In this document: piece after piece, positions 1-64,000 of the stretch
Numbering within the stretch: position 1 is the first letter of the stretch
Layout of the letters: the number at the start of each line of letters is the position of its first letter
DNA from: Spheniscus humboldti
Lineage: Eukaryota
DNA: 64,000 nt
Reading direction: 5' to 3'
Assembly (NCBI GenBank): GCA_027474245.1
Contig: CM049887.1
Coordinates: 20,815,762 to 20,879,761, forward strand
The notes under the pieces: generated by a model
What the model was told of the DNA's origin: nothing
Databases searched by the model: none
The model's input: only the letters and a program-made list of their open reading frames with translations
Program-made: the position numbers and the translations under genes

Positions 1-1956
1 CAGCAGGGAAGAAGACTGGACTGGCTGAACAGAGGGCTTTGGCTGGAACTCAGGAAAAAAAGGAGAGTTTATGACCTTTGAAAGAAGGGGCAGGCCACTC
101 AGGAGGACTACAAGGATGTCGTGAGGTTATGCAGGGAGAAAATTAGAAGGGCCAAAGCCCAGCTAGAACTTAATCTGGCTACTGCCATAAAAGACAGTAA
201 AAGTAATAATAAATATATTAGCAAAGGAGGGCTAAGGAGACTCTCCATCCATTATTGGATGTGGAGGGAAACATAGTGGCAAAGGATGAGGAAAAGGCTG
301 AGGTACTTAATGCCTTCTTTGCCTCAGTCTTTAATAGTAAGACCAGTTGTTCTTGGGGTACCCAGTCCCCTGAGCTGGAAGACAGGGACAGGGAGCAGAA
401 TGAAGCCCCCATAATCCAAGGGGAAATGGTTAGCGACCTGCTACACCACTTAGACACACACACAAATCTATTGGGCTGGATGGGGTCTACCCAAGGGTAC
501 TGAGGGATCTGGTGGAAGTGCTCACCAAGCCACTTTCCATCATCTGTCAGCAGTCCTGGTTAATGGGGGAGGTCCAAGTTGACTGGAGGTTAACAAATGT
601 GATGCCCATCTACAAGGGCCGGAGGGAGGATCTGGGGAACTACAGGCCTTTCAGTCTGACCTTGGTGCTGGGGCAGGTTATGGAGCAGATCATCTTGGGT
701 GCCATCACGCAGCATGTACAGAACAACCAGGTGATCAGGCCTGGTCAGCATGGATCTACGAAAGGCAGGTCCTGCTTGGCTAAGCTGATCTCCTTCTATG
801 ACAAGGTGACCCGCCTAGTGGATGAGGGAAAGGCTGTGGATGTGGTCTACCTGGACTTCAGTAGGGCCTTTGACACCGTTTCCTACAGCATTTTCCTGGA
901 GAAGCTGGCAGCTCACGGCTTAGACAGGTGTACTCTGCGCTGGGTAAAAATCTGGCTGGATAACCGAGCCCAAAGAGTTGTGGTGAATGGAGTTAAATCC
1001 AGTTGGTGGCTGGTCACAAGTGCTGTTCCCCACCACCTGGGGAAGTTGGGGGCCAGTTCTGTTTAATATCTTTATCAATGATCTGGACAAGGGGATTGAG
1101 TGCACCCTCAGTAAGTTTGCAGACGACACCAAGTTGGGCGGGAGTGTTGATCTGCTCGAGGGTAGGAAGGCTCTGCAGAGGGACCTGGACAGGCTGGATC
1201 GATGGGCCAAGGCCAACTGTATGAGGTTCAACAAGGCCAAGTGCCGGGTCCTGCACTTCGGCCACAACAACCCCATGCAGCGCTACAGGCTTGGGGAAGA
1301 GTGGCTGGAAAGCTTCCCAGCGGAAAAGGACCTGGGGGTGTTGGTGGACGGCCAGCTGAATATGAGCCAGCAGTGTGCCCAGGCAGCCAAGAAGGCCAAT
1401 GGCATCCTGGCCTTTATCAGAAATAGTGTGGCCAGTAGGAGTAGGGAAGTGATCGTGCCCCTGTACTCAGCACTGGTGAGGCTGCACCTCAAATACTGTG
1501 TTCAGTTTTGGGCCCCTCACTACACGAAAAACGTTGAGGTGCTGGAGCGTGTCCAAAGAAGGGCAACGAAGCTGGTGAAAGGTCTGGAGAACAAGTCTTA
1601 TGAGGAGCGGCTGAGGGAACTGGGGTTGTTCAGCCTGGAGAAGAGGAGGCTGAGGGGAGACCTCATCGCTCTCTACAACTACCTGAAAGGAGGTTGTAGC
1701 GAGGTGGGTGTTGGTCTCTTCTCCCAAGTAACAAGCGATAGGAGGAGAGGAAATGGCCTCAAGTTGCGCAAGGGGAGGTTTAGACTGGATATTAGGAAAA
1801 CTTTCTTCACCGAAAGGGTTGTCAAACATTGGAACAGGCTGCCCAGGGAAGTGGTTGAGTCACCATCCCTGGAGGTATTTAAAAGACGTGTAGATGTGGT
1901 GCTTAGGGACATGGTTTAGTGGTGTACTTGGCAGTGTTAGGTTAACAGTTGGACTT
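1..1956 (+). mobile_element. CR1 LINE copy A (ORF2 RT and C-terminal region, 5' end beyond window start), with an intact CR1 3' UTR
   Basis: Translations 255-1919 match CR1 ORF2: WKKGQAT..., [67 protein letters not shown]. An ORF2 frameshift near 1040 ([15 protein letters not shown]) is shared with copy C. The canonical 3' end (gggacatggtttagtgg...gttggactt) is interrupted at 1956. Confidence 0.9.
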
Positions 1957-2777
1957 AGAATCACAGAATCATTAAGGTTGGAAAAGACCTCTAAGATCAT
2001 CGAGTCCAACCGTCAACCCAACACCACCATGCCCACTAAACCATGTCCCTAAGCACCACATCTATACGTCTTTTAAATTCTTCCAGGGATCGTGACTCCA
2101 CCACCTCCCTGGGCAGCCTGTTCCAATGTTTAACCACTCTTTCAGTAAAGAAATTTTTCCTCACATCCAATCTAAACCTCCCCTGGCACAACTTGAGGCC
2201 ATTTCCTCTCCTCCTATCGCTTGTTACTTGGGAGAAGAGACCGACACCCACCTCACTACAACCTCCTTTCAGGTAGTTGTAGAGAGCGATGAGGTCTCCC
2301 CTCAGCCTCCTTTTCTCCAGGCTAAACAACCCCAGTTCCCTCAGCCACTCCTCATAAGACTTGTTCTCCAGACCCTTCACCAGCCTCGTTGCCCTTCTCT
2401 GGACACGCTCCAGCACCTCAATGTCCTTCTTGTAGTGAGGGGCCCAAAACTGAACACAGTATTCGAGGTGCGGCCTCACCAGTGCTGAGTACAGGGGCAC
2501 GATCACTTCCCTACTCCTGCTGGCCACACTATTTCTGATAAAGGCCAGGATGCCATTGGCCTTCTTGGCCGCCTGGGCACACTGCCGGCTCATGTTCAGC
2601 CGGCTGTCAGCCAGCACCCCCAGGTCCTTTTCTGCCAGGCAGCTTTCCAGCCACTCTTCCCCAGGCCTGTAGCGCTGCATGGGGTTGTTGTGGCCGAAGT
2701 GCAGGACCCGGCACTTGGCCTTGTTGAATCTCATACAGTTGGCCTCGGCCCATCGATCCAGCCTGTCCAGGTCCCTC
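1957..2777 (-). mobile_element. CR1 LINE copy B, 5'-truncated and inverted, inserted into the 3' terminus of copy A
   Basis: The minus-strand ORF 2036-2734 (232 aa) is about 93% identical to the C-terminus of copy A/C ORF2. The + strand at 1957-2040 is the reverse complement of the CR1 3' end with its terminal ATTCTRTG repeats (agaatcacagaatcattaaggttggaaaagacc...). The 5' truncation point corresponds to copy A position about 1185. Confidence 0.85.
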
Positions 2778-2832
2778 TTGATGATCTTAAGGGTTTTTCC
2801 AACCTAAACATTTCTGTGATTCTATGATACAA
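2778..2832 (+). mobile_element. Displaced terminal ~55 bp of copy A's 3' UTR (tgatgatcttaagggtttttccaacc...ttctgtgattctatgat)
   Basis: This continues the canonical CR1 tail exactly where copy A breaks off at 1956 (canonical ...ggttggactt|gatgatcttagagg...). Confidence 0.7.
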
Positions 2833-4374
2833 ATATTTCATAACCGGTGCAGGTAAAAATTTTTTTTTCTTTGTAGGATACAATAAAAAAGGTTTGTGTT
2901 AAACAAGTAAACCCACAGAAAAAGTAAGTTGCTTTCATTAATATTGTTATCTGCTTTATTTTATTAATAACTTAAATGATTAAGTTTAAACATTTAAATA
3001 TAACATTTTTCTATTTACATGGAATGTTTGATGGTAAGTTGCATTATCAAGAAACTAGTTTAATTTCACCTTTCACTCTAATCTGTTGTTATCCTTAGGT
3101 AATATCATAGGGGAATAACTTTTAATTATTACACTCTTTTTCTTCACTAAATACTTCCTTTTGCTTCAGAAGCATTTCTGTTATTAAGGATTATATATAA
3201 ATTCCCAAGCCACAAAACTTAATGAGACCATGATCTTCATTTTTTTTTCAAAATCACTGCACTTAATATTTTAACCTTTCTTTGCATTTGCATTTTAAAT
3301 AAAATTTACAGTTACCTGAAACTGTGATGTTGCTGGTAAAGTAAGACTTCTTGGAAACTGCATATTATAATTTTACTCCCAGTAACATTTCTGCATACAA
3401 CCGTTCTCAATCAGAATAACAACCAATACAGGTAGCAGTAGCAGTAAATATGTCAAAACTTAATGCTATTCATATTTCCATATTAAAAACCATGAAAAGT
3501 GCTTTTCATGAGCATGTCCTAGTTTCTTCTCTGTTTTGTCTGCAAAGCAGGCACAAAACCACATCTGTTACAATTTTCTAAAGTTATATTTAATCTTGAA
3601 ATAGTTTTTCCTATTATTAACTTGCTTTTATTCAGTACAATTACTACTGGTTAGTAGAAATATTGTACTGATCAGCTAAAGATTTGATGCTATTTCTGCC
3701 ATATATCAGGAATAAATTAACAAGTTCATGCACTACACATCCAGTTGTAGAAAAGGTATTTAAAATGATAATACAATTTAATTATTAATGTTAAGGGAAA
3801 ATTCAACTGGAAAATATCAATAAAAATTGGAAAACACTTAAGAATAGTTACTGTGTAAGGATGGAGATCAGGTATCTCTATCTCACTCTTTCCAGCTTCA
3901 GGTTCTAGAGAGAGCAGCACAAAGACATCCAAGTTAGCTGCAATATTAGTATTATATTAATAACATAATATGTTTTTCTGGCTGCAGGCTGGTTCTTTCT
4001 GCAGATACTTTGAGGCTGTGCATGTGTATTGCATGTTTTATCCACAAGCGTCTTAAGGATAATGGAGAGGTGGCTGTAAATAGAAAATAATTGGTCATAT
4101 GGTATGCAAAGGATACACAGATTCATGGTACATTAATAATAATTGAGGTTAGGACTCAAAATAGTCAAGAATATTTATTAAAATGGGCCCATGTAACAAA
4201 AATGCTTTAAGACTGACAAATGCAAGGCTACACGTAGATGAAATGATAGCCCTACATATCTACATCTTGGGAGATTATATCCTGGAATACAACGACTACC
4301 AATAACCTGGGGTTTATTACTCACCCAGTGAGTCAACAACCTGGAATGAACAGCCTTTGTGATATTGTGATATT

Positions 4375-5691
4375 GCGGTTCATCTTGAGGGCGCTCACAA
4401 GGCATGAGCGGGACAACCAGGGGATCAAGCCCAGCCAGCACGGGTTCACGAGAGGCAGGTCCTGCTTGACCAACCTGATCTCCTTCTATGACAAGGTGAC
4501 CCGCCTAGTGGATGAGGGAAAGGCTGTGGATGTGGTCTACCTGGACTTCAGTAGGGCCTTTGACGCCGTTTCCCACAGCATTCTCCTGGAGAAGCTGGCA
4601 GCTCACGGCTTAGACAGGTGTACTCTGCGCTGGGTAAAAATCTGGCTGGATAACCGAGCCCAAAGAGTTGTGGTGAATGGAGTTAAATCCAGTTGGTGGC
4701 TGGTCACAAGCGCTGTTCCCCACCACCTGGGGAAGTTGGGGGCCAGTTCTGTTTAATATCTTTATCAATGATCTGGACAAGGGGATTGAGTGCACCCTCA
4801 GCAAGTTTGCAGACGACACCAAGTTGGGCGGGAGTGTTGATCTGCTGGAGGGTAGGAAGGCTCTGCAGAGGGACCTGGACAGGCTGGATCGATGGGCCAA
4901 GGCCAACTGTATGAGATTCAACAAGGCCAAGTGCCGGGTCCTGCACTTTGGCCACAACAACCCCATGCAGCGCTACAGGCTTGGGGAAGAGTGGCTGGAA
5001 AGCTTCCCAGCGGAAAAGGACCTGGGGGTGTTGGTGGACAGCCGGCTGAATATGAGCCAGCAGTGTGCCCAGGCGGCCAAGAAGGCCAATGGCATCCTGG
5101 CCTTTATCAGAAATAGTGTGGCCAGCAGGAGTAGGGAAGTGATCGTGCCCCTGTACTCAGCACTGGTGAGGCTGCACCTCAAATACTGTGTTCAGTTTTG
5201 GGCCCTTCACTACAAGAAGGACGTTGAGGTGCTGGAGCGTGTCCAGAGAAGGGCAACGAGGCTGGTGAGGGGTCTGGAGAACAAGTCTTATGAGGAGTGG
5301 CTGAGGGAACTGGGGTTGTTTAGCCTGGAGAAAAGGAGGCTCAGGGGAGACCTCATCGCTCTCTACAACTACCTGAAAGGAGGTTGTAGCGAGGTGGGGG
5401 TCGGTCTCTTCTCCCAGGTAACAAGCGATAGGACAAGAGGAAATGGCCTCAAGTTGTGCCAGGGGAGGTTTAGATTGGATGTGAGGAAAAATTTCTTTAC
5501 GGAGAGAGTGGTTAAACATTGGAACAGGCTGCCCAGGGAAGTTGTTGAGTCACCATCCCTGGAGGTATTTAAAAGACGTGTTGATGAGGCGCTTAGGGAC
5601 ATGGTTTAGTGGGCATGGTAGTGTTGGGTTGACGGTTGGACTTGATAATCTTAGAGGTTTTTTCCAACCTTAATGATTCTGTGATTCTATG
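4375..5691 (+). mobile_element. CR1 LINE copy C, 5'-truncated, in direct orientation to copy A
   Basis: The 142-aa and 310-aa ORFs are almost identical to copy A, including the same ORF2 frameshift. The 3' end is ...gttggacttgataatcttagaggttttttccaaccttaatgattctgtgattctatgatt. The first ~90 bp (4375-4470) are clearly more diverged from A than the rest. Confidence 0.9.
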
Positions 5692-6979
5692 ATTGTGGCA
5701 ATAATGGCTAGTACAGTCCAAAAATATACAAACCAAGAAGTAGTGAAGAGAGAAAATTATTTTACTTTGTTAGGCAAGACTGACTGCAATTGGCAAAATG
5801 CCAATCTGAAGACCTTAAAAAAAATAAAAAACAAACCAAAACATAAAAACCCCAACAACAACAAAAAAACCCCCAGCCTGAAGGCCACACACATTGACCT
5901 CTGTCTGCAAACTGGGAGGTGATTCCATGACATATGGTATCTTGTGTCTTTTATGTATCTTGTATTGTATGATTGCACGTATCAAATTGCTTTTTAATGT
6001 CATTACAGAAATAAATTAAGAAGCAAAGACTGGAAATTGAAGCTGAATAAGAAAAAAAAAAAGACATGCAGTTTTAGCAGTGAGGTTTGGAACAGTTAGC
6101 CAGGGAAAATGATGAACTTGCCTTCTCTGAAATCCAGTTTGGCTGTCTGTTATGAAGCCTTGCTTTAGAAAATAAAAAATCAGGTTAAATGAAGAGATAA
6201 TTGGCTAAATTGTTATGTAATGTGTTATAGAGGAGATCATGTCAAATGATCCTCTTGATTCCTTCTAACCTTTTAAACTATGAATACCCATAGTGAATCA
6301 GCATGGTTATTCTTTGGGTATCCCAGGGACAGAAACTAATTCAGTATTCTCCACTTTCATCCAAAGAGTTAAAAAGGACAGGAAACAGCTCCTTCTCATG
6401 GAGATGTCATGGTATGCAGATTAAATATCATCTTCCCTGGAGTGCCATTCAGGTTTTTTTTTCTTTTCCCTTATTTAGTGGATTTTCCGTGGATATGTCT
6501 ATTGAGATGCCATCTAGTATTGAACGCATACATAGTTGGACACATAAACTTAAAATAAAGGTAAATTAATTTCACTGTAACTATGTCTCTGCCTTGGCAG
6601 TTCTGCTGTGTATTTCAAATGGAACTTTTATCCTAGAAGACACTTGTGCCAGATCTGTCTGGCTTTGTGCAGTGTTCATTCTGCAAACAGCTTGGTCCTC
6701 TGTTTCTCTCAGATGAAACTTTCTGTTGTGCTTGAAGCCTTTCTGTTTTGGTTGTCTTCTTATTTAAAAATACATTCAGGAAAGTGAATGATATTTTAAA
6801 AAATGTAATATGTAAATAGAAACTGTACCTTGTAAAGTTTCTATAACCTTTTTGGCAAAAAGCTTTGGGACTACCCCTATTAAATCTGCTGTTGTCATTC
6901 CCTGTTCTCAGAATGTAAATAATATTCACTGTATTGTTATTAAATAAATATTTAAAAGCCTATTTTTCTCCTCTTCTAG

Positions 6980-7112
6980 AAAACAGACTGCAAGGCTGTA
7001 ATTAAGACTGTGGAGAACAGCTCCTTGGACGTTAGTGGTTTTGTTCTAGATATCTGGATTTCTCAGGTCTACCTACCTCGAATGTGGGTAGAGAAGCATC
7101 CCAACAAAATGA
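6980..7112 (+). CDS. PARP4: Candidate PARP4 coding exon (VIT-domain region?): ...SGFVLDIWISQVYLPRMWVEKHPNKM
   Basis: AG acceptor at 6978-6979 and a gtgagg donor at 7113. It is an open frame lying upstream of the vWA exons. Phase linkage to the next exon was not established. Confidence 0.4.
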
Positions 7113-8813
7113 GTGAGGTACTGCATAACTTGTACTGTTCATGAGGTAACACTGAATATGCTTAAACATAATAAACAGGAAGAGTTTAGTTTTGATGGGT
7201 AAAAGATGAAGAAAAATTTCACATCATGGACAGTGGTCAATTTGATCTGTTTTATTAAGCTGAGTATTCTCCAGAAATTAGTTTTCTTTTCAGTTGCATA
7301 GAATCTTGTTGCTTTTGTTTTATCCTTTGCCTTGTAAGAGGGTAAATGCTTCAACACAGTGTCCAATCGTTTCTGTTAAAACACTTTTTTCTAACTGTTG
7401 TGCTGTTGTTTGTATTTCATAGAAATGTGACTACAGTGTTTGATACAGATGTTGCATTTGCAGCAGTGGAAGTGAACAAATAAGTCATGGCTGAGGCTGG
7501 AACTAAGTAGCTTCAGAGTCATGCAATTGTTATACTAATTAAAAATAAGTAAAATTTTAAACCATTAAATTTGTAGGGCTGTATTTACAACTTACACATA
7601 TTTATAGAATCTGTCAGTGTTTTATTTTAAAGCATCTGGCCTTCCTAGATGATTTTGCATTCTGTTGTAGTTATTATTGCTGCAGTGATTATTCTCAAAG
7701 GCATTTGAATCTTTTCTTTTTCACTAATGAGTGAAAAAGACATAGCTAGCACTTCTAGCACTCTGGATCACCCAGAAACAGAATCCAGCTGTGGCTATGT
7801 CACAGAAGAGCTCATTATCACCACTAGAAAACATAAATAAAAGATTAGGTAGGAAAGGAAGGATCAGTACAACCCCTTTTACCTTAACCCACAGTAACTC
7901 CTTGCCTGAGACATATATTTAAAACTTAAAATATGTGATTCCAGGTTATTAGAAGCTGTTTCATCCTCCCACATTTTTTGTGAAGTCCCTGGCACTTTTA
8001 GTTATTTTCAGCTCTTTTTATTTTTTTTTTCTTAAATAAAGTAAAATGCTGCAGAGGTGAAATGTAAAGTCTCGGCGTTACAAATCTGTCAATCCAATTT
8101 TGAAATTGATTAAAATAAGTAAAATGACAGATAAGATTGTTTTCTTTCTAGCAATGATGTCTTTTATTTTTCTTCCTTTTAATCAGAGTTGCTTAGTTTA
8201 AATGTATTAGTTTAGGAATTTCTTTGCAGTCATTACTGCAATAATACTGATATTCCCCCAAGGAAAAGAGAAAGAAAGAGATTCCCATTTGTGTTTCCAA
8301 ACTGCAAACCTTTCCTTCCCTATTGGAAACACTTTCACTCCTTCAAGCATTTCATTGTTCCGCTTTTGAAAGCCTTTGTTTTTTATAGCATCTCTGTTCA
8401 TAGCAAGGACAGTATGCACTTCTGGTTTACTTTTTTTTTTTTTAATTCTATTACTTCTCACAAACTGATGGTGGCAATGATGATTGTAAAAGATGATATC
8501 TGTGATTTTTTCTTTTTTTTTTTTTAACTTGTAGAAGAGAATCCAGTGCTGTTTACAGAAGAGTGAATCAGATAGGAACATGAAACCACAAAATTCCTTT
8601 TCCAGTTTTTCATGTGAGACCTGGAATATAGGTAAAGGACAGGGAAGTTGCACTTTTCAGGCATTAAGAGTAAATGACATATATTTTTTAAAGCTTTGAA
8701 ATGTGGCTATATTTTGCTCTCATCCATAATAAGAAAAATGAAGATGCTTGGGTACACTCCTAACGAAATAGTATTTGTCCACTGTGCTGATGATTTTGTT
8801 TCTCCCTCTATAG

Positions 8814-9009
8814 GCTTGCATGCTTGTATTCCAACCAGAGTTTGAAACAGCATTTGAAGAAGAGCAGCTGTCCAGTGAAATTATTATTTTATTAGATTGC
8901 TCGAATTCTATGGCAGGTTCAGCTCTACACCAAGCAAAGCAGATTGCTTTACATGTTTTGGAACTATTTTGTTTCAGACAAAGAGTGAATGTAGTCAAAT
9001 TTGGCACAA
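8814..9009 (+). CDS. PARP4: PARP4 vWA-domain exon carrying the MIDAS motif: ...EIIILLDCSNSMAGSALHQAKQIALHVLE...VNVVKFGT
   Basis: Acceptor ctctatag| and donor |gtgagt. The DxSxS motif (DCSNS) is typical of vWA MIDAS sites. The exon ends in phase 1. Confidence 0.7.
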
Positions 9010-9247
9010 GTGAGTTTCTCTATTTCCTTTTTACCTAAGAGCCACCTTTTACCTTCTTGTCATGGCTTAATTTTATGTACATCATTATTATCAAACCAAC
9101 ATAATACACTGAACTGCAACCAGGAACGTGTAGCAGTATGAAATACTTCTACTCTGGTATTCCAGTCATAGAACTTAAACTTTTGTTTCCATATTGTTGC
9201 TACACGCTTAATATTTTAGTACTCTTCATATAAATCTTTATTAACAG

Positions 9248-9315
9248 ATTTCACAGAATTTTCTTCTTCAATGAACATCATAAATGATTTGGCATCACTG
9301 AAGGAGTTTATTACA
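9248..9315 (+). CDS. PARP4: PARP4 vWA exon: (N)FTEFSSSMNIINDLASLKEFIT
   Basis: Acceptor ttaacag| (an alternative 9 nt downstream is also in frame) and donor |gtaagt. Phase 1 entry is compatible with the previous exon. Confidence 0.55.
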
Positions 9316-10832
9316 GTAAGTAAATCAGTTTGGTTGTATTCTAAAGAAAGCTTCTTTGTATGGGATGCTTATCATTGCAAAACCCTGTTATGCAACTTTT
9401 TGTCTTTTTTTCTTTTTCTTTAGGCCAGCTTCTAAGTAATTTAGTCTATTTGAAGTCTGTTTTCCCTAGTACCAAGCACAGCCGCATCTGAATATTCATT
9501 CCAGTTTGGTTTTAAGCAATTACTTAAGTTGTTATTTTGAAGCTGAGTAGCTATCAATGTTAGAACATTTTTCAGTGTTTCCCCCTAAATTTATCTTTTG
9601 GAGTTTCGTATCTCTCATTGCCTGCTCACAGCAGAAAGAGAGGAAATGATTGACTTCCTTCTGGAAATCTATAATTTGTAAGTGAAGGCAGCACTTCGGC
9701 CAAAGGACTTTCAGCGGAAAGGAAAATGCTTTTGGCACCAAAAGATTGGATGTAGACTACTTAGGACAACAGGTTTTGGTTAGTACCTCATCTTGTCAGT
9801 GCCAGAAGTCAGCTTCTCATCTGTAACTAAAGCTCCTTGATGGTAGCATAATGCGTAAGATACTAATATAATGGATATCTTGAAAATGGGATGGTAAGAT
9901 CCAAATGTGATCAATGCAGAGTAACACAAAGGGAAAAACAACACTAACTATATCTGTACAATGTTGGGGTTTAACCCAGAAAAGAGATACTGGAGCCATT
10001 GTGAATAGTCCTTTTTAAATGGTAGCCCAATGTTCAGCAGCAGTCAGAAAGGTAAACACTTAGGTAGCTGTATAAATCTGTATTGCTGTGGCATCTTGAA
10101 TACTATATGCACTTCTGGTGACTCCATCTCACATTGAAGAGCTAGGGACACAGAAAACAAAGATGGCCAGATACATGGAAGACCATGTACAAGGAGAGGA
10201 CTCGTCCTGATTTTTTTTTTTTAGCCTCTGTTGAATCCTTACACAGTAATCTCTTTTTCAGGATAAACAGAGGAAAAGGGTAATAGGGATGGTTACTTGC
10301 TGTTTCTCACCACTTAAGGATCCCAGGACATCCAGCAAAATGATCGATTGGCAGATTTAAAATAAAAACCAAACAGTCCTTTTCATGCATAATAAATAGC
10401 AGAACTTCTTGTTGTGCTTGATGTTGAGGCTAAACTGTAATTCAATGCAGGAAGTGGGTTAGGCAAATTAAAAGTAAGAGCTGTAAATAGCTTTTAGATG
10501 CAATAGTCTGGAGGAAAACTCCAGTTCTAGAAGTCCTCAAACCACTGATTACTGAAAGCTCTGAAAACAATGTAGGAGTAGAATTTACCATTTTTCTTAT
10601 CTATTTTGCCTGTGCTTTTTGCCTAAGCCAGAAAAGATACAGGACTAGATGGATCTTAAGCTCTACCTTTCATAGTAATTATAGAAGAGAAGGAACAAAT
10701 AAAACTTAAGAATTAATTATTTATATTTGGAAACCAGGAGTCATATATAATGAAATAAAGATTAAATTATACATTATATGTTATTTTAGGAAAAAATAAA
10801 TTAAACTAAAATTGTAATACTTCACTTTTCAG

Positions 10833-11020
10833 TCTGCTACTGCAACATTGGGAAACACTGATTTATGGAAGATCTTACATTACTTAAGTCTGCTATTTCC
10901 TTCTCAAGGACACCGTAACATTCTTCTTATATCGGATGGACACATTCAGAATGAGAGTGTGACCTTCCAGATTGTGAAAGATAATGTCCAACATACGAGG
11001 TTATTTACATGTGGTGTTGG
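10833..11020 (+). CDS. PARP4: PARP4 vWA exon: SATATLGNTDLWKILHYLSLLFPSQGHRNILLISDGHIQNESVTFQIVKDNVQHTRLFTCGVG
   Basis: Acceptor cttttcag| and donor |gtaagt. It contains the vWA signature (ILLISDGH ... FTCGVG). The exon ends in phase 2. Confidence 0.75.
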
Positions 11021-11925
11021 GTAAGTACGAAGTTAGCTAGCAATTGCATTTGTTTACAATCACTGATAATTTATTTGAAGTGAGAGGTTAGTAAGCTGAG
11101 AACTGTCAGATGCCTGAGTGTACTGCCTTAAATATATATGTATGCTTAGATTAAATGCAGAAATGTTTGCCTACCTTTAATAACGGAATGGAAAATCTGT
11201 GAGGAATTTCAAAGGTAAGATGTCTACAATAACGTTAATTCCATGTCCAGGTAGTCTTACCTATTCATATCTTTCTTCATTATAACAACTACTCTATTTA
11301 AGAATATAATTGAAAAATACAAGAGTTAACGTTTTGAAATTTTGCATTTCATGTTTTGGTATAGTCTCATTTTAATAGTGCAATTTGAATGCAACATTAG
11401 TAGTTGTATAATTTTATTATTTAATTTTCATTTGTTTTGTAAGGTAATTACTTAAAGACAAAATAAGCACTAGACTTCTCAACGATCAGAGGAACACTGA
11501 AATTCATTGCAACGTAGTTTGTTTTCAGTAACAACAAACTAGAAAGATATGTACATGACTGAAACAACTTTTTACAAAAAAAAAAAAACAGGTTACAGTT
11601 ACCTATTTCAGGTTGCAAGGCTTAAATGGGAAAGGGTCAGGGAGGTGTTAGGTTCTTACCATATGCTGGGAGGGTTGGCAAGGATACATCAAAATAAAGA
11701 CCAGCGGTGAGGGTCATGTTCTTCTAGGTAGGACTGGTTTTTTTAATGACACCTTCCCCATAGCTCCTGCAACATTCCCCAGATCTCATGGCTGTGGGCC
11801 CTCTCCCAGCACTGGGCAAGCACACCCTTTAGGCCACGTACCAGACATCCCACTGCTCTTCCAAAGTAATCATTTGTTATGACTGTAATAGAATTTGCAT
11901 CAACACACAATAAAGAACAGATGGT

Positions 11926-12232
11926 ATGTGTCCATTAGCAGTACTGACACCATTTTCAGACAGGGCAAGGGGGAATGGCTTTAAACTAAAGGGTGGTAGA
12001 TTTAGACTAGATAGAAGGAAGAAATTTTTTTACGCTGAGGGTGGTGAAACACTGGCACAGGTTGCCCAGAGAGATGGTGGATGCCCCATCCCTGGAAACA
12101 TTCAAGGTCAGGTTGGATGGGGCTCTGAGCAACCTGATCTAGTTGAAGATGTCCCTGCCCATGGCAGGGGGGTTGGACTAGATGACCTTTAGAGGTCCCT
12201 TCCAACCCAAACTATTCTATGATTCTATGATA
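11926..12232 (+). mobile_element. CR1 3'-terminal fragment D
   Basis: ORF 11926-12192 reads RGNGFKLKGGRFRLDRRKKFF...GGCPIPGNIQGQVGWGSEQPDLVEDVPAHGRGVGLDDL, a CR1 ORF2 C-terminus. It ends in the CR1 microsatellite ctattctatgattctatgat. Confidence 0.8.
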
Positions 12233-13429
12233 TTTACATTCCTGTTATGTTCATGTTCAGCATACTTACATTCATTGATTATTGGTTATTGATATGATGG
12301 AACTAGGCCTGGCAATGGATTACCTCAGTGCTGGTAGTCAGAGGACATGGCTTTTAATGGTTCCTCTAGATCACTAACATTAATGTGCTAATGTGCAACA
12401 ATCTGCTTTCAGTAGGCAGGATCTGTATTTAACATGTTACATTGGTAAAGTAATAATGGTGAAGAGGTGTAAAAGAGTAGTTCACTCTGGTTCATACTCT
12501 TGTGTAGACAGAGTGTTTTCTAGAAGGCTGAATTAATAGAGAATACTACATCTGTTTTATCTGTGATAATTCTCTGTGGGTAAATGGAAAAAAAATTTAA
12601 ATAGTGCAAGATATGTACTTTACAGAGTTGTACAAGGCAGCAAAATCTATAAAAAGACTTTTAAAAGAGCAGTAAACTTTAAACCCAAGATGTTATGTGT
12701 TCTTAGCATAGATACAATTGTACTATTTAATTTTGCTTTGAGGGGTTTTAGTGAGGATTCACAAGGTCACTAAGACAGCGGTATGGTCCTGTTGAGGAAT
12801 AAGTCTACTTTCTGTCTGACAAAGAGTCGAGACACACTGTGCTGTTTCTTGCCCAAAAGAATTCTCATCTGCTTAAGTGTTCTCCTTTAATCCTCTAGAA
12901 AGCTGTCATTTGTATGTATACCTATGAAATAGCTTCACAGTAGTCAGACTGTTGGTGAGCAGAGCCTGCTGTTCTATCAGACTAGTAAGTGTTACCATAT
13001 TGGTTATATCTATGTTGTTCAGATAGTAACACTCCCTAGTGTCCCCAGGCACTGGACTTAGCTGTAAGATAGCTGTGTCCACGCTAAATAGCTCTGCTGA
13101 GGTTGAGGTTAATTAGTTCAAGATCAGGATCATTTTGATGCAATCTTACTGGTGTTTGAACCTAAGTTAATTTCTCTGCACAGCTGTGCACTGTGACATG
13201 TAAAAACTCATGTACCATGTAATTTCCTCGAGTGTTGTTATGAAATCTTAATACAGCAGCACATTCATTGACTCAGTTGCTTTCAGTTGGTCTGTCCCCT
13301 GAAAAAGGGATAGAATTTTTAAAATTCAGATTAAAAAAGCTTGCAATTCTAATTAAAAACAAAATATTTAAAAAGAGTATCGGATGAACAATTTAATTCA
13401 ATAATTACGTAAAGAATTTTTTTTGTTAG

Positions 13430-13529
13430 TTCCACAGCAAATCGACACATGCTGAGATCTTTGTCCCAATATGGTGCTGGAGCATTTGAATACTTTGACC
13501 CAAAATCAAAGTATAACTGGAAGGCAAAG
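13430..13529 (+). CDS. PARP4: PARP4 vWA exon: (G)STANRHMLRSLSQYGAGAFEYFDPKSKYNWKAK
   Basis: Phase 2 entry completes the Gly codon carried over from the previous exon. Donor |gtacat. Confidence 0.7.
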
Positions 13530-14802
13530 GTACATTTATAAATCTTGACTGTATTCAGTATGTGATCATTGTCTGATATATCAATATCTGATACTGCATA
13601 TCTTCAGTATCTCAAAATGGGAATTACTACTTTTCATGGGATCATGTGGCTTTGCTATTACAATAAGATCGTTCAGGAAACGTTTGATAGAAGGTGGAAG
13701 GAGAGATGCTTGTCTATTAAGCCTTCTTTATTTTAAATATAAATTGATACTAAGTGAGAAAGAGAAGTATTTAGTTTGAGTGTTGCAAAGGTGCCTTATT
13801 TTCAGCAGGAACACATGTATAGGAAGGGATATGAGAGCTGTAGAGAACCCTCAGTTCTTTGATAAGGGAGGGAATTTGTCACTGTAATTGCCCCACCTTC
13901 TCATTCAGATTGGTCACTGAACGTGTAAAAGAAAACAAGACAGCCATGACTTATTTTATTTTTTCTATTCTTTTTGAGAGAGCTCCTGTACTTTTCTTGG
14001 TAAGTGCAATAACACCAACTTGGAAAAAGTTTAAAAAATGTGAAACTATATAAATAATTGTCCCTGAATGGAAAAACATGACTTTACTTCTGTCATAGGT
14101 CACAGTCCATCTACATTGTCCTTGCTATAGTGATGAGGCCTGTAGCAATTGTATTGTGTAACTTTTGACTGTTGGTACATCTAGAAGTTTCAGGCAATCT
14201 AGGACCCCATTTGCAGTGCTTTTCAGTTTCCCTCTATAGTTATGTGTCTACAGCACTATCCTATGCCTTGAATCTGGTTCCTCCTGGAACAGTGACAGTA
14301 GAGAAGGTGCTGCAGCAAGGCTAGTATCTGGCACATTTTTGCCTGGGGGAATGGGTGAAAGCATAGATTTCTCCTCTTGCTATTCTGGCTGTCATTTGAA
14401 TGATATATGCAGAACTATCCAGAGCACGCCATGGAGATGTGCAGAACTGTTCGCATATCTCACAGTTCACATGTAGGAGATGGTGCTAAGTGTAGCAGTC
14501 CATATGCCCTAGCCTGTTTGGCAACCCTGATGGTTAGAAACTTTACTCTCAAATTTCAACTTTTACTTAAAAGAAGTCTCATTATTCCAGAAGCCAGTAC
14601 AACAATGGCTGAGTGATTCTCCTTATTACCTCCAAACATTAGACTAATTTTTACCAGTAATAGTATGTGACTTGTTTTAGTTGTTTAAAAAAAAAAATAG
14701 ATCCATTCACAAGGGAAATAGGTTATTTTCTATTGAGAGATTATGTTTTCTTTTGAAAGCCTACTAACAAACAGAGATAATTTGTTTTGCTTCTTTACAC
14801 AG

Positions 14803-14973
14803 ATACAGAGCCAGGTATCTAGAATATTTTCTCCAGGATGCAGTTCAGTTTCTATTAAATGGCAACAGTTTAATACAGGTGCACCAGAGCCAATGCACGC
14901 TCCCGCTCAAATACAGTCTTTATTTAACAATGAGAGACTTCTTGTCTATGGATTCATCCCTCACTGTACTCAG
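14803..14973 (+). CDS. PARP4: PARP4 exon: IQSQVSRIFSPGCSSVSIKWQQFNTGAPEPMHAPAQIQSLFNNERLLVYGFIPHCTQ
   Basis: Acceptor ctttacacag| and donor |gtaaag, phase 0 to 0. The sequence is typical of the post-vWA region of VIT/vWA proteins. Confidence 0.7.
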
Positions 14974-15373
14974 GTAAAGACTGGAATGGACATGCACTAC
15001 TGGGTAGAAATTCATATGTGAAACAACCACAAAGGAAATACTATATTGTATTATATGTGCTCTATGCAGCATGCACTTAGCTTCTTTTTCATTACTAAAT
15101 ATAATTAAGTTACTATTTAATTGTCATTATTAGTCTTCCCTCTAAGAAGTAGAGAGGATAAAATTACCTAATTTAATGTTCCTATCATTGTGCTTTGATA
15201 AATACAGGATTTCTTTACTTGTGACTGTCCCCTTGTTGTATGGGGAAATATATATAAACCTAGACATGCAAAGATTTACAGATTTGAGTTATATTTGGGA
15301 GACAGAACAGCATGCATGTGTGCTGGTAACATAGCATGAGAGAGGAGGAAACAGTATTTTTTTTTCCTTCTAG

Positions 15374-15454
15374 GCCACCTTAAGAGCTGTAATAAATGAC
15401 CAAGAACTACAGACTGTGGTGTCGACTACTGAACTACAGAAGACGACAGGAACA
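15374..15454 (+). CDS. PARP4: PARP4 exon: ATLRAVINDQELQTVVSTTELQKTTGT
   Basis: Acceptor ccttctag| and donor |gtgagt, phase 0. Confidence 0.55.
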
Positions 15455-17305
15455 GTGAGTTTGGCCAACATTATTCATACATGCCATAGTGAGACAAGCT
15501 GCTTCAAACAACTACGTGGTGCTTCATGCTCTTTTGAAGGAATTGAAATCCCTGTTTTCAGCAGGTCTTGCACTTTTATTTTTGCTTCTGATGTTTTAAC
15601 ACAGACCTTCAGTTTTCAGACTTTTAAAGAGAAACTGTTTTACATAGAAGTGATACCTTTCTCTGTGCTTTCTAACACAAAACTTAAGCTTCTCAGAATA
15701 GGAAGTGCTGCTTCTTATTTTGGCAGCCTGTTTGGGCTCTAGCTTTATTTTTAGGTTGGCTGTTCTTCAGGCGACCTCTGTGAGGAAGCTGCTGCAGCAT
15801 TCTCTTTCATGTTGTAAATTGTTGCTATGTGGAACATCTCATTGCTAGTCTGTCATCTCTAGAAATGTATGGAAAAAAAGAGACAGTAAAGTGTTACTAG
15901 CCTTTCCTCTGCTTCAGTAACAACGAAGTAAGGAGTCTTTATGCAGAGGAAAGCACAGAACCCATTTTGAAAAGGAAAACAAGCTAAAAAGAACCATTTA
16001 TTAAATCTAACAGATGTCTACACTCAAAAAATCAAAAGAATAGTCAACTTTCAGTAATAATTCTGATATGACTGTCACCCCTTCCCCACTAAGGGAAGCT
16101 GATTTGTTTTCAGACAGAAATTATTTTGTTCCCTATTTAGTGTAATCTACTTTGAAAGCTACTATCACAGGTTGGTTTCCATAAGGACAGTTGGTTTTCA
16201 GGGATGTGACCTTCTACAGGCAAATAAAATCGGCAAGCAGAAGCAATATATTTGCTTGCCATAATGAATTTTTGCTTTTAGAAAAATGCCTGTACTACAA
16301 ATTCCAGGTGCAGTTAAAAAAAAAAAAGAAAGTTTTGAAAGGTGTAAACTGAAATGGCAAAATGATAAAAAACAGGGTCAAAATTAGAAAAAAATATTAA
16401 TTCTTGATGCTTTAGATGAACTCTGAGAATTCCTATCTGTTTCTTTTGCCAATTTACCTTAGCTCAAAAGGTAACTATTTGCTTAAGAGGTTTTCTTCAG
16501 AACTGGCTCTCTTTGGCATCTGTCATATGCTTCCAAAAATGAGCCAGCAGGAATGTTTTGGCAATTGGAACTGGAATACCAGTTACCACATTGCCCCCAC
16601 AAAGCTCCCTCTCTTTGTTAGCTTTAACGTATTGAAGAGACCAAAATTGTTTTTCTTTTCTATGAAAGACTGGTTTAGTTCAGAAAAGTAATTTCTGGTT
16701 AGTACAGTTCAGTATTTCCCTTTTCTGCGTACAGCCCCTCAGGTCAAAAAATTACTTGATTATGGTAGACCTAGTGATTTTTTGAAGTTGAACACTCTAG
16801 ACTCACTTTACTTTTTCCCCAAATTCTGTATTTTTATGGACAGGATTAATTTACCTAACTTCACCTATATAGATATTGTTGGCTAAATCTGAGGTAGTGG
16901 TCCAGGCTCCATTTACAGTCACTGGAGAAAAATGTGTACGTCCAGAAGGGGCATTCTTCCTAACTGTTTTAGTTAGCCGTTTCAAGTTGGGATTAATTGC
17001 CTGGTGGAATTCTTCTGCTTGTTTGCATGCCTGCTTTTATTTCCTCACCCTTGACTCTAGAGAGAACGTACACAACAAGTAAAGACCTAGGTATTTTTTA
17101 GTTTGCTGAAATTAAGTGAAATAAAAATATACCTTAGGTGCAGGTTGTGATTGCTTTTCAAATGGAAAATTAGCTTGACCCTTCCTTAGAGAATGGGATT
17201 CTGTGTAAATATGGAAGCTAATTGCCTGAAGCTGTACCTCAGAAATGAAAGGAAGAATTAAAAAAAAAGTTACTACTTTTATCATCAGTTTAGTTTTCTT
17301 TCTAG

Positions 17306-17386
17306 GTGCTGCACAAACTCGCAGCAAGAGCTTTCAATAATGACTATGAAGATGGGATTCTTCATGAGAATGAAACAGAACATGAG
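17306..17386 (+). CDS. PARP4: PARP4 exon: VLHKLAARAFNNDYEDGILHENETEHE
   Basis: Acceptor tttctag| and donor |gtttga, 81 nt, phase 0. Confidence 0.5.
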
Positions 17387-18178
17387 GTTTGATAATCTGA
17401 AATAAAAAGTATACATTTAAAATGCTGAATAGCAAACATTTCAGTGGAATAGAGAAGATTTTCTTGCTTTGTTAAACATAACTAGAAGGTTGCAATTTTA
17501 ATATCATTTTAAGGTTAAAGTCACCATATAGTAATATCCTCCCAGATAAGATTTTGAAAAATTTTGGGACAGTCTTTTCTTCTTCACCACTATAAGAGTG
17601 TCCTCTATTGGCATAATGTGTGCGTATTTTTCCTAATCTATACCCTGTCACTGTAGGCCATTGGTGATTCTTCTTTTCTTGTGACGTATAACATTCTAGT
17701 TTCATGAGGATCAATACATATTAGTCCAGCGAAAGTCCATAGCTTTTGTATAGGATATGGTGGAAGATAATGACCTGTGTTTTACAGATAGACAGACTTA
17801 ATGACGTGATGATCTGTTAGAAAAATGTTTTTTAGCTAGTTAAAAACTTATATATTGCCATCTTGGCTTATTTGAGACTTCAGACTAATTCTTCTTATAA
17901 AATACAGCTTCTTACACTAGAAGAAGGATAGAACCAAAAGAAGTCTAACTAGAAGAAATGCATATCCCTGCCCAAAGTTGAGTGAGGGAGTAGAGAAAGT
18001 TAGAAGGGAGCAGACAGTTAGGCAGGCCAGTATATTCACATGAGCTCTTCCTTTCACATGTCCCTGTTTAGAGTGCATAAGTGTGTTTATAGGTACATGT
18101 TCAGTTTTGACATCAACGTTTCTTTTAGCTGATCCTATTTTTTCTACCTGTTCCATTTGTTAATACTTAACAATCTAG

Positions 18179-18274
18179 ATGAAGAAACAAATCTTGAAAA
18201 ACATGATTATTCACCTCAGCTTGGAGAACTCAATTATAAGCCAGTTTACAAGCTTCGTTGCAGTTGAGAAAAGG
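18179..18274 (+). CDS. PARP4: PARP4 exon: MKKQILKNMIIHLSLENSIISQFTSFVAVEKR
   Basis: Contains the conserved ...S.ISQFTSFVAVEKR motif of VIT/vWA-family proteins. Donor |gtatgt, phase 0. Confidence 0.7.
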
Positions 18275-19149
18275 GTATGTTTTCTATATAATATCTTGTT
18301 CCCACTAGCTTCTCTGTCAAAAGACTCTAAATTCTGTAACCTTGTACATATCAAAACTAGTCTTCCCTTTGCTGAACAATGATTGTTCTTTTACAATAGA
18401 GCTAAAACTATTATTTTTGACGTTATTTTGGTTTCTTCTGCAATATAGCAAGCTATTTTCCTTTTCTATCTCTTATATTGCTTGTCCTTCCTTTACAATC
18501 AAAGTTTGTCAATCTATGTGTTCCTGTTATGATTTGCTGCAAGGGTTTTTAATTCCTGATAGTGCTGTGGGAGCCAGACAGGTCAAAGGACAAGGCCAGA
18601 TGAAGAGTACTCTTCAATCCTTGGTGCATAAGCCACAGAACCCTTTCTCATAAAAAGTAAGGATGACAAACTATAGCAAACTGGCCACTTTAGCTATGGA
18701 TTGCTAAGTAATGGATTTTGTATTGGCAAAAGTCATTCTAGGGGAGTCTGTGTTAGGTGGAAGTCACAAGGAAAGCAAAACTTGAAAAATCACTCTTTAA
18801 TATTGCAGTAAACTATGGAACTTTTTCATTTGTTTTCAGTATTAGAACAGTGGTAGGAGAAACAAAAGCTTTGCAGCAAATGGAAAGAAACACATATAAA
18901 TGACAACCTTGAAATTCAAGGGTCAGTAAGAAGAGTTTTCAAATGGAAAGCTGTATCATGATAAGCAAGATGATATCAGTTGGATTAAGTATTAGATGGG
19001 GCACAGAGAATGGGAATTCATCTGACCAAGTACCTGTGTGTACATTTAGCAATAAATCAGTCACGTTTGCCTTCCTTTCATGGTCAATGGAAATAAATAG
19101 ATATTTTTAGAGCTTGATTCATCTCATCCTGAAGTTAAATACCTAAAAC

Positions 19150-20530
19150 AGTTCAGATTAATTTTCTTAAGAGGTCTTTTTCTCAGCACTGATTATAGGG
19201 GTACCTATAGTCACTATTTCGGATTCAAGGATCACTTCCTCCAAGCTCTAGAGCAGTCTATCCCAATGAACAGGAAGTCAGGCAAAAATGCCAGAAGGCC
19301 TGGTGTGAACATGGATGAACAAGGAACTCCTGGAAAAACTCAAACATAAAAAGGAAGTATCCTGACAGTGGAAGCAGGGACAGGTAACCTGGAAGGAATA
19401 TAAAGACACTATCTGAGCATGCAGGGACATCATTAGGAGAGCCAAAGTCTACATGGAGTGGGATCTGGAAGGGATGTCGAAGACAACACGAAGGGCTTCT
19501 GTAAGCATGTAAGTGGCAAAAGGAAGACTACGGAAAATGTAGGCCTGCTGCTGAATGGGGCAGGGGAACTGGTGACACAGGACATGGAAAAGGCTGAGGT
19601 ACTGAATGCCTTTGTTGCCTCAGTCTTTACTAGCAAAAGTGTCTTTACTTTTACCTTTGGAAATTCAAGGCTGCAGAGACCAGGGGGGAAGTTTAGAGCA
19701 AGGAAGATGCACCCTTGGTGGAAGAGGATCAGGTCAAGGAATACCTAAGCAAACTGGACATACATAAGTCTAGTGGGATGCACCCACAAGTGCTGAGGGA
19801 ACCGGCTGATGTCATTGCAAGGCCACTCTCAAAAATCTTTGAATGATCATGGTAATTGGGAGAAGTGCCTGAAGACTGGAGGAAAGCAAGTGTCACTCCT
19901 GTGTTCAGGAAGGGCAACAAGGAGGACCCAGGGAACTACAGGCTGGTCAGCCTCACCTTGATCCCTGGGAAGGTGGTGGAACAGCTAATCCTGGAAACCA
20001 TTTCCAGGCATACAAAGAATAAGAAAGTCATCAGAAGTAGCCAACACGGATTAACCATGGGGAAGTCATGCTTGACCAACTTGATAAACTTTGAAAATGA
20101 AGTGACTGATGTGGTAGATGAGGGGAGAGCAGTGGATATTGTCTGCCTGGACTTCAGTAAGGCTTTTGACACTGTCTCCCATATGATCCTCATACAGAAG
20201 CTGATGAAGTATGGGCTGGATGAGCAGACAGTGAGGTGGACTGAAAACTGGCTGAATGGCCAGGCCCAGTGGGTGGTGATCAGGGGCAGGAAGTCTAGTT
20301 GGAGGCCAGTGACTGTGTACCCCAGGGACCAATAGTGGGGCGTGTCCCTTTCAAAATCTTCATTAACGTTCTGGATGATGGGACAGAGTTGTACCTTCAG
20401 CAAGTTTGCTAATGATACAAAACTGGGAAGAGTGGCTGATATGCCAGAGGGTCATGCTGCCATCCAGAAGTACCTCGATAGGCTTGAGAAATGGGCTCAC
20501 AGGAACCTTGTGAAGTTCAAAAAAAGAGAA
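19150..20530 (+). mobile_element. CR1 LINE copy E (older subfamily), ORF2 RT region, 3'-truncated
   Basis: ORFs 19458-19748, 19856-20335 and 20342-20602 encode CR1 ORF2 sequence (...QDMEKAEVLNAFVASVFT..., PGNYRLVSLTLIPGKVVEQ, FSKAFDTVSH, FANDTKLG, LDRLEKWA). Homology stops abruptly after ...NLVKFKK at about 20525. Confidence 0.8.
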
Positions 20531-21767
20531 CTTTTACAGCTTTTTGCAGTGTCCAAAACAGTTCTTTATCATCACAATTTACTATTTCATATGGTATATT
20601 AATAAAAGTAGGCCTGAATGAAGAATTCAATGGATAAAACAAGGATACCTTTTCCTGATTTTACTGTTCGTCTTGATGTCTACATTATTATGAAAAAAAC
20701 AATACCAGCAGCATATGTACATTATAAGAGTTAGATTTTTCTGGAAATACTGCTTTCCTGAGTAATAACTCCAACATTTGCAATTAAAGATCAAAAGACA
20801 GACATGCATTCCAAAAAACATCTGATTAAAAAGCAACTATAAAATGCAATGCTGTGAAGTTATTAGAAATTCCCAGGTCAAGGACTGCTTTTCAAAGTAC
20901 GATAACTAAACTGAGTCAGTTTAAATATCTTTCTGTAATGCACCTGAATATTCCATCTGGTACTTGAGCAATATTCAGAAGAAAAAATATGTTGCAGATT
21001 AGCAAGGGAACACCTGTGTGATTTCATGAACTAGTTGTTTACGAAGGGTGTCAACAGATTATTATCTGTCATTCTGATTTTTATATATCTCTTTTTGCAA
21101 TTCTTCAAAAGATTCAGTTTCCCCTTGTCGATATGATGGCTCTCAACAAACAGACTTCTAGAATGTTATGTTTGAATTATGTCTGTAAATATAATAGCTT
21201 TAATATCATTTCTAGTCTAGGATGACTTTTTTGACCCAGTGGAACAAAACATGGCAGACATCTTAAGGCAAAAGCACCTGCACAACACAATGCAGTACCA
21301 TGCAGAAATACCCAAACTAGCCCATTCAGCTTGGCACTGTGTTATGCTATGTAATTTGTCTTCTTAACATGAGTTTGCAGAATGCAATGTATTTTAAGCA
21401 CATCTATAATAATGCTTATGTTTGCTTTCCTTTAAAAGGTGGCAATAGGATTCTGACAAAAAGAACTGCTCAAGATATGGATTTTATTTCAATTATGTGG
21501 ATTTGAACAAGTTATACATACAAATATATACTGTCCACCTTTATATTTCATGTGAATCTAATTACTGACAATACATTGTCCCTCAATATAATAAAAAATG
21601 TGAAGTTACATTTACTGGGCTTTTTGTATATATTGAGTATTTTTAATGTACTGTGTTATCTGCTTATTCCCCGTTTTCAACACATTTCAAACTTCAAAAG
21701 AAAAATGCACTGTTTCTATAATGCCAGAGGGTTTTCAGGTTCACAACTGTGATGCATTTTAATTTAG

Positions 21768-21958
21768 GATGCTAATAAAACTTGTTCTGCTGATGCTCCA
21801 AACATCCTGGAAATTATAGCTCAAGAAGATGTAGATTTTTTACCTTACATGGACTGGGACCAAAAGTCAATGGAATCTGGCTTCTTATTTTCAGAAGACA
21901 TTGCCTTTCAAGCTGCGATAACTACATTTAATATATGTTCTTATCGCCAATGTTTTTG
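21768..21958 (+). CDS. PARP4: Candidate PARP4 exon: DANKTCSADAPNILEIIAQEDVDFLPYMDWDQKSMESGFLFSEDIAFQAAITTFNICSYRQCF
   Basis: Acceptor taatttag| and a single open frame. The best donor |gtatat at 21959 leaves phase 2, which does not match the phase-0 start of the next recognised exon at 23316. Either the donor is mis-chosen or an exon is missing. Confidence 0.35.
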
Positions 21959-23106
21959 GTATATTATCCAGTTGTGGTGCTATATTGTATGTGTAACCAT
22001 ATAGTAATTGTTCATGAAACCTGTTTAATTTTTAATTATTTTGAATATAATTAATGCCACACAAGTACTATGTGGAATTTTACTATAAACAAAAAAAATT
22101 GGAGGAACCTGTCCCAAAAGTAAAGTACGCTTAAAAATATCATGAGTGTAGCAGAAGTTTTGAGAGAGAATATGATAATACAGACTGCTTCTCCCTTCCA
22201 GAAGAAACTAACACCTGTTAGGGCATTCTCTCATAAGAATATGCTAGTGTAGATGAAACCTTAAATTCAGCTCTAAGAAACGGGGGGATGGGGGCAGGAA
22301 GTTTCAAGGAAAATCAAGGTATTGATCCGTAACTAAGTCTCCACTAGCAGAGAGGTACAGCCAAAACAAAGAGACTACTGGGAATGGGGATAAGCATGAC
22401 TGGAAGATGAGGACATATTGCTAGTGTGCAATGGGACAATCTCTGGGGTGAAGGGGGGAGCAATGAGAGAAACTTGAACTAGTGAAATTGGATGTTTGCT
22501 AGTTATGGTAACTGTCTCTTGACTTTGGAAACCACAAGAGGTGCCTGCATCAGTTAGCCAGCAGGTATAATTCTGTCAGTCCATCAAGTCTTAACAGATT
22601 AAAGCTTTACATCTCCAAATTGTGTAGGGGACTCAAGAAAATAATTATTTGTCTATTAAATTACGTTGTGCATGACCATGATGTGCATTTAATACAACTC
22701 AGTAGCATCATCTCAGCCTGTAGTCTGTAATGTATTAAGACTGTGAGCTGTTCAGAACAGTATCTGGGTCTGTGTTCTGTAACTTAGGTCAGCTCATATA
22801 AAGCCATTTTCCTGATCCTTTGGCTCAAGAATTTCTAGGTAAAAGAGTACCAAACATCTACGTTGGTGTATGGTGGCAGTATAGCCCAGGCTCCCTAGCT
22901 TGTATGCAGCAGCTACTGGACCTCAGCTGGTACATGTGCCAGATTCACAACACAAGCAGGATCCATGCTTCACTTTGTGTAGATCTATCTTCTGTGTATG
23001 TACAACAGTATTGTACAGTGGAACTTCTTTGGCTCATAATCATCATTATGTTAATAATTTTTATCTCAATTATGTAAAATACCTCTCTGCTCATATTTTG
23101 GTACAG

Positions 23107-25490
23107 CCAAATTTTCCTCTGAATTTGCCCAGTGAAAGGTAGAATAGGGTAAGAAATTTTTTATTTAACTGATATATTACTTTCGTTTTGAACATATGAA
23201 TGACAGTATAATGATACTGCACACAATATAAGAAGAAATACTGTTTTGATTAAAAAGAGAAAAGTATTTTATTAATTCTGGAATTATTTTGTTTCCTTGT
23301 AATTTTACTAAACAGGCATGTTCCCCAGCAGTAGCCACTGTTTATTCAGCTGATTTCCAAAGTGAGGAAGGTGAACCTGAAAGCTTCCAATTTCAGCGTG
23401 AAGAAGTTGCTGTTGTTCAAAAGAGCGTCTCACCAAAAAACACAGCGCAGGGCTTTGTAAATGTTTCTTTGAAAAGAAACCTTGAAAGTACTTGCAGTCT
23501 CAAATCAAATTTCAGTTTTGATAGAGACATGACAAAGGAGAGATCTTCTGAAACAAGGTCACCTTTACCATGTGACCTTCCTCTGCCGTGTATTGCTCAA
23601 CCTTTCTCATCGTTTGGTTTTAAAGTTCAGTCAGGAGAAGGAATTGATCTGACTCAAAAAAAATCACTTCAGACACCTGCACTTACAAAATCAGACGTTT
23701 GTGTGGATGTTCCTGAACCTACCCCTCCTCCTTGCCCTCCTTATTCTTTGCAAGTACCAGTGGGAGGCTTGAAACATGGGTTTTATTCTGGTGTTGCTCC
23801 AATGCAGGGTTTAGTATTTGGTTCACCTATCCCTACCTGCACAAATTCTGGAAAGACTAATGTTGAAAAACAAGTTGTTCCAAAATTTCCTGTTTTTCAA
23901 GCTAATAGAAAAGAAGCATTGCCAGGGTCAAGGTGTAAGAAAAAGGCATTACATCAGCGTGATGTTACAGCTCCTGAAAAGGGATTTACTGAGGAGTTTA
24001 AGGTTGTGGTAAGTCTTCCATCAGTAGTCTTTTATATACAGGATGCTACACACGTCATGCTGAAATCCAAGCTGCATTCAGCTAATGAAAGCTGCCTTGA
24101 ACATTTACGTTTCAAGGTTCATGGATGTACAGCCAAAAAAGAACATGGTAAGACTGGTAATGAGGCTGCTTTCCAATTCAAGAAATCTGAACCTGAAATG
24201 CAGAAAGCACTCTTTTTGTTGGGTTAGTTTTTAGTTATTCTTTTTCAAAGTGATAAATCTTATACTCTGAATTCTGCCACTTGTTCCTTACAACTCTAAC
24301 AGGCGACTTTTAAATGGAATTACTTTGTATCATGAAGTAGTAGCTATATGGGTAATGGTGGTAGAATAAGATTCTTAATGAACATGACTCTCTTTGTTCA
24401 GGACCAATCTTGCTGGTTTATGTCAACACAGAGGATTCAGCAAAGACTTCCGTTCTGTTCAGTAAATAGGAATGAAATTCCTGAGCTTCAAAATCAGGTG
24501 CAGTACCCATCCTTTATTCATGCATTACCTAAAAATAAGATATGAGTAGAAGGAAAAGTTACCTTCAGCCCTGCCCGGAGATAAACATTTTGTAAATTAT
24601 TTTGTTTTCTTTGCTTTATAAACTGATTTTATAAAGAGCATGATGACATCAGTGTCATAGTATTTTTTTGTTTGTTTCATGGGCAATCCATCATGCTTAA
24701 GAAACAGTATAAAATTGGAGCCAACAAGTGGTGATAACCTCCAGAGTCAAATTTTACTCTGGATTTGCCCAGTGTAAGGTAGAACAGGGTAAGAAATTTT
24801 TATTTTAAACAATACATTTTTATTTTCAATTTGAATATACAAATCACAGTATAATGATAATTTGTATAATACAAGATGGCATACAGTTTTGATTAAAAAG
24901 AGAAAAAAAGTCTCACTAACTCTGGAATTATTTCATTCCTTGTAATTTTGCTAAACAGGAACTTTCTCTAGCTGTAGCTGATGTTTATGCAAATGCTTTC
25001 CTAAGTGGGAGAGAATGAACCTTTTTCAACCAGAAAAAAAGAGGTTTCTTTTTAAAAAGAGGAGTGGTTTTTAAACTTTTAAATGCAATTACTTTGTATC
25101 ATGATGTAGTAGCTGCATGGGTAATGGTGGTAAGATTCTTACTGAACATTATCCTCTCTAGGAACAATCAAGGTGCTTTATAACAACAGAGAAAGAAAGG
25201 ATTCAACAGAGAATTGAGCTGACTTCTGTAACCTGGAAAGAAATTTTTGCACTCCAAAATCAGGTGCAGTACCCATAGTCTATTTGTGCATTACTTAAAA
25301 ATAAAATATAGGTAGAAGGAAAAAATATTTTTACTTGAGTCCTGTCCTGAGATAAAGTAAAATACATTTATAAAATGTTTATAAACAGATTTTACAAGTA
25401 TATGATGACGTCAGTCATGCTATGTTTTATTACTTTCTCAGGCAGCTCAGCAATGGATATGTAAGGAACAGTATAAAATCAGAACCTTTC
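23107..25490 (+). repeat. Tandem duplication of two units (23107-24746 and 24747-~25490) of the large PARP4 exon plus its flanks; copy 2 is decayed with an internal ~880-bp deletion
   Basis: 23107-23320 aligns with 24747-24960 (ccaaattttcctctgaatttgcccagtgaaaggtagaatagggtaagaaatt versus tcaaattttactctggatttgcccagtgtaaggtagaacagggtaagaaatt), including the acceptor ctaaacag|. 24290-24746 aligns with 25060-25490. Copy 2 retains only about 75 nt of exon-like sequence, with stop codons. Confidence 0.8.
23316..24008 (+). CDS. PARP4: PARP4 large exon (693 nt, 231 codons), Pro/Ser-rich low-complexity region: ACSPAVATVYSADFQSEEGEPE...PEPTPPPCPPYSLQVPVGG...FTEEFKVV
   Basis: Acceptor ctaaacag| at 23314-23315 and donor |gtaagt at 24009. 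It is uninterrupted in one frame, phase 0 to 0. The supplied ORF 23289-24227 begins at a non-ATG (TTG) codon and is simply the open frame of this exon. Confidence 0.75.
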
Positions 25491-27301
25491 CACAGCCGCC
25501 ATCAGCTTGCAGCTTGGGGACTTCCTGGAACAAGTATAACAAGATATAGGGGAAGCTAAGTGGAAGAAATAGATGCAAATAATGCACATTATGCAAGAAA
25601 ATAAAAAGTAGTTGGGTTTTAGAGGATTGGACTGAGAGATGTTGCAGCAGGAACTTCCCCTGGACAGTCAGACCAATTGCTAGGGAAACGGAATGAAATT
25701 CTACTGTCCAAGAATCCTGCAGGTAGGAGTCAGAGCAGGTAACGTTTAGCTTTGTTGGTTTTGGTATATCCCTTGTGGCAGGAGAAGTCCCTGTTCTGCA
25801 TAACCCATCTCCAGTTTGGTAAGCTTACCAGCTTAAGGAGTGAGGTGGTGATCAACAATCAGATTGTGGGTCACACAGTCAATATCTGTAAGTAATAAAC
25901 AGAAGGAGGTTTTCAAGAGTATTACCTGATACAAGTGAAGAAGCCACCGTGGGATGCCCTCAGTGGAGACTCCTGTCATTTATCGGCAGAGATTGGCCAT
26001 TCAGCATAGTGGTATATTGAATTCCCTTTTGCTGGGAGTACACCCTGTACACTAGATTCAGTAAGTCTTCCAGGTGCCCCAGCTTCATGTTCCTTTGTGC
26101 AGCAGTGTCCACCTAGTATTTGCAGCCTCATGACTCTTTCTTGCTATTTTTTTAAAGTATTGCTTCGTTCTGTGTGTAATTAACTTTATTTTATGTGTGA
26201 AGTTTGTATGTGAAAGTACTAAAGTATAGCCAACCCCAGCATTAAGAAGAGATACATATTTTTCCTGTATTTTTGACAGGACATTTTTATCAAATTATTT
26301 CTAAACATTGAACCATTACCATATGCCACATGGATACAATGGGGATTAGACTAGTAGACTTGTGATTGACTCTTGTGGGAATTAACTCCCAAAGTGTGGT
26401 TGAAGATTTCTTCTTTTTCAGCAGAATTGCCAATTGTTGAATTTTAAAAAGAAAAGTTTCTTACAGTTTTTTACACTAATTAAACTTAATATTCTACAGA
26501 TTTTCACTTTTTACATAATTTGGATAATTATCATCTAAACATCCATTTAAAATCGTATATTATCTTCTAAATTACCTTAAATGAATGGTTATAAATTTGT
26601 GTCCACAGTTACAGTTTTCTAAGACATTCAGCTGCAAGGACAGGTAGAGTTTCAAAAGTATTTAATATTGAAGAATAAGTACTTGAACATCCTGCTGAAA
26701 GCCTGTCTTCCATCTGACCTGAGGGTAGCAAACCATTTGGCAGATAATTTTAATCATGAGAGTTGTCTATATTTTTGGCAGGGAAAGTCAGATAAAATAG
26801 GATTGGTTTTGTTAATATTGCATTTAACAACATATATAGTAAACTTAATAATTTTATAGAGACTTTGCATTCTCAGCAGAGGAGAGGGATCCTTTATTGT
26901 TTCTTTTGAGTAAGAGGAATGCTTATTTTTTAGCACCTTTAAAAATAATTTTCAGAAGGAATTTGTTTGAAATAAATTTGAAAAGGCTAGTGTTGTCATT
27001 GTGCATACTTTATATGGGAGTGATTTCGAAATGACTTTGTTCTTACTGTTTAAGGGTTTTTTTAGAAGGTAGGCTAACTACAACATTCCAGGTCAATTAC
27101 AGACATTTGATGGTGTATCAAACGTTTTTGAAGTTTAATATTTGAATCACCTAAATTGATTATGTGGATTTCAGGTTTTGTGTTTGTGTAAGCTTTTTAG
27201 AAAATATTTAAAGTAATTCCCCTATGTCTATTTTGTTCTTGCCAAATACATTTTCAGTGTCCTGAATCTTTGGCTTATCTCTATCTTTGTTTATTCCACA
27301 G

Positions 27302-27410
27302 GATGGCTCTTGGAATCTCAGTCCACAGTTGGGAAAAATCTTGAAATTTGATGTTGATCATTTAATTTTAATTAACAGTTTCCTTATTAGAAAAGGCATT
27401 CAGTCACTTG
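27302..27410 (+). CDS. PARP4: PARP4 C-terminal (MVP-interaction region) exon: DGSWNLSPQLGKILKFDVDHLILINSFLIRKGIQSL(G)
   Basis: Acceptor ttccacag| and donor |gtaaat, 109 nt, ends in phase 1. It resembles the human PARP4 C-terminal region ...KQKGIQSLG... as I recall it. Confidence 0.7.
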
Positions 27411-28295
27411 GTAAATACTTTTCTGTCATTAAAAAGCAGTATTTTGTATTATATTTCCTATCTGTATGTGTTATTACTCTATATGTCTAGTGGAACTCTC
27501 AATACGATATGCTCAGAATTTAAATGGATCTCTTAACTTAAAGTTTTCAAAAGTGCCTGATTTTAATAATACAGTTTCTTCTCAACTTCTCTCACAATAT
27601 GGTGTCCTGATTGCTAAGCACATCTCCTGGAGAAATGTGTGGAGGATGTGAGATAGTTGGAGTAGCAACAGAGGTTCTTTTATCTCAATTGTTGTATCTG
27701 CTATATTAATATCTACTAAAGAAAAAAAGGGAAGAAAACTCTCTCCTAGGAGAGAGGCAGAGATCACTTCTGCTTTTCACATTCCAAATAATATGAATAA
27801 GATTTATATAATTCTTCCCCACACACACCCCGTCTGCAGCATTCAGTATACACTCCACCTGTACACACTTTGCTGTTCGATTCTGTCAATTGGTGCTCTT
27901 TGCTGGCAGCAGACCAGAAAATTTGGGGGGGGGAAAAAAAGGCAATTCCTTCTTTCTAAATTATTAGAGGGCACGATGCTTCATCAAAGGACAAAAATCT
28001 TACAAGTTTCCCATTATTGCATGTATTAAAATCAAAGTAGATTAGAACCCAAGCAAACACAAACTGCAGAAATCCCAACAAAGCATTACCAAGTTTAAGT
28101 TTGAACGCCAGGAATATGTTTGTCAAATCACTAATGTGAATACCCTTGATAGTAGTGATTGTATGGTGAAACAATTAAATAGCATTAGGACAATTGATGT
28201 TTTAAAGTTATATGGAGTACTATGCAGAAAGTACCTTTTCTGTTGTCAAGAAATCTTTTAAATGGTAATACCGCTTCCCTTTTCTTCTTCCTTAG

Positions 28296-28428
28296 GCCCA
28301 AATGGAAAAGAAAAGCTACTGCAGTTGATTGCTACTCTTCTTGTGCTACAGTTCATCCGCTGCACAAAGGAATTGAAAGGGATAGTTTTCAAAACACTGA
28401 TGAAACTGGATGATTCATCTAGTTCAAG
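28296..28428 (+). CDS. PARP4: PARP4 C-terminal exon: (G)PNGKEKLLQLIATLLVLQFIRCTKELKGIVFKTLMKLDDSSSS(R)
   Basis: Acceptor ccttag| and donor |gtgtgc. The phase-1 entry matches the previous exon. It parallels human ...LLDLIATMLVLQFIRTRLEKEGIVFKSLMKMDD. Confidence 0.8.
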
Positions 28429-28680
28429 GTGTGCTTTTAAATAAAATCTTATCATTTAATGTCATAATATAAACCACCTCAACATACGGAAGGTTAATTT
28501 CAATATGGAGAGTCAATGACTGTACTACAGGATATGGCTGTAGAAAGGGGAGTGGAAGGTATTAACCATATTGGTGGCATGTGGTTTCTTTTAAGACGAT
28601 GGATGGAGGAAGGAATACTTTACAAAATATGATACAAAAATTGAGAAGTATAGAAAGTAGTAAAAGATATTTTATACTTA

Positions 28681-28870
28681 TTAGAATCATTGAATAATGA
28701 TGACCTCTGGAGGTCATCTCTTCCTTAAAGCAGGGCCAACTCAGATGTAGGATAAGTTGTTCAGGATCTTGCCCAGCTGAGTTTTAAATATCTTTAAGGA
28801 TGGAGATTTGTCAACTTCAAGGGCAACCTTTTCCAGTGTTTAGTATCACTTAGTTTAGAAATTAGGAAAA
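28681..28870 (-). mobile_element. CR1 3'-terminal fragment (minus orientation)
   Basis: ttagaatcattgaa...gatgacctctggaggtcatc... (reverse complement of the CR1 3' hairpin and microsatellite) and ggcaaccttttccagtgtt (CR1 antisense). Compare the full antisense copies at 1957-2460 and 50411-50700. Confidence 0.5.
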
Positions 28871-29795
28871 AAATTGTCGGACTTTTCATGTAACTTGTGC
28901 CTGTTGACCTGCACTTTTTTTTAGGATTATATTTATAGCTTGGTGTTCTTCATGAGCATACACCATAAAGTATTCTGGGCAAGACTTTTGAAATTATTAG
29001 AGCGGATGACTCTTCACAGCACAGCTTCCACCCTTTCCTTTAGCTGTGGGGAATGCTGGCGCTGGCTCATTCTGAACCACGCCCCCCTCACTTCTGTATG
29101 TCCCAGTGCTCTATTATCTTTTGAATAAAGGGTCCCTGCATCTGGAAATTCCCTTTCTTTGGGGGTGAAGTGAACACTTATCAGCTGGCAAGTTTTTTGG
29201 TATAGAGGAAAGACAAAGGTCTTAAAAGAAGCATGAAGGAATAGGCCTCCCGTGGATCTGGATTGCCCCAGCGACCAACAGATTCCTTCTGCCAAAATGG
29301 GAAGCTTTACACAGTTCATACTTTACAAGGCATGTAGAAACAGGATAAAGAAACAGTCAGGAGAGCCCTGGAAATCTTCCTCCCTCTTTTGAAACTCCTT
29401 GACAGAGGGAAAAATTGGTTGTATAATTTTGGCTACTCTTGTCAGGAATACAAATAAAAACGCATTGATTGTTGGATGAAAGCAATTCTAACATACGTGA
29501 ATGTACAAGGGAGGAGTCAAGTTTGCCATTATGAAATGCATAGTACTTCACTGTGGTGATCAGAATAGTGCAAATAAATGCAAGTAATGACTCTACATAC
29601 TTCCCTTGTGGAAGATTCTAAAAAGACAGGGCGGCTCAGATGACGTTTTCTGCATTAGATGATATTTTATATAGGCTGGATCATCATACTATAGAAAATT
29701 TTCAAATAATTATCATTAGAAGAAATTATTTTCTTCTTGCTCCTTTGCTGGATTTACAAGATTTTATTATAATAAAACTTCATTTCTACACACAG

Positions 29796-29946
29796 TGGTG
29801 TTCATTGGGCTTTTGAGTTGATCAAGAAAGCAATAGAGTGGGTAAGAAGAGTTGAGAGGCGATTTCCATCTATTTGCTATCAACTTGAACTTGGGAAAGA
29901 CTGGGATTCTGCCACCAAGAAGATATTGGGTATCAAGTTTATCTAA
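29796..29946 (+). CDS. PARP4: PARP4 terminal coding exon: (S)GVHWAFELIKKAIEWVRRVERRFPSICYQLELGKDWDSATKKILGIKFI*
   Basis: Acceptor acacacag|. The phase-2 entry completes the AGT codon. It is in frame to TAA at 29944-29946 and parallels human ...WAFEAIKQASEWVRRTEGQYPSICPRLELGNDWDSATKQLLG. Confidence 0.75.
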
Positions 29947-30373
29947 CGTCAGTTCTCTTTCTACTTAAAAGATTTGCTCACATAATTCTTTAAGATAATA
30001 GCAGAGTTAGCTTTCCTTGCAGTTTTACATAAAATGTTTGAGGACATTTGATCTTATATTATTACTGAATAATAATTCTCATAGTCACAGACTTAAAGGT
30101 ATGGAAATACAGGGTCTTATAAAGTCTTGATTTTACATATATGTAGTATTTTATTTACCTGTAACTGTTAAAAATACCTTTATTTCATTTTTCTACATTA
30201 ATCTCTGATTCATTGTACATTATAAAAGTACTTTTATAATATCTTTGTTTTGATTTCTTCTAAAATGTTATGTATTTCTTTAATGGCGCGGTAAAGAAAG
30301 CGTAATGTAGTAATTCAGTTAAATATGGCAGGGGATGTTTTGACAGATACAAGAATGTGATAAACAAAGAACT

Positions 30374-30379
30374 AATAAA
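30374..30379 (+). promoter_or_regulatory. PARP4: Candidate PARP4 polyadenylation signal AATAAA, about 430 nt after the stop
   Basis: actAATAAAtatc. Other A-rich hexamers exist nearer the stop, so the cleavage site cannot be determined from sequence alone. Confidence 0.3.
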
Positions 30380-32340
30380 TATCTTCATAACATAACAGTG
30401 TTTTCAATTGGATGGTTTTGTAATTCCTACAGTGTGCCTTGAAATGCAAACTGTAGAACAGTTATTTTTCTCCTGCATTGCTTTGCTTAACAGTCATAGG
30501 TCAATTTGTGAATACGTAGGTCAGTTTTGTTAGGAATGAGTTCTCTTTTTTCCTGCTGTTACTCTGTATTCTGATTTTATTCTGACAAAAAACTAACCGA
30601 TTAGTTGTATTTTATACTGGACTAAACACTGAAGCCTAATAACAAAACCAGACTAAAAGCCATTTATTTTAATTTAATAGGCTTTTCACAGGTGTTTGAA
30701 TGAACACATTACCTCTTCTAAATTAAGGAGCTGCACAGAATCACTGTTTGGTACTTTGTGATCTGATGAAATGTAGTTAGAGATTTAGTACCACTGCTTG
30801 CACTGAGGCAGGATCCACAGAACATACTCTACGCTTGTTTGTCCAACAGTTGGACATACTCAGAAGCAGGAGATCCCACAGCCACCATAGGTAATGTGTT
30901 ACGCTGCCCTAGCAAACTGAGAACGCTCCCTAGCAGTAATAGAGGTGTTGTAAGAGGTTACTAAGGAAGACCATGGTGTCTCTTTCATAGGTGTTTTCAT
31001 GAGAATTTAAGCAAACATCTGCCAAGGATGGAGTAGATACACTTGATCTTGTAGAGGAGGTTGCTAAGAGGGATATCCTGCGGTCCTTCTGTTTCTAAGG
31101 TGCTCTGAATCCTTGTTTTCATGTGTGTAAGATACTGGCTCTTTTTAGTAAATAATACAACGGGAAGATTTGTACTATACTTTCTATTTGAAAAGAGCTA
31201 GGATATGGGTTTCTTAAGAACTAGAAAGACTTTAATGTAGACAACGATAAACTAGCTTCTAAATCTGCTGTTAGGTCTTTGGATGGTCAATTGTTGCATT
31301 ACTAGAGTTATCTTGGAAAGTAAATGCTGGCAAAAATATGAATAAAACAATTTTTTTTCCCCTTCACTGCAGTTGATTATTCATATAGCTTGGTGTTTTC
31401 ACTGTTGCAACGATACATCACGTGTGGGTCTGTACAAGAAGTATACATTCGTGCTAAAGCCTGAGTTTCATTTGAGTGATGTGTGTTCTTTAAGGAACTG
31501 TTTGAGATCCAATATATTAACACTCTGGCTCTAGTAAAGGCAGTTGAATAAGCAAATAGGATGTGGTTTATTTGCTTTTTCTTACAAGATTGTCTTTTTT
31601 TCTCCTGCATGTTACATCAAAAAAGGTGTGCTTGCCTATAGGCAATTATTTTAACATGCAAAATACTATAAAATTCAAAAAGATTCTTTTTCCTCGTGAG
31701 AAACCCCATTCCCCAGCAGGACCTCGTCCTGAGGTGTCTGTGTACGTCCATCTTTTGCGTTTCCCCAAAGCCTCATCCAGCTGAGGGCAAAGAACACCTT
31801 TGTACCGGGATATTCAGCACACTCTTGTCTTTTTATTTGGACAAGCCAGGCCCACCCGGGCACCATATCTTCTGGCAGGAAAGTCAACAGCCTGAACGTG
31901 CCTTTGAGTACCCCCAGTCACCGATAACCACCTCCCTTCTCCGGAGGAGAGCTACTGCACCAGTCAGCGAAACCTTACACGGGGGTCGAGCGGGGGTTCG
32001 GTCACGCTTTCGAGGAAGGGGCCCCCGGGCCAGCGCGCAGACAGGCAGCTCCAGCAATCACCCGGCGCTCGCCCCTCGCCGACAGGACCGGGGCTCCCGG
32101 CAGCCGTAGTGCCGAGACCCGCGACGGCCACCACCGGCGGGCGACACCAGAGCCTGGCAGGAACGGCCGGAGCGGGACAGCACCAGGCTCCCCGCTCCCG
32201 CCGCCCAGCTCGGCGGCGGGCTAGAGGGTGGCCCGCCTCGGGGCGAGGGGAGCCTCCGCCTTCACAGGGCGGGCCCGGCGGGAGCCCGCGGCCACCGGCT
32301 CCCTCCGGACCCTGCCGGGGGCCCCTGCTGCCGCCCCCAC

Positions 32341-32524
32341 CCATTGGCTGCCGCGGGCCGCCGCGCTGAGGGCACGAAGGCCTCCGGGCTCGGGGCCCCG
32401 CCCCCGCCCGTCATGGGCTGGCGGGGCGCCGATTGGCTGCGGCCGCCGCCTCGCTCCCTCCTCGGCCGGCGGTGGATGTCGCAGCCGCTTTTCACCGTTG
32501 TCGTTTGAAACTCGGCCCAAAATG
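32341..32524 (+). promoter_or_regulatory. MPHOSPH8: MPHOSPH8 core promoter module: two inverted CCAAT (ATTGG) NF-Y boxes at 32343-32347 and 32432-32436, an Sp1 GC box at 32392-32410, a CHR-like TTTGAA at 32504-32509, a uORF at 32476-32508, and a Kozak ATG at 32522
   Basis: Both boxes sit in a duplicated module ATTGGCTGC(C)GCGGCCGCCGC. The GC box is ggggccccgcccccgcccg. tcgTTTGAAactcggcccaaaATGgcg lies about 13 nt before the ATG. A small uORF ATG TCG CAG CCG CTT TTC ACC GTT GTC GTT TGA ends just before the main ATG. Confidence 0.5.
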
Positions 32525-32776
32525 GCGGCGGCGGCCGGCAGCGGGGCTGAGGCGGCAGCGGCCAGGCTGGAGGGGGCGGAGGAAGAGGAGGAGACGGCGG
32601 CCGCGGCGGAGGATGAGGAGGACGGGGAAGAAGACGGCAACGGGGCTGGCAAGGTGGCGGGCGCGGCGGCGGCAGCCGGCGGGGAGGCCGGCGGCGGTGG
32701 AGAGAGCGAGGAGGAGGAGGAGGAGGAGGAGGACGTGTTCGAGGTGGAGAAGATCCTTGACGTGAAGACCGAGGGG
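32522..32776 (+). CDS. MPHOSPH8: MPHOSPH8 exon 1: MAAAAGSGAEAAAARLEGAEEEEETAAAAEDEEDGEEDGNGAGKVAGAAAAAGGEAGGGGESEEEEEEEEDVFEVEKILDVKTEG (acidic N-terminus plus start of the chromodomain)
   Basis: First in-frame ATG in good Kozak context. The DVFEVEKIL... sequence is the known MPP8 chromodomain start. Donor |gtgagt at 32777, phase 0. Confidence 0.85.
32708..32733 (+). repeat. MPHOSPH8: (GAG)n coding microsatellite (poly-Glu) inside MPHOSPH8 exon 1
   Basis: gaggaggaggaggaggaggaggag, translated as EEEEEEEE. Confidence 0.9.
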
Positions 32777-35279
32777 GTGAGTGCGCGGCGCCGCCGCCTG
32801 TTAGCGCGGCGCCCCTGGTCGCTCTCCTGGGGCTGCGGCGGGGCCCCCCGGGCGGTGCGGCGGCGGCGGGTCCCTTAGGGAGGGACCCGTGCGGTGGCGG
32901 GGCTGGCGGGCAGCCCGGCCGCCCCCTGTCTGGGGCCGGTGGCTGCCCTGGGGTCGGGTTTCGCCCTGCTCCCCGAGGAGGTGCGCGGCAACACGGGAAT
33001 CGAGAGCGACTGTTAGCCATGCGCTGGCAGCAGGGTGGGCCTGAGCGTGCTTGGTCGTCTCGTGCTCTTCCCTCGCTTTCTGTGCGCGCAGGCTGCACGG
33101 GCAGGGACTGCTGTTCAGGCAGATTTTCTTGCACGATTCTTTAATACTTGGGCGAGAACTATGAAAAAATAGTAGTTCCGTTATAATTGTATTTTAAAAC
33201 ACGTGCATAATTTTGCAAGGGAGGTTTTTGTGTCTTACAGCGTTGACTAAAGAGACTAAATCTGGAGTACCTTCACTAAGTTTTTTTTTGTCTGCATTGT
33301 TAAACTGCTCTTAATGGCTGAACAGTAGTGTTTTGATGTAAAGTGAGTGCAGAAATGGGCAGGATTGAATATAATGGAGAACTTGGAGGTGGTTTCAAGG
33401 TATGTTTAGTGAGACTTACGTTTACTGGCTTACAAAATGCATGAAGACCTCTTAGAATAAGAGAGACTTTTTCCAATTAAAATAACTAGCTGTAGTGATC
33501 TTTGCTTTGTTTAGACAGAGGTATCATACCTTCTCTTCTTTCTTTGAAAGCAGCCTAGACTGGCTGGAGTTCTTCTGAAGTTTCCTAAACCTCAAATACA
33601 AAAAATAAATAATACAGCTTTTTTTTTTTAATGATTTTGTGTCTGAAAATTGTTTATTTTAACTAATTTATGGTTTTTATTTTAGGCTTTGGTCAGGTAC
33701 ATGATGGTATAGAATTATGTATGTTTAGGGTAAAACAGGGTTTTGAAACCGTTAGGTTGGAGAACCTTCAGATCAAGAATTTCTTAGATATTTGTGATGC
33801 TATCATGATTAGACTGTATCTTGGCTGAAATATCTCGATGGCTTAAGAATGTTATGCTTTTGAGGTAATACAGTATAGCTTTGCCTGTATGAAGCATTGG
33901 TCAAAATAATAAGTCAGGCTTGAAAATAGGAGTCCTTTTTTTCTTTTTTGTCTCTTTTTTTGTTGTTGTTTTTGTTTGTTTCCCCTGTATACTGGCAGGG
34001 GGGGGGGTGTCATACCATTCCACACACTTCTGAAGAGTACCAGAATACATAAAGTACCATCTCTTAAAAATGTCATTGGCATGTGCTGGTAAAAAGGTGT
34101 GTTACATCCCCTCTTTCTATTGACCTCCTCTTCCTCCAAGTAGCCCATTCTGCAGCAGGTTCTGAGCTGTATGCACTTCAGGTTTTCAGGCTGGGTCAGT
34201 GCAATTAGCTTTGCTGTATGTGTGTGCCTTATCCACTATGTGTTGGTTGTAGCTTTGCAGCATGGGCTCCAGTTGCATCAGGTCACCTTTCCGTTGCTCT
34301 TCAATGGAGGCCATGCTCCTGTGCCTCAGAAATACAGGGCAAGACAGATACTCGCACCCAGTCCTAACTTCTGAAATGGCTGGAAAAAGCTGTGTGTTAA
34401 ATTCAGTGGAGTATGTTTTATGTAGTCTGCTTTAGACTAGTGGTTCCCAGCTTGCAGATTCCCAAGTCTGATATAAAACCCAAGCAGATACACCGAGTTG
34501 GCCACTGTCCAGCACAGCATAAGGGCAGTTGCTGTGTTCCTGTGTCACAGTTGCAGAAGCGGGAGAGCTGGAGAGCACCACACAGAGAAGCTCCTTTCAT
34601 TTGCAGTCCTGATGTTGCTGGAGCTGGTAGTAGTGGTAGCATGAGAGGCAGCACTCCTGGGATGGGGCTGAGGAGTTAGACCTGCTAATAAATGAAGCAT
34701 TAACATGTACTACTTAAGAGAACAAGCAATAAAAGTTTGGAAATGTTTCCTCTCAGTATATCTCGAACGCCTTTCATACTGCACTACAATTATACTAAAA
34801 CAACAGGCTCCAGTGCAAATCGTGACATTCCCCAGTGGAAATGGGTAATGTTAACTCTGCTCTTTAATGACATGGTGATACCCCTTTTCATAGGAGTTGG
34901 TTCTAGCCCATCACCAGTTCTCATAGAAGCTACAGCAGTATAAAAATGCTTGGAAGTGTTCTATTATTTGTAAGTGATGCAGAGGAAAGCAATAACAATG
35001 CTGAGTAAAATAGTGTTGACGGGTGAGTGTAAGGCCGTGTATGTATGTTTAGTACGATGATCAATCTCCTGTCTTCACTTAAGCTGCGTTTTGTATCTCT
35101 CTCTATGTACTGGATGAAGGGTCATTCAACAGCCAAATAGTCTTACATTTGCATTAGACCCTTCTTTTATCCAGCTTTCTCAATTAATTAAAAAAGGACT
35201 TCTAACTCACTTTGTACCTGAGTTGCAAGGGTGTAACAGTAACTGCAGCTAACTGAAGTCCTGCATCTGAAATGGCATA

Positions 35280-35880
35280 ACCCTGTACCACCAGACATGT
35301 GAGAGGCCAGCTGGCTAGGAAGCAGATTTACAGGAAAGGAGCTGGGAGTCCCCGCAGACAAGTAGGTTGAACATGAGCCGGCAGTTCTTGCAGCAGAGAA
35401 GGCCAACAGCATCCAAGACTGTACCCAGCAGATCAAGGGAGATGCTTCTTCCTCTCTTTTCAGCACTGTTGAGATGCATCTGGAGTACTGTGTCAAGTTC
35501 TGAGCTCCCCAGGACAGAAGAGACATGGACATACTGGAGTGGAGGGTTATGAGAACAGTTTAGGGAGCTGGAGCACAGAAGGCTGAGAGAGCTGGGTTTG
35601 TTCTGCTGTAAGAAGAGAAGAATCAGGGATGATCATAGTGGTACCTATATCTACTTAATGGGAGGATGTAGAGAGGACACAGTCATCCTTCTCAGAGGTA
35701 CGCAGTGAAAGGATGAGAGAGGCAGTGGACACAAGCTGGAACACAGGGAAATCTGAATAGATACACTTGACTGGGCAGATTTCTGAGCAGCCTGATATAG
35801 TTGATCCTGCTTTGAGCAGGGCATTTTACTTGTTAGTTCTGGAGATCCCTTATAACCTAAGCTATTCTGTGACTGTAACA
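35280..35880 (+). mobile_element. Old, degenerate CR1 3' portion in MPHOSPH8 intron 1
   Basis: Frame-broken similarity to the CR1 ORF2 C-terminus (LNMSRQ..., [34 protein letters not shown]...EKRRIRDD...). It ends in the CR1 tail ...ctaagctattctgtgactgtaac. Confidence 0.5.
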
Positions 35881-36354
35881 AGAAAGTTACTAGTCATTTA
35901 TTTCACGAGTAACCCCATTAGAAGAAAGAAGGAGAGACAGGTGAACATGATTTTGAAAACTAATTCCTAAATCAAGAGTGTATGGTTAAGCTAAATTATA
36001 GGAGGAGAAGTATTACACTAATGTATCTGAATATAGGCTATTTATTTATGTGTCTGTGAAGCAAAATACAGAAGATTGTAAGTAGAGTTGATTGCTAAAG
36101 TTTAATGGCATATATATAGACTTGGTCAAAGGTTAATGGTGCTCAGGCAAAAAGGTAAATTTATGGACATAAATACATTTAATAGTAAGTGTCAAATGGC
36201 ACTTCTTTTGAAGCTTTCCTTCTCCAGGCTTGGTTAGCAGCGTAGGATCTTTCAGAGCATTATCAATCTATTTTTGAAAGAAAGAAGTACTATTATTTTG
36301 CCTCTCTAAAGGTGCTTTCCTTAGTACATTTGCTAATACTTTTTTTTATTGTAG

Positions 36355-36416
36355 GTTTGTTTGGTTTTTGGGGTTTGGGGTTGGGTTTTTTTGGGGTTTT
36401 TTTTTTTTTTTTTTAG
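36355..36416. repeat. T4G4-like G/T low-complexity tract: gtttggtttttggggtttggggttgggtttttttggggt(t)n
   Basis: Four G3-4 runs separated by T runs, followed by T18. Similar tracts occur at 5830-5880 (as C/A on +), 33940-34007, 45815-45850, 52928-52972 (C/A), 53675-53715 and 58920-58995. Confidence 0.8.
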
Positions 36417-37523
36417 AAAATAAGTTCAGGAATCACTGTGTTGCCTCGTATTCATTATTAGCTTTTTTATATGGGCAATGGATTTTCTTAAGTTTGGTGC
36501 TAGCTTTTGTCACACATCTGTTTAAAGAGACTGCAGGTTTAATCAATAAAGGTGACCACATTGATTTCATAGGACATGTCTCTGCTCTTCAGTTAAGCTT
36601 GGTGCAGGAGGCCCTGAGTTGCCACTTATCTGGCTCTTAGCAGCAACATGCTGGGTCCAAGCTAATAAGCCTTGCCTCTCAGCAAGAAAAGGAGTCCATC
36701 TTGAGAAACATAAGGATTCAGACAATTTATTTAGGAGAAAGTCAAGAGAGAATTTGGTAGAAAGCTTTCTTTTTTTTTAATGGTAAAAAACTTTCTAATT
36801 TAGTGAAAAAACAAGATAGAAACTAAAAGGTGCAATTTCATCCTATGGTGAAGTTAAATGTGGTTGAAACAATTGGTCTAGGGCTTTCATATGTAATCTT
36901 TTACCATAATCTTTGTAACTTAACTCCACTGAGATGCACACGCTCAGATTTTGTCTAGGTTTAACTTGATGTCATTGGTGGTTGATTTTTTTTCCAATTG
37001 TTGGTATTTCAGTTTGTCAAAAGTGGCATTGATTACAAATCTAACATAAGTTATAAATTCCAATATAAAACTAGGTGAATGGTGTTAATGCATTATAAAT
37101 CTTAAGGTTTTATATCAACTTCTTCAGCAAAGAAAAGCAACTCAAGCTTGAAATTTTTATAGAAGAAATATTAAAACTTTAAAAAAAAATTAGTTTTGTA
37201 ACTGTCAGAAAATCCATTTCAGTAAAATGACTGGGAATTTATGGTTTGTACATTGTGGCTGTGGTTCTGAACAAATTTTAGATATTACAAATATTTTGGA
37301 TAAAACCACTCCCAACTACTGAAATGTTTTACAACCTACTTAGTTCAGTATGTGATGCAGATGGAAATAATTCTGAGAATTCTTATGTCAACATTGGGTT
37401 GAACTCCCATTATATTCATTTCTATATACACAAAATGATATATCCACCGAGATCCCCAAGAATTGAGTAGGTGATGCAATACTATGCTGTATTGTATTAA
37501 ATGTTGGGGTTTTTTTCTTACAG

Positions 37524-37679
37524 GGTAAAATTCTCTACAAAGTACGGTGGAAAGGGTATACCTCTGATGATGATACCTGGGAACCAGAGGTTCATTTGGA
37601 AGACTGCAAAGAAGTGCTGCTTGAATTCAGAAAAAAAATTGTGGACAATAAGCCTAAACCTGTTAAAAAAGACATACAG
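37524..37679 (+). CDS. MPHOSPH8: MPHOSPH8 exon 2: GKILYKVRWKGYTSDDDTWEPEVHLEDCKEVLLEFRKKIVDNKPKPVKKDIQ (chromodomain core)
   Basis: Acceptor ttcttacag| and donor |gtgtgt, 156 nt, phase 0. It is nearly identical to the mammalian MPP8 chromodomain (KVLYKVRWKGYTSDDDTWEPEIHLEDCKEVLLEFRKK). Confidence 0.9.
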
Positions 37680-38580
37680 GTGTGTTTCACCTTCCAGTAC
37701 CTTACACTGAAGACGTATTCCCTATCTAAGCTCTGCTAAGGGGGGGAGGGAGAAGGGAAGACATTTGGGATATGGAATTAAGAAGAATTAAAGAATCTCT
37801 TAGGTCTAAAAGTGTTTTGTTTCATGTGAAACTGAGTATTGTTGCTGCTCTCTGGTTAGGGATTTTTTGTTAATTGACAAGTTTGCTTATAGACTCTAAA
37901 TCCATCTAAACCGTATTTCAGTTTTTAATGGGACTATATAAATGATGTATGGTCATTTTAGTTTGTTTTTGACAACATAAACAACACCTTCCCCCTACCC
38001 ATATGCATATTGTCTTGTCCGTGAAGCTGGGCACTGCTCAATTCACCTGCCTGCTTTGTGTAGCAGATCGATTAATTTTCGCATGTTAACCATTAAATTT
38101 GGTAAGATAGGAATACAGAAGAATTAATTGCAAGACAGCAGCATATGGCTTTCTTTTCTTTTTTTAACTGCTCAGTCAGTTTGAAAATGAAGCGTAAGAA
38201 TCTTTTTTTGAAAACTGGTACCCTACTTCTAGGAAACCTATAGGTAAATTTGACAAAATCAGGTTAATTGTTTTTGATGTACAATAGTTCAGATTTAGTT
38301 CTGTTCTGGAATCTGGTTGTTGGATGTCTGGTTGGTTTACTTGTTTATGTATTGATTCTCATCCAAGCAGTTAGTAATGTAATTTAGGTAAGCAAGGTAG
38401 AATTGTATTTACAAATTTTACCATTTTGCAATGAGGAATGATGTTTGCAGTGATAAAAGATTAAAGTGTTTAAAAACGTACTTTTCCCAAGCACCACCAC
38501 TACCATTTTTGTATAGTTTACACCAAATGATACAGTTTAATGGGGAAAGAAATATTTTCTTTTTTTTCCCTACCTTTTAG

Positions 38581-39435
38581 AAACTATCTCTAAATGATGA
38601 TGTATTTGAAGCAGAATCTGACAGTGACTGGCAAAGTGAAACAAAAGATGATGTTTCACCAAAGAAGAAGAAAAAGAAGTCAAAAGATGGAGAGGATAGA
38701 AGTCCAGATGATCTGAAGAAGAAAAAGTCTAAGTCTGCAAAACTCAAAGAAAAACCCAGAACAGCATGTGAAAATTCCTCTGATACTTTGGTTTCAGATT
38801 CAAAACCAAAAAAAAGGACTTCAGAAACCAAGGAGGATTCAAAGGACCCAAAGAAGCAAAGGAAAGACGATACTAAAGAAATCAAGAAAAAGAAGGGAGA
38901 TGTTAAAGATTTAAAAATAAAATCTAAAGAAGACTCTAAAGAAAATAAAAAGTCACGGAAGGAGAAGCATGGAGATGTTCAGTTTGACTCAGAATCAAGT
39001 ACTCTAGATGATATATTTTCTCAAAGAACTGATCATGAAAATTCAGACTTAAATTCTGAAAATAAAGACGAGAAGCAAAAGGTAATCAGTGGAGAAGAGA
39101 GATTGGAACAAGAAATTGCTGAAAAAGATTCCATTGCTGATAGGCATCTTGATGGATCAGCAAGTAATGAAGATGATAGTATTGATGTGAAGGTTAAAAG
39201 AAAGAAGAAAAAAATTCAGAAAGCTGAAGATCATAAAGAGGAAGGTAGAAAAGTGGAAATTCAAGATATCTATTTAGAGAAGAAGAGCATGCACAAAAAG
39301 CAAAAAGGTCAAGAAAAAGTAAAAATCGTACCGGGAGAGTTGGAGAAGGTGTCACCTGCTCCTTCACCAGTGCAGAAGGGTTTGAAATTGAGTGCTGATG
39401 AAAGAGGGCACAAGTCCACTGATTCAACTGGGGAG
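38581..39435 (+). CDS. MPHOSPH8: MPHOSPH8 exon 3 (855 nt): KLSLNDDVFEAESDSDWQSETKDD...K/E/S-rich linker...HKSTDSTGE
   Basis: Acceptor ccttttag| and donor |gtaagc. One open frame of 285 codons, rich in KKKK/SKS/E, as in mammalian MPP8. Supplied ORF 38788-39651 is the same frame running on into the intron. Confidence 0.85.
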
Positions 39436-42400
39436 GTAAGCAATGTTAAGGCATTGGGGTGGGGGCTGGGGGTTAAATCACTGTCTTTGACATACAGATA
39501 TCTCAAAAGGATACTGTTCATGATGGCAAAGAAAAAAATAAATTGGAAAGTTGATGAGCTGGATGAAGCTGAAGAAGGGCCCACTGCACAATGTATAGGA
39601 GAGACTGAAACGTTTCTGGATTCTGAACACTATAAAGGAGGGAACACTTGAGGAGAGAAGGGTGTCTTTAGATGTGAAAGTATGAATTTCTCTTGTTTAT
39701 GTGTAATTACTTGGAATGAAGTTTACTGTTTCTCCGAAGCATGCTATCATTTTTAGCTTTGTTCCCCCTACCTTCAACAGTTGCCTCAGTTTGACTTTTT
39801 TCTACTTGTGTAGTAAGACATTCAGTCTTGAGCAGCTATCCATCCAACACTGCACAATGAAGTGCTCAAGTGCGAAAACACACACTTGATCTCTCTCAAA
39901 AGCCAGCCACTCCTTTATACCTTACATGCGTTAGCACCTACTTGAGAATTGGAATGCTGAAATCGCTTCTAAACCCAAGTCTCCCAGGTAATGGTGCAGC
40001 TGGCTTGTCTTGTTAGAATTCCGGGGGTGCTTATAGAAAATGCTTAGTTTCATGGCATGGTTTCATATTAATTACAAATGGTGTACCTGTTCTAAGAAAT
40101 GAGCTAAGCAAATACTGGAATATTTATTTTTCCTTATTTAATACAGTAGTGTTTTAAGAAAAGCAGGATAGTAAAGGTGAAAGAAAATAATGGGGAAAAA
40201 ACCCCAATATTTCTGGAATGTTTCTGAGAATATAATTTCTTTCAGCTGCTTCAGACTGTTCTAATAGAGTTTGCAGTTCATAAAACTTCGGCTGCTCAGA
40301 GAAACCCCTTTCTGATTTGTAACAGGATTGCAGCCAAAACACCTTGATACTTAAGTGGATTATATCCCACTTCTTCTGAGGCCATAACTCTGTGGCGGCA
40401 AGTTTCTTCTGTAGGTTCAGCTGTGGTCCTCTGCTTAAGACTGTTGTATGTGTGGAGTAGGCCACCTTAAACATAAGTTGATTTTGGGGTAGAGAATTAC
40501 GTGGCATAATCTCAGAGTAGAGCTACACAAAATAGTGTTTTGGCAGGAGCTTAGTGGTGAAAGCTCTTGTAAACAAGGTTAAGCAATTACTATGAGGCAT
40601 AGCCCAGTGTCAAAAAATAATTTAATTAACTGAAACAGTATGGCCCTTTATTACTCAAGTATTTTCTCATAGTTTGAGGCTATAGCATTCATAAGAGAGA
40701 GACATCAGTGATGATAATCAGATAAATCTTTGGAATTCTGTTTTATTTACCAGTAGTATAAAAATCCTGTCACCCCAAACATGAAGAAATCAACAGCAGA
40801 TGAAAGTTGGTTTGCTTATGGCTCTTCAGCCAGCGCTCTCAGTAAGTTGTCTGTATGACTTTCTCATGGTCGTGCTCCGTGGAAGGTCATGCTCCAAGGT
40901 ACCAAGGAAGCAAGGAAGGCATTCTGCTCTTTGCTTTTTTTAGTCTAGGAGGCTTAAACAATGTTTTCTGTAACTGGTTAGTTATTCTCTAGAGCAGCTG
41001 TGGACTCATTACATGGGTGGGTTTGGTGGAGAGTTCTGGAGGTTTTTTGGCTTCACTAAATTGTTGGCCCAAGCAGATTATTATTTTCAAATAAAATCAT
41101 TGTGTATGTTTCAGCTACCTGTCTTTCCTTATGTAGCTCTGATTACAGAACACTGTCATGTCAACTTACAATACAGTATTCTCTCTTTGGAGTCAGTTTG
41201 CATGCCAAACCATTCTCTCTTTCCATTCGATTTACCTCCAAAAATAAATGTGCAGCCTATGTTGTGCATCTGATCAGTGCTGGAAATCTGGAATAGAATT
41301 CAGGACTACTGATTTTAACAGCCCCTCTGTGTAGCAAATATCTGGTAATCCCTTTAGTAAGTTACAGGTCTCCTTCTAAATACTGGGCATCTGCCAGGAT
41401 TAACAGCTCGCTGTGCTACTAGTTAATCATGTCAGTGATCAAAAGCTGAGGTTTTGTGGGGGGGAGGGAGGGTGTGAGAAAGACGATTAAATGTCTCAGC
41501 TCTGCTAACACATTAAAATAGATTAATTTGGTGTATCATAATTGAAGTTTTTCCTGTGTCAAAGAAATGGTAGCATTTAATGTAAATTCAGTCTGTAGTT
41601 CTTGTGGGGACTTACTTTGGGGCAGTTTTTCAGAAAGCCAATGCTATTCCATGTACCGGGTTAGTGTCAGGGGCTGATACAAAGCCATGCCAAGGAGCCT
41701 TCTCCCACCTACTCTGCAGTTTGGAATTTGCTGGCTGAATGGAGAGAGAGGATTACAGGAGGAGAAAGGCAACCTTCGGTGGAGGCAGTTGAATGCTATT
41801 TTGGCAAATTTGACTATATATCTGCATCTACCATAAATTTCTTCTGTGATACTGGATATTGCTAACCTCAGTCTTCTGTGTGGATATGGTGGGCTTGGGT
41901 GGATTTTTCCAAGTGTCTGTTTTTCACAAATGATTGTTGCCATAACGTTCTGTATGTGTAAACTGGAAAACTTGGAACCTTCTGCATATGTTCTGTACGA
42001 ATGTCAAGTTTTCTCAATTAAGGTACAAGTCAGTGCTATCATAACTGCTTTGAATATGGTGCTACAAAGGTGTTAAATACTTTGAAATAATTACATTCTA
42101 TTCAGGATCAGTATTTGGAACAAATGAAAAGTTCATAATTTTTAATTTCCTTCAAAATGCTAGTTTTGGCATATCTGCACCTCATGCCATAAAGCACCTT
42201 GTATGGCTGGGATGCAGTAAAAATCTGAATTGAAGTTGTTTTATTTTGGAAGTAACACCTTTTCTCTTATGGAAGAAGCCTTCACAGACTTAACTCCTGA
42301 CTCACCTGTTTAATTCTTTTCTTAGGAATGTCCACAAGTCTGTTAATGTACAGGTTTCAGTAGTATTAATTTTAAATATATTTTATCATTGGAGTGGTGA

Positions 42401-42455
42401 AAGGAGTTTATTTTCCATTTTTTCTCTACCAGTTTAATTTGATCTTTGTTCTCAG

Positions 42456-42558
42456 TATCAGGAGAAAGAAGTAAAGAAACCTGAAACAAAAGAAAAATCT
42501 CAAAAAAAGGAGTCTGAGAATGAAGAAAAGAGCAGAAAAGAACAAAAGGGCCTAAAAA
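42456..42558 (+). CDS. MPHOSPH8: MPHOSPH8 exon 4: YQEKEVKKPETKEKSQKKESENEEKSRKEQKGLK(S)
   Basis: Acceptor ttctcag| (an alternative 6 nt downstream is also in frame) and donor |gtaagt at 42559. It enters in phase 0 and leaves one base over. That leftover base joins the first two bases of the exon at 43707 to form a Ser codon. Confidence 0.6.
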
Positions 42559-43706
42559 GTAAGTGCTAACTGCTTAAAAGAGAGAAGGGAAAGACCCTTC
42601 AGGACATTCTCCTCTTATTTCTACAAGAGCAGATACTGCATAGTTTTGTAAGACATACCAGAAACAAGAATTTCTGATTGTATTTTAGGAAGCAAAAGTC
42701 TGCTGTTTAATGACTTTGTTAATATATGCCTCATGAGAGTGCTGTATGTACTTTCATGTATGAAGTGTGGAAGTGTATAGAAATCTCTAACATTTTTGTA
42801 GACAAGTCAAGATTTTGCCCTTGTTCATTTAATATTGTCAAATGTGGTTCTGTGGCATGTAACAGTAATTTTTTTTTAGAGGAATTCATCCAACTATTGG
42901 CTATTTCCAGAAGTGTTCTGATGATACTGTGAATACACACTTCCTATATTTAGAAAAACTAGTAGAGGTTCCCATCAGACAAACTTCTTGCCTCTTGCTT
43001 TAGCCACAATGACGAGTTATATTATACAACCTTTAAAATATCACTAGAACTGGATGATTTGATAAATGAAGAAAAATGTCTAGGTTGCATTTCTATTCTT
43101 AATAGTATAATGGAGTATTAATGTTACCACTCTTGATCTCAGTAAAATTCTGCATGATTTTATTCAGGATAAATTCCCTCACTACTATGATGAGGATGAA
43201 CTGAGGAAAACTAGGTAACTCCACCATTGATAATCACGGATGGATATAGGAGGAGCTATGATGCTTCAAATAGCTGTTTCTAGAGAAACATCTTTCACTG
43301 AAAGTAGCATAGATGCTTACAATGCTTAAGAAAGAAGTAACAAACAGAATGATTAATTATTTTTCTTTATACAGCACGTGTCCTTCGTCTTGTTCATCAC
43401 AGATACTGAACCGTATTTTCAAAGTAGTAATTTACACATAATTCTAAACTACATTTCTTAAAAAGAAGATGGTACCGTGTTGAAAGCAGTCAGATCTCAG
43501 ACTTGCCAGGGTAGCTGGAGGTGAACTAGCTCTCCCCGGTTTTTGGCTTATGTTGTTAAGCTTGCTCCTACGCTTCAGCAATGATTAACTTCCAGAAAGA
43601 GAACAGACCTTTTCTAAATGGACTCTGGTCACTCACTTAAACTTTGTTATGTAATAGTCTTTAGTGGCTCAAGTAGTCACTCTTGGTAACTGTCTTAATA
43701 TTCTAG

Positions 43707-43955
43707 GCTTTAAGGACATCAAAAGTGCATTTGACTTGTTTAATGTAGCTTCAGAAGAAAAAAGTGAATATTCTGAGAATAACTGCAAAAGAGAAGAATC
43801 TTCGCTAGAATATAAATTCATAGAAGAATTAAAACCAAAAGACAGCAAGGTGTACAAGGAAAGGAGGAACATAAGGGATGAAACAGACACATGGACTTAC
43901 ATTGCTGCAGAAGGTGATCGAGAAGTAGTGGATGTGTGTCAAATGGAGAACTCTG
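43707..43955 (+). CDS. MPHOSPH8: MPHOSPH8 exon 5: (S)FKDIKSAFDLFNVASEEKSEYSENNCKREESSLEYKFIEELKPKDSKVYKERRNIRDETDTWTYIAAEGDREVVDVCQMENS(D)
   Basis: Acceptor ttctag| and donor |gtgagc. It matches the mammalian MPP8 region ...RRNIRDETDTW.YIAAEGD. Confidence 0.8.
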
Positions 43956-44410
43956 GTGAGCAGTAGAAACAAATGCAGGAGAAAACTGAGCACTGGCAGT
44001 TAATATTTTCTCCATTCCTGCTTGCATCTTTTAGTGCTCCAATTCTTGTCTCCCCAGGAGGCTGAAATGATGTTTTCTTTTGAAACTCACTGATAACTTT
44101 TCAGTGTGTTTCCATTGTGTTTCTGCTATTACAGTAGTGAAGTGTTCACCATCTCTTATCACTTCAGCCTAATTTATTACAACAAATAAACAGTTTGTTT
44201 CAAGTAAAAGCATTTTATGTCCTTTTGTAACGTAGCCTTCATTGTTTGGAACCATTCCACGCTGACTTCCAGAGTCTATTTGAATGAAAAGTAGTACTGT
44301 GTTAAGCTGCTGATCATTGAAGCAATGGCAAGCAATGAATGGTTTGGAAATATATAAGTTACTTATTACTTATTTTACTTTTTTCTTCCATAAAATCAAA
44401 TACATGATAG

Positions 44411-44536
44411 ATGGCAAGCAACAAGTCTTGAGTTTGGGTATGGACATGCAGTTAGAATGGCTGACGCTAGAAGACTTTCAGAAGCATCTTGATGGAGAAG
44501 ATGAGAATCATGTGTCAACAGAACCGATATCAAGTA
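44411..44536 (+). CDS. MPHOSPH8: MPHOSPH8 exon 6: (D)GKQQVLSLGMDMQLEWLTLEDFQKHLDGEDENHVSTEPISS
   Basis: Acceptor tacatgatag| and donor |gtgagt (an alternative |gtagtg sits 3 nt upstream; both leave phase 1). Conserved DG.QQVLSLGMD.QLEW..LEDFQKHLDG.DEN. Confidence 0.75.
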
Positions 44537-44622
44537 GTGAGTAGTTGCTGGGAGGAAGGGATGTTTCTTAGCTGACGTTTCAAAGTGAAATATCCTATAA
44601 CTGCATTGAATTTATTTTCTAG

Positions 44623-44711
44623 CTCTCCTGAGGGATGCTGTTAAAAGTGGAGATTATATGACAGTAAAGATGGCACTTTCTTCAAACGAGGAATATAATC
44701 TGGATCAAGAG
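44623..44711 (+). CDS. MPHOSPH8: MPHOSPH8 exon 7: (T)LLRDAVKSGDYMTVKMALSSNEEYNLDQE
   Basis: Acceptor ttttctag| and donor |gtaatt, ends in phase 0. Confidence 0.8.
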
Positions 44712-45867
44712 GTAATTTTTCTGCAATAGAAGCATTGGAGGGGGGTGGGAGGGAAGAGTACAAATTTGGATTGTTTGAAAAGTTTTCCCCTCTTGCTAGT
44801 AGCAGATTTCTGTCTCACCCTGGGAAAAAAGCACAAGGTGAGAAAAGGGAGCGCAGAATTTGAGGCTTCAATATTTGTTATCCATTTCTTCCAAAGAAAA
44901 AAAGAAGTTTGTTAGAAGTAAAGTTTGATAGAAGCATTCCAGTAGCTGGATTTGCAGCAGATTTGCCCAGTGGATTTAACTGAGTATGAAATTTAGAACT
45001 TCACATGGTATAAGGAATGATGATACCCATCAGATCAAGTGCATAAACTATGTAAAACATCTATACATTAAAAAAAAAATTTTGAATATTCTGTTTGACA
45101 GACTGGGACCACTTCACTCCATGAATAATTAGTTTTCTGCCAGTTCTTCATCGGCTGTGTTCTTACTGGTTTTTCTTTCAAGGATCTGTTTTCCTGTTAA
45201 ATAGTACTGTAGTTCCATTTTTGAGCATTAAAACCTCTGATACCAGTATTTTCACTGATGATCCTTTGTAGTTGTACTATATAGCATTTTGAGAACTATA
45301 CATTATGACAAGACTTCTGTAGCGTGGTAGAAAAGGTGCCAAATGAACTACTGAGGCAAGCATGTGTTCTTTGAATTGTAGTGTCTGGTAGCAAGTGCAA
45401 GAATGAGTGAGGAGACTGGCCGCTTGCAGAAGTCTTCATACTCTGATAAAATCCAAAAGCAGCATTGTGGTAGCAGCTGACTTGAGCCATTGTGGTTTTC
45501 CTCCAGTGGCTGCTGATTTCTTTTTCCACTGTCTTGCTGTCTTTTCTCCACCCTCAAATACCTTGCTGCCTTTCTTCCTGGCTCATTCTGTTTTTCCTCC
45601 TCCTTGTTCTGGTCCTTGAAATGTTACGAGTTTTGCAGATTATGGAGCTCAAAGTGTGAGGCCTGTGGACAAGAGAAGTGGGAGGTGATAGTTTGTTGGT
45701 ATCTGGCAGCCATGTATGTGTGAATTCTTCTGCCAGGGAGGGGAATCTGTGAAACCTGCTGATGCACTTGCAATTTTTGTCTTGCGGCTTTGATTTATTG
45801 TAAAGTATTTGGTGTTTTTTTGGTTTGTTTTTTTTTTTTTTTTAAATGGCAGCGATTCTTGTTGCAG

Positions 45868-46008
45868 GACTCAAGTGGAATGACCCTAGTAATGCTTGCT
45901 GCTGCTGGTGGGCACGATGACCTTCTCCGGGTCCTAATCAGGAAGGGAGCTAAAGTTAATGGTAGACAGAAGAATGGAACAACTGCATTGATACAGGCAG
46001 CTGAAAAG
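45868..46008 (+). CDS. MPHOSPH8: MPHOSPH8 exon 8 (ankyrin repeats 1-2): DSSGMTLVMLAAAGGHDDLLRVLIRKGAKVNGRQKNGTTALIQAAEK
   Basis: Acceptor ttgttgcag| and donor |gttggc, 141 nt, phase 0. This is the canonical ankyrin consensus. Confidence 0.85.
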
Positions 46009-46801
46009 GTTGGCTTGGTTATTGTCATATTTGTGGTTCTTGGCTCTTTTACTTATGTTTGAAAGTGGTACACAACTTTTTCCCCTTGGACGATGCCTAA
46101 AAAGTAGTTAGCAGGATATAGCAGGGTGACCATAACTGCATAATTTCAGCAGCTGTGCTTACTGTAGTGTAAATAAATTCTGATCACAAACTCTACCCTG
46201 AGTAGAGAATATCAGAGGGCTACCTAGAGGGAAAGTGGAGGCAAAGGATATTTCTGAATTTGTCTGTCATGGGGGCTGAAGTTCTTGAGTTAGAATTGCT
46301 TGTTATGATCTCAGGATCGAAACTTGGGAGACTTTGAGAGCAAATCTCTGATTAAGCGGGGTTTACTGTTTGAGAGTTGGGAGATGGAAACGGTGGCAAG
46401 CTCTTCTCAAACTAAGACTGACTAGACTAGTCAAGTTAGAGGATGTTTCACGGGTGCGCTCTTTTGTTCAAGTTGGTTCATGTGTTTTCCCATGTACAGT
46501 AGATACAAGGCCAAAAGGGAGCTTGATTCCAGTTTGGTGATTAACACAAACATACTGTTTTCTTCCTGTGGTGTTCAGTATTGCAAGATTTAGAAAAAAG
46601 TAAGAATTGTAAATACTCATGGCTATCTACTTGCCTGAGTCTGAATTGCTCTTTATTAGACATGGGAGAGAACAATGTTAATTGTGTCATGCCTCAGGCT
46701 TTGGATTTTACTGACGGATTTTAAATAAATGTCACTTTATATTCTGAAACAAAACTAGAATATTTTCTACTTACTTGTCTTGTGGGTTTGGTTTCTTTCA
46801 G

Positions 46802-46888
46802 AATTTTTTAACAACAGTAGCTATTCTTCTGGAAGCTGGGGCATATGTGAACATGCAGCAGAGCAGTGGTGAAACTGCTTTAATGAAG
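46802..46888 (+). CDS. MPHOSPH8: MPHOSPH8 exon 9 (ankyrin): NFLTTVAILLEAGAYVNMQQSSGETALMK
   Basis: Acceptor tttctttcag| and donor |gtaaat, 87 nt. Confidence 0.85.
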
Positions 46889-47044
46889 GTAAATTTGATG
46901 TTTGTCCTGACACGGTTTAATAATAAATATTTTTGGCAAACTAATAAAACTTAAAAGCCTGTTTGTAGAGTTGATTTAGGGAACATGTACTATATTTGAA
47001 ATAAAAATACTGCTCTTAGTTATTCTAGGCAGTGTTTTAATCCT

Positions 47045-47063
47045 TTTTTTTTTTTTTTTTTTT
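47045..47063. repeat. Poly(T) homopolymer, about 19 nt
   Basis: cc followed by 19 T, then aaatg. Confidence 0.9.
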
Positions 47064-48875
47064 AAATGTACTGTTATATCTAAACAATAAATGCAGATGC
47101 CATCAGCATACAGTGCTAAATGTGGCTCGGCATCCTCTTCCATTGTTTGGCTTGAAGAAATGCAGATGTGTTAAAAATGTTAAAACTGAGATAATCTGGT
47201 TGTCAGCAGGAAGAGAAAAATTCCAGAAAGGAGAATCTTTCACTTGAGTGTTGCTGTGATAGACTTTTTTCGTTTCATTGCAGGCCAGAAATAAAATAAC
47301 CAGTTTGCAGTCTCCTTCCCAATGCCTGTTCTGCACCTTTACTCCCTCCCATCGCAAAGGAAATTTTTTTTTTTTAAATTTTGTTTTAGTAGGAAAATTC
47401 TAAGACACTTAAAAGTCTGTCCTCCTCTTAATATTTTTTTTTTGTTTATATCAAATAATTTCACCGAAGTTCCCCTTCCTGATAAACTTGCTGTATTTAT
47501 ACGTAGGCTGTTTAAGGCGATTTGTTTGCAGAAGAGATTATAAAATCTTTTCGGTCCAAGACAATGTGGTGGTGTTTCTCTTCTATCCTCTGCAAGGCTT
47601 AACAAGTGTGCGGAATTCACATTTTCTGTAAAGAAAATGATAATGCACTTGTGGTTTCCTCAGCACTTCAGTCCAAAATCTCTTCATAATTTGGCTGCCT
47701 TCATGAACCTCAGTTTTGACCTCCATTGTTTTTAAAGGTTTTTAGTATTTGATGTACAGCTGTACATACTTTCTAATTGGCAGCCTGCAGTGACTTACTC
47801 CAGATATTTGTTTTTCTGTGACCCAAAGAATAGGGTCTTCATTTCCAGTAACTTACTGGAAGAAGTTTAGCCATGTGTGGATAAACATATAAATGTGTTT
47901 ATCAAGTCACAGTTATTTAACCTTAGGAGTTTGATCATACTTTTTAAAAGGGGGGGGGAGGGGGAAGTCTTGGTACTTAATTCCTTTCTCTGAGGTTGTG
48001 TGTGACTTCTGTGGGTTTTTTGTTGGGGGGGGCAGGTGGGTTTATTTATGGAAGAATATGGATTGAAAGCACAGGTGAAAGTTCAGAGCTGAGACAAATT
48101 TCAGAAGTTAACTTCCGAAAGGCCTCATGAAGATAAGATAGACATTTATATCTCTTGTGCCTTTCCCTAATTCGTCTGAGTGAAGTGTTTGAAAACAAGC
48201 GGCCAAGAGCATGTGTTTGCATTCTTCAAAGTAAAGCTTTCTTTAGACTTTCCTCTACTTTTGTCAAGTCTTCAGTTGACATGCCCTGAAATTCTTGCTG
48301 TAAGTAACATTGAACAGGCTTGGACACTTAGGTAGTTGAAAACAGTGACTGTCTAACATAGCTAAATAACAATTTTGGGCAAATTCTGTTAATTTACTGC
48401 ACATCTGAAGTACCATTTGAACTGAGATTCCTAGAAACAGATACTTGGAAGTGTTAGTTTAGTCATAATGAACACTTCTGCAGAAACCCATTTATTCAGG
48501 TAAACAATTGCGAGCAAGTTTACAGTTACTGAACTCCAGCAGATTAGACGTTTTCACAGAACTTTTTGGGTTTGTTTTATCAATTTATTTATTTTTTTCT
48601 AATTAAGTCCACTTGGTAACCCTGAGTGTTGCTGCTTCTGTGGGATCAGGTGTGTAGTGTTGCCTGGGTAAAGATAAAATATTTATGGAGTGTGATCCTG
48701 AGTTTCGAGTTGTGTTAGCATTCACAGAGCAAATACCTAAACTTGTTTTCTGAATTGTAACTAATTTTGGATTTTAATTAATTTATGCAGGTCTGCTTAC
48801 TCCAATGTTATGTTGTATTCTAATGGGGGATTTGTCATTGTTGTCCATCCTTCCATCTTCTGACTTTCTGCACAG

Positions 48876-49030
48876 GCTTGTAAAAGAGGGAATTCCGATA
48901 TAGTGCGACTTATGATTGAAAGCGGAGCAGACTGTAACATTTTGTCAAAACATCAGAACAGTGCGCTGCATTTTGCTAAACAATGTAATAACGTACTGGT
49001 GTATGAGCAGCTCAAGAGTCATTTGGAAAC
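48876..49030 (+). CDS. MPHOSPH8: MPHOSPH8 exon 10 (ankyrin 3-4): ACKRGNSDIVRLMIESGADCNILSKHQNSALHFAKQCNNVLVYEQLKSHLE(T)
   Basis: Acceptor ctgcacag| and donor |gtgagt, ends in phase 2. Confidence 0.85.
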
Positions 49031-50410
49031 GTGAGTAAACTGTACTTTGAAGTTTGTTCTGGTAAAGTTTGCAATACTGGGCACGTCATAATTTTGGTTT
49101 AAGTCAAGGGGAAGAGGGGGAGATTTCGGGGAAAGAAAATGGATCTTGTTTGGGCAGAAAGGTAACTAATAAATCGTGAAATGAAAATGATGTGAGCTAA
49201 CAGAATTAGGAGACACTTGCTTAAACAGTGAGTAAAAAGATGGAAAGGAGGAAAAGGGAATTACTAGAAGTGAAAGATTCCTTAAATTAGAAATACATCC
49301 ATCGGGAAAACTAGAAAATGTATAAGCACTGGACAGTTGAATGTAAACTGTTGTTATGGTATGCCAAATAAAATACCTTGCTAAAAAGCATTAAAAAAAA
49401 TTAGAAACAAACAAAAGAACACCAAACAAAAATGCCATGAAAAGTCAGTGCAGATAGTTAGGGTATTGTTGGGCCCTTAAAGGTCAGCTGTGAGCTGCGA
49501 GTGCCAGGGGTAAAGCTTTCATGCCAGTAAGTGATGGAAATAAAAATCTTCATCGCACAACAGAATGACTGAAGAGCAGCGCAGCGTATGTGGTCTGTGA
49601 AGTGCTCATGTCATATGGTCATGTAAAATATACTGAGCTGATGAATATGGATCCTAAATGGAGACAAAGTAAACATAAAGAGAAGGAACAAGCTCTTTAA
49701 ATATCAGTTTGGAGGAATACTGATAGCTAACGTATCAGGGCAGAAAATCATAACCAACAATCTCTAAACTTCGAGAAGACTCGAGGAGGGTCTCGGAGCT
49801 TCTGCAGCAGGTGAGATTTTGCCAGGAATCCATAGTTAGTGCTGGAAGAACACTGACTCAATGCAAGATCCTTTTATTGGTTTATGATGATTTTATCCTA
49901 ATGATTTATGTATATAATATAAGACAATCTATCAAGTATTTTGTAGTCAAAGCTCATTCTTTTCTATTTTAGTGTTCAGAAAGCCCTGGCTGTGTTCCAT
50001 CTCTGATCTCTTGTGTTTCCCATCAGCTAACATCCTAAATCTATCTTGACAGAAACTGCCTTGTAATGGTCGCTGATAAATGCTGTAGTACTACCAATAT
50101 TCTTATTCTATTTTAAATAGTTATTAGTGCTCTTTCCTTTAGAACATTATTAAATACTTAATTTAAGTATACTAAGTCTAAAAAGTAAGTATAAGATCTA
50201 TAAGCAAACACTCCAATATGATCGTTGCAGCGGTGGTCACAATGGAGGTTAGGGAGCCCTTCTGTAAGGCAGAGAAATTTGTGGAACATTTGCAAAGTGA
50301 AATGTCAGGTAAAAAATGTTTTAGTGCAAACTAGTAAAATACAAATAAATACATTTCCAGGGCAAGGTTGTATTTACCTATGAATTCTAAAGTAACTCAG
50401 TTGGGAAGTT

Positions 50411-51400
50411 ACAGAATCACAGCAACAGAATGGTTGAGGTTTGAAGGGACCTCTGGAGGTCATCTTGTCCAACCCCCCTGCTCAAGCAGGGCCACCGGAG
50501 CTGGTTGCCCAGGACCCTGTCCAGACAGTTTTTGAATATGTCCTCGGATGGAGACCTCATAACCTCCCTGGGCAACCTGTGCCAGTGCTCTGTCATCCTC
50601 ACAGTAAAAAAGTGTTTCCTGATTTTCGGAGGGAACCTCCCGTGTTTCAGTTTGTGCCCATAGTCCCTTGTCTGGTCACTGGGCACCACTGAAAAGAGCT
50701 TGGCTCCATCCTCTTTGCACCCTCACTTCAGGTATTTATATGTATGTATATATATATATACACATTGATAAGATCCCCCTGAGCCTTCTCTTCTCCAGGC
50801 TGAACAGTCCCAGCTCTCTCAGCCTTTGCTCGTAGGAGACATGCTCCAGTCCCTTCATCGTCTTCCTGGCCCTTCGTTGGACTCTCTGCAGTATGTCCAC
50901 ATTTCTCTTGTAGTGAGGAGCCTGGAACTGGACATAGTACTCCAGGTCCCCTCTCTTGACCTACTGGCAGTACTTTGCCTAATGTGGCTCAGGATACCAT
51001 TGGCCACCTTTGCAGCGAGGGCACATTGTTGGCTTGCGTTCAGCCTGGTGTCCGCCAGGTCTTTTTCTGCCAAGCTGCTTTCCAGCTGGGTGACTGCCAG
51101 CATGTCCTGGTGCCTGGGGTTGTTCCTCCCCGGGTGCAGGACTTTGCACTCCTCTTTTTTGAACTTCATGAAGCTCCTGTGGGCCCACTTCTCCAGCCTG
51201 TCCAGGTCCCTCTGGATGGCAGCATGACCCTCTGGTGTATCAGTCACTCCTCCCAGTTTTGTATCATCTGCAAACTTGCAGAGGGTACACTCTGTCCCAT
51301 CATCCAGACTATGAATGAAGATGTTAAACAGGACCGGACCCAGTATTGACCCTGGGGGTGCAACCAGTAGTGACTGGCTTCCGATTAGACTTTGTGCTAC
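50411..51400 (-). mobile_element. CR1 LINE copy F (minus orientation) in an MPHOSPH8 intron, carrying an internal (TA)n microsatellite
   Basis: Minus-strand ORF 50855-51439 reads [35 protein letters not shown]...LDRLEKWA...FKKEECKVLH..., and 50417-50689 reads ...RKHFFTVRMTEHWHRLPREVMRSPS... The + strand at 50411-50470 is the reverse complement of the CR1 3' end (acagaatcacag...gggacctctggaggtcatcttgtccaac). Confidence 0.85.
50737..50761. repeat. (TATG)2(TA)n microsatellite inside CR1 copy F
   Basis: tatgtatgtatatatatatata. Confidence 0.9.
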
Positions 51401-53513
51401 TGATTTTTGCGGAACTAATGTGTTCTGATCCAGTTTCATAGTGGGAGGGAAGGTATTGTGATGCCAGTATTTTTAATGCACTGTAAAGCTTGTCTGAGGC
51501 ATTGTAGATCACTGCATCTAGCTTCTGTCCTGAGCAGATAGAAGCTATAAGGAATGTTTTCTTCTTATAGTAGGCTAAACGGAAAAAGAAGTGTTAAAAG
51601 CATAAAAACTAATAATTTTTCAAACATAGAAAACTTGTTAAAGTGAGTAGGGGCAGTTGAAGTGGATAAATGGAGTATGCTGATTCTTCCCCAGGGAAGG
51701 AAATCATGACTGATGAGTTAAGGTTTTGAAGGCAACAGCAAGCACGCAGGTGAAATATCTGCTGTTCAGTGTATTGAAACTTTGTCACTCATTCACTACT
51801 TGATGCCTTTTCCAGTTTGTTTCCTATTTAAAACCTGCCACCTTCAGTTTTGGCTAATCTGAATAATGAGTTTTGGAAGATCTTGAACATGCAATTTTGC
51901 CAGTGAAATGGCAGTTGAAATTAAATATTGATAAATGCAAAGAGATGTCCAGGGGGTATCGCTGTAGTAATGTAAATTATACAGGGAGTAACACAGCTCT
52001 TGCCAGTTGAGGAAGCTCCTAGATTCATTACCTGAAAATACCAGTTCAGTGCTTCCTGTCAGTCAAAAAGGAAGATAATATAGTAGTAGTGGAGCTGAAA
52101 AGAAAATGTAAATCCATGGTGTCTGAATGCTTTAAATAGCACATGCCATTCCAGTTACATTGCTTCAAAAACAGATGAAGCAAAAAGGAAAAGTAAAGAT
52201 GATCAGAGATACGGAGTAGCTTCTGTGAGGACAGACTGAGGGAGGTGATACGCGTCACCTTGGGACAGGTTAAAAGGTCAAAATTTAAAATAAAATCAGA
52301 AACCAACAATAACAACAAATAAACCAAAGCCATGAGGCAGGTTCTACAGGCCATCCTGTTAAATGATTTAGTGATAGGTTTGACACGGAGGAATATTTTT
52401 GCACAGAAAAACTGAATTATGGATCTCGTTGCAGAATGCTGTGGTAGCAAATGCATGGGATTTTAGAAGGGATTAAGTAGATCTAAGGAGAGGTGCGATT
52501 AGGGTGCAGTCTCTAGTTTTAGATGCCTCTAAATCAGATTGCTGGAAACTAGGGCAGCGTACCAAAAAAAGACAACTTTTTAATTTCCCATCTTTAATAC
52601 GGCTTTATCTAGCATCTTGAAATGAGGCTAGATGGGCTTCCGGGCTTGCTTTGGTATGGCAATTCTTGTGGTTTCTTTCCGATCAAACACTTAGAAGTTA
52701 GATTCTGCAGATGGTAACCTCAGCTAGCCTGGAGGGGAAATGGGCTCTGAATAATAGCTTAAAAAGCTAGAAAGCTGAGAGAGTCAGAACCTTTGCCTTG
52801 CAAAAGCATTTAAAACCCATTTGTGTCAAAACAGCTTTCTGAAGAGGATTATTTAGTAACCTGCTTCTAAAAGTGCCAAATAACTGCTGGTTAATCTGGT
52901 CTCTCTTTTGAAGGCTAGGCTGCTAGCTTAAATTAACACGCCCCAACCCAAAACCCAAACACAAAACCCCAGTTTGGCTATTTAATGGTAGTGTTGCTAC
53001 TTTTTCACTGCGCTTTAGTAGAGTTAATTGGAACTGCATTTTTCCAATAGTATTGCCAGTAAAATTATACAGTGACTTATTTATTTATTTTTACATCGTA
53101 CTTGCAGTCGGGTTGATAAATTAGCCACGCTGGGGAAGTGGTTGTCTGTTTCTGTTTAGCCACTAGGTACATACTGATGTTTTGGGGACATCTTTCTTCA
53201 TAAAGAGCCCTCAAAAATGCATGGCTAGTTGGAATTTTTTTAATCTGCTGCAGTGCATTTGTCTCGGCTTTTTATTTTTGTGGACCCGATAGATGAATTT
53301 CACAAACAGATCGCTGATAAAATGTTTTATTAACAAAGTATTGGGACTTGGGGTTCACCTATGCATAAATGCTAGTGATGAAGGCATTCACTCCTGAAAA
53401 TCAGGAATCCAAAAGGGATTCTGGAATCTTTTTTTGCGTCAGCTCTCATTAAGTCTGTCTGGTAAAGTTATTTTACTATGTGAAGTACAGGTCTTGCTTG
53501 TTTGGTCTTTTAG

Positions 53514-53668
53514 GCTCTCGAGAGTAGCAGAAGATACCATCAGGGATTATTTTGAAGCTCGTCTTGCTTTGCTGGAGCCAGTCTTTCCAATTGCATGTCA
53601 TCGTCTCTGTGAAGGGCCAGACTTTTCTACGGATTTTAACTATAAACCCCCACAAAATGTGCCAGAAG
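53514..53668 (+). CDS. MPHOSPH8: MPHOSPH8 exon 11: LSRVAEDTIRDYFEARLALLEPVFPIACHRLCEGPDFSTDFNYKPPQNVPE(G)
   Basis: Acceptor ggtcttttag| and donor |gtaggg. Its first base completes the codon carried over from the previous exon, and it leaves one base over. Confidence 0.85.
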
Positions 53669-55000
53669 GTAGGGGGTTTGTTGTGGTGGTGGGTTTTTAT
53701 TTGGTTTTAAAAAAAAAAAAAAGGCAGAACAGTGCATTAAGAAACTGCCTCGTAAGTATGTCTTAAAGTATCTGCTATGCAAAATTATTTTTGCATGACA
53801 TTGTATTGCAGTATATTATATTACGGATGCTCCGGTAATGGAGTATAGGGAGAGGAGCAGTGTTCTGATGCGTTGTGGGTGGGGTTTGTGTGTATCTTTT
53901 TATTTTTTTAAAGAGGTTTTTTTTATTGCCACATACACACCTGCTTTCTTCTGTTCATGGGTTACCTTAGCTTTGTGAGGGTTACATAAGCTAAGTGACA
54001 GGTGTTATGGAAAGGAGTGGTTTACCTTAGAATTAATAATTTTGAAAAATCTTAATCTAAGAGCATACTTGGAAAATCTCACAGTGGATCATCTTGTTCT
54101 GTAGACGGTACCTAACGCACTGGAGTCTTGGAGTACAGTCACAGCACTATCATGATACAAATGCAATCTAGAAATACTGTAAAAATTAAGGCAGCATCAA
54201 TCAACTCTGTTTTGCCCACAGACCCTTTGAAAAACCCCTGGGAATCATTCCCAAGATAGTTGGGAATGTTTCTTCATTCTTTCAGGAATCCAGATACTAA
54301 TCTCTGATGTTTGGCTTAGCTAAGTCATTTTTATTCACCTGTTGAGCATATCAGGGAAATAGCTACTGATACTGATTTTTCTCGAAATAATACGTTAATG
54401 TGACTGAAGTACTACTTAAGTTTGAAAGTGGTCGTGTCTGCCTGGTTTTCTGGTTGTTAAGAGTTGTACTATAAGTCTTTGAGTTCTTGATTATAGGTAT
54501 CCTTTACAGAATTAAGAAACCTTATATAAGTTTTTATGTATTAAAATGAGGCATTTGTGGATACTGAAGATTGTTGCTTACTGGATTTCAGTGCAGTTCA
54601 TAAAGATCTATAATTGACTGGGCTCGGTTGTCCTTGCCAAGAGAACAGACAACCCAGACCACGTATTAAATTCATAACTCTCTTTAGGTTAACTTAAAAC
54701 CATAGAGGTGAACCGTACCAAGGATTGCTGTAGCCATTTTGCTTTCCTTTCTAATAGCCACGTAAAATTATTTCTGCTGCCAAAAGACCTTAACTCAGTG
54801 ACCAAGTCAGTTGTTCTGCGCTGGGATCCACTGGCTTGGGAGATTGGATTTCTGCATGTTGCTTCGATACTCCATTGGTGTTTAATATCTACGATATAAT
54901 ATTTATATTTGTACCTGTCTTCAAATGTTCAGTGCCTGCAGCTGTTCTAAATAATGGATCTCACTTCAAATTCATGTGACTGAATTGCCTTCCCTTTCAG

Positions 55001-55128
55001 GATCTGGAATTCTTCTCTTTGTTTTCCATGCAAATTTCTTTGGTAAAGAAGTCATTGCTCGGCTCTGTGGACCATGCAGTGTACAAGCTGTGGTTTTAAA
55101 CGACAAATTCCAGCTCCCTGTATTTTTG
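55001..55128 (+). CDS. MPHOSPH8: MPHOSPH8 exon 12: (G)SGILLFVFHANFFGKEVIARLCGPCSVQAVVLNDKFQLPVFL
   Basis: Acceptor tccctttcag| and donor |gtaaat. Confidence 0.85.
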
Positions 55129-55370
55129 GTAAATCTTTTCATAGAACTGAGTGACTGTAAAACTGCGTTATAAAGTCTTTATGGAGCAGCCTGGGAAATC
55201 TTAGTGCCTTAATTTGGATTTTGAGTATTGTGATGAAGCACTTTTTTATCATGATAGGGTTTTTTTAAAATGAAACTTAACTCTTCTTTGTATATGGAGA
55301 GAACTACAAACCTTGCATGTACTAGACTCCATAAAAATTTATGCCTTTTAAAAGGCAGGGACATAGTGCT

Positions 55371-55480
55371 GGACAGCCTGCTTCTGGGTGGCCCTGCTTG
55401 AGCACCAGATGGTGCCTGGTTGGACCAGATGACCTCCAGAGGTCCCTTCCGACCTCAACCCTTCTGTGATTCTGTGACTT
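55371..55480 (+). mobile_element. CR1 3'-terminal fragment in an MPHOSPH8 intron
   Basis: ggacagcctgcttctgggtgg...ggaccagatgacctccagaggtcccttccgacctcaacccttctgtgattctgtgacttc, the canonical CR1 3' UTR hairpin plus ATTCTRTG repeats. Confidence 0.75.
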
Positions 55481-55855
55481 CAGAACTGAGGGTTTGAGCA
55501 GGCAGATGAGAACTCTGAATTTAAAGCTGTTTCACTTCCCAAATTCACCTAGCCTCTCAAATTTTTGACCCAACTAAATTCTTAAACCAGGGCAAAGTAG
55601 TTGTATTTAACAACCTACCTCATATTTCTAATGATTAATTTCTTTTTTTTGATTTTTTTTTTTAATCTATTAAATGCATCGCCATGCTTTTTCAAGTCCT
55701 CTTGTTTTCTCCGTGGTTGCACCAAAGGTTCTTTGCAGTATATACAACTTTCTTTCAAAACGTGTAGTTAAAATGTTGTGTTCTGTTAGTCCACTCACAT
55801 AGCGCTTTCAGCCATATCCTGCCATTAACTTTGTCTATTTTCTTTTACTTTTCAG

Positions 55856-55939
55856 GATAGTCACTTTATTTATTCCTTCAGCCCTACGGCAGGCCTTAAC
55901 AAGCTTTTTATACGGTTGGCAGAAGCTCCTACTGCCAAG
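55856..55939 (+). CDS. MPHOSPH8: MPHOSPH8 exon 13: DSHFIYSFSPTAGLNKLFIRLAEAPTAK
   Basis: Acceptor cttttcag| and donor |gtacaa, 84 nt. Confidence 0.8.
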
Positions 55940-56851
55940 GTACAAAATGCTCTCAAAATGAAACGCGTATGTTAATTTGTTGTACAATAACTCTTCCATA
56001 GTCGAAATGCTTCTAGCTATATGTTGCAAAAGTAAAACGAAGGACTTTCCACTGTCTCCTCATCCCAGTTCCCACCAGTTACAGCTCCATCCTGTGACAC
56101 TGCCAGAACCTAGGAACATTGCCAAGGGTGTTAGTTCTGTCATAATTAGATGTTTTTATGCTGCAGTCAGAATAATTCATGCACCAGGATAAAGTAATGT
56201 TACAACTAAACATTTTCGCCGTCTGTATCGTGAATTTAATGACTAATAGATACATGGAGTGTCAGTTATTTTTTGCATACAGGTGTTTCTGCTTGTGTGT
56301 TTAGGAGAACTTGGAAGTATTTACTACGAGTCTGCTTTTAAATAGTCTGTGTAGTCTGTTGTATTTTCCAGGTGGTTTGGGGAGTAGTCCCACTACATGT
56401 TGCAAGATGAGTAACAAATCCTGTTCTGGTAGCATTTATTTTATCCTTGGAAGATGCACCAGTACATTTTCTAGATCTTCAGATTTAAAACTTACATTCT
56501 CACATGTTTTATTGTGCTGTTTTTTCTTTTTTTTTTAAGGGGAAAAAATTGAACTCGTATTCTGATGGAAGTGCATGTCTATGTCTAGTTCAGGTTTGGG
56601 GCTAACTTGTTTAAACACCACACAATGCAGTAGTATTCTCCTTGAGTCCTTTCTCAGCCATTCATACTTCAGCAGGGCTGCTGTAAACTGGTTTTATTAA
56701 ACACAGATTGTAAATTCCTTTTTTTTTTTCCTCTTTCTCCATCACTAGCAATTGTACGCCTTTTCTCATGCCTTTCTTATATTAGAAGAAGTGTTTAACA
56801 CAGTAGTTAACGTGACCAATCTTTATACGAAACCTTTGTTTGCTTTTACAG

Positions 56852-56893
56852 GTGAAGCTGCTAATAGGCGCATACCGAGTGCAGTTGCAGTGA
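56852..56893 (+). CDS. MPHOSPH8: MPHOSPH8 terminal coding exon: VKLLIGAYRVQLQ*
   Basis: Acceptor gcttttacag|, stop TGA at 56891-56893, followed by the 3' UTR. Confidence 0.8.
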   Translation: MKLLIGAYRVQLQ

Positions 56894-59800
56894 CCTCACA
56901 GCTGCGAGCATGTTGAGCGGACTGACACTTTTTTGGATGTACTTCTGATGTCCTCTGTTTAGAGACTGACAAAGCAGTTTGGAATGTTTTGGCACCACAC
57001 TCTCAAGACTAAGTTCCCATCTCACTGTCGCTCGTTGGCAGTCACATAGGAAAGTGTGTGTTGGAGAGCAGCTGAACGCTGCACTGGTGGGACAGGGTTG
57101 TCAGCTTTTTTTACTCTGTACAGATGTAGATGTAAGTATTTGTGCCAATACATATAATTCTGTTTTTCTTTAACTTGTGGAGTCCAGACTGCGTATTTCA
57201 GCTTTTCCACAATGTGGAATGGTGCATATAAGAACTATTTAAGGTAACCATGTGAAATGTCTTTTTTAATAGAAAGATCTTTTCCATTTGTAAACTAAAA
57301 TTTTTTACTTACTCTAACTGTAACGTTTCTATGTAAAATGCAGAACTGTCATATTCTTGGAGCTGTGGGCAGAAATCACACGTCGAAGTCACTGCATTAG
57401 ATTTAACTTTGAATTGCTGAGGCCTGTGTTCTGGTTTGAAACTTTCCCCGCTACCGTCTCCCGATGAGAAAGCGGTTGTGCTTAGAGTGCTTCCCTTAAA
57501 ACAAGCACAGTTAGGTCTGCAGGTATGAACAAAGACATCTGAATAGGCTCAATTCACAGAGGATCGCAATCAGATTCCCAGTTGTTACATCAGTTTTAAA
57601 ACTGCTTTTGTATTAGAGAAGCAACCGATGATAGTCTTACAGACATCTGAACTTTTGAGTTCTCAGTCAAGTTGCATACGGGAAAACAAATACAAGCTGA
57701 AAATAGCAAACCAGAAAACTTGTAACCACCTTAAATGTGCAGGCAAGGCTTTTTGTAGACGAGAAGATTCATAGAGGATTTCAGATGTTCTCAGCCTGAC
57801 AGCTGAGAACATGTATTGTCCTTCAATTCAGAAATCAGTTCCTCAGTGCAAAGAAAGAGCTGCCTTTTTTTTTTTTCTTTCTTTTACTTAAATGACCCAT
57901 TTTATCAGATGACAGCAGTTCTGTTAATGGTCCAAATACAAATGTAATACTTCTGCATGAAGTATAGAATATTTTTCTTTGTAAATGAACCATCTAGGAA
58001 ATGTTTAAAAAAAAAAAGGAAAAAAAAGGGGGGGGGGGAAACCCCAAACCTGATTGTGCCTTTGCTGTTCTGGTTGCCACGTGTAGTTTACATGCCACTA
58101 TGTGCCTATATTGTTAGCAAAACTATCGTGGATAAATTCTTAATGTATTTGAGTGCTCACCATCAAAATGGTGCAGAAGTATTAAGTATCCTTTGAAGAA
58201 CTGTTGACTTTTTAATATAAAGTTCAATTAACCAGTTTTTAATGTTTGGTTCTTGAAAGTTTAAAACTTTCATATTTAAGAGATGCCAAATGAGTAAGTA
58301 ACAAAGCACACTATTTCAATTTTGTGGAATGTCACATTAAGCTATATAAAACTAGAACAGCAACATGACATGCAAACACTCATTTCTGTTTTGATTTAGA
58401 CTAGTTGCCTATCTATCTTTTTTGCAAACAGTATTGATGAGCTGTTAACAAGTCTGGGTTTTGAGCAGACTTGGTACCTCCACCTCTCTGAAATATGTTA
58501 GATACCTCATTTTGCAAAGTGTGAACACCTGAAATGCATGAAAAACACTGGCTGAGGATCAGGTCTGTCACCACTGGCACTGGGGACTTTGTGTAGCTAT
58601 AGTTCTTCTTGGTCACTGTGCGTAACCCTGGGTGATGAGTAAGGAAGGGGGGATGTTTGTTTCATTATGTTGGAGTGACAGTTCTCATGTACACAGCTAC
58701 CCCTTCCCCAGTTACTCCTGCATTGTACATGTAATGGTAGAGTGTGTGTGTGATAAGCTCTGTACAGCACATGTTGGTGGTAAATGTTTGAGCTGTTCAA
58801 GGTGGGGACAAAAGGTTTTTGAACAAATGTCCAATAATATAGATGCTATTTAGGAACTGTTGTACAGTCTAACCCAGAAATGTCTAGTAATGCTCCAAGA
58901 GTTGACATAGCAAGTAGTTTGTCAAAGGCGGCTGATTTGGGGGGGTTTGTTTTCTTTGGGGTTTTGTGTTTGGTTTTTTGTTTTTTTTTTTTTCTTGAGA
59001 CACTTGGAGAGAGGGAAGAGTTTACAGGACATAGGAATAAAATTTGGGTTCATGATGCTTTTACTGAGGGATGGATTTTGCAGCCATCTTTCTTTTAGAT
59101 GGTGATATAAATTCAGAATCCCTACTGAAGATGCATAAAAGTCATATGAAAAGATGTTTGAAGCTGGTTTTTGTCTGATTTTATTATGGTTTTTATTCAG
59201 TTGCTAAGAAAAAGGTTTTGGTGGACAAAAGATGAACACAAAGTAGCTACAATAAAAAACATTCTTCAGGCACTGCAGAGAAACACCTTTGAAGTACTTG
59301 CTCAGTTTCTTCTTGCTGCTATCTGTCAGCAAGGCAAAGCAAAGCAGCTGCAGTTACTATAAACTGCAATGGCAATAAATTGTTCTGAAGGCTTGGATTC
59401 ATTATCTTTCACTGCTACATCATCAGTACTTGTGATCCTGGCTTCTTCCACAGATACTGAGGGTTGGTGGGTAACACAGCTGACTTTATCACAGGTCCTT
59501 TGTGCTTTCTGCACCCATTTTTCAAAAATGAGATGTCTTTGATCAGTCTGAAATGGAAGACTAGCTGCCATCTTAGTCAGCTAGGACTGCTCAGAGTGCC
59601 TGAGGGCCATCCTAAAATGTTCTGCCTGTCTGTACCTGCTATAATTCTGTTATCACCATTTGCCTTCCCATACAGTACTGGAAAACAGCCAGTGTAAAAT
59701 CTTCTTCCTTCAGGTCAGTCTTTCAGAGCAGCGGCAGGCTGATAGCATGGGAGCTGAGACAGCGTTGCTATAGGAATGTATCACACGGGGTCTTTAGTTT

Positions 59801-62242
59801 TGCTGGAGTCACCCTCTGTAACATGGAGGTGTAATGGAGTCTTACCTTTTAAGAGAAGGATAAAGGCCACATTCTTCTAAGCTAGTGGTGCAGTGTGGTT
59901 AAAATTCCTCAGCTTTTCTGTGTCCCACATTAAATGGGGAAAATGTTTTTCAGATTCTGAACCTGTCTTAAAATGTTTGAGTGAAAGGCAAAGACAAGGG
60001 TTAAGAAAAAAATACTAAAAGCAGACAAAAGACAGCATGGAATACAGATTTGAGCAGGATTAAAGTTAAAAAAAAGGTTAAAAAAGGGTCTCAAAAAAGA
60101 GTACAGCAGCTAGGAGGAAGGGACCAGGCAGAAGATGGTTCTTTTTGATTTCACGTCAACTGTTTCTCCACAGCAGTCTCAACTGTTGTGTGGGATAACT
60201 ACAACCGAATTGTTTTCAAGAATTTCTGTAATAGTTCCTACGTGATTTGAATTGTAGGAACTCCTCTGTGGTTAGCTACTGTTGGCGTGGACTCATTTAT
60301 AGTAGATGGGTCAGACCTTAACATTGCCTGGCTCCTCTCATACGCATGCCACCCTTAAAACGAGGGTGGGCTTAGCTCTGGCTTTTAAGACAACCAAAAC
60401 CATGTCTGTGGGAACTGATGACATTGTCACCATACCCAGGGAGACCACTGCCTGCTCCAAAGCTGGAGGACAGTATTACCCATGCAGTGACATCTTGATC
60501 CTTATCACAGCCCCTCACTTTCTGACAAGAAGCGTTGTTCCCTCCAGCTGTTACTTGTACAGACTTTCAATAGCCAAGTGGAGAGAATATGAATTTGGGG
60601 AAGAAAAGCCCAATTAGGCCTGTTACAGCAGTTGTTCATCTTACACTGAACACCATCATCCCTATTATGGGAGAAAAGCTGCTATCCCTGCCACAAACGG
60701 TAACAGCCAGAGAGCCCCAGCCTGCAAAGGCTGTGCTTGCTTTTTTTTTTTTTTAAAAAGGCTTTACTAAGCAGGTTGTGCTGTCCTGCTGGGAAAGTCT
60801 GCACAGGAGATGTGCAAGCATTTCAGATTTCCCTTGCTTTCCTAGATCTGTCGCCTCCACTGTCTTAATAGTCAACAGTTCGTATTTCTGTGAACAGTAG
60901 GATGGTCTCTAAACCACAAGTGATCATCACCCCACATGACCCCCCAGTCTGGGTCCCCTGCATTCACCCTTCCTGAAACAGAAGGGTCACCAGGAACTCC
61001 CAGTGGTTCCACAGTGTGGGGAGACCAATTAAGTACAGCAGGACAGTACTGACTTGCACTATTTTTATTAGCAGTATGATGCAACACTTGCATACACTGA
61101 AAAGTATACAAGACTTCCTCATTACTCTGCATCGCTAAGACAGACCATCTTCTCTATCCCCTTCCATTACACAGCTCAAGAGAAGACTTCCTACCCCCCA
61201 CCTCCTGTTTTCCAGACTAAACAAACCCCGCCATTTATCCCCATAGCTCCTATGCTCTAACCTCCTGATCATCTTGGGGCTTGTCTGGTCACAGCACTCC
61301 AGCTGCAGTCTCGGAAGCGCTGAACAGAGAGGAGAGATTGCTTTGCTTGCCCCTGCTCAGCTGTGCTCTTCTAACGGAGCCCAGGATGACCCCATCAGCA
61401 AAGCTGATTCTGCAAAGCTGCTTCGCAACCAGTCTGTGCCCAGGCTGCACAACTGCATCAAGTGAACTCGGTACCCACTGCAGGACTGCACATTTGCCTT
61501 GTTTGAACTCGGTGAGGTTCCTGTCAGGCCCTCAATTCGTGTTCACTGCCTTGTTGATTTCAGGAAATAGAAAATAAACATCCTGTTATTCATAGATCAA
61601 TTTGAAACAGTTTTATAATAGATACAGAAACCCTGACAAAAACATGGTGATATATTACAGTGCAATGTTAAAATCTCATCGCATCAAAATTCACCTTCCA
61701 TTATTCATTTCATTCATGGTTTTTTATATTTTTATTGGGCTACATTAAAACAGCAGGCATTTTTATCATAACTTCCAACTCAAACTTAACTGCACAAACA
61801 GTGAAATCTTGCTGCAGTTTTAATCTCCCCATTGGTTAACGTTTCGTTCCAGTCCTTTTAAGCTGTTGCTGGCTCATACAATTTCTCTAGGTAACTAATA
61901 CTTCTGAGCTCTTTTAAACTCTAATGCAACTTAAACACAATCCACACTATTGTTTTTTCTTTAAACATAAACCCCACCACTTTCCTATCTTTTGTCACAT
62001 ATTTTAGTGCTTGAAAATACCTTCTTACTCATTTCATTTAACTCCAAAGGCTTTTTTTATGTCCAAAACCAATCATTTAACCAAGGAGCAGCCTTCTAAT
62101 ATATCATTTACTCTGATCCCTGTTCTGGCATGTACAAACTTCAATTCTTTTAGCAACACCACTTCCCAGTACTAGTATTGGAGGTCCGGAAAGAAAATCT
62201 GCTTCCAGAACAGCCTAGATAAAAAGGGAGTAAAGACCTCAG

Positions 62243-62331
62243 TTACACATCAAAGTTGGCCAACATCAGCTTCACTATGAAATGCTCGACTTTGCTTAAC
62301 ACTGGGTAGGTACCACCTTCTCTGCCGGAGG
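62243..62331 (-). CDS. Candidate terminal coding exon of an unidentified minus-strand gene: (A)SGREGGTYPVLSKVEHFIVKLMLANFDV*
   Basis: Minus-strand acceptor tgttactgtcttcag|. Its first two bases complete the codon left open by exon 62817-62936, and it runs to a TAA stop whose + strand reverse complement is at 62243-62245. Confidence 0.4.
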
Positions 62332-62816
62332 CTGAAGACAGTAACATCACAAAAGCTGTAACTCGTCTCCTCATACAGGAGAGGGCATCTTGAACATCAC
62401 AAGCAGACATCGTATTCAGACTCTTCTGATGGGTCTTTTCCAATCCAGGGTGCTGGTGGGGGACACACCACCTCCATGCTGGTCCCCTTCCCACCATTTC
62501 AAACAGCCCTGTTCCCTCAGGCCTCACAGGGCAGACCTGTCTACAAGCAGAAAGAATACAGCTAAGTGAGAGTGATCAATTCATCCCTCTCCCCTGTTCA
62601 GCTAGGTGCTACAGATTTAATTACTATTTTACTAGATTAACAGCATTACTCTTGTGCCCAGGAGCATAGAGAGCAATGAAGAAACAAAGAACACCTGTTA
62701 AGCACAAAAGTAATACAAAGAGACTGATAACAGAACGCAAATGGAACGGATTACATCACAAGAATCACAACCACTGTTAAGTGCTCTAACGAGTGACAAC
62801 ACGATTATATTCTCAC

Positions 62817-62936
62817 CCGCGGTGGTCCTTGTAATTCCAACTTGAAGAGCAGCATCTTGTACATAGTCACAGTATAGCAGAAAGCCATCTTCGGTTCCAA
62901 GGGTGCATAGCCACCAGCGGTTTTCATTGAAACCTA
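62817..62936 (-). CDS. Candidate exon of an unidentified minus-strand gene: (V)GFNENRWWLCTLGTEDGFLLYCDYVQDAALQVGITRTTA(A)
   Basis: Minus-strand acceptor ttatttcctgaaaatgttctccattgcag| and strong donor |gtgaga. It begins with the last two bases of a codon, carries 39 whole codons, and leaves one base over. The RWWLCTL...DGFLLYCDY sequence resembles the beta1-beta2 region of PH domains (WKRRWFVL...L.YYK). Confidence 0.4.
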
Positions 62937-63682
62937 CTGCAATGGAGAACATTTTCAGGAAATAAGTACGATTCAGGCTGAGGAGTTACAAGAGATACTT
63001 AAGTGATAAATTCCTTGAAAACGTACTTTTGTAGTCGAAATACAGCAAACAACAAGACTACAAGTCAAATAGCAGACTACAGAGCAATGCATTAGCAAGT
63101 ACAGCTGGATAAAGACCTGGGGAATGCTAACGCTTTCCCACCTAGCCCTTCCAGGAGGTTACCTGGAATTGTCTATCACTATTCAGGAACCCCAGCAGCA
63201 GGCAGCCTGACAGAACATTTTGACCTCACTACAAATTAAATCAGAGCCCAGTGCATTTTCTGGTAAAACTGTAGGCAAATGTATTTCGGAGTTGAAGAAG
63301 GGAATGCAATGGCACACCAAGGCCAGCTCTCATATCTACAAAATGCTGCTCAGCAACAAGTTAAGGAAGAGCAAACTGAGCAGGTGTAACTTTTTTTTAT
63401 GTGACTGATTTGGCTTGCTCTCACAGTCTTTTGCAACTTTTTCAGTTTGCTGTTGCACACTCTACCCCAAATACAATGCAATCCACTCTTTTTTATCTAA
63501 TCGTCCCTCAATTTTTAACGCGATTTAATTAGGCCATTAGGCTTCATCAGCCAGGTTCACGCTGCAATCTGAAGTGCACACACACAAATGAATAATGGGA
63601 AAAGAAAAAGGATTTTATCGCTCCGCTGAGATAAGGAGTCATTATTTAGCCAGTCAAAGAAACACTTGTATCTCCAAGGAAC

Positions 63683-63717
63683 CTTGGCCATCCGCACTTC
63701 CCTTCACAGGAAGGAAA
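63683..63717 (-). CDS. Candidate penultimate-2 exon of an unidentified convergent minus-strand gene: (F)FLPVKGSADGQ(V)
   Basis: Minus-strand acceptor tttttctgtcctcaacttacag| and donor |gttcct. It leaves one base over, which combines with the 'ta' that opens the next exon to give a Val codon. The open frame also continues upstream, so the true acceptor may lie farther 5'. Confidence 0.3.
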
Positions 63718-64000
63718 CTGTAAGTTGAGGACAGAAAAATTCTGAAACGCCTGGGAAACCTGCCAAACGCCAAGGCTCCCAAATGGCTCTTTTGCACAGG
63801 GGCAGTGTGATACATAAGGACAAGCAAGAAGGCTGAATTCCCAACAGCTACATGGTCAAGACAAAATGTCAGCTGGATAGAAAAATCCAACTTCGAGTCA
63901 AACTTAGAAAAAATTAATGAAGTGTTTTTTCTGTTACTACTATTGTTTTTCTGATAAAAGAGTTTTAACTGTATTGTCTTTTTTAGATTTTTTGAGTAAA

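Follow-up and report, generated by a model that had tools for sequence, protein, structure and literature searches.

A CR1 retrotransposon (copy A) in the 64-kb stretch of DNA analysed here, hereafter the window, is interrupted within its own terminal hairpin by a second CR1 copy in the opposite orientation (copy B). The arrangement very probably reflects two independent insertions, at the same spot, by members of a single CR1 (LINE) family that was active recently, with B nested tail-to-tail in A. Since 3′ anchoring is a property of CR1 copies, A and B have the final ~780 nt of the element in common, and as the two copies face opposite directions, this shared part makes up an inverted repeat with 93% identity and a 45-nt loop.

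Copies A, B and C and the tail of the interrupted element

The body of copy A occupies positions 1-1956 on the + strand and was recognized from RVT_1 matches, three-frame translation and bird reverse transcriptase (RT) proteins; its 5′ end and upstream flank lie beyond the start of the window. RVT_1 matched A in the open reading frames at 512-1066 and 987-1919 (E = 1.5e-12, above the cut-off, for one match and 7.4e-07 for the other), the weaker match scoring 29.5 bits, 0.1 bit below the cut-off, and the nearest database proteins to A were bird reverse transcriptases with 84-90% identity. Three-frame translation revealed several frameshifts in ORF2 of A, with the last 310 codons open up to the stop codon at 1917-1919. 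Beyond it, 1920-1956 form the left part of the 3′ UTR, which ends with the 5′ arm of the terminal hairpin (AGTTGGA) plus CTT at 1947-1956, as identified from the sequence and from an alignment of five CR1 tails. The initial annotation had placed the break in A at ...GTTGGACTT (1956), and this is the position found here; in the five-tail alignment, the break after T1956 falls between the outer and inner stems of the consensus hairpin.

Copy B occupies 1957-2778 on the − strand and was delimited by its sequence, alignments and a tail motif scan as a 5′-truncated copy with a complete 3′ end. Read on the + strand, this 3′ end appears as AGAATCACAGAATCATT from 1957, which on the opposite strand reads AATGATTCTGTGATTCT, the microsatellite end typical of CR1. 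The microsatellite of B (ATTCTGTGATTCT) is located at 1957-1969, its hairpin at 1976-2011, its stop codon at 2036-2038 and its open C-terminal ORF2 segment at 2039-2776. The 5′ truncation at 2776-2778 (A-equivalent 1177) lies downstream of the RT domain, and the C-terminal ORF2 segment alone remains. A third 5′-truncated copy of the same young family, copy C, was detected by alignments and the tail scan at 4376-5700 on the + strand, outside the inverted repeat, and was used as the outgroup and reference for the comparison of A with B. Copy C begins at A-equivalent 690, and both B and C reach the tail, as expected of 3′-anchored, 5′-truncated copies.

CR1 elements are defined by a 3′ hairpin followed by an octamer microsatellite, 5′-ATTCTRTG-3′ (PMC8665684), and the hairpins and octamers of A, B and C match this published definition. 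The 3′ UTR hairpin upstream of the microsatellite is present, B and C folding into GGUUGGA/UCCAACC plus an inner stem, and the consensus hairpin over five tails contains 14 pairs, which are mostly invariant and show little covariation. Single-sequence fold z-scores of the hairpin were not significant, and an Rfam scan of 1-6000 at E <= 1 returned no family. The octamers read ATTTCTGTG ATTCTATG AT in A (2810-2828), ATTCTGTG ATTCT in B and ATTCTGTG ATTCTATG in C, with no poly(A).

The rest of the tail of A, comprising the inner stem, TCCAACC (2798-2804) and the octamers, was located on the + strand at 2780-2828. The earlier description of a tail of ~55 bp resuming at 2778 was right in that the tail resumes after B, but its limits shift to a start at 2780 and an end at ~2828 rather than 2832, giving ~49 nt. 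A reconstituted copy A, in which 1..1956 was joined to 2780.., was aligned against the window and ran through the join without a break in both matches, with B over A positions 1177-2001 and with C (4380-5693) over A positions 690-2005. In the three-way alignment, GGTTGGACTT precedes the join and GATGATCTTAAGGGT-TTTTCCAACC... follows it, with no base lost or added. When the five window tails were aligned, the outer stem GGTTGGA/TCCAACC of the hairpin drew its 5′ arm from the left part of A and its 3′ arm from 2798-2804, and the substitutions private to A were unusually dense on both sides of the junction, which ties 2780-2828 to the left part of A as one element. Among the true tails in 21 motif matches from 203 kb of bird DNA, that of A is the CR1 tail that lacks a nearby 5′ arm and is split by another element. 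Since the alignment of A is unbroken once B is removed, the tail is assigned to A, which makes B a nested insertion. The initial annotation is thereby upheld in two respects: the ~50 nt beyond B are A's own continuation, as the unbroken alignment to B and C demonstrates, and B is an inverted, 5′-truncated CR1 nested in the 3′ hairpin of A, as borne out by the alignments and the five-tail hairpin.

At the 5′ junction of B, the sequence and the three-way alignment place a CTT at 2777-2779 that can be assigned to either side, with no target bases lost. This overlap may represent a target-site duplication of 1-3 nt from 1954-1956; alternatively, it may be due to microhomology with the first bases of B (AG). 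The junction overlap thus amounts to 0-3 nt, that is, no or minimal target-site duplication, and CR1 has been described as lacking target-site duplications (PMC2169234). The flank of B starts with A, as do about two-thirds of the inspected 3′ flanks, the boundaries being ambiguous by 1-3 nt.

Insertion site and origin of the nested copy

The anatomy agrees with ordinary target-primed reverse transcription (TPRT), and we infer the sequence of steps from this established model. Copy A would have come first, entering the probable PARP4 intron in sense orientation. Later, a CR1 endonuclease would have nicked the + strand between T1956 and G (GGACTT^GATGATC), a site that by chance lay between the outer and inner stems of the 3′ hairpin of A. 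The 3′-OH at T1956 would then have served as the primer for copying a second CR1 RNA, beginning at the microsatellite end of that RNA, and synthesis would have halted ~820 nt in, producing the usual 5′ truncation, with the 5′ end joined through the 0-3 nt overlap (CTT).

The initial annotation regarded B as inserted into the very structure recognized by the CR1 RT. The insertion site is indeed inside the 3′ hairpin of A, but nothing speaks for targeting, as one event among the ~17 CR1 tails inspected reveals no preference. A CR1 machinery with a preference for its own 3′ hairpin and microsatellite in DNA form, perhaps through an endonuclease/RT complex still bound to hairpin-shaped nucleic acid, would make tail-to-tail palindromes systematically; this explanation has only a slim chance of being correct. 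The nick for B, 3 nt past the 5′ stem arm of the hairpin of A, would suit it, as would an unrelated CR1 copy in Mycteria (L007, ~6880) that has GTCCAA just beyond its tail. However, the flank of the Mycteria copy contains no CR1 tail, its alignment score being at shuffle level, and the event at A is a single one, the tail of A alone being split by another element among ~17 CR1 tails in 203 kb. Moreover, the other 3′ flanks share no motif beyond the frequent initial A, and the primer end GGACTT shows neither microhomology nor complementarity to the tail of the B RNA. The CR1 RT is thought to recognize the hairpin in RNA, not in target DNA (PMC8665684), and in the TinT model no CR1 target preference is known or assumed (PMC2169234). 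If B is taken to have hit somewhere in the visible ~2 kb of A, the odds of its falling within the last 50 nt are a few percent, which is unremarkable for a case chosen post hoc. That CR1 integration favours the DNA image of its own 3′ hairpin/microsatellite, and that this locus is one footprint of such a preference, is very doubtful indeed.

It is highly improbable that 2780-2828 represents the tail of a third, extremely 5′-truncated CR1 that came to lie beside B by chance, with the tail of A itself lost. Very short 3′-anchored CR1 fragments do exist, as exemplified by a tail-like fragment at window position ~55448, but 2780-2828 starts exactly where the left part of A stops, with 0-3 nt repeated at most. 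It also supplies a 3′ stem arm matching the 5′ arm in the left part of A and has the same unusually high private divergence from B and C, and an extra, precise deletion of A's tail would have to be assumed.

The divergence among the three copies bears on where B came from. Over 822 aligned sites, pairwise identity was 92.6% for A-B, 93.7% for A-C and 95.3% for B-C, and B and C have in common a 3-nt deletion and many variants relative to A. At the amino-acid level, A and B were identical at 224 of 246 positions (91%), a measured value below the ~93% first estimated. A carries 37 private changes, against 23 for B and 14 for C. These counts would fit a host older than its guest, but their reading as an age order, A > B, is confounded by subfamily differences, and at a dN/dS of about 0.2 many of the changes pre-date insertion. 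dN/dS was 0.25 for A-B, 0.18 for A-C and 0.26 for B-C. Neutral decay was simulated under a transition bias of 4, with CpG sites mutating at a tenfold rate, and only runs free of stop codons were kept; the simulated dN/dS had its median at 0.67 and its lowest value at 0.36, and none of the 91 runs came down to 0.26. As the observed ratios lie below those of the neutral simulation, much of the divergence accumulated before insertion, while the source elements were functional and under purifying selection. The arms derive from different source elements, would already have been several percent apart at the arrival of B, and were probably never identical. B is an independent CR1 copy, not a copy of A.

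An inverted duplication or fold-back of A, twin priming of one RNA, or an assembly artefact, in place of two insertions, has a practically negligible probability: fold-back replication typically creates tail-to-tail palindromes when it goes wrong, as do certain errors in long-read assembly, and twin priming does yield inverted LINE segments, but the arms are 7% divergent, B resembles C, a copy 2 kb away, more than its own partner A, a dN/dS of ~0.25 reflects divergence under selection in source elements, the complete tail of B differs from that of A, the tail of A continues past B, the inverted and direct parts overlap here by 780 nt, against twin priming, and the window contains no Ns, against an assembly artefact. 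L1 twin priming derives the inverted and the direct segment from a single RNA, with essentially no overlap between them. The A/B pair resembles L1 twin-priming inversions in that an inverted LINE segment abuts a direct one; unlike them, its arms overlap over their full length, are 7% diverged and come from different sources, and host tail is present beyond the inverted copy.

Gene conversion between the arms was also considered and rejected. The A-B identity is below that of B-C, and the longest perfect run between the arms (64 bp) is close to the expectation at 7% random divergence, by estimate rather than computation.

Geometry and stability of the inverted repeat

A repeat finder detected an ungapped inverted repeat of 746 nt with 94% identity, with arms at 1177-1922 and 2033-2778. 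In the gapped alignment, the left arm (1177-1956, + strand, part of copy A) and the right arm (2003-2778, − strand, part of copy B) shared 723 matches, with 54 mismatches and 3 gap columns (one 3-nt indel), corresponding to 93.0% identity. The similarity seen in protein thus extends to the nucleotide level, where the arms are far from being much less alike; nevertheless, at ~7% divergence they are 93% identical rather than near-perfect. The gapped alignment leaves an unpaired centre of 45-46 nt (1957-2002), consisting of the hairpin and microsatellite of B, which have no partner in the arm of A because the counterpart in A was displaced to 2780-2828. Elements A and B do physically abut, as the initial annotation had it in describing essentially no spacer, but the complementary arms are 45-46 nt apart. 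The arm ends next to the centre are imperfect, the innermost ~34 bp containing 6-7 mismatches and the 3-nt indel.

In yeast Alu-repeat assays, lengthening the spacer from 12 to 20 bp reduced recombination ~40-fold, and from 12 to 100 bp ~300-fold; instability fell exponentially with divergence, and even one mismatch near the centre had a strong effect (PMC10164571). The A/B pair is similar to closely spaced inverted Alu repeats (Ait Saada et al. 2023, PMC10164571) in being composed of long inverted retroposon copies with a short spacer. Its arms (~780 nt, 93.0%) have the length and the identity, at least ~86%, of fragile quasi-palindromes, but its centre has neither the spacer of at most ~20 bp nor the perfect match that go with fragility, being 45-46 nt long and flanked by mismatches and an indel. 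It likewise differs from the highly fragile Alu constructs, which have a 12-nt spacer, by its 45-nt spacer, 7% divergence, and central mismatches and indel. The view of the locus as a spacerless, near-perfect palindrome is overstated, as a loop, divergence and central mismatches cut cruciform-driven instability by orders of magnitude in yeast. The features of an unusually dangerous palindrome, namely the absence of a spacer and perfect arms, are absent at A/B. Repeats like A/B can still interact in long single-stranded DNA and could in principle form a hairpin. As both copies carry substitutions acquired since insertion, the repeat appears to have been tolerated.

Genomic context, predicted RNA duplex and comparison with known systems

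Exons of the PARP4 VWA region were identified on the + strand at ~6483-6656, 6980-7162, 8814-9011 and 10836-11021, and onward to ~29940, so the PARP4 context proposed in the initial annotation is supported by VWA-region exons downstream of the repeat from ~6.5 kb. A further gene begins at ~32.7 kb, with a CpG island at 32-34 kb and chromodomain exons at 32732-32776 and 37524-37658. We take this gene to be MPHOSPH8, on the basis of its match to an MPHOSPH8 query sequence together with the Chromo and Ank domains of the neighbour gene in the fetched bird loci. As the repeat lies upstream of the + strand VWA exons of PARP4 and no upstream exons occur in the window, it is most likely located in a PARP4 intron, with A in sense and B in antisense orientation. 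The VIT-region residues of a PARP4 fragment from Geothlypis had no match in the window, which fits upstream exons outside the window. A human PARP4 N-terminus, an unverified query, produced no tblastn match in the window, a result that shows little alone.

When 1177-2778 was folded as RNA, the minimum-free-energy prediction was -1528 kcal/mol, with 738 of the 751 pairs formed between the arms and 1957-2002 placed in an apical loop with its own small stem. The expectation of dsRNA upon transcription is thus matched by folding, which predicts a long imperfect RNA duplex.

Exact-protein searches with the ORFs of A and B, an ORF from the unique flank (3905-4126) and one across the right junction (2731-2883) matched no record, and the 28-mer joining the tail of A to its flank had 0 matches in a metagenome scan. 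Orthologous loci were reached via PARP4 fragments, no full-length bird PARP4 protein having been returned. Those of Falco cherrug (L001), Geothlypis trichas (L002) and Sylvia borin (L006) align to the window from ~5877-5899 onward; upstream of window position ~5877, none of the three loci, nor the Logan contig L003, gave an alignment, even at word size 7. Neither an empty-site nor an A-only allele was found among the aligned bird loci. In Falco, no A/B/C-like CR1 was present within 7 kb upstream of the conserved block, and in Geothlypis, the preceding VIT exon is separated from the conserved block by ~330 nt without an A/B/C-like CR1. These comparisons hint that the CR1 cluster is specific to the lineage of the window. 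In relatives, the locus could be useful as a marker scored for presence or absence, with empty, A and A+B as its three ordered states.

Two sets of candidates from Mycteria were set aside. None of the Mycteria CR1 proteins was an orthologue of A, B or C (best match 91%), and Mycteria 'proteins' with two CR1 matches, examined as possible nested copies, proved to be separate copies 1-4 kb apart that had been joined by gene models.

Neighbouring inverted CR1 copies are the main substrate of ADAR hyper-editing in chicken (Porath et al. 2017, PMC5625713), where inverted CR1 pairs dominate because CR1 copies are 3′-anchored. The A/B pair is like these substrates in consisting of two opposite, 3′-anchored CR1 copies that would share one inferred transcription unit and are predicted to pair. 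It differs from them in the length of its arms, ~780 nt versus the typical 334-nt CR1 fragment, and in its loop of only 45 nt. The pair would be a likely ADAR-editing hotspot in PARP4 pre-mRNA.

As CR1 fragments make up about 12% of the 64-kb window, the landing of a new copy in an old one is to be expected. Nested CR1-in-CR1 insertions are abundant, with 1,978 cases between different subtypes in chicken (Kriegs et al. 2007, PMC2169234) and 6,752-9,100 cases in each of the crocodilian genomes (Suh et al. 2014, PMC4316615), and the nested-insertion (TinT) method has been used across birds (PMC8665684). The nested A/B pair is an ordinary member of this well-known class, involving known biology throughout and no new mechanism; it provides a clean example of a nested CR1 and matters little beyond annotation. 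In agreement with TinT cases, a host CR1 is split by a 3′-complete, 5′-truncated CR1, host sequence is present on both sides, and target-site duplication is absent or minimal. Unlike in the chicken TinT set, host and guest belong to the same young family, and such cases were discarded there as uninformative (PMC2169234). The pair also departs from the usual TinT arrangement in that B is inverted and lies in the terminal hairpin of its host, which results in a close inverted repeat.

A third copy of the young CR1 family

A further CR1 copy, C, lies on the plus strand at 4376-5700, 1.6 kb downstream of B, the inverted copy nested within CR1 copy A. Like B it is 5′-truncated, and it belongs to the same young family as A and B. 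As C is bounded by flanks of its own and shows 95.3% identity to B and 93.7% to A, it is an independent insertion. A stretch of 5.7 kb in one intron, most likely of PARP4, holds three young CR1 copies (A, B, and C).

The final 246 codons of ORF2 are open in all three copies (A, 1179-1916; B, 2039-2776; C, approximately 4867-5604), and dN/dS among them was 0.18-0.26, far under the values from neutral simulation (median 0.67, minimum 0.36). The three are more similar to one another than to any of 120 retrieved bird RT proteins, the best of which reached 91%. The family diversified under selection and was recently active in the lineage of the window.

Older CR1 fragments and CR1-derived gene models

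Older CR1 fragments are located on the plus strand at 11920-12232, 19552-20581, 35252-35765, and 55448, and on the minus strand at 50424-51496 and 61138-61521. Their identity to A is only 65-70%; those with a retained tail carry the same hairpin and octamer as A, B, and C. Together with the three young copies, they bring the CR1 share of the window to approximately 12%.

Two 'hypothetical proteins' of the wood stork Mycteria americana (P0050 and P0001) are annotation artefacts, each gene model splicing two separate CR1 fragments that sit within introns of genuine genes (6017-6876 and 10891-11238 in locus L007; 5975-6607 and 7639-8725 in locus L008). Such models in this assembly inflate the number of RT-like proteins in databases.

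PARP4 and MPHOSPH8 in the window and in other birds

No counterpart of the region 2833-5876, of which 1.5 kb is AT-rich and not CR1, is present in the falcon and passerine loci, and an A/C-rich low-complexity tract (approximately 5830-5899) adjoins the start of the alignment to these loci on its upstream side. Within the PARP4 region, a 325-codon open frame on the plus strand (23250-24224) generated no Pfam match and resembled nothing among the retrieved PARP4 fragments; it could represent a large PARP4 exon that evolves rapidly, or else be open by chance. Further downstream, a CpG island (32000-34000; GC 57%, CpG observed/expected 0.91) carries the start of the MPHOSPH8 coding sequence, an acidic exon rich in alanine, together with the chromodomain of this gene; the exons concerned lie on the plus strand at 32732-32776 and 37524-37658. 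The fetched passerine loci keep the gene order CENPJ(-) PARP4(+) MPHOSPH8(+).

Comparison with Falco cherrug over 13370-17549 and 20873-26056 revealed that the falcon lacks a 4.2-kb block in which four PARP4 exons lie, as well as the greater part of a further 5 kb, and that PARP4 is annotated there only as a 138-aa 'PARP4-like' protein. In the passerines Geothlypis trichas and Sylvia borin, approximately 18 kb (window positions ~9743-28033) is absent, with most of the VWA-to-C-terminal PARP4 exons, and the PARP4 annotations there are 'LOW QUALITY' proteins, 344 and 232 aa long. From these alignments, PARP4 looks eroded in the falcon and both passerines, and this erosion may represent lineage-specific loss of the vault PARP.

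Follow-up and report, generated by a model that had tools for sequence, protein, structure and literature searches.

The locus and its gene content

Conserved open segments on the plus strand of the window, the whole 64-kb stretch of Spheniscus humboldti DNA analysed here, match PARP4-named proteins of emu, blue jay, kagu, camel, lizards and snakes, and an intact chain of exons running from the VIT domain to the stop codon can be laid out by tblastn with fragments from tuatara, gecko and emu (Table 1). When exons A1 and B2 are joined to the exons at 27302-27410, 28296-28428 and 29796-29946, they give a stop-free translation up to the terminal stop, and the C-terminal part of this product aligns to residues 1567-1707 of human PARP4 (PDB entries 9bw6, 9bw7 and 11jf) with 165.5 bits and an E value of 8e-48. 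Judged by these protein matches, the host gene is PARP4, as the original prediction had proposed. The family PF26156 is listed for PARP4 proteins in the databases; a Pfam scan of B1 or B2 followed by the C-terminal exons gave no match, possibly with a model set that lacks PF26156. In the window PARP4 is followed by a CpG-rich start, a chromodomain and ankyrin exons that resemble MPHOSPH8, and in kagu, jay and yellowthroat the PARP4 locus lies between CENPJ and MPHOSPH8.

Table 1. Positions of the PARP4 exons, the duplicated segment and its parts, numbered from the first letter of the window.
Feature	Position	Strand	Description and evidence
VIT exons	about 6.5-7.1 kb	+	tblastn
vWA exons	8.8-13.5 kb	+	tblastn; VWA domain match
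Duplication unit 1	23105-24744	+	5' intron flank, exon A1, intron, pseudo-exon B1, 3' flank; colinear with unit 2
Exon A1 (large PARP4 exon)	23316-24008	+	693 nt, phase 0-0, 231 codons, open in frame 0 only
Unit-1 stretch without counterpart in unit 2	23426-24304	+	879 bp, made up of 583 exonic and 296 intronic nt
Intronic 58-nt block upstream of B1	24306-24363	+	93% identical to 25075-25132
Pseudo-exon B1	24402-24497	+	96 nt; open frame 0, AG acceptor, pyrimidine tract and donor CAG/gtgcag intact in the window
Duplication unit 2	24745-25490	+	5' flank, A2 remnant, exon B2, 3' flank; orthologous in L001, L002, L003 and L006
A2 remnant	24959-25061	+	about 103 nt; paralogue of the opening ~110 nt of exon A (five-sequence alignment)
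Paralogous 58-nt block upstream of B2	25075-25132	+	repeat-finder family and alignment
Exon B2	25162-25263	+	102 nt, phase 0-0, EQSRCFITTEKERIQQRIELTSVTWKEIFALQNQ; N-terminal margin of the vault-binding MINT domain
Next PARP4 exon after B2	27302-27410	+	DGSWNLSPQ...GIQSL, part of the MINT domain; tblastn, translation
PARP4 MINT-domain exon	28296-28428	+	tblastn, translation
Last PARP4 coding exon	29796-29946	+	stop codon TAA at 29944-29946

Architecture of the repeat

A tandem duplication had been predicted in this part of the gene, and self-alignment of the window reveals the corresponding extended similarity as two colinear blocks, on which a repeat finder, global alignment and self-blastn agree. 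The first block pairs 23105-23378 with 24745-25022 (77.8% identity over 279 columns, offset ~1640-1644) and the second pairs 24306-24715 with 25075-25479 (72% over 426 columns, offset ~760-770), both at E = 2e-56 in self-blastn. The fall of the offset from ~1640 to ~765 between the blocks means that unit 2 is short by a net ~875 bp. The duplicated unit carried an exon A of 693 nt and an exon B of ~100 nt, and the present order is A1-B1-A2(remnant)-B2. The final ~25 nt of unit 1 (24720-24744) are similar neither to unit 2 nor to the sequence upstream of unit 1. Tandem Repeats Finder leaves the repeat unreported because the longest period that it covered was 500.

The unit-1 stretch missing from unit 2 marks the extent of an ancestral deletion, which removed most of A2 and part of the intron downstream of it and has the same break in the distant lineage L006. 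Its length of 879 bp agrees with the loss of about 880 bp that had been noticed before. An internal similarity between 23337-23382 and 24153-24198 exceeds what chance would give: not one of 2000 shuffles reached it when the first 150 nt were compared, and P was 0.008 for the whole exon. Recombination between these two direct repeats was considered as the origin of the A2 deletion and rejected, since the A2 remnant is colinear up to ~23425.

Upstream of each B exon lies a 58-nt block that is 93% identical between the units, against 72-80% across the remaining unit sequence, and its identity among orthologues is 93-97%. A scan of 22500-26500 against Rfam (E ≤ 5) found no family at threshold, the sole match, at 26400-26441, being a chance one whose 16 bits fall short of the threshold of 49, so the conserved block belongs to no described RNA family.

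The two units are adjacent, on the same strand and colinear, and they are present in independent assemblies: the arrangement is an intragenic tandem segmental duplication. That the repeat might instead stem from faulty assembly, or be a transposon or other dispersed repeat, with no true local duplication, is exceedingly improbable. We found nothing in support of it; CR1 elements are present elsewhere in the window. The divergence between the units is 22-28%, so that a collapsed or duplicated haplotype does not come into question, the same arrangement recurs in four other lineages that were assembled independently, self-blastn found no third copy of the unit within the 64-kb window, and the exons of the gene stand in the correct order inside the units.

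The large exon A1

The intact 693-nt exon predicted in unit 1 is indeed present and open in frame, with the acceptor ctaaacag/G and the donor GTG/gtaagt. It had been described as rich in proline and serine, which is true to a mild degree, with Pro and Ser at just 10.4% each. It matches the emu PARP4 fragment P0011 and, in the exon chain laid out by tblastn and in the exon order of emu, it is the largest exon and lies directly upstream of the exons of the MINT domain; by this position it corresponds to human exon 30. No Pfam domain is recognised in exon A.

The open reading frame of exon A is kept in four species, with lengths of 693, 693, 822 and 687 nt. The lengths differ by in-frame insertions and deletions, and in L002 a 15-residue unit is present in three additional copies. 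Identity of the exon to its orthologues is 81%, against ~90% for the introns. Pairwise dN/dS is 1.2-2.5, with Fisher P values of 0.01 and 0.0002 in two of the three pairs, although alignment error could inflate dN in so variable a sequence.

Human exon 30, the largest of PARP4, is described as disordered, variable in length and positively selected, the equivalent exon varies in length and sequence among vertebrates, and dN/dS between chicken and turkey is given as 2.05 (Daugherty et al. 2014, PMC4038475). The variability of this region in other animals, which had also been part of the original prediction, therefore has a published basis. A1 resembles the exon of that study in being the largest of PARP4, in its place upstream of the MINT exons, in lacking a recognisable domain, in its variable length and in a dN/dS above 1, and its rapid evolution reproduces the published result as it is given there (PMC4038475). 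The account of exon 30 in that paper deals with positive selection at the level of substitutions and with length variation, and a duplicated copy of the exon goes unmentioned in its passages on duplication and on PARP4 (PMC4038475).

Related lineages and age of the duplication

Orthologous contigs were found through the open reading frame of exon A in L001, L002, L003 and L006, and a protein search with a profile of five exon A sequences gained one new lineage, P0027/L006. Identity to the window is 98.2% over 11.8 kb for L001, ~83-89% for L002, 86% for L003 and 72-80% (about 75%) for L006; L007-L009 come from independent runs and are 100% identical to L006. Kagu and jay (80-84%), L002 and L003 all resemble the window more than L006 does, and the loci of Neoaves overall stand at 80-89%. 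This suggests a neoavian source for the window, with no sign of the galliform origin that the original prediction implied, and it suggests that L006 is an outgroup or a fast-evolving lineage.

A comparison of orthologous loci for one or two units had been proposed, and its outcome is uniform: both units, or their remains, are colinear in L001, L002, L003 and L006. In L006 the A2 remnant is present between A1 and B2 with the same right-hand break as in the window, and it keeps 11 nt of exon A sequence (cttccaatttc) that are missing from A2 of the window. When the B region is analysed by neighbour joining, the copies cluster by unit and not by species, the unit-1 copies being split from the unit-2 copies together with L006 in 300 of 300 bootstraps; being unrooted, this tree alone cannot order the duplication and the split of L006. 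Kimura two-parameter distances in the same region are 0.30 between the units, 0.10-0.12 between the window and L002 or L003, and 0.25 between the window and L006. Because L006 carries an A2 remnant with the same break, both the duplication and the 879-bp collapse precede the deepest split sampled.

The duplication and the collapse are thus an old and fixed event. The original prediction had suggested that this part of the gene is structurally unstable, and as a statement about the present this gains no support from the duplication, since the duplication and the collapse with its identical break are common to four other bird lineages, down to ~75% identity. Two additional deletions are found in the region in L006. 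On the comparison of these sequences, this region of PARP4 looks labile over evolutionary time, though the duplication itself is no sign of ongoing instability.

Exons B1 and B2

Unit 2 had been regarded as the decayed copy of the pair. This is correct for its large exon, which has collapsed; it is not correct for its small exon, in that B2, which sits in unit 2, is the better match to PARP4 of both emu and human. In the emu fragment P0011 the large exon is followed by the small exon CFLTAQKEIIKQKSLTSVNWNEIFDLQNQ (CFLTAQKE...WNEIFDLQNQ) and then by DGSWNLSPQ, and tblastn with this fragment leads to B2, at 63%, and not to B1. The alignment to human PARP4 starts at residue 1567 and scores 165.5 bits with B2 and the tail, against a start at 1574 and 156.8 bits with B1 and the tail. 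Moreover, the AG and GT of B2 (acceptor tcctctctag, donor CAG/gtgcag) and its reading frame are intact in the window, L001, L002, L003 and L006. A Trp residue distinguishes B2 from B1 in the window; it is Leu in L006, so that this residue alone is not decisive between them. We infer from the fit to emu and human PARP4 and from this conservation that B2 is the copy in use.

In the window, B1 and B2 are neighbouring homologous exons that agree in phase (0-0) and nearly agree in length (96 and 102 nt), both are open and have AG acceptors, the 9-mer of their donors is identical, and the pyrimidine tract is better in B1. On these grounds they could be alternative exons, which might be mutually exclusive, or B1 might be an in-frame cassette; the resulting isoforms would have different first MINT segments. 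B1 is open in frame in L002 and L003 as well. The conservation of both copies across orthologues is, however, missing: B1 is frameshifted by a deletion of 1 nt in L001, the lineage 98% identical to the window, it has lost its donor in L002 (GT to GG), 16 nt of its pyrimidine tract are deleted in L003, and in L006 it is wholly gone by a deletion of 581 bp equivalent to 24319-24899 of the window, which is identical in L007-L009. Its identity to orthologues is 85-87%, below the ~90% of the introns, and its pN/pS of 0.4-0.6, based on 12-14 substitutions, argues neither way. We consider alternative use of B1 and B2 very unlikely, and B1, disabled by lesions that differ from one related lineage to the next, is best read as a relic.

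The A2 remnant

The original prediction held that the collapsed copy retains a usable acceptor and stop codons and could act as a cassette inducing nonsense-mediated decay (NMD). Several of its elements are found. The acceptor sequence ctaaacag/G is retained, with 3 differences in 28 nt from the context of the A1 acceptor; the coordinates given for it, 24958-24960, are off by 1-2 nt, as the AG lies at 24957-24958 and the first base of the "exon" is 24959. An in-frame stop, TGA, is present at 25016-25018, and a donor-like site gtg/GTAAGA at 25130 would delimit a potential cassette of 171 nt, its score being slightly under the cut-off used, where splice-site strengths were scored with a rough matrix. 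Acceptor, downstream donor-like site and premature in-frame stop are thus combined in one intronic segment, and this is the feature that A2 shares with poison cassette exons. Moreover, the remnant is 95-96% identical between the window and L002 or L003, against ~90% in the flanking intron.

Well-studied poison exons are strongly conserved, and in this respect A2 differs from them, its acceptor being lost in two of the five lineages: the AG is AA in L003, and in L006 a 59-bp deletion takes the acceptor together with the first 29 nt of A2. The splice site is therefore not conserved across species, which makes a conserved NMD cassette unlikely. The excess of conservation in the remnant is also small, with 4-5 differences observed against ~10 expected in 103 nt. 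Considering also that the duplication and its collapse are ancient and fixed, a region that is unstable now and in which A2 serves as a poison cassette through the acceptor at 24959 seems very doubtful.

A combined possibility is that in this species B1 is included, instead of B2 or along with it, to give an altered MINT isoform, and that A2 acts in addition as a low-level poison exon. The splice signals seen in the window would allow it, and we hold it to be very improbable. If it were true, the B1 isoform would lack the Trp/Phe pattern of B2 (…SVNRNEIPELQNQ versus …SVTWKEIFALQNQ) and might dock differently in the vault.

Origin of the arrangement and its relation to known systems

The locus is very probably the fossil of an ancient tandem duplication of ~1.64 kb comprising two exons of PARP4, in which A1 and B2 would be the exons in use and A2 and B1 relics. 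The duplication of the A-B segment would have produced the order A1-B1-A2-B2; equivalently, B1, the junction and A2 would have been inserted into the A-B intron. Both exons being of phase 0-0, splicing of A1 straight to B2 would restore the original A-B message and leave the inner copies inside the A1-B2 intron (24009-25161), where they would be free to decay. A2 would have suffered an early large loss, the 879 bp missing in the common ancestor of the sampled lineages, and acquired a stop codon as well; B1 would have undergone a slow neutral decay, independent in each lineage, and would be intact in the window by chance. The predicted emu protein and the homology to human PARP4 point to the splice from A1 to B2, with B1 and A2 skipped, also in this species. 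Nothing in the sequences compared indicates a present function of the relics.

Kondrashov and Koonin in 2001 and Letunic et al. in 2002 are reportedly the classic papers on tandem exon duplication. Such duplications, which can leave unannotated exons or pseudo-exons behind, are described as common, with many of the duplicates silent or used as mutually exclusive exons (PMC9013439, PMC9741552). The PARP4 case is similar to the systems presented in these papers in that homologous exons are adjacent and on the same strand, the phase is kept, the origin is local and intragenic, and one copy of each exon is still used, the usage in PARP4 being the one predicted above (PMC9013439, PMC9741552). It differs in that two exons share one unit, and in that the surviving A belongs to unit 1 but the surviving B to unit 2. 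It differs from mutually exclusive exons also in that no conserved alternative use is seen and the spare copies are decaying. It is thus a multi-exon tandem duplication of which the outer pair survives, by a mechanism that is known and not new; in the open-access literature we found no prior report of this duplication.

The fossil duplication corrects the local gene model, in which the A1-B2 intron contains two exon look-alikes, one of which, B1, is easily mis-annotated as coding in this species. It also indicates that a positively selected, length-variable exon of PARP4 once underwent duplication in its entirety along with the beginning of the vault-docking domain. The later reversion to one copy of each exon, with the outer pair retained, neatly illustrates how a duplication of several exons may be resolved.

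A separate observation concerns the PARP4 locus of other birds. In kagu and in two oscine songbirds, blue jay and yellowthroat, ~18-20 kb of PARP4 are gone, including the whole duplicated region, and these large internal deletions may matter more for vault biology than the duplication.

PARP4 in kagu and songbirds

PARP4 is annotated as 'LOW QUALITY PROTEIN' in all three of the kagu, blue jay and common yellowthroat loci, and in each of them about 18-20 kb is absent, including the vWA exons as well as exons A and B; none of these loci contains a run of N. Blue jay and common yellowthroat share an identical jump (window 9502/9809 to 28035), whereas the gap of kagu has break points unlike those of the songbirds, and its junction contains a CR1 fragment. 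PARP4 looks internally deleted in oscines and, independently, in kagu, and in both cases the gene has probably undergone pseudogenisation. We found no literature report of a PARP4 deletion in oscines or kagu.

The second gene of the window is consistent with MPHOSPH8, which also comes after PARP4 in kagu, blue jay and common yellowthroat.

Features in and around PARP4 (window coordinates; approximate where marked ~)
Feature	Position	Remark
Missing PARP4 stretch	~8643-28273	kagu (L004) 19285-19476; blue jay (L005) ~26246; common yellowthroat (L011) 25698-25953
58-nt intronic block, one per unit	24306-24363; 25075-25132	lies 40-100 nt 5' of the B exon of its unit
Mini-exon-like start, first ~45 nt of each unit	23107-23148; 24747-24788	cag/...AGG/gtaaga
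Two CR1-type reverse-transcriptase ORFs	434-1916; 4250-5606	310 codons each; within one PARP4 intron
Third CR1	19856-20599	more degraded
Second gene	~32200-47000	start in CpG-rich region, ~32.2-33 kb
Its chromodomain exon	~37.5 kb	
Its Lys/Ser/Glu-rich exon	38581-39648	356 codons
Its ankyrin exons	~45.9-46.9 kb	

Evolution of exon A

Exon A (23316-24008) is 81-82% identical to the orthologous exons of two other bird loci (L002 and L003), below the ~90% of the flanking introns, with a dN/dS of 1.2-2.5; its reading frame is nevertheless kept in all lineages compared, and in L002 a 15-residue unit (S-A-T-R-S-V-A-P-M-Q-G-F-V-F-G) is present in three additional tandem copies. Such a pattern is in line with the positive selection described for the same exon by Daugherty 2014 (PMC4038475).

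In the intron 3' of A1, a 34-nt stretch (24165-24198) matches the start of exon A (23349-23382) at 26 of 34 positions. Of 2000 mononucleotide shuffles, none scored as high as the actual sequence when compared with the first 150 nt of exon A, and the shuffle test against the entire exon gave P = 0.008. The reading frame of A1 extends past its donor as far as 24224. The stretch may be a remnant of a still older partial duplication.

Other repeated elements

The 58-nt block is 93% identical between units 1 and 2, compared with 72-80% for the remainder of the units; it is 93-97% identical between the window and L002/L003, and only ~78% in L006, a further orthologous bird locus. It is without a match in Rfam and may be an element involved in splicing or a tract of gene conversion.

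The mini-exon look-alikes, each followed by a donor-like site (23149 and 24789), fall within the best-conserved 5' block of the units (85%) and contain stops in all three frames. The two CR1-type ORFs, near-identical and spaced by ~3.7 kb, represent either two insertions or a further local duplication.
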